Of a stretch of DNA of 42,206 bases, positions 1-42,206 are shown piece by piece. The notes under the pieces were generated by a model. The model saw only the letters and a list, made by a program, of their open reading frames with translations. It had not been told where the DNA came from and made no database searches. The position numbers and the translations under genes were made by a program. The stretch is from Patescibacteria group bacterium (GTDB lineage: Bacteria; Patescibacteriota; Minisyncoccia; UBA6257; HR35). Positions within the stretch are counted from its first letter, which is position 1; every line of letters starts with the position of its first letter. The DNA lies in contig PSMS01000002.1 in NCBI GenBank assembly GCA_040290225.1, forward strand, positions 1 through 42,206, given 5' to 3'.

Positions 1-2
1 AA

Positions 3-764
3 AGCTGGGCAATCGGGATCGCTAATTTTATTTTTCTTTTAATAACTTATATCGACACTTTAATTTTAGGTTATTTCAGAAATGTTAAAGAAGTTGGCAT
101 TTATAATTCAGTTGTTAAAATAAATGAAGTTTTATTTGCTATTCCTTTTGCCTTAGCCTCAGCTGCTTTTCCTGCAATTACAAAAAAATTAAAAAATCAA
201 GAAGGGGTTGAAGATGTTTTAGAATTTGGTTTAAAGTTTGCCCTTTTTATTTCTTTACCAATATTTTGGGGTGTCTTTTTTCTTTCAAAAGACTTTATAA
301 ATTTTCTTTACGGAAAAGAATATCTTGATGGTGATTTAGCTTTAAAATTAATAAGCTTTTCAATCCCTTTTAACTTTTTAACCCTAATTTTAATTGATAC
401 TTTAATAGCTTTAGACAAAAGAAAAGAGCTTCTAAAATTTGATTTTCTTACTTTATTGATTAATGTAATTTTGAATATAATTTTTATTCCCTATTTTGGA
501 TTTTTTGCCGCAAGTTTAATAACATCAATTTCTTCATTTATTTTCTTTATTTTTTCCTTTCTCTTAGTAAAAAAATTTATAAAAATTCATTTGACTCATT
601 TAAAAATCCCTAAATATTTGATTATTAGCTTTTTAATAAATTTAATCTTTGTTTTTATTCCTATAAATTTTATTTTAAAAATAATTCTTATTGCTTTAGT
701 TTATTTTGGATTTATGTATTTAATAAAAGAAGAAATAATGATTAGATTTTTAAAAGTTGGTTAA
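3..764 (+). CDS. MOP-superfamily (Wzx/MurJ-like) polysaccharide or lipid-linked oligosaccharide flippase, C-terminal part; 5' end lies outside the window
   Basis: Frame 3 is open from nt 3 (SWAIGIANFIFLLITYIDTLILGYF...) and encodes a multi-TM hydrophobic protein. The track ORF 456..764 is only the part after an internal TTG. Confidence 0.55.
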   Translation, partial: SWAIGIANFIFLLITYIDTLILGYFRNVKEVGIYNSVVKINEVLFAIPFALASAAFPAITKKLKNQEGVEDVLEFGLKFALFISLPIFWGVFFLSKDFINFLYGKEYLDGDLALKLISFSIPFNFLTLILIDTLIALDKRKELLKFDFLTLLINVILNIIFIPYFGFFAASLITSISSFIFFIFSFLLVKKFIKIHLTHLKIPKYLIISFLINLIFVFIPINFILKIILIALVYFGFMYLIKEEIMIRFLKVG

Positions 765-1324
765 ATTTTCTCTAAAATTTCTTTTAAAACTAATTGGGGA
801 TTTTTGTTGGTATCAATAATTGTCCAATTAAATTTTTTAGAATATTTAAGATAATAAAAATGAGACTGTTTTAAAATTTTTTTAGTTTCTAGCTTGTGAG
901 AATCTATTTTTATCCTTTTAAAAATTACTTTTAAAGGAGCGGACAAAACAAAAATTTTATCGGGTTCAAGAAAATCTCTTACCCAAAGATCTATTTCTAA
1001 AAGATTTTTAAGTTTAATAAATTTTTTAAATTTTTTTATTTCGTATTGATAAACAATTGTTGAGGGATATGATCTTTCCAAAATAATATTATTTTTATTT
1101 TTTAGAAGATTTTTTATTTGTTGATAAATTTCCCTTCTTTGAGCCCAAAGCAAAAAAAGTTCTGTAAATGGGTCTATTTTATAATTATTGATGATTTTTC
1201 TTATAAAAGAAAGTGGTCCTTTTAATGGTGGTTCTTTAAAATAATAACCATTTAGTTTTTTAGCTAATTTTTTGGCTATAAGTGTTTTTCCTACCCCGGA
1301 TGTTCCTTCTAATAATATAAACAT
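761..1324 (-). CDS. tmk: thymidylate kinase-like nucleotide kinase
   Basis: N-terminal P-loop FILLEGTSGVGKT, LERSYPSTIVYQ (DRY-like motif) and a lid-like PDKIFVLSAPLKVIFKRIK. The ATG overlaps the rplK stop (TAATG). Confidence 0.6.
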   Translation of the reverse strand: MFILLEGTSGVGKTLIAKKLAKKLNGYYFKEPPLKGPLSFIRKIINNYKIDPFTELFLLWAQRREIYQQIKNLLKNKNNIILERSYPSTIVYQYEIKKFKKFIKLKNLLEIDLWVRDFLEPDKIFVLSAPLKVIFKRIKIDSHKLETKKILKQSHFYYLKYSKKFNWTIIDTNKNPQLVLKEILEKI

Positions 1325-1755
1325 TAATCTTCTACAACAATAACGCCCATACTTTTTGCAACCCCTTCTACTATTTTCATAGCTTTTTCAATATCTTTAG
1401 TATTTAATTCTGATAATTTTTTTTCAGCAATTTCTTTTACTTTTGATTTTGGTAATTTTCCAACTATTTCTCTTCCAGGCTCATGAGCTCCTTTTTCTAT
1501 TTTTAATTCCATTTTTATTAAAGTTGAAATTGGTGGTGTTCCAAGTTTCATTTCATAGCTTCTGTCTTCATAAATAGTAATATAAACAGGAACTTCAATT
1601 CCTTCAAGATCTTTTGTTAATTGATTAAATTTACTGCAAAATTCACCAACATTTATTCCATGAGGAGCAAGAGTTGGTCCTAAAGGAGGAGCCGGAGTTG
1701 CTTTGGCTCCAGGAATAATTAATTTAAGTTTTGTTTTTATCTTTTTCTTTACCAT
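1324..1755 (-). CDS. rplK: 50S ribosomal protein L11
   Basis: PGAKATPAPPLGPTLAPHGINVGEFCSKFN is the L11 signature; 143 aa; sits downstream of nusG. Confidence 0.95.
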   Translation of the reverse strand: MVKKKIKTKLKLIIPGAKATPAPPLGPTLAPHGINVGEFCSKFNQLTKDLEGIEVPVYITIYEDRSYEMKLGTPPISTLIKMELKIEKGAHEPGREIVGKLPKSKVKEIAEKKLSELNTKDIEKAMKIVEGVAKSMGVIVVED

Positions 1756-2300
1756 TAAACTTTTTTTATTTGAAGTAAATCGACCTCAACCGGAGTTTCT
1801 CGACCCATTACTGGAACCAAAACTTTAGCTTTTTGTTTATCAAAATCTATTTCAATTATTTTTCCTTTTAATCCTTTAAATAAACCCTGGATTATCTCAA
1901 CAAGATCTCCTATACTAAAATTAGTTTCAATAACTGGTTCTTGTTGTTGCATTCGTGAAAAAATTTCTTTTATTTCCTCATCACTTATTGATATTGGCGT
2001 TGTTCCAACTCCAATAAAACCTGTTACTTTTGGAGTATTTCTAACAACATACCAAGATCGATCATCAACAATCATATCAACTAAAACATAGCCTGGATAA
2101 ATTTTCTTTTCAACTAACTGTCTTTTTCCATCTTTTATTTCCCAAACTTTTTCTTTAGGAACAATTGCCTGAAAAATTTTATCTTCAAGTCCAAAATCTT
2201 CAGCTCTTTTCATTATTGATTCAGCAACAATTTCTTCAAATCCAACTACTGTATGAATAGCATACCAACCTCTACCTAAGGGTTGGGCCTGTTTTGGCAT
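1755..2300 (-). CDS. nusG: transcription termination/antitermination factor NusG
   Basis: NGN domain (WYAIHTVVGFEE) plus C-terminal KOW (GDLVEIIQGLFKGLKGKIIEID), within secE-nusG-rplK synteny. Confidence 0.93.
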   Translation of the reverse strand: MPKQAQPLGRGWYAIHTVVGFEEIVAESIMKRAEDFGLEDKIFQAIVPKEKVWEIKDGKRQLVEKKIYPGYVLVDMIVDDRSWYVVRNTPKVTGFIGVGTTPISISDEEIKEIFSRMQQQEPVIETNFSIGDLVEIIQGLFKGLKGKIIEIDFDKQKAKVLVPVMGRETPVEVDLLQIKKV

Positions 2301-2302
2301 TT

Positions 2303-2491
2303 TTATTTAATTTTAATAATTAAATAAATCAATAAAGAATCGACCACAGCAAAAAAAATTAAAAAGAAAAGAGAAAAAAGAATAACATTTAATGTTAAAT
2401 CAATAGTTTCTTTTTTAGAAAGCCAATTTATCTTTTTAACCTCAGAAATTGTTTCTTTTAAATATGTTTTTATTTTATCAAAAAAATTCAT
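2303..2491 (-). CDS. secE: preprotein translocase subunit SecE
   Basis: 62 aa with a single C-terminal TM helix, directly upstream of nusG. Confidence 0.8.
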
Positions 2492-5097
2492 TTTTTAAGA
2501 GAAAAAACAAGAGACTCGCCCGCTTTAATATCAATAAACAATTTTTGTCCTGATTTTATTTTTTGAGCCAAAATTTTTTCAGCTAAAGGATTGAGGATAT
2601 ATTTTTGAATTGCTCTTTGAAGTGGTCGAGCCCCATAAAATTGATCAAAGCCCTTTTCAACTAATAATTCCTTAATATTTTCACTAAATTCCACAAAAAT
2701 ATTCTTTTCTTCTAATTTTTGTTTAACTTTATTGAGTTGAAGATCAACAATTTTTTTAAGAACATCTTTAGAAAGAGGTTTAAAAATAATGATATCGTCA
2801 ATTCGATTTAGAAATTCTGGTTTAAAGAAATCTTTTAAACTTGACATTATTTTTTCTTTCAAATCATCCATAGCCTTTTCTTCGGTAGCAAAACCTAAAG
2901 AACCAATTTTTCTAAAGTAATGAGTTCCTATATTTGAAGTCATAATTATAATTGTATTTTTGAAACTTACTGTAAAACCTTTGTTATCTGTCAATCTTCC
3001 ATCATCAAGTATTTGAAGTAAAATATTAAAAACTTCAGGATGGGCTTTTTCAACTTCATCAAATAAAATCAAGCTATAAGGTCGATGTTTAACAGCTTCA
3101 GTTAATTGACCACCCTCTTCATAACCAACATAACCAGGAGGTGAACCAATAAGTTTTGCAACCGAATGTTGTTCCATATATTCTGACATATCAATTCTAA
3201 TCATTGCTTTTTCATCATTAAACATAAATTCAGCTAAAGCTTTAGCTAATTCTGTTTTTCCAACTCCTGTAGGACCTAAAAACAAAAATGAAGCAATAGG
3301 TTTATTTTCATCTTTTAATCCAGCTCGCGCTCTTCTTAAAGCATTAGCTACAGTAACAATAGCTTCTTCTTGACCAATAACTCTTTGGCTTAATATCTCT
3401 TCAGTTTTAAGAAGTTTTTCAGCTTCGCTTTCCATAACTTTTTTAACTGGTATTCCGGTCCAACGAGAAACAACATCAGCTACATCTTCAGCAGTAACAT
3501 AATCTCTAATAAAAGAAAATTTGAATTTTTTAAAAGAATTTTCTAAATCTTTTAATTCTTTTTGAACTTGAGGAATTTCTCCATATAAAATTTCAGCCAC
3601 TCGAGTTAAATCTCCTATTCTTTCAGCATTAGTAGCTTCTAAATTTAAAAGATCTAATTTTCTCTTTAATTCTTGGTATTTATCTTTATATTTTTTTTCA
3701 GTTTGCCATTTATTAAAAAGTTTTTCCTCTTCTTTCTTAAGTTGTTTTATTTTATTCTCTAATTGCTTTATTTTTGTTTTTTGAATTGATCCTTCTCTGA
3801 TTAAAGCTTCTCTTTCAATTTCTAATTTTCTTATTTCTTTTCTTACATCTTCTAATTCTTGGGGCATTGATTCAATATGAATCTTTAAGGTAGCACAGGC
3901 TTCATCTAAAACATCAATTGCTTTATCGGGCAAAAATCGATTAGTAATATATCTATTAGAAAGTTTAACAGCAGCAACAATTGCTTCATCTAAAATTTTC
4001 ACTCCATGGTGAAGTTCGTATTTTTCTCTTAAACCTCTTAAAATAGCTATAGCATCTTCTACTGATGGTTCATTAACTAAAACCGGTTGAAATCTTCGAG
4101 CAAAAGCTGGATCTTTTTCAATATAAAGTTTATAATCTCTAAAAGTTGTGGCTCCAATTATTTGAAAATCTCCACGAGTCAAAACAGGTTTTAATAAATT
4201 AGCCGCATCAATAGCTCCTTCAGCAGCTCCAGCTCCTATTAAATTATGCATCTCATCAACAAAAAGAATAAATTTCCCAGAATTTAATTGAAATTCTCTT
4301 ATGATTGTTTTTAATCTTTCCTCAAACTCTCCTCTAAATTTTGTTCCTGCAATTAAAGCTCCTAAATCTAAAGATAAAATTATTTTATCTTTTAAAGATT
4401 CAGGAACATTTCCACTAACTATTCTTTGAGCTAAACCTTCAACAATAGCTGTTTTCCCTACACCAGCTTCACCAATTAAAACTGGATTATTTTTTGTCCT
4501 TCGAGAAAGAATTTGAATAATTCTTCTTATTTCTGCATCCCTTCCAATAATTGGATCTAGTTTATTTTTCTTAGCTAATTCATTTAAATTAACACTATAT
4601 TTTTCTAGAGCTTTGTATTTGGCCTCAGAACTTTCATCAACAACTTTTTGCCCCTTTCTTAAAGAACTAATAATCGAAATAACTTTGTCAGTTGTTAAAC
4701 CAAATCTTTCTAAAATTAATCTGGCAACTGTCCTTATTTCCGTAAGTGAGATTAAAAGATGTTCAAGAGAAACATATTCGTCTTGCATTTTTTTTGCTAA
4801 ATATGAAGCCCTATCTAAAATCTGTGCTAATTCATTACTAACTAAAGGAGTAGTAAATTCTTCGACAGAAAGAGTTATAGGAATTTTTTCCAAATTGTCT
4901 TCAACAACATTTAAAACTACTTGAGGATTAATTTTAGTTTCTTTAAAAATATCATTGATTAATTCTTCATTTAAAATTAAAATACTCCATAAAAGATGAA
5001 GGGCTTTAATTTCTTGATGATGAAGATCAACAGCTTTTTCCTGAGCTCTAGTCAAAGCTTCTTGGGCTTTTAAGGTAAATTTATTAAATGGAAACAT
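2488..5097 (-). CDS. clpB: ATP-dependent chaperone ClpB
   Basis: Two AAA+ modules (GEAGVGKT and GPTGVGKT) separated by a long coiled-coil middle domain, with a Clp N repeat. The ATG is at 5095-5097; the track start at 5100 is TTG. The stop overlaps the secE ATG (ATGA). Confidence 0.95.
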
Positions 5098-5105
5098 CAA
5101 TATTT

Positions 5106-5114
5106 ATTATAACA
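5106..5114 (-). promoter_or_regulatory. putative extended -10 promoter TGTTATAAT, 8 nt upstream of the clpB ATG
   Basis: The minus strand reads aaaatatgTTATAATaaatattgATG. The box starts 8 nt after the 3' end of tRNA-Val. Confidence 0.45.
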
Positions 5115-5119
5115 TATTT

Positions 5120-5191
5120 TGGGCGGTGAAGGAATTGAACCTTCGACCTCCTCGCTGTGAACGAGGCGCTCTGCCGCTGAGCTAACCGCCC
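5120..5191 (-). tRNA. tRNA-Val (anticodon CAC), no encoded CCA
   Basis: Hand-folded cloverleaf: GGGCGGT/TA/GCTC-AGCGGCA-GAGC/G/CCTCG-TTCACAG-CGAGG/AGGTC/GAAGG-TTCAATT-CCTTC/ACCGCCC/A. It is a GC-rich island in AT-rich DNA. Confidence 0.9.
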
Positions 5192-5192
5192 T

Positions 5193-5657
5193 TTATTTTT
5201 CATAAAAAACTTCAATTTTTAAATTAGCTTTTATACCATAACCAAGATTTATTGGAATTTCAAACTTACCTTCTTGAGTAATTTTTGATTGAAGTTCAAT
5301 TTGTCCTTTGCTTAAATTTATTCCATTTTCTTTAAGGAATTTCAAAATTTTTTCTCGAGTAAGGGGTGAGACAACTTTTTCTTTTAATTTCTTTAAAGTA
5401 AATCTAAAAACAAGATCTTCAATTTTTCTTTTTAACTCCTCAGCCAATTTTTCTCTTTCTTGAATTTTTGTAGTAAGAAGTAAAGGTTTTAATTCAGTTT
5501 CTAATCTTTCTTTAGTGGCTAAAGTAACCTTTCCTAAGGAAAGTAAATATCGATAATAACCAGGTTTTATTTCAACAACTTCTCCTCTCTGGCCCAAATT
5601 GGGAATATCTTCAAGTAAAAGAACTGGTAATTTTTTTCTTTTTTTTCTTTTAGGCAT
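5193..5657 (-). CDS. rplI: 50S ribosomal protein L9
   Basis: The N-terminal domain LLLEDIPNLGQRGEVVEIKPGYYRYLL matches the L9 pattern; 154 aa. Confidence 0.9.
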   Translation of the reverse strand: MPKRKKRKKLPVLLLEDIPNLGQRGEVVEIKPGYYRYLLSLGKVTLATKERLETELKPLLLTTKIQEREKLAEELKRKIEDLVFRFTLKKLKEKVVSPLTREKILKFLKENGINLSKGQIELQSKITQEGKFEIPINLGYGIKANLKIEVFYEK

Positions 5658-5672
5658 TTTAAATTACAATTT

Positions 5673-6869
5673 TTAATTGACTTGACCTCTTAAAACTTCA
5701 ATAGCTTTTTTAATTACCGGATCATCTAATTCATTTTTTATTTTATCTTTTTCTATTTCTTTAACTTCAATATTCGGCTTAAGACCGTTTCCTTCAATCT
5801 TTTGACCACTTGGAATAATCCAATAAGCAACAGTAAGTTTTACCATTTTACCATCAACTCTAAAAACCTGTTGAACACTTCCTTTTCCATATGATTTTTC
5901 ACCAATAAGTTTAACATTTAAATTATCTCTCAAAGCACCAGCAAAAATTTCTGAAGCTGAAGCTGAACCTTTATTAATTAAAATAACCATTTTTAAATCA
6001 CTTAAAATTCCCGGTCCATTAGAAAAAATTTTTTCTTCTGATTTATCTCTTTTAATTTCTTTTAAAATCAATTTCCCACGTGGTAAGAAAAGCTCAGCCA
6101 TTTCAATAGCTGTATTTAAATAACCACCAGGATTATTTCTTAAATCAATAATCCAATATTTAGCTCCTCTATTTTTAAGTTTTAAGTAGGCTGAATAAAA
6201 TTCAGGATAAGTTTTTAAACTAAAAGAATTTATTTTTATATAACCAATATCTCTTAAAATTAGTTTTGACTTAACTAATGGAATATTAATAATTGTTCGA
6301 GTAATTTCAAAGTCTTTTGGTTCTATCCATTCATCTCGAAAAATAGTTAAAGTAACTTTAGTTCCTGGCTTTCCTCTAATTTTACTTACTGCTTCATCAA
6401 GAGACATATTTTCAGTATTTTCACCATTTATTTTTAATATTCTATCTCCAGGTTTTATACCCGCTTTTTCAGCTGGTGTTCCTTCAAGTGGAGCAATAAC
6501 AGTTAAAACACCGTTTTTAATTCCTATTTCCATTCCAACACCACCAAATGAACCAGATAAATCTTCTTCAAAAATTTTTGATTGATTTTCGTCTAAAATT
6601 TCTGAATAAGGATCATTTAAAGATCTTAAAAGTCCTCGAGCAGCTTCTAAAACAGCTTTTTCTTTATTTACTTTTTCCGGTTCAACAAAATAATTATTAA
6701 TAATCTCCCAGGTGCGATCAAAAAATCTTAAATCGTTATTAGTAAAATAAAGACTTGAAGATGTCTGAGCTGAAAGAAAAAAACTTCTAAATTCGTTAAA
6801 ATTTAAATAAAGGAAAATTAAAAATAAAGGCAGGGCGAAATAAATAAATTTTTTAAAATAATTTTTCAT
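5673..6869 (-). CDS. ctpA: carboxy-terminal processing protease (S41 family) with PDZ domain
   Basis: N-terminal TM/signal, PDZ (GIKPGDRILKINGE) and S41 core (GSASASEIFAGALRD, KSYGKGSVQ). Confidence 0.9.
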   Translation of the reverse strand: MKNYFKKFIYFALPLFLIFLYLNFNEFRSFFLSAQTSSSLYFTNNDLRFFDRTWEIINNYFVEPEKVNKEKAVLEAARGLLRSLNDPYSEILDENQSKIFEEDLSGSFGGVGMEIGIKNGVLTVIAPLEGTPAEKAGIKPGDRILKINGENTENMSLDEAVSKIRGKPGTKVTLTIFRDEWIEPKDFEITRTIINIPLVKSKLILRDIGYIKINSFSLKTYPEFYSAYLKLKNRGAKYWIIDLRNNPGGYLNTAIEMAELFLPRGKLILKEIKRDKSEEKIFSNGPGILSDLKMVILINKGSASASEIFAGALRDNLNVKLIGEKSYGKGSVQQVFRVDGKMVKLTVAYWIIPSGQKIEGNGLKPNIEVKEIEKDKIKNELDDPVIKKAIEVLRGQVN

Positions 6870-7533
6870 GGTTTATTTAAAATTAATAGGAATTGTTTTG
6901 GCTAAAGAAAAAATTAAGGAAAACGACGCTAATGTTTATATTTTAACAAAAAAAGATGGTATTATGAAAATATACGCTAAAGGACTTTTCCAATCAAAAA
7001 GTAAAAATTTATCCCTTATGGAGACAGGAAATTGGCTTCAATTGTATTTGTTTTCTGAAAATGAAAAATTACACCTTATTTCTTCCCTTCCCTTAAAGAC
7101 AAAATATTTATTTTTTGAAAAATACCCCTTAATTTATCTTTCTGTTTTTAAATTAATAAAAAAACTCGAAATTATTGAAACACCAGAATTTTTATGGCAA
7201 GTTTTAGAAAAATTAGATTTTTACATCAGACAAAATCCTGAAAATTTTTTCCATTGGTTTATTTATCATTTTTTAACATCTTTGGGGTACGAACCAGAAA
7301 TAGAAAAATGTTTTAAGTGCAATAAAAAACTTCAAAAAAATATCTTCTTTGATAATAAACTTTTTCTTTATTGTTCTCAGTGTAAAAAAGATGCTTATTT
7401 AAAAATTAAAGAAGATGATTTTAAAAAAGCATTAAAAATAAAAGATGAAAAAAGAGTCCCTAAGTCTTTACCAAAGTTTTTAAAAATTATTTTAAAAAAC
7501 TTCTTAATAAAAACGAAAACTGTGTTAAAATGA
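6868..7533 (+). CDS. recO: DNA repair protein RecO
   Basis: N-terminal OB-fold pattern (GIVLAKEKIKENDANVYILTKKDGIMKIYAKG) and a C-terminal CxxC...CxxC zinc motif (CFKCNKK...CSQCKK). Confidence 0.75.
   Translation: MVYLKLIGIVLAKEKIKENDANVYILTKKDGIMKIYAKGLFQSKSKNLSLMETGNWLQLYLFSENEKLHLISSLPLKTKYLFFEKYPLIYLSVFKLIKKLEIIETPEFLWQVLEKLDFYIRQNPENFFHWFIYHFLTSLGYEPEIEKCFKCNKKLQKNIFFDNKLFLYCSQCKKDAYLKIKEDDFKKALKIKDEKRVPKSLPKFLKIILKNFLIKTKTVLK
7523..7531 (+). promoter_or_regulatory. putative extended -10 (TGTTAAAAT), 8 nt upstream of the ATG at 7540
   Basis: The sequence tgTGTTAAAATgatttaaaATG overlaps the recO stop codon. Confidence 0.35.
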
Positions 7534-7539
7534 TTTAAA

Positions 7540-9384
7540 ATGACCCCCTTAGAGGAATTGGAAGAATATCTTGAAGGAAAAAAAGAAAGAAAAGATGAAT
7601 TTGGTTTACCAATCAAATCAAAAAAGAAAGTTATTTTTGAACCCAAAGAGGAAACGAAAAAATTTTTTATCCCTAAAAAAAGATTTTATTTTAATTTCGA
7701 TAAGTTTTTAAATGCTCTTTTATATCTTTCAGTTTTCATTTTTGCCTTGAGTCTAATTTTCCTTTCTTTTAATTTACTTTTAAAAAGAGAAAAACCTACA
7801 AATATTAAACTTTCAATTTTTGGTCCTTACGAAGTTAATTCTCTTGAAGAATCAATTTATACTCTTTTAATTGAAAATAATTCTAATCTTAATCTTGAAA
7901 ATGTAAGTTTAAGTATTATTCTTAGTGATGGAGGTTACTTTCTTGAAAATAATGAAAAAGAAAAAACAATTAATATAGGAAAACTAAAAGCAAATACAAG
8001 TACAAAAATTAATTTAGGAATTTTGTTTTTAAATGAAGGAAACAAAGAAGAAAAAATAAATGCTGTTTTAAGATACAAAATTGAAAATAAACCTTATTCT
8101 TTCGAAGATAAAAAAATTTTTTCTATTTTAGTAAAAAACCCTCCAATTCAAATATCTCCTGATTTACCTTCAAAAATCTATGTTTTTCAACCTTTTCAAT
8201 CTACTTTCAAAATTATTAATCTTTCAAAAGAAAATTTAGACAATTTAAATGTCAAAATTAATCTTCCCAATTATTTTAATTTAATTTCTTCATTGCCTTC
8301 TGGCGAAAATCTAAATTGGAACTTTTCAAATTTTTATTTAGGAGATAAAAAAACAATTACTCTAATTGGTTATTTTCAAGAAGAAACTCTTTCTCCCTAT
8401 TTTGATGTAGAGGTAAATTTTTCTTGGAAAGGAAAAAGTTTTTCTTTATTCAAAGAATCTTACAAAATCAATCTCTTACCAAGTCCAGTAAAAATTACTG
8501 TTACAACTAATCCCTTAACTGAAAGTGTTAATATAGGAAGTAATATTTATTACTCTATCCAAATTGAAAATAAAAGTAAAATCAATTTAAAAGAAAATTT
8601 AGTTAAGGTTACTTTTAACGATCTTTTTGATATCTCTTCAGTAAAAGTTGACAATGGTTATTTTTCATCTTTAGAAAATGCTGTTTATTTTACTTCACGT
8701 TATGAAGAAAAATTACTTAATTTAAAACCAAATGAAAAAGTTAGTTTAAGATTTAATATTAATCTTATTAAAAGCTATCCGATTTTGGGTGAAAAACAAA
8801 AAGATTTTTTGGCTAAAATAAAAATTGAATTTCGAACTCCAAGTATTCCTCCTGAAATTGAAATCCCCAATCTAACAGAATTTAAAATTAATCTAGAAGA
8901 TGATAAAAAAATTATAGGAAGCTATGAAATTAAAGATTTTCTGGTTTATAAAGACAAAATTTTCGAAAATTATGGACCAATTCCTTTTGTTAATGAAACA
9001 CCAACAACTTTAAGCTGGTATTTAAAAATAAAAACAATCGGAGAAGAATTTGAAAATTTCAGTTTAACAGGCAAACTTCCGCCTTATGTTAATTTAACTG
9101 GTAAAGTTGGAGGTGATGCAATTTTAGATAACCTAAAATTTGATCCAACAACAGGAGAGTTTTCTTATTCAATTAATAATTTAACAGCAAATATGGGTTA
9201 TACAGAACCAGAATTGACTTTAGTTTTTCAAATTGTTGTTAATCCTCCAGCCCAGATTTCTACTTATAATCTTGAGATCTTACCTTTAATTAAATATCAA
9301 ATAACTTCTAAATTTACAAAAATGAATTTTGCTGGCTATGTTGGCGGTCAATCTTCATCTGAAATTATTTCTGAATTAAAATAA
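7540..9384 (+). CDS. hypothetical N-terminally anchored surface protein with about 4-5 repeated beta-sandwich-like modules (CARDB/DUF11/COG1361-like, unverified)
   Basis: A charged cytoplasmic head of about 55 aa, one TM (LLYLSVFIFALSLIFLSFNLLL), then about 530 aa. That region has a recurring I.N.S...L.N(L/V).(V/L) strand pattern roughly every 100-120 aa. Confidence 0.6.
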   Translation: MTPLEELEEYLEGKKERKDEFGLPIKSKKKVIFEPKEETKKFFIPKKRFYFNFDKFLNALLYLSVFIFALSLIFLSFNLLLKREKPTNIKLSIFGPYEVNSLEESIYTLLIENNSNLNLENVSLSIILSDGGYFLENNEKEKTINIGKLKANTSTKINLGILFLNEGNKEEKINAVLRYKIENKPYSFEDKKIFSILVKNPPIQISPDLPSKIYVFQPFQSTFKIINLSKENLDNLNVKINLPNYFNLISSLPSGENLNWNFSNFYLGDKKTITLIGYFQEETLSPYFDVEVNFSWKGKSFSLFKESYKINLLPSPVKITVTTNPLTESVNIGSNIYYSIQIENKSKINLKENLVKVTFNDLFDISSVKVDNGYFSSLENAVYFTSRYEEKLLNLKPNEKVSLRFNINLIKSYPILGEKQKDFLAKIKIEFRTPSIPPEIEIPNLTEFKINLEDDKKIIGSYEIKDFLVYKDKIFENYGPIPFVNETPTTLSWYLKIKTIGEEFENFSLTGKLPPYVNLTGKVGGDAILDNLKFDPTTGEFSYSINNLTANMGYTEPELTLVFQIVVNPPAQISTYNLEILPLIKYQITSKFTKMNFAGYVGGQSSSEIISELK

Positions 9385-9390
9385 AATTAT

Positions 9391-10731
9391 ATGAAAGATT
9401 TAGAAACAATCATTAATCTTTCAAAAAACAGAGGGTTTGTTTTTCCTTCCCAAGAAATTTATGGTGGTTTAAGAGGAGTTTATGATTATGGTCCTTTGGG
9501 CGTACTTTTGAAAAATAAAATTAAAAGATTGTGGTTAAAAGATGTTGTTTTTAAAAGAGATAATATATTTTTGATAGAATCGAGTATTCTTGGTTTAAGA
9601 AAAACCTACGAAGCTTCTGGTCATATCGAACGTTTTTATGATCTCTTAGTAGAATGTAAAAGTTGTCATCAAAGATTTCGGTTTGATCATCTCTTAGAAG
9701 GAGAATATGGTGAAATTGAATATCAAAATGGTAAAGCTCTTTGTCCTCTCTGCAAAGGAGAATTAACTGAAAGCCGTACTTTTAATTTAATGTTTAAAAC
9801 TTATATTGGTCCGGTTGAAGAATTGGCTAATGAAGCTTATTTAAGACCTGAAACAGCCCAAGGGATGTTTTATAATTTCAAAAATGTTTTAAATTCAATG
9901 AGAACAAAATTGCCCTTTGGTATTGCTCAAATTGGTAAAGCTTTTCGAAATGAAATTACTCCTAAAAACTTTTTATTTAGAATTAGGGAATTTGAGCAAA
10001 TGGAATTAGAATTTTTTGTTTATCCAGAAGAAGCTAATAAATGGTTTGAATATTGGGTTGAAGAAAGATTTAATTGGTATTTAAAATTGGGTTTTAAAAA
10101 AGAAAATTTAAAAAAATATGTTTATCCTAAAGAAGAATTAGCTCATTATTCAGTCAACACTATTGATATTCTTTATAACTATCCTTTTGGTTTTGAAGAA
10201 TTAGAAGGAATTGCTAATCGAACTAATTATGATTTAAAACAACACATGGAGTTTTCCAAAGAAGATTTAACTTATTTTGATGAAAAGAGTAAAGAAAAAA
10301 TTATTCCTTATGTTATTGAACCATCAGTAGGTGTTGATAGATTATTTTTAGCAATTTTATGTGAATTTTATGATGAAGATGAAATTGAAGGAGAAAAAAG
10401 AAGAATTTTTAGATTTCCACCATTTTTAGCACCAATTGATTTAGCTGTTTTTCCTTTATTAACCAATCGTGATAATTTGATTCAAAAAGCAAAAGAGGTT
10501 TATCAATTTTTAAAAAATGAAACTGATTTTATGATTATTTATGATGAAACTGGTTCAATTGGTCGAAGATACCGAAGACAAGATGAAATAGGTACTCCTT
10601 TTTGTTTGACTATTGATTTTCAAACCCTCCAAGACAACACTTTAACAGTTAGAGATAGAGATACAACAAAACAAGAAAGAATAAAAATTGAGGAAATAAA
10701 AGAATATTTAAAAGAAAAATTTAAATTTTAA
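9391..10731 (+). CDS. glyQS: glycine--tRNA ligase (alpha2 GlyQS type)
   Basis: RGFVFPSQEIYGGLRGVYDYGPLG, RPETAQGMF and GKAFRNEITP class II motifs, with a C-terminal anticodon-binding domain. Confidence 0.95.
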   Translation: MKDLETIINLSKNRGFVFPSQEIYGGLRGVYDYGPLGVLLKNKIKRLWLKDVVFKRDNIFLIESSILGLRKTYEASGHIERFYDLLVECKSCHQRFRFDHLLEGEYGEIEYQNGKALCPLCKGELTESRTFNLMFKTYIGPVEELANEAYLRPETAQGMFYNFKNVLNSMRTKLPFGIAQIGKAFRNEITPKNFLFRIREFEQMELEFFVYPEEANKWFEYWVEERFNWYLKLGFKKENLKKYVYPKEELAHYSVNTIDILYNYPFGFEELEGIANRTNYDLKQHMEFSKEDLTYFDEKSKEKIIPYVIEPSVGVDRLFLAILCEFYDEDEIEGEKRRIFRFPPFLAPIDLAVFPLLTNRDNLIQKAKEVYQFLKNETDFMIIYDETGSIGRRYRRQDEIGTPFCLTIDFQTLQDNTLTVRDRDTTKQERIKIEEIKEYLKEKFKF

Positions 10732-10736
10732 ATTTG

Positions 10737-10810
10737 TGGGCGGGAGAGGACTCGAACCTCTAACCTTCGGCACGTCAAGCCGACGCTCTAACCAGTTGAG
10801 CTACCCGCCC
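10737..10810 (-). tRNA. tRNA-Val (anticodon GAC), no encoded CCA
   Basis: Cloverleaf: GGGCGGG/TA/GCTC-AACTGGTTA-GAGC/G/TCGGC-TTGACGT-GCCGA/AGGTT/AGAGG-TTCGAGT-CCTCT/CCCGCCC/A. Confidence 0.9.
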
Positions 10811-11180
10811 CTTTATTAAAATATTCTTTTATTTTATTTACTAAATCATCTAAAGAAACTTTTGCTTTTACTAAATATTCAATAGCTCCAAGTTTTAAAC
10901 CTTTTTCTATATCTTCTGGTTGACCCAACTGAGAAACTATTACAATCGGAACAGTTTTTAAATTTGGATCCTTGATTATTTCTTCTAATAAAGTAAAACC
11001 AGTTTTTTTAGGTAAGATTATATCTAAAATTATTAAATCTGGTAATTCTGTTAATATTTTTTGAAATCCTTCTTCACCATTTAGAGCACTTATTACTTCA
11101 AATCCTTCATTTTTTAATCTTTTCTCTAAAGCTAATCTTAAAAAATTATCGTCTTCAATTATTAAAATTTTTTTCGGCAT
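10788..11180 (-). CDS. stand-alone CheY-like response regulator receiver domain
   Basis: KILIIEDD, phospho-acceptor LIILDIILP, IVIVSQ and YLVKA receiver motifs. The ATG at 11178-11180 is preferred over the track start at 11222, which lies in the rRNA processing stem. The last 23 nt, including the TAG stop, lie inside tRNA-Val. Confidence 0.85.
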   Translation of the reverse strand: MPKKILIIEDDNFLRLALEKRLKNEGFEVISALNGEEGFQKILTELPDLIILDIILPKKTGFTLLEEIIKDPNLKTVPIVIVSQLGQPEDIEKGLKLGAIEYLVKAKVSLDDLVNKIKEYFNKGAGSSTG

Positions 11181-11187
11181 TAAGTTA

Positions 11188-11196
11188 ATTATAACA
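11188..11196 (-). promoter_or_regulatory. putative extended -10 promoter TGTTATAAT, 7 nt upstream of the response-regulator ATG
   Basis: The minus strand reads attTTGTTATAATtaacttaATG, between the 16S processing stem and the ATG. Confidence 0.45.
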
Positions 11197-11199
11197 AAA

Positions 11200-11247
11200 T
11201 AGAATTTTAATTCTCTAGGCATTTTTGGAAATAACCAAGCAGAAGTT
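11200..11247 (-). repeat. 3' arm of the 16S rRNA precursor processing helix (inverted repeat partner of 12803..12849)
   Basis: The reverse complement of 11200..11247 matches 12803..12849, apart from one G-U position and one 1-nt bulge. Confidence 0.85.
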
Positions 11248-11275
11248 CAGCTAAATTAAAGATATAAAGATTTTA

Positions 11276-12802
<1,527 letters not shown>

Positions 12803-12849
12803 AACTTCTGCTTAGTTATTTCCAAAAAGCCTAGAGAATTAAAATTCTA
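12803..12849 (-). repeat. 5' arm of the 16S rRNA precursor processing helix
   Basis: See 11200..11247. It begins immediately 5' of the mature 16S sequence. Confidence 0.85.
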
Positions 12850-12903
12850 ATTTTGATTTTAAGAGAACTTTAAAAACATCAAATTCAACAAAATTCACCT
12901 AAT

Positions 12904-12933
12904 ATTTTAACCTAAAATAAATTTTTTTGTCAA
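12904..12933 (-). promoter_or_regulatory. putative 16S rRNA promoter: TTGACA, 18-nt spacer, TAAAAT
   Basis: The minus strand reads ataatatTTGACAaaaaaatttattttaggtTAAAATatt. It has a perfect -35 (12928..12933) and lies about 50 nt upstream of the processing stem. Confidence 0.5.
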
Positions 12934-12940
12934 TATTATC

Positions 12941-13384
12941 TTATCGCTGAATTGGAGAAGTTGGTGTTGAAGTTGGAGAGGAAGTTGGGGTTGGTCTTGG
13001 GGTTGGAGATGGAAGAACTTGAGATTTCATTTTAATAATATCAACGATTGGAGAGTTATCTTCTAAATAAGTCCAAAAAAGAATTTTAGACTGATTTAAA
13101 AGGATATAATTTTTTGGCTTCCAAACAGCATCACTAAATCTTTGTAATGAAATATTCCCATCATTACCAACATTAACAAAAACAGGTGATTTCAATTTGT
13201 TCCTTGGGAAAAAAGAAATTTCTCCAAAATAAATATTACCATTCTCTAAAACGACCATAGCATATTTTGGTTTTAAAACATTACTAAAAATAAAAACCAA
13301 ACTTAAACCTCCCAAAAAACCTATTAACGACCATAAAAAGAAAGTAAAAAATCTGTTTTGAAGAAATTTTCTTAAAACATTCAT
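12941..13384 (-). CDS. hypothetical single-pass membrane protein with Pro/Thr/Ser-rich C-terminal tail
   Basis: One N-terminal TM (FFTFFLWSLIGFLGGLSLVFIF) and the tail PSPTPRPTPTSSPTSTPTSP. The start overlaps the aspS stop (ATGA). Confidence 0.6.
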   Translation of the reverse strand: MNVLRKFLQNRFFTFFLWSLIGFLGGLSLVFIFSNVLKPKYAMVVLENGNIYFGEISFFPRNKLKSPVFVNVGNDGNISLQRFSDAVWKPKNYILLNQSKILFWTYLEDNSPIVDIIKMKSQVLPSPTPRPTPTSSPTSTPTSPIQR

Positions 13385-14802
13385 TTTTGAATATCTTTTT
13401 TAATTTCGAGACCTAATTCATTTAATTGTTCTTTTGAAATTTCACTTGGAGAATTCATTATTAAATCTCTTCCCTCACCAGTTTTAGGAAAAGCAATCAC
13501 TTCTCTTATATTAGGTTCATCTTCTAAAATCATCATTGTTCTATCAATACCAGGAGCAATTCCGCCATGAGGAGGAACACCATAAGAAAAAGCTTCAATT
13601 AAATGTCCAAATTTTTCAATTATCTCCTCCTTTTTATTTCCCATAACTTCAAAAACTTTAATTAAAACATCTGAATCGGTTGTTCTTATACTTCCACCAC
13701 CAATTTCATAACCATTACAAACAAAATCATATTGTTCGCTCAGTAAAATTTCGGGAGATGTTTCTAAAGCTTTTAGAAGTTCTTCTTTATCTTTTCTTCC
13801 ATCGGGTAATTTAGGTTGAGTAAATGGATGATGAACTGCATCCCATCTTTTTTCTGTCTCTTTCCATTCAAACATTGGAAAATCAATAATAAAAACAAAA
13901 GCAAGCTCATTAGGATTATTTGGATCTTTTCTTAAATCTGGTTTGTCGCTTCCGTAAATTCTAATTGCTTCTTCATAAGAAAGTCTTGGGAATGGTTTGT
14001 AAGTAATTTTTTTATGAGGATAAAGGGTTTCAACCATTTCAGTAAACATTTCTTCAACAAGATTTAAGATGTCATCACGAGTAATAAAACTCATTTCTAT
14101 ATCTAATTGAGTAAATTCTGGTTGACGATCTCCTCTCGGATCTTCATCACGAAGACATCGAGCTATTTGAAAATACCTTTCAAAACCAGCAACCATAAGT
14201 AGTTGTTTGTATTGTTGTGGTGATTGAGGTAAGGCATAAAATTTCCCTTTATAAATTCTACTTGGGACAACAAAATCTCTAGCTCCTTCTGGAGTTGATT
14301 TGGTAAGAAGAGGGGTTTCAATTTCAATAAAACCTCTCAAAGAAAGATAATTTCTAAAAAATGAAATAACTTTTTGACGATGAATTAAATTTTTTTGAAG
14401 TCTTCTTCTTCTCAAATCCAAATATCGATATTTTAATCTCAGGGCTTCATCAATCTCATAACCAGAAGTAGAAATATCAAAAGGTAGGGTTTTAGCCCTA
14501 GAAAGAATTTCCAATTCTTTTAATTCAACTTCAACCTCTCCTGTTTCTAAATCAGTATTAATTGAATGAAATGGTCTTTCTTTAACTATGCCCTTAATTT
14601 TTACAACATATTCAGGCTTAATTTCTTTAGCCAAAGAAAAATATTCATTTTCTTGATTAATAACAATTTGAACAATACCTGATCTATCTCTTAAATCTAA
14701 AAAAACAACCTTACCATGGTCACGAATGTTGTCAACAAATCCGAAAAGTTCAACCTCTTCATTAATTAGGTTTTTACATTCAATATTCCAAATTTTTTTC
14801 AT
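13381..14802 (-). CDS. aspS: aspartate--tRNA ligase, bacterial-type core lacking the GAD insertion domain
   Basis: OB-fold N-domain, FYALPQSPQQYKQLLM, CLRDEDPRGDRQPEFTQLDIEMSF and GGIAPGIDR motifs. The ATG at 14800-14802 (MKKIWNIE) is preferred; the track start at 14838 is TTG. Confidence 0.93.
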   Translation of the reverse strand: MKKIWNIECKNLINEEVELFGFVDNIRDHGKVVFLDLRDRSGIVQIVINQENEYFSLAKEIKPEYVVKIKGIVKERPFHSINTDLETGEVEVELKELEILSRAKTLPFDISTSGYEIDEALRLKYRYLDLRRRRLQKNLIHRQKVISFFRNYLSLRGFIEIETPLLTKSTPEGARDFVVPSRIYKGKFYALPQSPQQYKQLLMVAGFERYFQIARCLRDEDPRGDRQPEFTQLDIEMSFITRDDILNLVEEMFTEMVETLYPHKKITYKPFPRLSYEEAIRIYGSDKPDLRKDPNNPNELAFVFIIDFPMFEWKETEKRWDAVHHPFTQPKLPDGRKDKEELLKALETSPEILLSEQYDFVCNGYEIGGGSIRTTDSDVLIKVFEVMGNKKEEIIEKFGHLIEAFSYGVPPHGGIAPGIDRTMMILEDEPNIREVIAFPKTGEGRDLIMNSPSEISKEQLNELGLEIKKDIQK

Positions 14803-14809
14803 TGAAGAA

Positions 14810-14815
14810 ATTATA
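14810..14815 (-). promoter_or_regulatory. putative -10 box TATAAT, 7 nt upstream of the aspS ATG
   Basis: The minus strand reads agttTTATAATttcttcaATG. Confidence 0.45.
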
Positions 14816-14852
14816 AAACTTATATAAGCAAAAATCAAGAAAAAAATAAAAA

Positions 14853-14861
14853 TGATAAAAT
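14853..14861 (+). promoter_or_regulatory. putative extended -10 (TGATAAAAT), 7 nt upstream of the thiI ATG
   Basis: The sequence aaaaTGATAAAATtaaattgATG lies in the 66-nt aspS/thiI divergent spacer. Confidence 0.45.
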
Positions 14862-14868
14862 TAAATTG

Positions 14869-15987
14869 ATGGATTATTTATTAAAAACAAGCGAAATCAT
14901 TTTGAAAGGTAAAAATAGAAAATTTTTTGAGAAAATCTTAAAAGAAAATATTAAATTTAAACTTGGAAACAATTTAGAATTTATAAAAAATTTAGGAGGA
15001 ACATTTTGGGTTAAAACAAAAATTGAAGCTTTAAATGAACTAAAAAAAATTTTCGGACTTAGCAAAATATTAGAAGTTAAAATTTTTGAAAATTTAGAAG
15101 ATGTTTTCAAAAATTTAGATTTAAAAGATTATCAAGATTATTCTTTAGAAGTTAAAAGAAGCACTAAAGATTATCCTTTAAATTCTCTTCAAATAAAAGA
15201 AAGATTAAAAGATTTTATTAAAAATAAGTTTAATTTAGAAGAAAATAAAAATTCAAAAAATAAAATTTATCTTGAATATCGAAACAAAAAATTTTTTCTA
15301 TCTTTAAAAGAAGAAAATGCTTTTGGAGGTCTTCCTTTAAAAAGTAGTGGTAAAGGGCTTGTTCTTTTATCAGCTGGGTTTGATTCGCCAGTGGCTAGTT
15401 TTCTTTCAATGAAAAGAGGGTTGAAAGTTTATTTTGTCCATTTTCATAGCTATCCCCAAACAAGCATTAATTCAATTGAAAAAGTAAAAGAAATTGTCAA
15501 ATTATTAAATGAATACAATCTTGGTTCGGAGCTTTATTTAATTAATATTTTGGAAATTCAAAAATTTTATTATTTTAATGTTCCTAAAGAATATTTAGTA
15601 ATTTTTTACCGAAGAACAATGTACAGATTGGCTGAAAAATTAAAAAATGAATTAAATTTGGATTGTTTAATAACAGGAGAAAATTTAGGACAAGTAGCTT
15701 CTCAAACAATTCAAAACTTATTTGTTATTGAAAAAGCTATAAATTCTTTAGTTTTAAGACCCCTTATTGGTTTCAACAAACAAGAAATAATAGATTTAGC
15801 TAAAATAATCAAAACAGAAGAAATTTCAAAAAAGCCTTATGAAGATTGTTGCAATTTGTTTCTTCCTAAAAAAGTTAAAACAAAAGCAAATTTAGAGATT
15901 GTTGAAAAAATTGAAAAAAATATAGCAAAAGAACTTTTTAAATTAGAAGAAAAAGCTTATCAAGAAAAAGAAAAATATATTTTTTAA
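14869..15987 (+). CDS. thiI: tRNA 4-thiouridine synthase ThiI-like (THUMP + PP-loop ATPase)
   Basis: PP-loop LLSAGFDSPVA, GENLGQVASQT and an N-terminal THUMP-like region. The ATG is at 14869; the track start at 14866 is TTG. Confidence 0.85.
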   Translation: MDYLLKTSEIILKGKNRKFFEKILKENIKFKLGNNLEFIKNLGGTFWVKTKIEALNELKKIFGLSKILEVKIFENLEDVFKNLDLKDYQDYSLEVKRSTKDYPLNSLQIKERLKDFIKNKFNLEENKNSKNKIYLEYRNKKFFLSLKEENAFGGLPLKSSGKGLVLLSAGFDSPVASFLSMKRGLKVYFVHFHSYPQTSINSIEKVKEIVKLLNEYNLGSELYLINILEIQKFYYFNVPKEYLVIFYRRTMYRLAEKLKNELNLDCLITGENLGQVASQTIQNLFVIEKAINSLVLRPLIGFNKQEIIDLAKIIKTEEISKKPYEDCCNLFLPKKVKTKANLEIVEKIEKNIAKELFKLEEKAYQEKEKYIF

Positions 15988-15989
15988 TT

Positions 15990-15995
15990 TATAAT
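15990..15995 (+). promoter_or_regulatory. putative -10 box TATAAT, 8 nt upstream of the gatA ATG
   Basis: The sequence tttaatTTATAATaaattgtaATG comes directly after the thiI stop. Confidence 0.35.
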
Positions 15996-16003
15996 AAATT
16001 GTA

Positions 16004-17401
16004 ATGGATTTTAGAAATTTATCCGCCTCTCAATTTAAAAATCTTATTTTAAAAAATAATCCAAAAGAAGTTTACGAAAGTTATTTAAGTTGGCTCAAAA
16101 AAGAAGACGAAAACGTAAAAGGTTTTATAACTTTTACAGAAGAATTGGTCTTTCAAACTTTAGAAGATTTAAAAAATAAAAGTAAAGATCTGCCTTTATA
16201 TGGAGTACCGATAGCTATTAAAGATAATATTTTAGTTAAAGGTTTCAAATGCACAGCTGGATCAAAAATTTTAGAAAATTACATTGCTCCTTATGATGCT
16301 ACTGTTATTAAAAAATTAAAAGAAGCTGGAGCGGTTATTGTTGGTAAAACAAATCTCGATGAGTTTGCTATGGGATCTTCAACAGAAAACTCAGCTTTCT
16401 TTCCAACTTATAATCCATTTGACAAAGAAAGGGTTCCTGGTGGTTCTTCAGGAGGATCAGCTGCTCTGGTCGGCGCTGGTTTAGTGCCAATTTCTTTAGG
16501 TTCAGATACAGGAGGGTCTATCAGACAACCTGCGGGTTTTTGCGGAATTTTCGGATTAAAACCAACTTATTCATCTGTTTCCAGATATGGCTTAATAGCT
16601 ATGGCTTCTTCTTTAGATGTTATTGGTCCTTTTGCTCGAGATTTGGAAGATTTAAAAACAGTATTTAGAATTATAAGAGGTAAAGATAAAATGGATAGTA
16701 CAACTCAAGTTTATCAAGAAAAAATCAAAGAAGTTAAAAAAATAGGAGTGATTGAAGAGGTTTTTGGTTTAGGTTTAGATGAACCTACTCGAGCCTCTTT
16801 TGAAAAATTCTTAGATAATTTAAAAAACTATCAAATTAAAAAAATTTCTTTACCATCATTACCTTATGCTCTTTCAGTCTATTATCTTATAATGACAGCT
16901 GAAGTAAGTTCTAATTTAGCTCGTTATGACGGTATTCGTTATGGTTATAGCTTTCCCACTAACGATTTATTAGAAAAATATTTTCAGTCAAGAGAAATTG
17001 GTTTTGGCAAAGAAGTAAAAAGAAGAATTTTATTAGGAACTTTTGTTTTATCTCAGGGCTATTATGAAGCTTATTATAAAAAAGCCTTAAGGGTAAGAAG
17101 ATTCATTTATAATGATTTTCAAAGAGCTTTTAAAGAAGTTGATTTGATTTTAATGCCGACATCACCAACAATACCCTTCAGACTTGGAGAAAAAACAACT
17201 GATCCTCTTTCAATGTATTTGTCAGATATTTTTACTGTTCCTATTAATTTAGCTTATTTACCAGGACTTTCTTTCAATATTGATTTTGTTGAGATTGATA
17301 ACAAAAAATTACCAATAGGTGCTCAGATTGTTAGTAATTTATTCGAAGAAGAGACAATTTTTAAGTTTTTAGAAGAAATTGGTTATACAAAATGCCAGTA
17401 A
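16004..17401 (+). CDS. gatA: Asp-tRNA(Asn)/Glu-tRNA(Gln) amidotransferase subunit A
   Basis: Amidase signature GGSSGGSAALV...GSDTGGSIRQPA. Confidence 0.93.
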   Translation: MDFRNLSASQFKNLILKNNPKEVYESYLSWLKKEDENVKGFITFTEELVFQTLEDLKNKSKDLPLYGVPIAIKDNILVKGFKCTAGSKILENYIAPYDATVIKKLKEAGAVIVGKTNLDEFAMGSSTENSAFFPTYNPFDKERVPGGSSGGSAALVGAGLVPISLGSDTGGSIRQPAGFCGIFGLKPTYSSVSRYGLIAMASSLDVIGPFARDLEDLKTVFRIIRGKDKMDSTTQVYQEKIKEVKKIGVIEEVFGLGLDEPTRASFEKFLDNLKNYQIKKISLPSLPYALSVYYLIMTAEVSSNLARYDGIRYGYSFPTNDLLEKYFQSREIGFGKEVKRRILLGTFVLSQGYYEAYYKKALRVRRFIYNDFQRAFKEVDLILMPTSPTIPFRLGEKTTDPLSMYLSDIFTVPINLAYLPGLSFNIDFVEIDNKKLPIGAQIVSNLFEEETIFKFLEEIGYTKCQ

Positions 17402-17961
17402 TTGATTTGACTATTGGAAAGATTCTAAATTTAATTGAAGAAATTATAGTTCAAACAATAGGAATTAATTTTGAATTATTTAAGTCTCTTATTTTTTTAT
17501 TTTCGATTTTTTATTCTTTAAATTTAATTTTATTTTGGATTTATTTAGAAATGAAAAATAAAGACGAAATAGGGTTTTGGGATTTTCTTTTGAAATCTTA
17601 CAAAAGATTTAAAGATTTGAAAAAAGCTTCTTTTAGTTATCAAAATGTAAAAGAAACTTATTTAAATAATAAGCAAGAAGGATTGTTTAGTCTGAGAGAT
17701 TTTTTTAAATTAGCTTTAGAATCATATGGTTATTCAGGAAATTTAGAAGAAATTTTAAATCAATTAAATGAAAAAATTTTGCCAAATTTAGAAGATGTTA
17801 AAAAAGCAATTAAAGCAATAAATCTTATAGAAAAAAATAAAAATAATAATTTAAGCGATGAAGAAATAGAACTTCTTTACTCAACTATCGAAACAGCTCT
17901 TTATCATTTAAATGTTATTGAGAAAGAAGATTTTCTGGTAAAGATCCCAAAACTACAGTAA
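17392..17961 (+). CDS. hypothetical membrane protein
   Basis: One TM (LIFLFSIFYSLNLILFWIYL) followed by a helical, charged domain. The start overlaps the gatA stop by 10 nt. No family recognised. Confidence 0.5.
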   Translation: MPVIDLTIGKILNLIEEIIVQTIGINFELFKSLIFLFSIFYSLNLILFWIYLEMKNKDEIGFWDFLLKSYKRFKDLKKASFSYQNVKETYLNNKQEGLFSLRDFFKLALESYGYSGNLEEILNQLNEKILPNLEDVKKAIKAINLIEKNKNNNLSDEEIELLYSTIETALYHLNVIEKEDFLVKIPKLQ

Positions 17962-19219
17962 GAGTAATTATTTTTCCTTCTCGCCAAATCTTTAAATTAA
18001 CCCTTTCACCAACTTTCTTTTTTCTTATTATCTGAGATAAACTATTTCTTTCATCAATTTTTTGTCCATCAACTTCTAATATAATATCTCCTTCTTTAAT
18101 CCCTGCCCTTTGAGCTGGTGAGTTATCAATAACAGCTTTATCATTTTTTAATTCAGTGTAAACATAAGCTCCGTAATCATATGGCAAATTAAATTTTTCT
18201 TTAAGCTTTTCATTTAAAATAACATATTTAATTCCTAAAAATGGAATTTCTACCTTTCCCTTAGCTCTAATATCTTCTAACATTCTTTTAGCTCGATTAA
18301 TTGGAATAGCAAAACCTATATTTTGAGCTCCAGAAACAATAGCGGTATTTACTCCAATAACCTCTCCATAAATATTAATTAATGGTCCGCCTGAATTACC
18401 ATAATTAATAGCTGCATCAGCCTGGATCATATCTTCCAATCTTTCAATATTTCCCGAAGAATCTGAAGCGACAATATTTCTTTTTAAACCAGAAATAACA
18501 CCAAAACTAACGGTATTTTGAAATTCACCTAAAGCATTACCAATAGCAATAACAAATTGTCCTATTTTTAAATTATCTGAATTTCCCAATTTTAAAGTTG
18601 GTAAATTATAGGCATCTATTTTAAGAATTGCTAAATCATCAACTGGATGTTTAGCGACAATCTTTGCTTTAAATTTTCTTCCATCATTTAAATAAACAAT
18701 ATATTCAGCTTTTTCGTCACTAACAACATGTTTGTTGGTAATAATATAGCCATCAGAAGAAACAATAAAACCTGTACCACCACCAACTTCTTCTTTTTGA
18801 TAACCTTTTTTTTGGTATTGGGGAATTTGAAATTCAAATTTAAAAAATGGTCTAATTTCTGGAGGGATATCAAATTCTTCAAAAGGATTAGTATAATATC
18901 TTTCAATAATTGGTACGTATTTACTAATAACTATACTAACAACAGCAGGCGAAACTTTATCAACAATTTTAGTAATTTCTCCTTCTAAATAAGGTAAAAA
19001 AATTAATTCTTTTTTAGAAACTTCTAAATATTTATTGAGAAATTGTTGATCCTGATTATTTTGAAAACTTTGAATTGTTTGATTTCGACTAAAAAATTTT
19101 AAAATATTATCTAAAAATTCATTGGTCTGAGAAAAAATAAAAGGCTGAGCAACAATAAATTTAAAACTCAAAAATATTAACAAAAATATTAGAATTGAGA
19201 TCAAAAATATCTTTTTCAT
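17915..19219 (-). CDS. htrA: HtrA/DegP-family serine protease with PDZ domain
   Basis: Trypsin-like triad context (TNKHVV, DLAILKI, GNSGGPLIN) plus a C-terminal PDZ (GIKEGDIILEVDGQKI). Confidence 0.9.
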   Translation of the reverse strand: MKKIFLISILIFLLIFLSFKFIVAQPFIFSQTNEFLDNILKFFSRNQTIQSFQNNQDQQFLNKYLEVSKKELIFLPYLEGEITKIVDKVSPAVVSIVISKYVPIIERYYTNPFEEFDIPPEIRPFFKFEFQIPQYQKKGYQKEEVGGGTGFIVSSDGYIITNKHVVSDEKAEYIVYLNDGRKFKAKIVAKHPVDDLAILKIDAYNLPTLKLGNSDNLKIGQFVIAIGNALGEFQNTVSFGVISGLKRNIVASDSSGNIERLEDMIQADAAINYGNSGGPLINIYGEVIGVNTAIVSGAQNIGFAIPINRAKRMLEDIRAKGKVEIPFLGIKYVILNEKLKEKFNLPYDYGAYVYTELKNDKAVIDNSPAQRAGIKEGDIILEVDGQKIDERNSLSQIIRKKKVGERVNLKIWREGKIITLTVVLGSLPENLLSQ

Positions 19220-19230
19220 TTTCGGTTCAT

Positions 19231-19239
19231 ATTATATCA
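19231..19239 (-). promoter_or_regulatory. putative extended -10 (TGATATAAT), 11 nt upstream of the htrA ATG
   Basis: The minus strand reads ttTGATATAATatgaaccgaaaATG. It overlaps the stop of the upstream desulfurase gene. Confidence 0.35.
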
Positions 19240-20383
19240 AAAATTTTTTGAGCATTTCAATTACATAATCAATATCTTCTTTGGAAGTTTCTAAACCAAA
19301 TGAAAATCTTAAACTTCTTTTTGCTCTTTCAGGATCATTAAAAATTTCTTTAACCATATAACTTGGTTCAGCTGATCGCGATTTACAAGCAGTTCCTGGA
19401 GAAATATAAATTTTATTAAGATCTAAATATAAAAAAATATCTTGGGCTAATTTTGTTGGAAAATAAATATTCAAAATTTTAGGGCTCGATTCTTCTAAGT
19501 TTGTATTAATTTCAATTGGTAAATTATTTTTTTTAATTTTTTCAATAAAATAGTCTCTAATTGCCTTTAAATGGTTTACATTTTTTTCTTTTTCTTCAAA
19601 AGCTAATTCCATTGCTTTAGCAAAGCCAACAATCAAAGGTACAGCTTCAGTTCCTCCTCTTAAGTCATATTCATGACCACTTCCAGAAATCAATCTCATT
19701 AAAGGTGTATTCGCTTTTACATATAAACAAGCTATTCCCTTAGGACCATAAATTTTATGAGAAGAAAGAGTCATTAAATCGCATTTTAAATTATTAACAT
19801 TTAAATCTTCAGTCAAACCAGCTTGAGCAGCATCAATATGAAAGTAAATTTTTCTTTTAAACTTTTCTAAAAACTCTCCTATTTCCTTAATTTTTTGACG
19901 ATTACCCAGTTCACTATTAATATAATGCAAAGTAATTAAAAGTGTGTTTTCTTTTATTGATTCTTTTATTTTTTCTAAACTTATTAAACCATTCATTTCG
20001 GGCTTGAGATAAGTTGTTTCAATTATCTCTAGGCCTTCTAAATCAGCTAAGGTATCGAGAACCGAAGGATGTTCAATAGTTGAAGAAATTACATGAATTT
20101 TTTTATAGCCCTTTAAAAAATAAAAATAAAAAATTAAACCCTTAATAGCTAAATTATTAGCTTCAGTTGAAGAAGCAGTAAAAATAATTTCTTTTAATTC
20201 ATTGGCTTTTAAAATTTCTTTTATTTTATTTCTTGATTCATCAATTGCTTTTAAAGCTTTTTGTCCAAAAGAATGTAGGCTGACAGGATTAGCAAAAATT
20301 TCTCGAAAATAAGGATTCATAGCTTCAAAAACCTCCTTTCTTAAAGGAGTTGTTGCGGCGTAATCTAGATAAACTTCTTTCAT
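19232..20383 (-). CDS. cysteine desulfurase (NifS/IscS-like class V aminotransferase)
   Basis: PLP lysine motif SSHKIYGPKG and an active-site Cys loop SPGTACKS. Confidence 0.88.
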   Translation of the reverse strand: MKEVYLDYAATTPLRKEVFEAMNPYFREIFANPVSLHSFGQKALKAIDESRNKIKEILKANELKEIIFTASSTEANNLAIKGLIFYFYFLKGYKKIHVISSTIEHPSVLDTLADLEGLEIIETTYLKPEMNGLISLEKIKESIKENTLLITLHYINSELGNRQKIKEIGEFLEKFKRKIYFHIDAAQAGLTEDLNVNNLKCDLMTLSSHKIYGPKGIACLYVKANTPLMRLISGSGHEYDLRGGTEAVPLIVGFAKAMELAFEEKEKNVNHLKAIRDYFIEKIKKNNLPIEINTNLEESSPKILNIYFPTKLAQDIFLYLDLNKIYISPGTACKSRSAEPSYMVKEIFNDPERAKRSLRFSFGLETSKEDIDYVIEMLKKFLI

Positions 20384-20390
20384 AATTTAT

Positions 20391-20396
20391 ATTATA
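20391..20396 (-). promoter_or_regulatory. putative -10 box TATAAT, 7 nt upstream of the desulfurase ATG
   Basis: The minus strand reads gatttTATAATataaattATG, just after the ftsA stop. Confidence 0.35.
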
Positions 20397-20399
20397 AAA

Positions 20400-21587
20400 T
20401 CATTTAGAAGAGAACGGAAAGAAGTTAGAAAATAAATTTTTAAAGAAACCCCAAAAATCTTCCCAAAATCCTTTATCTTGATAATTTTTGAGAAAATAAT
20501 TTAAATTGCCAAAAGAATTATAAAAATCTCCGGATTCAATCTCAATTAATCCTTTTATTGTTTTTCCTTTTCTTGTTAAAATCCTTATTGATTTTTTTAT
20601 TATATTTTCTATTTCAGGTAAATTAGTTAAACCACCAATCAAATAAACACCATTAATTAAAGAATAATTTTCTTTTAATTTATTAAAATAATCATTGATC
20701 TCTCTTTTTTTAAAGTAAAAAAGTATTCTTTTTTCAACAAATTTTAAAAAATTTGAATAGGAAATTTTTTGTTTGCCAATTTTTAAGCTTGATTTTTTGT
20801 TTTTGGAATCCTCTAAAAATTCATTAACAATTTTTAGCCAATCAATTTCGCTAATTCCGTATTCAAGAGTAATATCTTTAATTAAATCTTCATAGCCAAA
20901 CTGAAAAGAATTGAAATTAACCAATTTTCTTTCATTAAAAACAGAAATAACAGTTGTTTTATAACCAATATCCATTAAAACACAACCAGATTCTTTGTCT
21001 TTATTTTCTAAAACAACATAAGAAGCACCGATAGGATTTGGTAAAAAAAGATCAATTTTTATTTTATTTTCTTTAAAAAAATTTTGAAGTTTTAAAAAAA
21101 AAGATTTAAAAACCTGAATTAGACCTAATTCTATTTCTAAATACCTGGCCTCAAAACCTAAAGGATTTCTTGTAGATGTCTGTGAGTTATCTAAAAAATA
21201 ATTGATAGTTTCTTCATAAATTGTTTCGTAGTTTTGAGAAATTAGAGAAGTTCTAGCTATTTGTTTACATCTTTTAATATCTTCTTCGCTAACTACCCTA
21301 TTTTCAACAATTGTTTTTGCTTTTATTTTTTGAAAATTAAAGGTTGAAGAAGAAAATGATAAAACTATTTTATAATTTTTTATTCCTAACTGAAAAATTA
21401 AATCTTTAAGAAAACCTATTACTTCCTTGTTAAATTCTTCATCATCAATTATTTCTCCGTTACGAAAAGAATTTATTTCTTTTTTAATAGTAGTTAAAAG
21501 ATTAAGTTCTCCAGTTTCATTAATTTCAGCCACACATAGTTTTAAATTTTTACTTCCTAAATCCAAACCCAAAAATTTTTCTGACAT
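20400..21587 (-). CDS. ftsA: cell division protein FtsA (actin-like ATPase)
   Basis: LGLDLGSKNLK phosphate-1 motif, MDIGYKTTVISV, LIGGLTNLPEI, and a C-terminal amphipathic helix GFWEDFWGFFKNLFSNFF typical of the FtsA membrane-targeting sequence. Confidence 0.75.
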   Translation of the reverse strand: MSEKFLGLDLGSKNLKLCVAEINETGELNLLTTIKKEINSFRNGEIIDDEEFNKEVIGFLKDLIFQLGIKNYKIVLSFSSSTFNFQKIKAKTIVENRVVSEEDIKRCKQIARTSLISQNYETIYEETINYFLDNSQTSTRNPLGFEARYLEIELGLIQVFKSFFLKLQNFFKENKIKIDLFLPNPIGASYVVLENKDKESGCVLMDIGYKTTVISVFNERKLVNFNSFQFGYEDLIKDITLEYGISEIDWLKIVNEFLEDSKNKKSSLKIGKQKISYSNFLKFVEKRILFYFKKREINDYFNKLKENYSLINGVYLIGGLTNLPEIENIIKKSIRILTRKGKTIKGLIEIESGDFYNSFGNLNYFLKNYQDKGFWEDFWGFFKNLFSNFFPFSSK

Positions 21588-21869
21588 TTATTCTTCCTTA
21601 CCAGGATATTTAATATAATGAACATACCTTTTGGCTAAGTCATAAGCCTTTGAAAATGGATAACCTTCTTCCATTTTCTTTTTTATAAAATATTGAAGTT
21701 TTAAGCGATACATTCTTTTTTCATACTTATCTCTTTCATTTTCTTTCTTTTGTCGATACATTTTTGATTTAACTTCAAGAGGTAAGCCACTTTTATTAAA
21801 TCTTGTCAAAAACCTTCTTAAAAATTGTAATAATGATTCACCCGATTTTCTTCTTGCTTTAACTCTCAT
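21588..21869 (-). CDS. rpsU: 30S ribosomal protein S21 with C-terminal extension
   Basis: VKARRKSGESLLQFLRRFLTRFNKSGLPLEVKSKMYRQKKENER follows the S21 pattern (V.V...ES...ALRRFKR...K.G...E...R..Y.KP...R). It is 93 aa versus about 70. Confidence 0.7.
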   Translation of the reverse strand: MRVKARRKSGESLLQFLRRFLTRFNKSGLPLEVKSKMYRQKKENERDKYEKRMYRLKLQYFIKKKMEEGYPFSKAYDLAKRYVHYIKYPGKEE

Positions 21870-21876
21870 TTTGGAT

Positions 21877-22308
21877 TTAATTTAAATTAAGCGACTCTTT
21901 AGCTTTTATTATTTTATTATAAATTTCTTCTAAGTTTTCCTTAGGAGGATTTTTGACAATTGAATGCATTGAACCACCACCATCATTAGCAAACCTTGGC
22001 ATAAAATGAAAATGCAAATGTTTAATTGCTTGTCCAGCTAAAGAACCATTATTAACACCAAAATTAAAGTTTTCTGTTCCGAGGGCTGATTTCAAAATTA
22101 ATATTAGTTTATGAGTCACTTCTAAAAATTCTTTTCCATAATCAGTTGGCATTTCTTCTAAAGTTTCAAAATGTTTTTTAGATATTAACAAACAATGACC
22201 AGGACTGTGAGGATGAATATCTAAAAAAACTAAAAAATTTTCACTTTCAAAAATAATAAAACTTTGAATTTCCTTTTGGGCTATTTTACAGAAAATACAA
22301 TCAGACAT
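21877..22308 (-). CDS. HIT-family (histidine triad) nucleotide hydrolase
   Basis: CIFCKI N-terminus and the HLHFHFMPR histidine triad. The ATG is at 22306-22308; the track start at 22314 is GTG. Confidence 0.85.
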   Translation of the reverse strand: MSDCIFCKIAQKEIQSFIIFESENFLVFLDIHPHSPGHCLLISKKHFETLEEMPTDYGKEFLEVTHKLILILKSALGTENFNFGVNNGSLAGQAIKHLHFHFMPRFANDGGGSMHSIVKNPPKENLEEIYNKIIKAKESLNLN

Positions 22309-23575
22309 TTTCACTTAATCTTTTTTTAATTTCGTCCAACAATTTTTTAAGAGAAATTATTTCTTGAGTTCCTTGCTCAAAATCCTTTAAAATTACTGAA
22401 TCTTTACTTAATTCATCAAGAGCAACAATTATTACATATTTTACACCTATTTTATTAGCATATTCAAGTTGTTGACTAAAAATATTTTTAAAAAAATTAA
22501 AAGCTACAGGAATATTTTCTTTAATTAAACTCTCATAAATACTAAAAGCCCTCATTTTTATTTCCTCTCCAACATAAGCTACAAAAACTTTTGGTTTTTC
22601 CTTATAAAATAAATTAATTCCTCTTTCTTCTAAAACCAATTTAATTCTTTCTAAACCTAAAGCTGATCCAACAGAAGGAATTGAATTATCTAACCAAATT
22701 TTTCCCAAATCATATCTTCCTCCACCTCCTAAAGCAATATTTTCTCCTTCAAGAAAGTATTCCCAAACAGTTCGATAATAATAATCAAAACCTCTGACAA
22801 GAGTTTTATCTAATTCATAATTAATTTCAGTATTATCAAGGTAACTTAAAAGAGATTGAAAATGTAAAGAACAAGCTTTACACAGACTATCCAAAATATT
22901 AGGAGCATTTTTCTTATATGGTTGACAAATCATGTTTTTACAATCAAGTAATCTTAAGGGATTAGTTTTTAATCTTCTTTGACAGTCATAACAAACTTTA
23001 TTTTTATATTTTCGATAATAACTTATTAGTTTATTTTTATATTTAGGTCGACATTTTTCACAACCTAAACTATTTATCTTAATAATAATATTTTGTAAGC
23101 CGAGTTCATTTTTAAAAAATTGATAATTGGTATAAATAATATAAAAATCAGAAAAGGGATTTTCGGTATTAATTATTTCTAAACCCCAATGGGTAAATTC
23201 TCTTAATCTTCCTTTTTGGGGATTTTCTTTACGATACATTTTTCCTAAATAAAAAACCATAATTGGCTGAGGTAAGGAATATAAACCATTTTCAATATAA
23301 AGTCTTAAAGCTCCAGCAGTTCCTTCTGGTCTTAAAACAAATTTTTCTTCTCTTCCGATTGATTTAAGATAAAACATTTCCTTTTCAACAACATCGGTTG
23401 TTTGCCCAAGACTTGTTACAAAAACTTTTTCATTCTCAACTAAGGGGGTTTCAATATAATTAAAACCATAATTTACTGAAAATTTAAAAACCTTATCATA
23501 AAGTTTTAATAAAAAATTAGCCTCATCACCATACCAATCTCTCATTCCTTTAAATTTAGTAAAACCAAGCTTCAT
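22301..23575 (-). CDS. hisS: histidine--tRNA ligase
   Basis: KGMRDWYGDE, LRPEGTAG, RLREFTHWG, RGFDYY and GGGRYD motifs. Confidence 0.93.
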   Translation of the reverse strand: MKLGFTKFKGMRDWYGDEANFLLKLYDKVFKFSVNYGFNYIETPLVENEKVFVTSLGQTTDVVEKEMFYLKSIGREEKFVLRPEGTAGALRLYIENGLYSLPQPIMVFYLGKMYRKENPQKGRLREFTHWGLEIINTENPFSDFYIIYTNYQFFKNELGLQNIIIKINSLGCEKCRPKYKNKLISYYRKYKNKVCYDCQRRLKTNPLRLLDCKNMICQPYKKNAPNILDSLCKACSLHFQSLLSYLDNTEINYELDKTLVRGFDYYYRTVWEYFLEGENIALGGGGRYDLGKIWLDNSIPSVGSALGLERIKLVLEERGINLFYKEKPKVFVAYVGEEIKMRAFSIYESLIKENIPVAFNFFKNIFSQQLEYANKIGVKYVIIVALDELSKDSVILKDFEQGTQEIISLKKLLDEIKKRLSENV

Positions 23576-23576
23576 T

Positions 23577-24149
23577 TTAAAAAATCTTATTGACTAATTC
23601 TTTAAAAGATAAATGGAACAAGACTCGACCCACAATCCTTTCTTTTTTTAATGGTCCCCATTGTCTTGAATCTGAACTTAATTCTCTATTATCTCCTAAA
23701 ACAAAGTATTCATCTTTTCCTAAAGTAATTTCTTTTTTTCCAGTTGTATAATGGCCTTTTAAATAATCTTCTTTTAATTCAAAACCATTAGGATTTTCTT
23801 TATTAAAAATAAAAACTTTCGAATTTTCTATAACAACTTTTTCTTCAGGAAGACCAATAACTCTCTTTATATAGTAAACATTATTATCAAAAGGTGGTTT
23901 AAAAATAATAACCTCTCCTCTTTGAGGTTCCCGAAGTCGATAAGTTATTTTATCAACAATTAAGTAATCAAAAGAATGATAATTTGGTTCCATACTACTT
24001 CCCTTAACAAAAAAAGGTTCAAAAAGATAAAATCTTATAGGCAAAACAACAAAAATGAAAATGAAAAGAATTTCTAAAAAATCATAAAATAATTTAGATT
24101 TTTTTAACTTTAAAAAAATTTTTTTCAGTTTTTCGAAAATATTTATCAT
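23577..24149 (-). CDS. lepB: signal peptidase I
   Basis: N-terminal TM, catalytic GSSMEPN, YIKRVIGLP and GDNRELSSDSR boxes. Confidence 0.9.
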   Translation of the reverse strand: MINIFEKLKKIFLKLKKSKLFYDFLEILFIFIFVVLPIRFYLFEPFFVKGSSMEPNYHSFDYLIVDKITYRLREPQRGEVIIFKPPFDNNVYYIKRVIGLPEEKVVIENSKVFIFNKENPNGFELKEDYLKGHYTTGKKEITLGKDEYFVLGDNRELSSDSRQWGPLKKERIVGRVLFHLSFKELVNKIF

Positions 24150-24187
24150 TATTATTTAAAAAATAATGAAGTTAAAATTATTATAAC

Positions 24188-24754
24188 ATGAAAAAAGACG
24201 GAATTAAAATTGTTTTCGGTTTAGGTAACGAAGGAAAAGAATTTCAAAAAACACCTCATAATATTGGAAAAGATATTATTGATTTTTATCTTAAAGAAAA
24301 AAAAGAAACCAAAACTTGCTATTATGACTTTTACAATAATTTAATTTTAGCCTCGAATAAAAGTTTTATGAATGAATCAGGAAGTGCTGTTAAAGAAATT
24401 TTAGAAAAATTCAAATTAAAACCAGAAAACCTATTAGTTGTTCATGACGAAGCTGATATTATTTTCCCTTATTTTAAATTTTCTTTTAAAAGCGGAAGTG
24501 CTGGTCATAAAGGAGTAGAATCAGTTATTAAAAAATTAAAAAGTAAAAATTTTTGGAGATTAAGGATTGGGATTCAAAAAGAAAAAAGAATTAAGGCAGA
24601 AAAAATCATTTTAGAAAAATGGGGTAAAAAGGAAGAAGAAATAATAGAAAAAATTAAAAAGAAATTTAAAATAATTTTAGATAAACTTGAAAATTATTTA
24701 CCTAATGAATTAAATCTACCAAAAGATTTTTTCTTCAATGAAAAGAATTATTGA
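24188..24754 (+). CDS. pth: peptidyl-tRNA hydrolase
   Basis: IVFGLGNEGKEFQKTPHNIG and VVHDEADI motifs. Confidence 0.88.
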   Translation: MKKDGIKIVFGLGNEGKEFQKTPHNIGKDIIDFYLKEKKETKTCYYDFYNNLILASNKSFMNESGSAVKEILEKFKLKPENLLVVHDEADIIFPYFKFSFKSGSAGHKGVESVIKKLKSKNFWRLRIGIQKEKRIKAEKIILEKWGKKEEEIIEKIKKKFKIILDKLENYLPNELNLPKDFFFNEKNY

Positions 24755-25718
24755 AGAAAAATTAAAAGATAATCTAAAAATAAAAGAAATTTTTGAAAGA
24801 ATATTTGAAATTTATGAATATGATTTAAAATTAAATGATCACCGAGCCAGAGAACTTTTTCCTAATCTTGTCGAACAAAAAATAACAATTGTTAAAGATA
24901 AAATTTTAGAAAAAGAAACAGTTTTTAATATTTCTCGAGCTAAAAGACCTATCCCTCAAGAAAAAGAAGAAATTTCTGATGAATATGATCCATTTTGCAA
25001 CGGTGATTCAAAAACAATTAAAGACGAAATTGGATTTTTAGAAAATAATTCAGCCAAAATAGTTGCTAATATTTCTAAAATGGCTCCTTATCATAGTCTT
25101 TTGTATTTTAAAAAACACGATTTTGATGATCTTAATGAAAATGATTTTGTTTTAGCTATTGATTTAGCTTCAAAATGGTTTGAAGAAATAAAAAATAAGT
25201 TTCAAACAAAAACAGAAATTTTAATATGGAATTTTCATTATCGGGCTGCCGCTTCAATTCTTCATCCCCATTTTCAACTTTTAGCTTATTACCACAATTT
25301 AAATTTAATCGAAAGTTTAAAAAATAAATTTGAGAAATATAAAAGTAATTATCAAAGTGATTATTTAGAAGATTATTTTTATTTAATGAAATTTTTAGGT
25401 TTAGGAAAAGAATTTGGAAATTTTAAAATTTGGTTAAACTTAACTCCTCGAAAAGAAAAAGAAATTAATTTTTATGGAATCTTAAATGAAAGAAATTCAA
25501 GAATTTTATGGCAAACAATTTTTCTTTTAACAAAATCAGGGACGGAAACTTTTAATCTTTTTTATATTTTTGAAAATGATCTATTTAAGAACTTAGGATT
25601 TTTTGTTGATCGAGGACCAAAAAATAAAAAAATTAGTGATTTTGGGACCTTAGAAGTTTTTTCTCATTCGGTTGTTTCTTATAATCCCTTTGAGTTTGCT
25701 AAAATTATTTTTCAATAA
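24738..25718 (+). CDS. GalT-like HIT-superfamily nucleotidyltransferase/phosphorylase (specificity unknown)
   Basis: NISRAKRP, DPFCNGD and SILHPHFQLLA (H-x-H-x-Q) resemble the galactose-1-phosphate uridylyltransferase branch. Confidence 0.5.
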   Translation: MKRIIEEKLKDNLKIKEIFERIFEIYEYDLKLNDHRARELFPNLVEQKITIVKDKILEKETVFNISRAKRPIPQEKEEISDEYDPFCNGDSKTIKDEIGFLENNSAKIVANISKMAPYHSLLYFKKHDFDDLNENDFVLAIDLASKWFEEIKNKFQTKTEILIWNFHYRAAASILHPHFQLLAYYHNLNLIESLKNKFEKYKSNYQSDYLEDYFYLMKFLGLGKEFGNFKIWLNLTPRKEKEINFYGILNERNSRILWQTIFLLTKSGTETFNLFYIFENDLFKNLGFFVDRGPKNKKISDFGTLEVFSHSVVSYNPFEFAKIIFQ

Positions 25719-25903
25719 GTCGAAGTAGGAAATTGGATAGTTGAAGTATTAGCTTCTTCAGGTAAAACTTCTTCAGGAATTTCTGAAGGAGAATAAATTT
25801 GAGGATATTTTTGATAAGCTTTCATATTTAACAAACTAAAAAAAATTAAAAAACTTAAAATAACAATCCCAATAAGAATTCGGTTTAATTTATTAACAGT
25901 CAT
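25712..25903 (-). CDS. hypothetical small membrane protein
   Basis: 63 aa with one TM (ILIGIVILSFLIFFSLL). The ATG overlaps the infB stop (ATGA). Confidence 0.4.
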   Translation of the reverse strand: MTVNKLNRILIGIVILSFLIFFSLLNMKAYQKYPQIYSPSEIPEEVLPEEANTSTIQFPTSTY

Positions 25904-27369
25904 TCTATTCTTATTATATCATTAATTTCAATATCTTTTGTAGTTTCAATTATTAAACCACAAAGTTCATTTTCTTTTACTTCTTCAACTAGTATTTTAT
26001 TTTTTTCTAAACTTATTATTTTACCTCTTCCCATAATTTCGCCATTTCTTAAAATTATAACTTTGTCTTTTAATTTTATTCTTCCTAAAACTACTCTTCC
26101 TCCTATTGTTTTTTTAGTTTTTGTTTTGCTAAAAGTAGCTAAAACTTCTAATTCTCCTTTTGGCAATAATTCTTTTATTTCTTCTCCCTTAATCAAACTT
26201 TCTAATTTTTCTTCTAATTCATAAATAACATTGCTTTCTATAAATTTAATGTTTAAATTTTTGATATGGTCTAAAATATTTTTGAAATTTTTAACATTAA
26301 AACTTAAAATTATAGCTCCAAATTCTTTAGCTAATTCAACATCTTCTAAACTTATTGGTCCTAAATCTTGTTTTATTATTTTGATATTAGTATTTAATTT
26401 TTGTGATAGTTTTAAAAAAATATTTTCTAAAGCCTCTAAAGATCCTAAATGATCAGCTCTAACTATCAAAACATAATCTCCTTTTTCTTCAGTTTTAACA
26501 AATATATGTTTCCTTATATATGTTTTTTCTTTTTCTTCTAATTCTTTTCTTATATTTTCAATATCTTTTTCTTGCCCAATTTTAAATTCTTCACCAGCTG
26601 AAGGTAAAACATCAAAATTCCCAACTAAAATAGGTTTAGAAGGATAAGCTTCATTTATTTTTCTTCCTAAATCATCTTCCATAATTTTAATTTTAGCTAA
26701 AGATGACTGAGTAATTAAAAAATCTCCTAATTTAACTACTCCTTCAGTGACAATTAAACTTGCCAAAATACCTCTTTTGGGATCTTTAAATGCTTCTAAA
26801 ATATAACCTCTGCCTAAACCATTTATTTTTGTTTTCATTTCATAAATATCTCTCAATAAAATTATTGTTTCTAATAAATCATCAATTCCCTCCCCTGTTT
26901 TGGCAGAAACATTAATAGTTGGAATTTCACCTCCCCATTTTTCAGGAATTACTTCTAATTCAACTAATTGAGCTAAAACTTTTTCTGGATCCGCATCCTT
27001 TTTATCAATTTTATTTAAAGCAATAATAAATGGAATTTTAAAAATTTTTAAATATTCTAAACTTTCTTTTGTTTGCTCTTTAACTCCTTCATCAGCAGCA
27101 ATAACTAAAATTCCGATATCAGCAAATTTAGCTCCTCTTTGTCTTAACATAGCAAAAGCCTCGTGACCAGGAGTATCAATGAAAGTCATTTTTTCTCCTT
27201 TATATTCAATTTCATAAGCTCCTATTTTTTGAGTAATTCCTCCAGCTTCTTTTAAGGCAACATTGGTTTTTCTTATATAATCCAACAAAGATGTTTTTCC
27301 ATGATCTACATGTCCTAAAACAACTATAATTGGTGGTTTTTTTACCCAATCCATAAAAATTTTCAACAT
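25900..27369 (-). CDS. infB: translation initiation factor IF-2, core only (no N-terminal region)
   Basis: The P-loop GHVDHGKT starts at residue 19. DTPGHEAF and NKID motifs are followed by the beta-barrel and C1/C2 regions; 489 aa. Confidence 0.93.
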   Translation of the reverse strand: MLKIFMDWVKKPPIIVVLGHVDHGKTSLLDYIRKTNVALKEAGGITQKIGAYEIEYKGEKMTFIDTPGHEAFAMLRQRGAKFADIGILVIAADEGVKEQTKESLEYLKIFKIPFIIALNKIDKKDADPEKVLAQLVELEVIPEKWGGEIPTINVSAKTGEGIDDLLETIILLRDIYEMKTKINGLGRGYILEAFKDPKRGILASLIVTEGVVKLGDFLITQSSLAKIKIMEDDLGRKINEAYPSKPILVGNFDVLPSAGEEFKIGQEKDIENIRKELEEKEKTYIRKHIFVKTEEKGDYVLIVRADHLGSLEALENIFLKLSQKLNTNIKIIKQDLGPISLEDVELAKEFGAIILSFNVKNFKNILDHIKNLNIKFIESNVIYELEEKLESLIKGEEIKELLPKGELEVLATFSKTKTKKTIGGRVVLGRIKLKDKVIILRNGEIMGRGKIISLEKNKILVEEVKENELCGLIIETTKDIEINDIIRIE

Positions 27370-27399
27370 CAGACATGAAAAATATCGACATCTGATGTT
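27365..27399 (-). promoter_or_regulatory. 9-bp hairpin whose 3' arm contains the infB start codon
   Basis: The mRNA reads AACAUCAGA-17 nt-UCUGAUGUU. The arms are at 27391..27399 and 27365..27373, with the AUG at 27367..27369. Confidence 0.35.
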
Positions 27400-27407
27400 T
27401 TTAAAAA

Positions 27408-27686
27408 TTAAAGAATTTTAGGAACTTTAAGATAATTATTATCTTTTTCAGGAAAATTTTTAATAATATCACTTCTATTTTCACTTTCAAAAATTTTGTC
27501 TTCTCTCAAGGGTAATTCTTCTAATAAATTATAAAGAGGTTCTAAACCTTCTAAATTTAACTCATTTATTTTTTCTACGTAATTTAAAATATTATTCAAA
27601 TCTTTAGTTAGAGCTTCAATTTCTTCATCATTTAAAGTCAATCGAGCAAGCAAAGCTAAGTGCTTAACTTTTTCTTTATCAATCAT
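27408..27686 (-). CDS. gatC: Asp-tRNA(Asn)/Glu-tRNA(Gln) amidotransferase subunit C
   Basis: MIDKEKVKHLALLARLTLNDEEIE is a typical GatC N-terminus. The ATG is at 27684-27686; the track start at 27704 is GTG. Confidence 0.85.
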   Translation of the reverse strand: MIDKEKVKHLALLARLTLNDEEIEALTKDLNNILNYVEKINELNLEGLEPLYNLLEELPLREDKIFESENRSDIIKNFPEKDNNYLKVPKIL

Positions 27687-27709
27687 TAAATAAAATTTTA
27701 TCACAAAAC

Positions 27710-28528
27710 TTAAAAAGGTAAAAATAAATTAAAATAAATCTTAGTTATTATTTCTCCTAAAATAAAAGTAGCTAAAATTCCTATAAAGAAAAAAGGAATA
27801 AAAGGAATTGGGGTTTTCAAATTTTTATTTTTCAAAAAAAGATAAAAACCATATAAAGAACCAAAAAAAGAAGAAAAAATTAAAATTAATAAGGCATCGC
27901 CTGGTTTAAAAAATAATCCCATAACAAAAACAGTTTCAACATCTCCAAAACCTAAACCCCTTCCTTTAGTAATTAAAAAAATTAAAAGAAAAATAGAAGT
28001 CAAAATTAAAGAAGAGATAATTGTCTCGGGTAAATTAAAAAAGAAGAAATAATTAAAAAGATAAGAAAAGTCTCTAATAGGAATTTTTAAAAAATAATGG
28101 TAAAGATTAAAAATAATCCCAACTATTAAAAGAAAAATTAAAAAACTTGTCTCAACTAAATAAGTATCAAGATCATAAAGGGCCAAAATAAATAAAACTG
28201 ATAAAAGAATAAAATAAAAAATAAATTCGATAAAATTTGGAAAACTTTTCCAGGGCAAAAAAATTAAACTTAAATAAAAAACAAAAAAACCAGTAATTAA
28301 TTCAGTTAAAGGATATCTTAAAGAAATTTTTTTTTGACAATTAAGACATTTTCCTTTTTGCAAAATAAAACTTAAAATTGGAATCAATTCTTTCAATTTT
28401 AAAATTTTTCCACAATAAGGGCATTTTGAACGATTAAAAAGAAAATTTTCATTTTTAACCAAACGAAAAGCAATATTATTTAAAAAAGAACCCCAAAAAA
28501 GGCCAAAAAAGAAAAATAACAAAGGCAT
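27710..28528 (-). CDS. pilD: type IV prepilin peptidase / N-methyltransferase (A24 family)
   Basis: N-terminal CPYC...CLNC zinc motif followed by YPLTEL. It is polytopic, with Asp boxes ALYDLD and GFGDVE. Confidence 0.85.
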   Translation of the reverse strand: MPLLFFFFGLFWGSFLNNIAFRLVKNENFLFNRSKCPYCGKILKLKELIPILSFILQKGKCLNCQKKISLRYPLTELITGFFVFYLSLIFLPWKSFPNFIEFIFYFILLSVLFILALYDLDTYLVETSFLIFLLIVGIIFNLYHYFLKIPIRDFSYLFNYFFFFNLPETIISSLILTSIFLLIFLITKGRGLGFGDVETVFVMGLFFKPGDALLILIFSSFFGSLYGFYLFLKNKNLKTPIPFIPFFFIGILATFILGEIITKIYFNLFLPF

Positions 28529-28529
28529 C

Positions 28530-29735
28530 TTAAAGGTTTTGAATAATTTTAGTTAGATTCAAAAGAGGGATCAAAAGAGATGCTTCGAGTAAAACAAGGC
28601 CGCCTCCTAAAATTAAAATTAAAAATGGCTGAAGAGCTTCTCCTAAATTAGCAAATTGACTTTCAACCATTTCTGTGTAAAACCCTAAAATCGTTAAAAC
28701 AATTTCTGTCATCTGTCCTGTTCTTTCTGCTGTTTTCATAGCCTCAATAACAATTCGGGAAAAAACATGAGGAAATTCTTCCATTGCTCCACTAAATGGT
28801 TTTCCTTTTTTAACCTCTTCAATCATTAAACCTAAAGCTTCTTCATAAACAGGATGTTTTATGCTATTTTTAATAATATCCAAAGCTTCAACTAAAGGTA
28901 CTCCACCTCGAGTTAAATAATAAAGTGATTCTAAAAATTGAGCGATATAAATATTTTTAAATAATGGGCCTATAACAGGCAAAATATTAATAAAACTAAA
29001 AAAATAACCTTTACCCTCTCTTGTTTGAGAATATTTATAAAAATAATAAATTGCTCCAGCTAAAATAATTGCTGAATAGATTCCGTAATTAATTAAAAAA
29101 TTAGAAAAGTAAATAAAAATTTGAGTAATTAAGGGTAAAGGAACATTGGCTTCTTTAAATAAACCAGCAATTCGAGGAATAACCGAAGTGGCTAAAACAA
29201 TAATTGTTACTAAAAACATTGCTAAAACAATTGCTGGATAAATTAAAGCCTGAATAGCTTTGTTTCTGAATTTAATTTGATTTTCCAAATGTTTAGCAAT
29301 ATAATTCATTGTTTCATCTAAAGTACCAACTGATTCTCCTATTTTTACCATTCCAACAAAATAATCATCAAAAATATCAGGAAACCTTGAAAGAGAACTA
29401 GAAAATGGAACACCAGAAATTAAATCCTGATAAATTTGAAATAAAACATCTCTAAAATAAGCATTAGGAGAAGTTTCGGCTAAAGATTTAATAGCTTCAT
29501 CAAGTGGAGTTTGGGCTTTAATTAAATAAGCTAGTTGTCTTGAAAATAAATAAATATCTTTTAAATTTGGTTTTCTTAATAAAAACTCAAACAATTTAAT
29601 TCTTGCTTCAGCTAAATAGGTAACAAGCAATTCTTGTTCTTGAAGTAATTTTAAAGCTTCCTCTTTGGATGAAGCAGTAATAACTCCTTCTTTTAATTCT
29701 CCTTGTCGAGTAAAGGCTTTAAATTTAAATTTCAT
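28530..29735 (-). CDS. pilC: type IV pilus platform protein PilC (GspF family)
   Basis: Two GspF-type repeats, three TM segments, 401 aa. Confidence 0.9.
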   Translation of the reverse strand: MKFKFKAFTRQGELKEGVITASSKEEALKLLQEQELLVTYLAEARIKLFEFLLRKPNLKDIYLFSRQLAYLIKAQTPLDEAIKSLAETSPNAYFRDVLFQIYQDLISGVPFSSSLSRFPDIFDDYFVGMVKIGESVGTLDETMNYIAKHLENQIKFRNKAIQALIYPAIVLAMFLVTIIVLATSVIPRIAGLFKEANVPLPLITQIFIYFSNFLINYGIYSAIILAGAIYYFYKYSQTREGKGYFFSFINILPVIGPLFKNIYIAQFLESLYYLTRGGVPLVEALDIIKNSIKHPVYEEALGLMIEEVKKGKPFSGAMEEFPHVFSRIVIEAMKTAERTGQMTEIVLTILGFYTEMVESQFANLGEALQPFLILILGGGLVLLEASLLIPLLNLTKIIQNL

Positions 29736-30793
29736 GACTCAAGTAAATATTTTAATCTTGATGGATTTAAGCTAAATTCTAAGGCTGTTTCTAAAGTTAT
29801 ATGGCCTAACTGAACCAAGGTTGCTAATGATCTATCTAAAGAAATCATTCCTTCATGAAGATGGGTATCAATAACGCTATCAATTTGATAAACTTTATTT
29901 TCTCTAATTAAGTTTCTGACAGCATTGTTAGCAATTAAAATTTCACAAGCAGGAATTCTTCCTCCTTGAATTCTAGGAACAAGTCTTAGAGAAATAATAC
30001 CTACTAATGTAGATGCCAATTGAAGCCTAGCTTGATTTTTTTGTGTTTCTGGTAAAACATCAATAATTCTATCTATTGATTGAGCCGCAGAATTTGTATG
30101 TAAAGTAGCTAAAACCAAATGACCAGTTTCAGCAGCTGTCAAAGCTATTGAAATTGATAAAGCATCCCTTAACTCACCAATCATAATTACATCGGGATCT
30201 TCTCTTAAAGCAGATTTTAAAGCCCGGTGCCAACTTGGGGAATGAGTTGGAATTTCTCTTTGAGAAATAACTGATTTATCTGGTGTAAAGATATATTCGA
30301 TTGGTTCTTCAATGGTAATAATATGAGCTTGACGAAAATGATTGATCTCATCAATTAAAGCAGCTAAGGTCGTTGATTTCCCCATCCCTGCTGGTCCTGC
30401 CACTAAAATAAAACCTTGTCTTCTATTGACAAATTCATTTAAAATTGGAGGTAAATTTAATTCTTCAATACTTTTTATTTCATTAGGAATAAGTCTGAAA
30501 GCACCTGCCCAACCATTAAATTGTAAATAAATATTAGCTCGGAATCTATAAGTCTCGTTTAAAAAGAAAGAAAAATCAATATCTTTTAATTTTTTCAATC
30601 GAGATTTAAGCTCTTCATCTAATAAAGAAAAAAGCATTTTTTCTGTATCTTCATTAGTTAGAATTTCGTATTGGGTTAAAGGAATCAAATTACCATCTTT
30701 TCTCATTATAGGAAAACTACCAGGTAAAATATGTAAATCGGAAGCATTCTGATTAACAATAAATTTAAAAATTTCTTCTAATCTTTTATCCAT
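29732..30793 (-). CDS. pilT: type IV pilus retraction ATPase PilT
   Basis: Walker A GPAGMGKST, IITIEEPIEY, GHLVLATLHT and the PilT-type AVRNLIRE motif. Confidence 0.9.
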   Translation of the reverse strand: MDKRLEEIFKFIVNQNASDLHILPGSFPIMRKDGNLIPLTQYEILTNEDTEKMLFSLLDEELKSRLKKLKDIDFSFFLNETYRFRANIYLQFNGWAGAFRLIPNEIKSIEELNLPPILNEFVNRRQGFILVAGPAGMGKSTTLAALIDEINHFRQAHIITIEEPIEYIFTPDKSVISQREIPTHSPSWHRALKSALREDPDVIMIGELRDALSISIALTAAETGHLVLATLHTNSAAQSIDRIIDVLPETQKNQARLQLASTLVGIISLRLVPRIQGGRIPACEILIANNAVRNLIRENKVYQIDSVIDTHLHEGMISLDRSLATLVQLGHITLETALEFSLNPSRLKYLLES

Positions 30794-32503
30794 TTATGTA
30801 ACCTTAAACAATTCATCAAGATAAACTAATCCTTGACTTGCTTTAATTATACCATCCAGCCTCATAGAAATAAAATCTTGTTTTTTAACTAACTCAAACA
30901 TTTCCGCTTCAGTTAATCCTTTAGAAATTGCTTGGGCAATTTCTTTTGTCATCTCAAACATTTCAAAAATCCCTATCCTTCCTGTATAACCCCTAAATTT
31001 ACATTTTTCACATCCTTTCCCTCTAAAAGACTTTATTTCAAGATTAGCAAATTTCCTTGGAGCATTTTTTAATTCCTTTTCAATTTCACCTTTTAGTTCA
31101 TCAGGTACAGGTATTTCTTCTTTACAATTTTGACAAATTACTCTAACTAATCTTTGAGCAATAACTAAATTCATCATTGAAGGAATAAAATAAGGTTTAA
31201 CGCCCATATCCATTAATCTAGGAATTGCTCCTAAACTTGTATTAGTATGCAAAGTTGAAAGAACTAAGTGACCGGTCAAAGCTGCATGGGTTACTAATTC
31301 AGCAGTTTCTTCATCTCTAATTTCACCAACTAAAATAACATCAGGATCTTGTCTTAAAATTTCTCTTAATCCATTAGCAAAAGAATAACCTATTTCTGGT
31401 CTTACTTGTGATTGATTAACTCCAACGATTTTGTATTCGACAGGATCTTCCAAACTAACAATATTTATCTCTTCTCTGTTAATTTCCTGCAAAAGAGCAT
31501 TTAAAGTTGTTGTCTTTCCTGAACCAGTTGGTCCAGTAACTAAAATTAGACCAAAAGACTTTTTAAGATTTCTTTTAACAATTTCGTAATGATAATCAAA
31601 TAAACCTAAATCCTGAACTTTTTTCAAGCCAATCAAAGGATCTAAAATTCTGATAGCTGCTTTTTCTCCATTAACAGTTGGAAAAATACCAACACGAAAA
31701 TCAATCTCCCTTCCTTGAACAAAAGCCCTAAATCTAGCATCTTGGGGCACTCTTTGTTCATCTAATCTCAAATTTGTTAAAATTTTAACCCTATTAATTA
31801 GTGGTTGGTGTAAATCTTTAGGAAGCAGAGCAACTATTTTTAAATCACCGTATAATCGAAATCTTAATCTCAATTTATCGGGTAATGATTCAATATGAAT
31901 ATCAGAAGCTCTTAGAGCTACTGCTTTTCTTACAATTCTTTCAAACATTTTAATTATTGCTCCCTCTTCGCCAGCAATTATTTCTTGACCAGCAACAAAA
32001 GGTTTTTCTTCCTCAATCTTTCTTCCTTTTTGACTTCTAAACTCAATAGTTAATCTTTTCATTTCATCTTCAAAATTATAATAATCTTCCAAACGAAGAT
32101 AAAAATCTTGAATAGAAATCAAAAATAATTTCAGATCATTTAATTTAAGATTATGCTTTAAAACTTCAATAACCTTTTCTTGAAAACCGGGAATATCTGG
32201 ATCAACAACTCCTAAATAAAGAATATCTTGTTTATAATCAAAAGCTAAAATTTTATAATTTAAAGCAGTTTTTTCGGGAATTTTATTAATAATCTCAACA
32301 GGAATTACTTCGTCAATCTCAAATTCTTTAACCGGCAAATTATAAACTTTAGCTTTAAACTCTAAAAATTCTTTTGGATTAATTAAATTTTTACTATAAG
32401 CATATTCCTCAAAAGGAACATTAACGATTTTTGCTTCCATTAACCAATCTTCAATTTTTGGATATTTTTCTTTGAAATATTCAATTATTTTTTGATCTTG
32501 CAT
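30794..32503 (-). CDS. pilB: type IV pilus assembly ATPase PilB (GspE family)
   Basis: N-terminal GspE-N domain, Walker A GPTGSGKTT, GHLVLSTLHT and the tetracysteine motif CQNC...CEKC. Confidence 0.92.
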   Translation of the reverse strand: MQDQKIIEYFKEKYPKIEDWLMEAKIVNVPFEEYAYSKNLINPKEFLEFKAKVYNLPVKEFEIDEVIPVEIINKIPEKTALNYKILAFDYKQDILYLGVVDPDIPGFQEKVIEVLKHNLKLNDLKLFLISIQDFYLRLEDYYNFEDEMKRLTIEFRSQKGRKIEEEKPFVAGQEIIAGEEGAIIKMFERIVRKAVALRASDIHIESLPDKLRLRFRLYGDLKIVALLPKDLHQPLINRVKILTNLRLDEQRVPQDARFRAFVQGREIDFRVGIFPTVNGEKAAIRILDPLIGLKKVQDLGLFDYHYEIVKRNLKKSFGLILVTGPTGSGKTTTLNALLQEINREEINIVSLEDPVEYKIVGVNQSQVRPEIGYSFANGLREILRQDPDVILVGEIRDEETAELVTHAALTGHLVLSTLHTNTSLGAIPRLMDMGVKPYFIPSMMNLVIAQRLVRVICQNCKEEIPVPDELKGEIEKELKNAPRKFANLEIKSFRGKGCEKCKFRGYTGRIGIFEMFEMTKEIAQAISKGLTEAEMFELVKKQDFISMRLDGIIKASQGLVYLDELFKVT

Positions 32504-32504
32504 T

Positions 32505-32780
32505 TTATTGTGGATTACTAAATAAACTTGGTCTTCCTAAATCAACTTCAGAGATTTGAGGAAATGGTTTAATAATTGTTCCTAAGTTTTTAAGAGCCTC
32601 GTTTCCTTTTTGAAAATTATAATCTTTTATAAAATTAAGCTGACTCTGAATTTTTTGTAAAATTGGTGAAGGTTCGTATTCTTTTTTAAATATTCCTGCT
32701 TTCCAAAAACCTAAAAATATTAAACCAAAAACACTAATTAAAAAAAATAAAATTACAGTTATAATACTCGTTTTATTCAT
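32505..32780 (-). CDS. hypothetical small membrane-anchored protein in the pilus operon
   Basis: 91 aa with one N-terminal TM. It overlaps the pilO stop by 8 nt and ends 1 nt before the pilB ATG. No family recognised. Confidence 0.5.
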   Translation of the reverse strand: MNKTSIITVILFFLISVFGLIFLGFWKAGIFKKEYEPSPILQKIQSQLNFIKDYNFQKGNEALKNLGTIIKPFPQISEVDLGRPSLFSNPQ

Positions 32781-33351
32781 TTTTTTCTTCTTTAGGAGAA
32801 GTTATCAGATAATAACTTTCGACCTCTATTTCTGATTTTAGACCTCCTTTTTCACCTAAATTTAAATTTAATTTATTTATTTTCATAAATCTAGTGGATT
32901 TTTCAATAGCTGAAATAAATTCTTGAATTTTACTTAAGTCAACATTTTCAAAAGAAAGAGAAAAATTGATTGTTCCTACAGGTAAAATGTTTGTATTAAT
33001 TAAATATTTTTCTTTTTTCTCGATATTAAAATTTGCCCCAGGAAAAATTCCTAAACCCAATTCTTGATAAGTTGTATGAAAGAAAAAAATTATTTCTTTA
33101 ATTTTTGGTTCTCGAGGAAGCCAAGCTTCTAAAGTTTCTTTTCTTGCCATTAAAGAAGATATTGCTCTCTCACCTTTTAATTGATTGACAATATTTTCTA
33201 ATTGGTTTAAGTCTCTTTCTTTATTGTTTAATTCATTTAATTTTTGAGCCAATTCAATAGTTTTTTTGTATTCCGGAATCAATTGATTTATAAAAACAAC
33301 TAAAATTATAACTATTAAAATTAATGGTAAGAGGTTAATAAAAAATCTCAT
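32773..33351 (-). CDS. pilO: PilO-like pilus alignment protein
   Basis: N-terminal TM, a coiled coil, then an alpha/beta domain. It sits after pilN. Confidence 0.6.
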   Translation of the reverse strand: MRFFINLLPLILIVIILVVFINQLIPEYKKTIELAQKLNELNNKERDLNQLENIVNQLKGERAISSLMARKETLEAWLPREPKIKEIIFFFHTTYQELGLGIFPGANFNIEKKEKYLINTNILPVGTINFSLSFENVDLSKIQEFISAIEKSTRFMKINKLNLNLGEKGGLKSEIEVESYYLITSPKEEKNE

Positions 33352-33863
33352 TTAAAAAAATTTGGTGTTAATTGAATTTGTAAAGTAAAATCAATTAATT
33401 GTGATTGGGTATTATATTTTGGTGAAGGATTTTCAATTATTTTAAAATTAGGATTTTTTTCTAAATAATCAACAAATTTCAAATAATCATCCCAATTAAC
33501 GGTACTCAATTTTAAGTTTATTTCTTTTTTTTCATCATCATAAGCAAAAGATTTTACAATTAAAAATTTAGGCATAAGTTTATTAAATTTTTCAATAATT
33601 TGATTTACAGAATATCTTCTTTGAGCCAGTTCAGCAATATTAGCGTATTGGGAAAAAACAAAATAGCCTTCGTTAGTTTTTATTTTATTTAAAATTTCAT
33701 TTTCTTTCTGAGTTAAATTTTGAGTTTTTTCTTGAATTTGATTTTCTTGAAAATTATTATAATAAGCTAGACCGTAAGAAAATAATAATTCTATTCCTAA
33801 AACAATTAAAAGAGGCATTAAAGCACCAATTGGTAAAATATCAGAAATTTTTGTTCTTTCCAT
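33348..33863 (-). CDS. pilN: PilN-like pilus alignment protein
   Basis: Short cytoplasmic N-terminus, TM, coiled coil and a C-terminal domain. It is directly downstream of pilM. Confidence 0.55.
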   Translation of the reverse strand: MERTKISDILPIGALMPLLIVLGIELLFSYGLAYYNNFQENQIQEKTQNLTQKENEILNKIKTNEGYFVFSQYANIAELAQRRYSVNQIIEKFNKLMPKFLIVKSFAYDDEKKEINLKLSTVNWDDYLKFVDYLEKNPNFKIIENPSPKYNTQSQLIDFTLQIQLTPNFFK

Positions 33864-33873
33864 TAAAAAAATT

Positions 33874-34917
33874 TTACTTTATAATTTTTCTAAAAACAAC
33901 TCCTAATGCTTGTGAAAACAGACTTGATTTTTCTTTTAATTTAATAAAATTATCACCTTTGACAAAACTTGTAATATCCAAAATTTCAAATTGATATTTT
34001 TTTAATCTTAAAGCAACATTTTCCTTAAAACCATTTAAAACCGAAAGCCCACCTGTAAAAATTATTTTCTCAGGCCTAAAAAGAAATTTATCTTCAATTT
34101 TACTTATTTCCATCTCTACACTGGTTATTAAATTATTTAAAAAATTTTCTGCCAGACTTTTTAATTCTCTTTCTTCAGGATTAAACATAAAACCATTTTT
34201 TTGAACCAATTCAATTGTTTTTTCTTCATTAAATTTACTAATATTCATTACCCCATCCAAATAATCATAACCTCTAAGATTTAATTTTGAACCATAAATT
34301 ATTTTTCCATCTTTAATTAAGTAAATAGTCGAGTAAGAATGTCCTAAATCAAAACAAACAAGAACTTCTTTTTTAGAAGCAAAAAATGGTTCAAGATTGA
34401 AATACTCAAGACCATAGCCACTTAATTTTAATTTTGTTAAATTAGTTAAGTTTTCTAATCTTTGAAAATAAGTTTTAGGAACAGCAACTAAAAAGACCAA
34501 CCAGTTTTTTTGTGTTTCTGACAGAAATTCAGTATATCTAAACTCAAATTCTATTTCTTCTAAAGACAAAGGCACTTGTTTTTGAGATTCAAATTTTACA
34601 ACTTGCATCAAGCTTCTTTCAGGAATATAAGGAACAAGAAAATTGATAGGAAAAGTGTTCGGGGCAGTAATGTTAAAAATTGCTTCTTTGGCTTGAATTT
34701 TAAATTTATTAAAAGATTCTTTAAGCAAAGAAGAAAGTGTTTCTTCTAAAATCCTTGATGTTGAAAAAACTTGTTTAAAATTAACTATAGGAATTAAACC
34801 GAAATTAACAACTTCAATTGACCCCTTTCGGTCAACAACTTCTACAATTTTAATACTAAAAGATCCCATGTCAATTCCTAAATATCTTTTTTCTCCTAAA
34901 AATATTCCTATAACCAT
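33874..34917 (-). CDS. pilM: type IV pilus actin-like ATPase PilM
   Basis: LGIDMGSFSIKIVEV phosphate-1 motif, FDLGHSYSTIY and FTGGLS. The ATG is at 34915-34917; the track start at 34935 is TTG and lies within the -10 region. Confidence 0.8.
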   Translation of the reverse strand: MVIGIFLGEKRYLGIDMGSFSIKIVEVVDRKGSIEVVNFGLIPIVNFKQVFSTSRILEETLSSLLKESFNKFKIQAKEAIFNITAPNTFPINFLVPYIPERSLMQVVKFESQKQVPLSLEEIEFEFRYTEFLSETQKNWLVFLVAVPKTYFQRLENLTNLTKLKLSGYGLEYFNLEPFFASKKEVLVCFDLGHSYSTIYLIKDGKIIYGSKLNLRGYDYLDGVMNISKFNEEKTIELVQKNGFMFNPEERELKSLAENFLNNLITSVEMEISKIEDKFLFRPEKIIFTGGLSVLNGFKENVALRLKKYQFEILDITSFVKGDNFIKLKEKSSLFSQALGVVFRKIIK

Positions 34918-35587
34918 CTTTAAAAAATTATACAATATTTTTTTAGATATATTTTTTCCTAAATTTTGTCTTTTGTGCTTAAAATGGAATAATAGTTATT
35001 TTTGTAAGTCTTGTTTAGAAAAAATAAATTTTGAACCTTCTTTTCATTGTCTTTTATGTGAAAAAAGATTAGATTTTAATAGTAAATGTTCTTTGCATTC
35101 CCGACTAATAAGAAAAATCATAAGTTTTGGTGTTTATGAAGAAAATAAATTGAAAGAAATAATAATTATGGCTAAAGAATTTGGTTATCGGGAAGTTTTT
35201 AAAGATCTTGGAAGAAAAATGGGTGAAAGAATTATAAATTTAAATTTAAAAGATTACCAATTATCGTTTGTCCCTCTTCATTACAAAAAATTTTTATTAA
35301 GGGGCTTTAATCAAAGCGAAGAATTAACTAAGGGAATAAATGAAATTTTAAATTTAGAAATTTTTGATGGTCTTGAAAAAATCAAAGAAACAAAAGATCA
35401 AACAGAATTAAATTTTGAAGAAAGAAAAAATAATTTAAAAGGAGCTTTTGCTTTAAATAAAAAACCGCCAGAAAAAATAATTTTAGTTGATGATATAAAA
35501 ACAACCGGATCAACTTTATTAGAAATTGCTAAAATATTAAAAGAAAATGGAACAAAAGAAATTATTGCCTTAACGATTTTAAGATGA
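34868..35587 (+). CDS. comFC: ComF-family phosphoribosyltransferase-like competence protein
   Basis: N-terminal double CxxC zinc finger (CLLC...CKSC, CLLC) and a C-terminal PRT motif ILVDDIKTTGSTL. Confidence 0.8.
   Translation: MSIPKYLFSPKNIPITIFKKLYNIFLDIFFPKFCLLCLKWNNSYFCKSCLEKINFEPSFHCLLCEKRLDFNSKCSLHSRLIRKIISFGVYEENKLKEIIIMAKEFGYREVFKDLGRKMGERIINLNLKDYQLSFVPLHYKKFLLRGFNQSEELTKGINEILNLEIFDGLEKIKETKDQTELNFEERKNNLKGAFALNKKPPEKIILVDDIKTTGSTLLEIAKILKENGTKEIIALTILR
34927..34932 (-). promoter_or_regulatory. putative -10 box TATAAT, 9 nt upstream of the pilM ATG
   Basis: The minus strand reads atattgTATAATtttttaaagATG. It lies inside the comFC reading frame. Confidence 0.4.
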
Positions 35588-36267
35588 AAAGAAAAATATT
35601 TCTTTTTGATCAATATTTAGAAGAAATAATAAAAATTAAAGACGAAAAAATAATTCATCGAATAAAAAATGTTTTAAAATTAAAACCTGGTGAAAAAATT
35701 ATATTTTTAAACAATTTTGAAGAAATTGCTGAGTACGAAATTTTAGATAACAAAAATTTCGTTTTTCGAAGATTAAATTATCAAAAAAGAAACTTAGAAC
35801 CGAAAAGGAAAATTAATCTTTATCTTTCTTTAATAAGAAAAGAAAATTTTGAATTAATTTTAGAAAAAGGAACTGAATTGGGAGTTTATAATTTTTACCC
35901 GCTGATTACTGAAAGAAGTAGTTTGAAAATAAAAGAAATTCCTGAAAGATGGCAAAGAATAATAGGCGAAGCTTTAGAAGTAACTAATTGGAAACATACG
36001 CCCCAAATTAATAAAGTTTTGAATTTTAAAGATTTGATCAGAAATGATTTAAAAAATTTTTATGTAGCTAGTAAAAATGGTGAAAAAATAAATTTAAATT
36101 CAATGCCAAAAGAAATTAATCTTTTAATAGGTCCAGAAGGAGGTTTTAGTTTGCAGGAAGAGAAAATTTTAAAAGAAAAAGGAGCGAGTTTTGTTTCTTT
36201 AGGTGATTTTGATTTAAAAACAGAAACCGCAGTTTTTGTTTTTCTTTCTTTACTGAATTTTAATTAA
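35584..36267 (+). CDS. rsmE: 16S rRNA (uracil1498-N3)-methyltransferase RsmE
   Basis: PUA-like N-terminus and a SPOUT C-terminus with LLIGPEGGFSLQEE. Confidence 0.85.
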   Translation: MKRKIFLFDQYLEEIIKIKDEKIIHRIKNVLKLKPGEKIIFLNNFEEIAEYEILDNKNFVFRRLNYQKRNLEPKRKINLYLSLIRKENFELILEKGTELGVYNFYPLITERSSLKIKEIPERWQRIIGEALEVTNWKHTPQINKVLNFKDLIRNDLKNFYVASKNGEKINLNSMPKEINLLIGPEGGFSLQEEKILKEKGASFVSLGDFDLKTETAVFVFLSLLNFN

Positions 36268-36277
36268 AATAAAAATA

Positions 36278-39077
<2,800 letters not shown>

Positions 39078-39080
39078 TTA

Positions 39081-39086
39081 ATTATA
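39081..39086 (-). promoter_or_regulatory. putative -10 box TATAAT, 6 nt upstream of the ligA ATG
   Basis: The minus strand reads gactattTTATAATtaaattATG, in the 19-nt gap after the pilX-like gene. Confidence 0.4.
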
Positions 39087-39093
39087 AAATAGT

Positions 39094-39606
39094 CTAAAAT
39101 GGCCAAGAATCAAAATCTAAAGCCCTTTCTATATTTTTTAATCTTCCGGTTGAGATTATTTTTGTATAGGGATAGTAGTCATAATTCCTTTTAAAAACTG
39201 CTTCATAAATAGTACTGTTTATTGAATTATCTATATCTTTATTTATTCTTGTAATATCACAATCGTTGGGAGGAATTATACCTTCTGCCCTTGAACCACA
39301 ATTTGGATTACCTCTGCACATTATTCTATCCATATTATTTACAAAATTTTCACAATCGCTTCCGGGATATGGCACTGTTGAAGTTTGAAAACTATATCCG
39401 CTTAATGTGTCTCCTTTAATTGCATAAAAATTTGAAACTTCTAATCCTGTTTCAGCATTACTTAAAGCTTGAAATGAGTCTAAAATTTTTCTCACTTTTA
39501 TTACTTGTTGATTTATTGGCATTAAAAGAACAATAACAACTCCTAAAGAAACTAAGATTATAAAAATTGTTAAAACAAGGGCTTGGGCTTTTTGTTTTAT
39601 TGACAT
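39094..39606 (-). CDS. PilX-like minor pilin / pilus-associated protein
   Basis: The N-terminus KQKAQALVLTIFIILVSLGVV...ALSNAETGLE resembles the PilX N-terminal domain (G/A-x-ALV...AE.GLE). There are 4 Cys in the globular part. Confidence 0.55.
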   Translation of the reverse strand: MSIKQKAQALVLTIFIILVSLGVVIVLLMPINQQVIKVRKILDSFQALSNAETGLEVSNFYAIKGDTLSGYSFQTSTVPYPGSDCENFVNNMDRIMCRGNPNCGSRAEGIIPPNDCDITRINKDIDNSINSTIYEAVFKRNYDYYPYTKIISTGRLKNIERALDFDSWPF

Positions 39607-40151
39607 CGCGGAGTTTGATAAACACTATTTAAAGGAGCGACGGCTTGCTCAAAAATTAAACTACTTGTAACTCCTCTTTTACTTTTAATCTCTAAATCAT
39701 AATAAATTACAATTAATTTTGTTGAATATTGAAAATAATCATATCTTTGAGTACTTCTAGGTGTATCAGTGGCAATTATAATATCATTTACTTTCACTAA
39801 ATTTGGATCAAAAACTGCTTGATAATTTAGTGGATTTCCTTCACTATATTCTATATATTCTAATGTTTTTGTTGAGGAATTGAATTTTAAACTTGCGCTT
39901 GTACAATCTTTTTTTTGAAAATCTAATTGTTGATTATTAACTAAATTAAAATTCCAACCATATTTTAAAGTTCTCCAAATTTTTTCTGAGCCCAATCTTA
40001 CATTTTCTAAAGCCTGATAATAGTCATTAGCTATAATACTTGCATTTGTTAAATTAATATAAATTGTACTAACAACAGTAACAATAAAAGAAAAAAGAAA
40101 AATAACAATAGCTATTTCTAAAAGAGTAAAAGATTTTTTATTTTTAATCAT
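39597..40151 (-). CDS. type IV pilin-like protein (prepilin N-terminal cleavage/methylation motif), PilW-position
   Basis: MIKNKKS/FTLLEIAIVIFLF has Glu at +5. The ATG at 40149-40151 is preferred; the track start at 40181 adds 10 residues that overlap another open frame. Confidence 0.7.
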   Translation of the reverse strand: MIKNKKSFTLLEIAIVIFLFSFIVTVVSTIYINLTNASIIANDYYQALENVRLGSEKIWRTLKYGWNFNLVNNQQLDFQKKDCTSASLKFNSSTKTLEYIEYSEGNPLNYQAVFDPNLVKVNDIIIATDTPRSTQRYDYFQYSTKLIVIYYDLEIKSKRGVTSSLIFEQAVAPLNSVYQTPRCQ

Positions 40152-40375
40152 TGGTTGGGGGGTCGGAGATAACGGATCCATCTTGTCATTAATCCTTCTA
40201 ATTTAAATTCCAAATATTTTCTTGGAGATAAAGATTCTAAAAATTTACTGGAAGTAGCAATAATTTTAATTTGAGCGGTATTAGTGCTTGATTCTATATT
40301 TATATAATAACTCAAGCCTGGAATTGATTTACCTGAAATTAAATTGGCTTGGCAAGAAAGGAGGTGTTGAGGTAG
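40148..40375 (-). other. 75-codon open frame without its own start that continues the 40329..40670 pilin-like gene in the +1 frame
   Basis: LPQHLLSCQANLISGKSIPGLSYYINIESSTNTAQIKIIATSSKFLESLSPRKYLEFKLEGLMTRWIRYLRPPNQ*. Its TGA overlaps the next gene's ATG (ATGA). Confidence 0.45.
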
Positions 40376-40670
40376 TTATTTCTTGTGTGGTGGTATTAAA
40401 ATCAATACAATAATTTCCACTTCGAAACCATTCTTTTATTTCTGGAAAACCTTCTTCTGGGTTATAATCTTTTTCCAACCATTTATTTCTGTAAGCAATT
40501 AACATTTGGTATTTTGATTGTAAATAACTATTAATAACAAACATTTCTCTTGCAAAAACTAAAGTTCTTAAATAATCACTAGAGATTTTTAAAATTGGAA
40601 TTAGAGCCAAACCAACAATTAATAAAACAATCATTAATTCTCCATAACTTGTTCCTTTATTTTTTTTCAT
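40329..40670 (-). CDS. type IV pilin-like protein, probably the 5' part of a frame-disrupted gene (PilV-position)
   Basis: MKKNKG/TSYGELMIVLLIVGLALIP has Glu at +5. It is only 113 aa and is followed by an otherwise unexplained 148-nt gap. Confidence 0.7.
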   Translation of the reverse strand: MKKNKGTSYGELMIVLLIVGLALIPILKISSDYLRTLVFAREMFVINSYLQSKYQMLIAYRNKWLEKDYNPEEGFPEIKEWFRSGNYCIDFNTTTQEITTSTPPFLPSQFNFR

Positions 40671-41302
40671 TGTTCGAAACTTATTTGTCCCAATTTATTT
40701 ACTTTAATTTTATATAAAGTTTTTCCTTTTTCTTTAAAACAAACATAAATTTTATCAGTATTTATAGAAGTCCAATTTTCTCTTTGTTGGAAAATAAAAA
40801 ATAAATCAGTATAAGAATAAAAATACATAAAAATTAAAGGAGGTTGATAATCTGGTGAGCAATTTGTTGAAGTAGAAAAAACGATTTCAAATCCAGGTTT
40901 AAGATTAACATTTAAAGAAAGAGATGGGATAGTGCTTGTTACTAAATCACTATTTGAAAGAATATATGTTTTCCTCCTAAGATTATTATCAATAAAAGTA
41001 TTTATGGTTGTTGTATTGAGAAAAACTAATTCACATAAATTTGTTGAAGTTGAAAAAGCTAAAGCTTCAAATTGGGTACTTGTTGGAAAATAGATCCCAT
41101 AACCACAATAAAATTGATTATTTTTATTAATAATTTTTTGAGATAAATCTGAAGTAATATTTAAGGCAACTGAAAGATTTTTAGCTACATCTCTTAAATA
41201 AAAGAATTTTTTATTAAAAGCATCAAAAGAAAGCGTTACTCCTAAAATTAAAGAAATAACTAAAAGAACTACAGCTATTTCAAAAAAAGTAAAAGCTTTC
41301 AT
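40667..41302 (-). CDS. type IV pilin-like protein (FimU/GspH-position)
   Basis: MKA/FTFFEIAVVLLVISLILG has Glu at +5; 211 aa. Confidence 0.7.
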   Translation of the reverse strand: MKAFTFFEIAVVLLVISLILGVTLSFDAFNKKFFYLRDVAKNLSVALNITSDLSQKIINKNNQFYCGYGIYFPTSTQFEALAFSTSTNLCELVFLNTTTINTFIDNNLRRKTYILSNSDLVTSTIPSLSLNVNLKPGFEIVFSTSTNCSPDYQPPLIFMYFYSYTDLFFIFQQRENWTSINTDKIYVCFKEKGKTLYKIKVNKLGQISFEQ

Positions 41303-41379
41303 CTATAAAATAGATCGTAAATTTTAACCTTAAATTAAAACTACAAATCTTGTTAGTTTATTAACTAACATTAAATTGG

Positions 41380-42006
41380 TTATTCTCTAACACCAGCTCT
41401 ACAATCAGATTTAATATAAAAAGAGCATTTTTGGGGTTCAACACTCGCGCAATTACCAGCTACTTTTATTCTACCATTTTCTATTGGTTCATTCCAACAT
41501 TCATAGCAAAATCCTTGATAACAAAGATAGCGATAAACTTGGATTGATTTAGTTATACATCCTCCTCTACATAAGTTATTGTCATAACCAGCATCGTAAC
41601 AACTTTCAATTCTAACCTTTCCTGCGGTCTCAGGAACACAAAACATTGCTGATTTTTGTTCTCCTTCGCTAGTGGTAATATCTTCTCTTCCTTGCTCATT
41701 TCCATTTATCTTTAAAAAATACTTACCCCTAAAATTTCCTTGTAGCTTATTAACTCCATATTCAATAATAAATCCATATCCAACTATATAATCTCGTAGT
41801 TCAGTAGCTGTTGAGGTAGGATGTTTAATATCCGGTTTATTAACAATTAGACAATTATGAAGTTTAGGTCTACAGATATTATCATTCTCGAATGGTTCAC
41901 AGTGATTAGAGGCGATTGATTTTTCAAAACTTAAAATCAAAATTAAAATTAATAAAGTTAATTTTATTAATTTTGTTAATTTTATTTTTGTTCTAATGTT
42001 AGTCAT
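41380..42006 (-). CDS. hypothetical secreted cysteine-rich protein
   Basis: Signal-like N-terminus (LTLLILILILSFEKSIA/SNH). I count 13 Cys in about 175 mature residues. No family recognised. Confidence 0.6.
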   Translation of the reverse strand: MTNIRTKIKLTKLIKLTLLILILILSFEKSIASNHCEPFENDNICRPKLHNCLIVNKPDIKHPTSTATELRDYIVGYGFIIEYGVNKLQGNFRGKYFLKINGNEQGREDITTSEGEQKSAMFCVPETAGKVRIESCYDAGYDNNLCRGGCITKSIQVYRYLCYQGFCYECWNEPIENGRIKVAGNCASVEPQKCSFYIKSDCRAGVRE

Positions 42007-42012
42007 TTTTGA

Positions 42013-42018
42013 ATTATA
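42013..42018 (-). promoter_or_regulatory. putative -10 box TATAAT, 6 nt upstream of the ATG at 42006
   Basis: The minus strand reads ctttTTATAATtcaaaaATG. Confidence 0.4.
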
Positions 42019-42024
42019 AAAAGA

Positions 42025-42206
42025 TTATTGGGCAAGACAATAATATCTAGTATTAGGATTACAATCAAGAGTTACTGAACATTGCCATGGAGTTGAAGTA
42101 ACTGATGATTCATATAAACGTGGAGCTTGAGCGGGTGTTTGTTCTAATTGAGCTCTTAAAATGAAGTGATTGGCTGGATTATTAGGCATTGAAGGAGCTT
42201 GACCGC
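42025..42206 (-). CDS. 3' end of a hypothetical (probably secreted) protein; 5' end lies outside the window
   Basis: Open frame ...GQAPSMPNNPANHFILRAQLEQTPAQAPRLYESSVTSTPWQCSVTLDCNPNTRYYCLAQ*, with 3 Cys in the last 20 residues. Confidence 0.4.
   Translation of the reverse strand, partial: GQAPSMPNNPANHFILRAQLEQTPAQAPRLYESSVTSTPWQCSVTLDCNPNTRYYCLAQ

Follow-up and report, generated by a model that had tools for sequence, protein, structure and literature searches.

The stretch of DNA analyzed here, called the window throughout, is 42,206 nucleotides long (contig PSMS01000002.1 of assembly GCA_040290225.1, a Patescibacteria group bacterium). It has a GC content of ~26% and contains a single island of 46-51% GC. 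The minus strand carries a 16S rRNA gene with a GC content of 56%, as opposed to ~26% for the genome, and without insertions. The gene is unlinked to a 23S rRNA gene (window positions 10736..12933); a response-regulator gene and then tRNA-Val(GAC) lie downstream of it on that strand. The response-regulator ORF (stop codon 10788..10790) and the 5' end of tRNA-Val(GAC) (10736..10810) overlap by 23 nt on this strand. No database record was found for the exact protein encoded by the ORF at 12941..13384, which adjoins the 16S rRNA gene. The features of the window are collected in Table 1.

Table 1. Features of the window relevant to 16S rRNA maturation and translation initiation
Feature	Position	Strand	Evidence and remarks
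secE-nusG-rplK with tmk immediately after; rplA (uL1) missing from its usual place	761..2491	-	Pfam; gene calls on contig L036; secE translation
clpB start, putatively near-leaderless: TGT-TATAAT 5111..5106, ATG 5097	5095..5111	-	sequence
Pre-16S processing stem, 3' arm (core 11247..11210)	11175..11262	-	duplex folding with 5' leader, -76.6 kcal/mol
Response-regulator start, putatively leaderless-type: TGT-TATAAT 11193..11188, 7-nt spacer, ATG 11180	11178..11193	-	promoter scan and sequence
AGCUGA motif in 3' trailer, kept in most clade members	11247..11252	-	alignment of clade loci
Single-stranded 3' tail GACCAAAUCUGUUUAAAA, clade-conserved	11271..11288	-	covariance alignment and comparison of clade tails
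Full-length 16S rRNA gene, 1527 nt	11276..12802	-	RF00177, 1441 bits, model positions 1-1533, no truncation
AAUCU at anti-SD core positions (CCUCC, E. coli 1535-1539)	11279..11283	-	covariance-model alignment and sequence
Helix 45, UAUCGCUAGC-GGAA-GCUGGCGAUG, GGAA loop, intact	11289..11312	-	covariance-model alignment and sequence
Pre-16S processing stem, 5' leader arm	12796..12900	-	same duplex folding, -76.6 kcal/mol
Likely 16S promoter TTGACA-18-TAAAAT, 11/12 matches	12904..12933	-	promoter scan and sequence
Class II aaRS (Lys/Asn/Asp type) start, putatively leaderless-type: TATAAT 14815..14810, 7-nt spacer, ATG 14802	14800..14815	-	promoter scan and sequence
gatA start, putatively near-leaderless: TATAAT 15990..15995, ATG 16004	15990..16006	+	sequence
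Class V aminotransferase start, putatively leaderless-type: TATAAT 20396..20391, ATG 20383	20381..20396	-	sequence
ligA start, putatively leaderless-type: TATAAT 39086..39081, ATG 39074	39072..39086	-	sequence

The flanks of the 16S rRNA gene are predicted to pair into a strong pre-16S processing stem, with ~28 nt left single-stranded between helix 45 and the stem. Transcription from the likely 16S promoter, which is of the sigma-70 type, would start at the base of this stem. The AGCUGA motif of the trailer is located just before the main arm, within an internal loop at the stem base, and may be a recognition signal in pre-rRNA processing. The order of 16S rRNA gene then response regulator is also found in the related loci L004, L011, L013, L019, and L026. 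By these sequence features the gene looks functional, as the 16S rRNA gene of a bacterium of the Parcubacteria/Paceibacteria (CPR, Minisyncoccota).

The minus strand from 11290 to 11271 reads TGGACCAAATCTGTTTAAAA. The bacterial SSU covariance model sets UGGACCAAAUCUGUU against the consensus UGGAUCACCUCCUUU. In the 3' block of the RF00177 alignment, UGGACCAAAUCUGUU is aligned to the consensus ugGAUcACCUCCUUu with the top posterior probability at each position, and a focused covariance-model run on the 3' end placed GUCGUAACAAGGUAUCGCUAGCGGAAGCUGGCGAUGGACCAAAUCUGUU opposite the consensus GUCGUAaCAAGGuagCcguaccGGAAggugcgGcugGAUcACCUCCUUu, again with maximal posterior probability throughout. The 3' end of the model, equivalent to E. 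coli position 1542, falls at 11276. A sequence search for CCTCC found no occurrence in the whole 16S rRNA gene or in 11170..11300. The original prediction, made from the letters of this DNA, was that the tail physically lacks the anti-Shine-Dalgarno (anti-SD) core, and the covariance model reproduces it exactly in both coordinates and sequence. Its further statements that no CCUCC lies between helix 45 and the processing arm, and that this arm, which pairs with the leader, is found at 11247, are likewise upheld. Helix 45 had been described as a 9-bp helix with a GGAA loop. The loop and the intactness of the helix stand, but the covariance model gives 10 base pairs, a trivial difference.

Related 16S sequences were retrieved in two scans. 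The first used a helix-45 pattern with the tail left unspecified, covered 185,579 species with one genome per species, and returned 35 loci. Seventeen of these have 16S sequences 78-95% identical to that of the window; all 17 lack CCUCC, with the tail GGACCAAWUCUKUUUAAAA. The other 18, at ≤75% identity (Microgenomates-like, Berkelbacteria, TM6, and similar), all read GGAUCACCUCCUUUCUAAGGAG. CCUCC is also retained in ABY1 and Microgenomatia. The second scan used a pattern upstream of helix 45 on metagenome contigs, with neither helix nor tail constrained. It added 23 further contigs of the clade (≥78% identity), every one without CCUCC; its hits at ≤77% identity were from other phyla, mostly with CCUCC. 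Over both scans CCUCC is present in 0 of 40 related 16S sequences (78-95% identity), which come from public genomes and metagenomes of independent projects, and all retrieved sequences of ≤77% identity belong to other lineages, most of them with CCUCC. The complete 680-kb genome of a relative, AP024681.1, gave a single hit, without an anti-SD. The comparison with CPR relatives that the original prediction had proposed is therefore unanimous (40/40 without CCUCC), and no rrs copy carrying CCUCC was found among these sequences.

Among 28 distinct tails of the clade, no variation was seen at A1534, U1537, C1538, and U1542 (numbered as in E. coli), and the core reads AWUCU. Conservation extends to about position 1547, ~5 nt past the E. 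coli 3' end. Beyond the tail, the spacer is saturated with changes up to the conserved AGCUGA that precedes the processing stem. The sequences of ≥78% identity stem from records labeled Paceibacter, Paceibacterota, Parcubacteria, Minisyncoccia, or Patescibacteria, or from mislabeled metagenome-assembled genomes (MAGs), an assignment made by identity only and without a formal phylogeny, and they bear out the original placement of the genome among the CPR bacteria. No retrieved sequence exceeds about 90.5% identity to the window organism over the full-length 16S. Because 40 related 16S sequences also lack CCUCC, AAUCU is not an assembly artefact; the sequence comparison indicates that anti-SD loss is a fixed, lineage-wide trait.

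Several of the retrieved records merit separate mention. Several public MAG records are mislabeled, as judged from the titles of L004, L001, L018, L021, L023, and L032. L004, a MAG labeled 'Thermodesulfobacteriota bacterium', has a 16S sequence 90.5% identical to the Paceibacteria 16S of the window. Records labeled 'uncultured Pseudomonadales' carry canonical-tail 16S sequences, only 68-75% identical to that of the window, whose helix 45, tail, and trailer match loci labeled Pacebacteria or Woesebacteria. Partly degenerate anti-SD cores (AUAUCUCC, ACAUCUCC, and AUACCUCUUUU) were seen in metagenome 16S sequences outside the clade (L049, L056, L058, L113, L117, L120, L137, and L154) and are probably Bacteroidota-type variants. 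In L134 the 3' half of helix 45 is apparently absent, owing perhaps to a deletion or to faulty assembly.

The regions upstream of start codons were analyzed in a clade sample of 181 non-redundant genes, drawn from about 237 kb around rRNA loci and not from whole genomes. The gene caller was deliberately simple: a start was the first ATG in any non-overlapping ORF of ≥100 amino acids, and starts called this way are crude. GGAG, GAGG, or AGGA was present at -20..-4 in 7 of the 181 genes (3.9%) and at -60..-44 in 8 of 181 (4.4%), showing no enrichment. The same pipeline applied to 52 genes of a 50-kb region of E. coli gave SD tetramers in 62% of genes at -20..-4 against 4% at -60..-44. The earlier observation that starts in the window lack SD tracts thus extends to the clade sample. 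AGGA tracts do occur, at background rate only (e.g. before the ATG at 21587), and G is depleted near clade starts (0.09 versus 0.136).

Loci that keep CCUCC had been intended as the SD-positive control (L001, L003, L005, L007, L012, L014, L017, L018, L020-L024, L027, L031-L033, and L035, comprising Microgenomates-like CPR, Berkelbacteria, and TM6). E. coli was used instead because these canonical-tail loci showed no SD enrichment either (12% versus 12%, 74 genes). This small sample of 74 genes hints that disuse of the SD preceded the physical loss of the anti-SD.

What is enriched upstream of clade starts resembles the -10 box of a sigma-70 promoter. Within 20 nt of starts, the 6-mers with the strongest enrichment are GTTATA, AAAGAT, TTTATA, TTATAA, and TATAAT. 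TANAAT hexamers starting at -18..-12 number 52 in the 181 genes, compared with 11.3 predicted by the flanking positions (p = 1e-18) and with 19.7 predicted by position-specific composition, a conservative control (p = 1e-9). They are nearly absent at -11..-6, which is equally AT-rich. The boxes often read TGnTATAAT: the TG of an extended -10 element is present on 10 of the 52, a 6-fold excess over a background of 2.9%. Within the window, a perfect TATAAT lies 12-17 nt before the ATG of nine genes, namely clpB, the response regulator, the class II aaRS at 14802, gatA, HtrA, the aminotransferase, pilM, ligA, and an ORF at 42006. The best -10 cases have -35 boxes at 17-18 nt, as at the class II aaRS start (ATG 14802), where a TTGATT -35 box is found 17 nt upstream.

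A promoter scan of the whole region gave 85 hits versus 83 in shuffled sequence, no excess, as chance -10-like hexamers are common in AT-rich DNA. The informative output is therefore limited to the top hits and the statistics on position, and the best scan hits in the window end 7 nt 5' of start ATGs. With a discriminator of 6-8 nt, the geometry of the -10 box would make transcription begin at the AUG or a few nucleotides 5' of it. This promoter geometry suggests leaderless or near-leaderless starts for these genes.

The boxes also bear on gene annotation. For the longest-ORF starts at 11222, 14838, 14866, 27704, 34935, and 5100, several of which are TTG or GTG, an in-frame ATG with a correctly spaced TATAAT or TAAAAT lies 3-42 nt downstream, and these longest-ORF starts are probably wrong. 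The genes with a longest-ORF start upstream of a properly boxed ATG are lysS, the response regulator, gatC, pilM, clpB, and thiI. A gene caller guided by ribosome-binding-site motifs will put starts in the wrong place in Paceibacteria genomes, which makes its start calls unreliable.

Since the -10 box is confined to about 30-35% of candidate operon-leading genes, there must be a further route that does not depend on the SD. In the clade sample, 44 genes start within 15 nt of the same-strand gene before them; the gap is often -8, -4, -1, or 0, and A is dominant at -1 and -3 in these closely spaced genes.

We consider it likely that in this lineage the 30S subunit acts without an SD helix on mRNAs that contain neither an SD nor a compensating motif, that starts are leaderless or coupled, and that the anti-SD has decayed. 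Specifically, the replacement of CCUCC by AWUCU throughout the lineage would leave the 30S subunit unable to form the Shine-Dalgarno helix. Promoter-proximal genes would be expressed from leaderless or near-leaderless mRNAs (leaders of 0 to about 5 nt), with the ribosome binding directly to their 5'-terminal AUG. Downstream genes of operons would depend on coupling or on termination-reinitiation where stop and start codons overlap or abut, at junctions rich in A, poor in G, and presumably unstructured. Decay of the anti-SD most likely came after SD pairing had fallen out of use, and the derived tail would since have been under purifying selection for another role, such as 3'-end maturation, the binding of an assembly factor, or contacts with ribosomal proteins.

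The replaced tail is itself conserved, which implies a constraint other than SD pairing. A bolder version of the mechanism holds that the tail (CCAAWUCUKUUUAAAA) is more than a remnant of a decayed anti-SD and has taken on a new, lineage-specific role; Paceibacteria would then be an entire bacterial class whose translation is obligately SD-free and mostly leaderless and co-evolved with the loss of uL1. We regard this version as unlikely, although conceivable. On it, the tail might be the docking site of an assembly factor, a maturation factor, or an extension of a ribosomal protein, or might act in 70S initiation on leaderless mRNAs.

A different account of the upstream sequences is that the mRNAs are leadered and initiate independently of SD pairing, as in Bacteroidota, with unstructured, A-rich 5' untranslated regions and a Kozak-like A at -3 and -1 assisting capture by the 30S subunit and bS1; the TATAAT-like hexamers would then be A/U-rich enhancers or an effect of composition and not promoters. 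The enrichment of A at -3 (0.60), at -1 (0.62), and at -13..-8 is in keeping with this account, as are the depletion of G near starts, the restriction of a correctly spaced -10 box to about a third of genes, and the A-rich signal that Flavobacteria show without using the SD (PMC3457768). Nevertheless, the hexamers pile up sharply, filling -18..-12 and leaving -11..-6 empty, and they do so above the expectation from position-specific composition. Enhancers or composition would also leave unexplained the 6-fold excess of the TGn extension and the -35 elements at 17-18 nt from the best boxes. As a replacement for leaderless initiation, the leadered route, including its reading of the hexamers, is improbable in our judgment; it probably works beside leaderless starts, for internal genes.

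A switch of pairing partners, in which the derived tail CCAAAUCUGUUUAAAA would pair with a co-evolved A/U-rich 'SD' such as AGAUUU or the self-complementary UUUAAA, is very improbable. The clade-wide conservation of the derived tail and the frequency of UUUAAA-type strings just 5' of ATGs speak for such a switch. Against it, 6-mers complementary to the tail showed no positional enrichment in the clade sample (27 hits, spread evenly over -60..-4). The duplex energy between the upstream region and the tail of the same genome was -2.31 kcal/mol at -22..-3, no better than far from starts (-2.74) or in shuffled sequence (-2.27), whereas the same calculation for the E. coli tail gave a strong signal (-6.61 near starts, -2.98 far from them, and -4.84 shuffled). 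A/U pairings of the kind proposed would contribute just about -2 kcal/mol. In the survey of Amin et al. (2018, PMC6107228), a variant anti-SD was in no case matched by a variant SD. The k-mer position and duplex-energy tests on the 181 genes thus reject an alternative anti-SD/SD pairing, and an SD-like motif complementary to the actual tail, the outcome that would have counted against the original prediction, is not enriched. Self-complementarity between tail and leader through UUUAAA was also rejected: a minor TTTAAA cluster exists at -7/-6 (9/51), with no pairing energy above shuffled controls.

It is scarcely credible that AAUCU stems from mis-assembly, a chimera, or an rrs pseudogene and that the true 16S has CCUCC: the window is from a metagenome-type assembly, the independent ENA contig L036 (found via rplK) ends inside the response-regulator gene before reaching the 16S and gives no second read of the tail, and the exact tail plus spacer had no match in JGI metagenomes, where the organism itself was not re-sampled, but the covariance-model match is full-length and high-scoring with helix 45 intact, the promoter and the processing stem are intact, the same tail recurs in the 40 related sequences from independent projects, relatives keep the gene order, and neighboring genes lack SD motifs.

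Loss of the anti-SD in a subgroup of Parcubacteria is already published. Tsurumaki et al. (2022, RNA 28:1041, PMC9297842) detected CCTCCT in only 48% of Parcubacteria, the loss affecting a subgroup that overlaps the group lacking uL1 and is itself mostly without uL1. Paceibacteria also lack rplA and der according to a 2025 study (PMC12641178). Like the subgroup of Tsurumaki et al., the window organism belongs by 16S to the same lineage and lacks CCUCCU. It may also be without uL1, rplK being followed by tmk. It is not different in kind from that subgroup but is a distinct further member. The expectation in the original prediction that CCUCC is physically lost less often than it simply goes unused holds, with the qualification that such loss has been reported for this subgroup (PMC9297842). 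That study gives the detection frequency of the motif only; the conserved derived tail and what replaces the SD are not described there.

At the uL1 locus of the window, rplK and tmk share a 1-nt stop/start overlap (TAATG), and the usual rplA-rplJ-rplL is absent. The independent ENA contig L036 likewise has tmk, and not rplA, after rplK. In the window and this contig the order fits the rplA-lacking group of Paceibacteria. The gene for bL9 is present at 5193..5657. Absence of uL30 is a CPR-wide trait; the rpsE-rpmD-rplO region lies outside the window.

Outside the CPR, lineages without an anti-SD include Flavobacteriia (Chryseobacterium, Riemerella, and Blattabacterium), Candidatus Carsonella, and hemotropic mycoplasmas (PMC3457768; PMC6107228; PMC10783764, category iv). 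Organisms without an anti-SD also lack SD motifs and show no compensating motif (Amin 2018, PMC6107228; Lim 2012, PMC3457768). These lineages share with the window a degenerate anti-SD core, the lack of SD enrichment, and the lack of a compensating complementary motif. Their losses are independent and in different phyla. Their tails are typically one or two bases off (e.g. AUAUCUCC), whereas three of the five core bases are changed in the window; and they have an A-rich upstream signal where the window clade has a -10 box at a fixed distance from the start. Bacteroidota keep CCUCC, which is reportedly masked by bS21, bS18, and bS6 (Jha et al. 2021). They resemble the window organism in largely SD-independent translation and in A-rich, G-poor start contexts, but in Bacteroidota CCUCC is sequestered whereas in the window the sequence itself is gone.

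Loss of the anti-SD alongside leaderless mRNAs, as proposed for the window, is found in mammalian mitochondria, whose 12S rRNA has no anti-SD, and in Nanoarchaeia. Mitochondrial and archaeal machineries differ from that of the window, and leaderless status is here derived from promoter geometry only. Actinobacteria and Deinococcus are rich in leaderless mRNAs but, unlike the window organism, keep the anti-SD and still use the SD on leadered genes. In the full-text literature covered, which is incomplete and not proof of novelty, we found no paper linking this CPR/Patescibacteria lineage to leaderless translation.

Pairing of SD and anti-SD is the textbook mechanism by which bacteria start translation, and lineages with physical loss of the anti-SD are rare natural experiments. 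As the Parcubacteria case is already published, the window is no new kind of exception, but it does provide an example that is clean and well controlled. The additions made here are modest: a conserved derived tail, and a statistically strong promoter-at-start signature as the likely replacement of the SD. The latter makes SD replacement in Paceibacteria directly testable with metatranscriptomes.

Two further sets of genes in the window deserve comment. IF2, encoded at 25900..27369 on the minus strand, has only 489 amino acids; its GTPase domain begins at residue 14, and the N-terminal domains of E. coli and Bacillus IF2 are absent. The short IF2 may have a bearing on initiation that is SD-free or leaderless, or may be no more than a case of CPR protein shrinkage. 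Type IV pilus clusters are typical of CPR episymbionts, and one is found on the minus strand at 27710..34935 and 39597..40181, with genes for a prepilin peptidase, PilC, PilT, PilB, and PilM, three small ORFs that have no annotation, and a pilin-like gene whose product carries a methylation motif at its N terminus.

Follow-up and report, generated by a model that had tools for sequence, protein, structure and literature searches.

Start codon-abutting -10 elements and stop/start coupling suggest leaderless, Shine-Dalgarno-free translation initiation in a Parcubacteria-like bacterium

How does a bacterium choose its start codons when its 16S rRNA lacks the anti-Shine-Dalgarno (anti-SD) sequence? 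The question is raised by the 42,206-nt stretch of DNA analysed here (the window), whose host is a Parcubacteria-like CPR bacterium with a GC content of 27%. Its best aspS relatives, with identities of up to 62% (genomes) and 83% (metagenomes), are MAGs carrying the names Giovannonibacteria, Nealsonbacteria, Paceibacterota or Parcubacteria, some of these labels being inconsistent. Parcubacteria, which are uncultured, make up a very large share of the bacterial tree, and about half of them have lost the anti-SD (Tsurumaki et al., 2022, RNA 28:1041, PMC9297842); according to that study SD helices presumably do not form, the mode of translation start is not addressed and the term 'leaderless' is not used. 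Start-codon choice in anti-SD-less Parcubacteria is unaddressed in the literature searched, and our search, which was incomplete, returned no paper tying leaderless genes to anti-SD loss in Patescibacteria, CPR, Saccharibacteria or Parcubacteria. The sequence evidence offers a testable answer, in which promoters abutting the AUG would be combined with reinitiation at overlapping genes.

Alignment of the 16S rRNA to RF00177 with Infernal located the 3' tail.

11276..11289, minus strand: 16S rRNA 3' tail GGACCAAAUCUGUU (consensus GGAUCACCUCCUUU)

The anti-SD CCUCC is absent from this tail, which confirms the loss that had been proposed in the original prediction. No peak of AGGA, GGAG or GAGG was found upstream of the starts of any gene class, only 2/40 genes carrying any of these SD-like tetramers, and duplex energies upstream of starts showed no enrichment over control ATGs with either the native or the canonical 16S tail. 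An alternative anti-SD within the native tail, including its conserved UUUAAAA extension, was considered and rejected, upstream pairing again not being enriched. The window thus shares with the anti-SD-lacking Parcubacteria a 16S 3' end without CCUCCU. Those bacteria are without uL1; within the window, the canonical position of uL1 behind uL11 is taken by thymidylate kinase, which follows nusG-uL11.

Gene identities and N-termini were checked with NCBIfam and Pfam profiles, and the all-ATG start usage was set aside as evidence because the start-calling rule favoured ATG. All 15 of the -10 sites originally listed as lying a few nucleotides upstream of start codons were reproduced at the same coordinates and spacings, and the set below also holds sites at gatC, nusG and gene 33348..33863 that were absent from that list.

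14802..14800, minus strand: aspS ATG, with TATAAT at 14815..14810, spacer 7 nt
14838..14833, minus strand: -35-like TTGATT of aspS, 17 nt upstream of the -10 box
14869-14871, plus strand: thiI ATG, with extended -10 TGATAAAAT at 14853-14861, spacer 7 nt
5095..5114, minus strand: clpB ATG and extended -10 TGTTATAAT (TATAAT, 5106), spacer 8 nt
6851..6870, plus strand: recO ATG and TAAAAT (6854), spacer 8 nt
7523..7542, plus strand: ATG of gene 7540..9384 and extended -10 TGTTAAAAT (TAAAAT), spacer 8 nt
9374..9393, plus strand: glyQS-type tRNA ligase ATG and TAAAAT (9377), spacer 8 nt
11178..11196, minus strand: response regulator ATG and extended -10 TGTTATAAT (TATAAT, 11188), spacer 7 nt
15987..16006, plus strand: gatA ATG and TATAAT (15990), spacer 8 nt
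19217..19239, minus strand: htrA ATG and extended -10 TGATATAAT (TATAAT, 19231), spacer 11 nt
20381..20399, minus strand: cysteine desulfurase ATG and TATAAT (20391), spacer 7 nt
24170..24190, plus strand: pth ATG and TAAAAT (24173), spacer 9 nt
27684..27703, minus strand: gatC ATG and extended -10 TGATAAAAT (27695), spacer 8 nt
33861..33879, minus strand: ATG of gene 33348..33863 and TAAAAT (33871), spacer 7 nt
34915..34935, minus strand: pilM ATG and TATAAT (34927), spacer 9 nt
36262..36280, plus strand: tpiA ATG and TAAAAT (36265), spacer 7 nt
39072..39089, minus strand: ligA ATG and TATAAT (39081), spacer 6 nt
42004..42021, minus strand: ATG of gene 41380..42006 and TATAAT (42013), spacer 6 nt
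2298..2318, minus strand: nusG ATG and TAAAAT (2310), spacer 9 nt

Leaders have no room at several of these sites, since the divergent spacer is 66 nt for aspS/thiI (14803-14868), 38 nt for signal peptidase/pth and negative for the S41-peptidase gene and recO, whose start codons overlap in CATG (6867-6870) and where the recO box sits within the divergent peptidase gene. Neighbours are similarly close elsewhere: the clpB box starts 6 nt past tRNA-Val(CAC), gene 7540..9384 begins only 6 nt past the recO stop, and glyQS lies 6 nt from the upstream gene, whose stop codon is overlapped by the glyQS box. At htrA the promoter has a TTGAAA -35 at 18 nt and the predicted leader is about 4-5 nt. The response regulator start is the second ATG of its ORF and fits both position 1 of the PhoB profile and the orthologues in two related loci (L081 and L082). 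Only one box-bearing gene abuts its upstream gene (nusG, 2 nt from secE), and this box may mark an internal promoter or have matched by chance. The comF-like gene 34868..35587 overlaps pilM by 50 nt, and a search for an alternative start that avoids this gave no convincing candidate. As a separate observation, TAAAAT-type boxes at gaps of 6-10 nt partly overlap TAA stop codons in this very AT-rich DNA, which counts against a leaderless reading.

The relationship between box and start codon is real and far beyond chance. TA[AT]AAT stands 6-9 nt before the ATG at 17/43 gene starts and at 16/870 other ATGs (1.8%; Fisher p=6e-16), and in an annotation-free histogram taking every ATG that opens an ORF of 80 codons or more the counts at spacers of 6, 7, 8 and 9 nt were 2, 7, 7 and 3, with 0-2 at each of the other spacers from 0 to 30, giving a mode of 7-8 nt. 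When the 40 nt upstream of each of the 25 non-coupled genes (18% GC) were shuffled locally, the mean was 0.45 TATAAT and 0.91 TA[AT]AAT boxes, compared with 8 and 16 observed, numbers that were matched in 0/20000 shuffles. A 50-kb E. coli control treated by the identical method gave a peak for SD motifs but none for -10 boxes. All computational checks proposed with the original prediction speak for it. The internal-ATG comparison shows a strong enrichment of -10-like hexamers at a fixed short spacing from starts, and the view that eight TATAAT matches were unlikely by chance is borne out; the estimate of 0.2% for a random TATAAT was conservative, since the hexamer occurs 77 times on both strands of the window, or at ~0.09% per position. 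The wording that 'nearly every' transcription unit starts in this manner was an overstatement, although a box is present in most: a strong one at a spacer of 6-9 nt precedes 16/25 non-coupled genes (17/25 with htrA at 11 nt), in about five more the only candidates are weak TAnnnT or 5-of-6 boxes 5-10 nt from the ATG, and 8/25 are without a strong one at 6-9 nt. At least one gene, encoding signal peptidase (23577..24149), has an apparent SD-less leader of ~23 nt, and a further SD-independent mode must therefore exist as well if this prediction holds.

The box is largely restricted to genes that stand apart from their upstream neighbour. It is found in 16/25 genes that are separated, divergent or located after an RNA gene, compared with 1/20 that overlap or abut (Fisher p=4e-5). 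These 20 cistrons have a gap of at most 2 nt to the upstream gene and include seven ATGA and two TAATG overlaps.

2488..2491, minus strand: ATGA, clpB stop/secE start, coupled and without a -10 box
13381..13384, minus strand: ATGA, aspS stop/start of gene 12941..13384
25900..25903, minus strand: ATGA, IF2 stop/start of a 63-aa ORF
29732..29735, minus strand: ATGA, pilT-like ATPase stop/pilC start
33348..33351, minus strand: ATGA inside the pilus operon
35584..35587, plus strand: ATGA, comF-like stop/rsmE-like start
40667..40670, minus strand: ATGA between two pilin-like genes
1322..1326, minus strand: TAATG, uL11 stop/thymidylate kinase start
1753..1757: TAATG, nusG/uL11

The proposed ATGA coupling of internal genes was thus seen as ATGA or TAATG overlaps or gaps of 0-2 nt. 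Termination-reinitiation couples translation at overlapping stop and start codons of this kind (ATGA, TAATG), and the geometry here is the same, with stop and start on one strand overlapping or within 2 nt, so reinitiation is predicted. Coupled starts in model bacteria usually keep an SD inside the upstream gene, whereas here no SD is detectable at coupled starts and the anti-SD that would read one is absent.

Judged by its sequence features, the box behaves like a sigma-70 -10 element rather than a general start-codon signal. Positions T-12, A-11 and T-7 are invariant among the boxes, and the extended -10 feature was found, with TG at -15/-14 in 6/18 boxes compared with 5% expected (p=2e-4) and G-14 in 7/18 (p=0.007). 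Independent support comes from the 16S rRNA gene.

12904..12933, minus strand: 16S rRNA promoter TTGACA-N18-TAAAAT, with a perfect TTGACA -35

As TAAAAT occurs in this promoter without any start codon, it is independently shown to be a -10 hexamer in this organism. The -35 elements are weak and inconsistent, and were counted as evidence only at the 16S, aspS and htrA promoters. A generic sigma-70 promoter scan of the window showed no enrichment (85 matches, compared with 83 +/- 11 in shuffles); it is only the placement relative to the ATG, not the generic match count, that is informative.

The same arrangement recurs among relatives. In 160 related CPR loci (2.1 Mb), TGnTAnnnT, the form giving the sharpest spacer peak, is concentrated 6-7 nt before the ATG (56 + 39, and 44 + 31, at spacers 6 and 7, on a background of about 8), the peak being found again in two independent sets of relatives in which an SD peak is absent. 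Box frequency in relatives is 3-4% at gaps of at most 2 nt and 21-26% at gaps of 6-100 nt. Many aspS orthologues have a box at 6-9 nt, and in L082 an aspS/thiI spacer of just 31 nt still has boxes at 7 and 9 nt. In L081, the closest relative, which has the same 16S tail, several orthologous boxes stand at 10-11 nt and no box was found at the recO orthologue. Both L081 and L082 have a 16S tail of the same type as the window, with the downstream UUUAAAA conserved; no 16S gene was found in the first 80 loci, and these two are the only ones in the metagenome set to carry one. The fraction of boxed (leaderless) genes per locus did not correlate with the fraction of SD motifs (rho -0.03), in a comparison that was underpowered with values near the noise floor.

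Our data suggest that sigma-70-type -10 elements, often of the extended form TGnTAWAAT and with a weak -35, would drive the first cistrons. In 49 bacteria the downstream distance from the -10 element to the transcription start site centres on 7 bp (PMC12641261), and a polymerase starting at ~7 bp would place the 5' end of the transcript 0-3 nt from the A of the AUG, the leader predicted from spacers of 6-9 nt. The claim that these mRNAs begin at or near the AUG is thus compatible with the geometry, although the predicted leader is not always zero; since the spacer mode is 7-8 nt here compared with 6-7 nt in relatives, many transcripts may carry 1-3 extra nucleotides. Short 5' extensions of this kind lower leaderless translation in E. 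coli. Because the 16S rRNA has no anti-SD and SD motifs are absent, the 5'-terminal AUG itself is the likely ribosome-recruiting signal of the first cistron, similar to leaderless initiation of the 70S/IF2 type, and for downstream cistrons, whose starts overlap or adjoin the stop codon before them, termination-reinitiation is the probable route rather than a ribosome-binding site (RBS). Genes as little as 6 nt from their upstream neighbour have their own -10 box inside the 3' end of that neighbour, and the site of transcription initiation would in effect set the site of translation start. What the DNA shows directly is the motif with its spacing and its confinement to non-coupled genes, the lack of the anti-SD and of SD motifs, and the recurrence in relatives; from these we infer that the transcription start sites, the 70S-type initiation and the reinitiation are probably as described. 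We consider it likely that leaderless first cistrons positioned by -10 elements, together with SD-free reinitiation at coupled genes, best explain the pattern. The SD-free initiation regime of the original prediction is thereby supported by the absent anti-SD, the unenriched SD motifs, the enrichment of the boxes and the coupled genes.

The boxes could be genuine promoters while leaderless mRNAs remain minor, most protein being made from longer transcripts by an SD-independent leadered mechanism that relies on A/U-rich unstructured 5' regions and S1, as in Bacteroidetes. A terminator would not fit into gaps of 6-23 nt, and there is no excess of terminator-like hairpins (13, compared with 9.2 +/- 3.5 in shuffles), making read-through transcripts likely; the regions upstream of starts have just 18% GC, and an SD-less leader is predicted for at least one gene. 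We nevertheless regard this explanation as unlikely, as it leaves the fixed 6-9-nt position of the box at 16/25 separated genes without a cause, does not explain boxes within upstream coding sequence at 6-nt gaps, and is at odds both with the near absence of boxes at coupled genes (1/20) and with the lack of a motif common to first and internal genes, the feature that defines GeneMarkS-2 group B, to which Bacteroidetes belong (PMC6028130).

That TAWAAT instead acts as RNA, either enhancing translation as an A/U-rich element or pairing with the altered 16S tail, would fit an element at the usual RBS distance and the conservation of UUUAAAA past the tail in L081 and L082, but seems very improbable: duplex energies with the native tail, in its short or long form, are weaker than at control ATGs, the invariant T-12, A-11 and T-7 are the positions of a -10 hexamer, the TG enrichment falls exactly on -15/-14, the hexamer with a perfect TTGACA -35 also lies ahead of the 16S gene, a site without an ORF, and coupled genes are without the motif. 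An artefact of composition in a 27% GC genome, or of starts picked to fit boxes, might be suspected from the chance-level number of sigma-70 matches (85, compared with 83 +/- 11) and from the response regulator, whose start was picked as the second ATG. This was tested by shuffles, internal ATGs, relatives and E. coli and rejected as next to impossible, since the peak persists in the annotation-free histogram, is reached in 0/20000 shuffles of local composition, differs from internal ATGs at p=6e-16 and occurs in two sets of relatives and not in E. coli, while profile alignments and orthologues back the chosen starts.

The preferred reading, leaderless first cistrons with reinitiation at coupled genes, has partial counterparts in known systems. 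A Pribnow box 6-8 nt before the start codon is an accepted signature of leaderless genes, and in GeneMarkS-2 group C, with Actinobacteria (such as Mycobacterium tuberculosis) and Deinococcus-Thermus (such as D. deserti), predictions put the leaderless share of operons at 25-50% (PMC6028130). Group C shares with the window a Pribnow-type -10 near the starts of first genes, the absence of an SD there and an AUG at or near the predicted 5' end, but it keeps the 16S anti-SD and serves internal and leadered genes with an SD-type RBS, whereas here the anti-SD is gone, no RBS motif is detectable, and internal genes overlap or abut instead of following this dual model. The window differs further in that 64-68% of separated genes have a strong box, and in its host, a CPR/Parcubacteria member of 27% GC. 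Bacteroidetes (group B) also have no SD motifs and are A/U-rich upstream of starts, but their mRNAs are leadered and one non-SD motif precedes first and internal genes alike, whereas the -10 hexamer described here is confined to non-coupled genes (16/25, compared with 1/20) and the anti-SD is absent. Bacteroidetes retain the anti-SD and sequester it in the ribosome. Archaeal group D (Haloferax, Sulfolobus) resembles the predicted regime in that leaderless transcription units are in the majority and translation starts mainly in a 5'-end-dependent manner, but there a TATA/BRE box lies about 26 nt upstream, compared with a sigma-70 -10 at 6-9 nt here. Relative to what has been described for anti-SD-lacking Parcubacteria (PMC9297842), the present analysis adds the spacing of the -10 box from the ATG, together with the coupling rule.

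A stronger version, that the lineage gave up internal 30S/SD initiation altogether and can start translation only at 5' ends or by stop/start reinitiation, is possible, though we lean against it. If true, no cistron without such an overlap could do without a promoter of its own, and AUGs within read-through transcripts would be silent; the lineage would also be the first among bacteria in which start selection depends essentially on the 5' end across the whole genome. Leaderless first cistrons with reinitiation at coupled genes would imply unusually dense promoters (about one per 2.3 kb, many within coding sequence), would affect which start codons and which model are chosen when genes are called in CPR genomes, and would provide a natural bacterial system for SD-independent, 5'-end-dependent initiation. 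If it extended as the stronger version proposes, it would explain translation in the anti-SD-less half of the Parcubacteria.

The divergent spacer between aspS and thiI measures 66 nt, and each of the two ATGs is preceded at 7 nt by a -10-like box, as the original prediction had described. The remaining 13 sites on its list were reproduced with all their coordinates and spacings, and additional boxes were found upstream of gatC, nusG and an unnamed gene (TA[AT]AAT is here the box, and the spacer counts the nucleotides between box and start codon).

Boxes of the aspS/thiI spacer and sites additional to the original list
aspS, reverse strand: ATG 14802..14800; TATAAT 14815..14810; spacer 7 nt
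thiI, forward strand: ATG 14869; TGATAAAAT 14853-14861; spacer 7 nt
gatC: TGATAAAAT, spacer 8 nt; additional
Gene 33348..33863, reverse strand: box, spacer 7 nt; additional
nusG, 1755..2300, reverse strand: box, spacer 9 nt; additional

The window is densely packed with genes and has a GC content of 27%. NCBIfam and Pfam support the names clpB, aspS, thiI, gatA, htrA, pilM, ligA, pth, tpiA, recO and gatC, as well as a stand-alone receiver-domain response regulator, an IscS/NifS-type desulfurase and a class II Gly-type tRNA ligase, and the start ATGs chosen line up with approximately position 1 of the family profiles.

The geometry of box and ATG exceeds chance, and five independent tests agree on this. 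When every TA[AT]AAT on both strands was set, free of annotation, against each downstream ATG opening an ORF of 80 codons or more, the counts were 2, 7, 7 and 3 at spacers of 6, 7, 8 and 9 nt, and 0-2 at all others in the 0-30 range. The same histogram for 50 kb of E. coli K-12, used as a method control, gave the opposite pattern: there Shine-Dalgarno (SD) motifs peak at 4-7 nt and -10 boxes do not peak. The original prediction had named enrichment over internal ATGs as its computational check, and this was found: a box at 6-9 nt precedes 17 of 43 gene starts vs 16 of 870 other ATGs (Fisher p=6e-16), and a perfect TATAAT 8 of 43 vs 6 of 870 (p=3e-8). Shuffling the 40 nt upstream of 25 non-coupled genes (18% GC) 20000 times, as a control for local composition, gave an expectation of 0.45 TATAAT and 0.91 TA[AT]AAT; the observed 8 and 16 were reached in 0/20000 shuffles. 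The chance rate of ~0.2% estimated earlier for TATAAT was conservative, the measured rate being ~0.09% of positions.

Gaps between neighbouring genes on one strand have a bimodal distribution, with 20 cistrons at ≤2 nt, none at 3-5 nt and the others at ≥6 nt. The 20 coupled cistrons, secE and a 63-aa ORF recovered from gaps among them, show 7 ATGA overlaps (the coupling that had been proposed for internal genes), 2 TAATG overlaps, further overlaps 8-17 nt long, or gaps of 0-2 nt; of these cistrons nusG alone has a box. By comparison, a box at 6-9 nt is present in 16 of the 25 non-coupled genes, i.e., those with a divergent neighbour, an RNA gene before them or a gap of at least 6 nt (16/25 vs 1/20, Fisher p=4e-5), or in 17 if htrA at 11 nt is included. 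Even genes that start only 6-23 nt past the upstream stop (g7540, glyQS, g33863, tpiA, htrA, gatA, iscS, ligA and gatC, where g7540 and g33863 are the genes at 7540..9384, forward, and 33348..33863, reverse) have their own box, lying partly within the upstream coding sequence. The 63-aa ORF is membrane-like (25712..25903) and is joined by an ATGA overlap to IF2 (25900..27369, reverse), which at 489 aa, with its GTPase domain beginning at about residue 14, lacks the N-terminal domains usual in bacterial IF2.

The claim that such boxes head nearly every transcription unit holds for about two-thirds of them (16/25, or 17 with htrA), and no strong box at 6-9 nt was found in 8 of the 25 non-coupled genes. 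Four of these have boxes that are weak and indistinguishable from background:

bL9: TGTAAT at 5 nt
S41 peptidase: TAATTT at 10 nt
bS21-like gene: TAAATT at 9 nt
IF2: TATTTT at 9 nt

The sole strong box of the signal peptidase gene (23577..24149, reverse), TGTTATAAT at 24180..24188, lies 30 nt from the ATG and overlaps the pth start codon of the opposite strand; a leader of ~23 nt without an SD motif is therefore predicted, making this gene an apparent leadered, SD-less exception. Two pilin-like genes and a comF-like gene have no convincing box upstream. As 8 of 25 non-coupled genes lack a strong box, leaderless initiation would be the predominant mode in the window and not the exclusive one. 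When the comF-like gene (34868..35587, forward) is read from the first ATG, it shares 50 nt (34868..34917) with the 5' end of pilM, its divergent neighbour, and no other in-frame ATG or -10 box that removes this overlap was found. A complete type IV pilus-like cluster occupies 27710..34917 (reverse), with pilM, three small membrane proteins, PilB- and PilT-type ATPases, pilC and a prepilin peptidase; pilin-like genes with KxxFTLIE-type N-termini form a separate run at 39094..41302 (reverse).

A motif at this distance from the ATG might act in the mRNA or in the promoter, and four lines of evidence say that it is a -10 element rather than an mRNA-level signal. Among 18 aligned sites T-12, A-11, A-9, A-8 and T-7 are invariant and only position -10 varies (A or T). 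T-15 is present in 13 of the 18 and G-14 in 7 (p=0.007), and TG stands at exactly -15/-14 in 6 of 18 vs 5% expected (p=2e-4). Ahead of the 16S rRNA gene, where no ORF is involved, TTGACA-N18-TAAAAT stands at 12933..12904, so TAAAAT is a genuine -10 hexamer here. The fourth line is the restriction of the box to non-coupled genes described above. An mRNA-level role was put to a direct test as well: pairing of the native 16S tail with the 18 nt ahead of each start gave duplex energies no better than at control ATGs, whether the tail was short or extended into the conserved UUUAAAA. The box is thus best read as a promoter element, and divergent spacers as short as 66 nt (aspS/thiI) and 38 nt (signal peptidase/pth) leave no room for two promoters and two leaders. 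The genes for the S41 peptidase (5673..6869, reverse) and recO (6868..7533, forward) overlap in their start codons within the palindrome CATG (6867-6870), so that each putative promoter sits within the other gene; this -2 arrangement is kept in the closest relative, L081 (contig Ga0209821_100021; 15402..15403). The extended -10 box of clpB begins 6 nt past the 3' end of tRNA-Val(CAC), which itself starts 1 nt past the bL9 stop, and any -35 contact would therefore lie within the tRNA gene.

RNA genes of the window (two tRNA-Val genes)
11276..12802, reverse strand: 16S rRNA gene, full-length bacterial
5120..5191, reverse strand: tRNA-Val(CAC)
10736..10810: tRNA-Val(GAC)

The 16S gene has a GC content of 56% vs 27% for the genome. 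Downstream of it there is no 23S gene but a response regulator (10788..11180, reverse), the last 23 nt of whose ORF overlap the tRNA-Val(GAC) gene (10736..10810).

The absence of the anti-SD from the 16S rRNA, on which the original prediction had drawn, is confirmed by an Infernal alignment, in which the 3' end reads GGACCAAAUCUGUU vs the bacterial consensus GGAUCACCUCCUUU; CCUCC is absent and helix 45 is intact. Only two related loci, L081 and L082, contain a 16S gene, and both have tails of the same kind beside aspS (GGACCAAATCTG and GGAACAAATCTT, respectively). The per-locus fraction of SD motifs, taken as a proxy for the state of the anti-SD, was uninformative about the leaderless fraction (rho -0.03 in an underpowered comparison). 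In the window, SD-like tetramers are not concentrated at any position ahead of ATGs and are rightly placed in only 2 of 40 mechanically called genes, and pairing of upstream regions with the canonical anti-SD is not enriched. The anti-SD motif has been lost in about half of Parcubacteria, overlapping the group that lacks uL1 (Tsurumaki et al., 2022; PMC9297842), and the window is consistent with this group, showing no anti-SD and no uL1 after uL11 at the nusG locus. There nusG (1755..2300, reverse) and rplK/uL11 (1324..1755) are followed by thymidylate kinase (761..1324) where rplA/uL1 would be. Past the canonical 16S 3' end (11255..11289, reverse) the sequence (G/T)NTTTAAAA is common to the window, L081 (~10970) and L082 (~3870); it may be part of the mature rRNA or a processing site, and it shows no complementarity to the regions ahead of genes.

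The nearest relatives of AspS, with up to 62% identity in the genome collection and up to 83% in the metagenome collection, come from MAGs labelled Parcubacteria, Paceibacterota, Giovannonibacteria or Nealsonbacteria, and the organism is therefore assigned to the Candidate Phyla Radiation (CPR; Patescibacteria), within which it is most likely of Parcubacteria type. Across 160 related loci (2.1 Mb) from these two independent collections, the distance from TGnTAnnnT to ATG peaks at 6 nt (56 cases in genome contigs, 44 in metagenome contigs) and 7 nt (39 and 31, respectively) over a background of ~8, TAnAAT and TATAAT are likewise peaked, and SD-like motifs show codon periodicity only and no peak. 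Where the gap is ≤2 nt, 3-4% of genes have a box, and where it is 6-100 nt, 21-26% do. Since both the spacer peak and the dependence on gap recur, the geometry is widespread in these CPR bacteria. It is seen unusually cleanly in the window, where by a mechanical rule a box is present in 38% of genes vs ~13% in the 80 genome-collection loci tested. Its spacer mode of 7-8 nt is one nucleotide longer than the 6-7 nt of the relatives, and in L081 several orthologous boxes lie at 10-11 nt. Many aspS orthologues have a -10 box 6-9 nt upstream and a minority have GGAGG instead. In L082, where 52% identity supports thiI orthology, the aspS/thiI spacer is 31 nt, with TGTTAAAAT at 7 nt from the aspS start and TAAAAT at 9 nt from that of thiI.

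In 49 bacteria the distance from the -10 element downstream to the transcription start site centres on 7 bp (PMC12641261), so spacers of 6-9 nt predict transcripts whose first nucleotide is the A of the AUG or lies 1-3 nt ahead of it. Leaderless genes have an accepted hallmark of this kind: in GeneMarkS-2 group C a Pribnow box stands 6-8 nt ahead of the start (PMC6028130). Without an anti-SD, a 5'-terminal AUG would be the obvious determinant of ribosome loading on the first cistron, presumably through 70S/IF2-type initiation, and downstream cistrons would be translated through reinitiation, by ribosomes fresh from termination at a stop codon that overlaps or adjoins the start. Any cistron without such an overlap would require its own promoter to gain a 5'-terminal AUG, which would account for boxes inside upstream genes at gaps of 6 nt. 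The box geometry, the loss of the anti-SD, the absence of SD motifs and the coupling support the leaderless, SD-free initiation originally proposed, and it is likely that leaderless initiation together with overlap coupling is the main start-site logic in this lineage without a Shine-Dalgarno system.

Leaderless mRNAs are translated by the 70S ribosomes of E. coli and Mycobacterium smegmatis. Leaderless-rich genomes are already known from Actinobacteria and Deinococcus-Thermus, which make up group C (PMC6028130), but these keep the anti-SD and their internal genes use SD sites, neither of which is true of the window. It also differs on two counts from the Bacteroidetes-type non-SD initiation of group B, where the anti-SD is kept and the same motif stands before internal genes. 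Full-text literature searches combining leaderless or anti-Shine-Dalgarno with Patescibacteria, CPR, Saccharibacteria or Parcubacteria returned no paper linking both, and a search for Shine-Dalgarno and candidate phyla radiation returned only the report of loss by Tsurumaki et al. (2022; PMC9297842), in which the start of translation is not discussed. The ingredients are known singly, and their combination provides a concrete, testable answer to how translation is initiated in Parcubacteria that lack the anti-SD.
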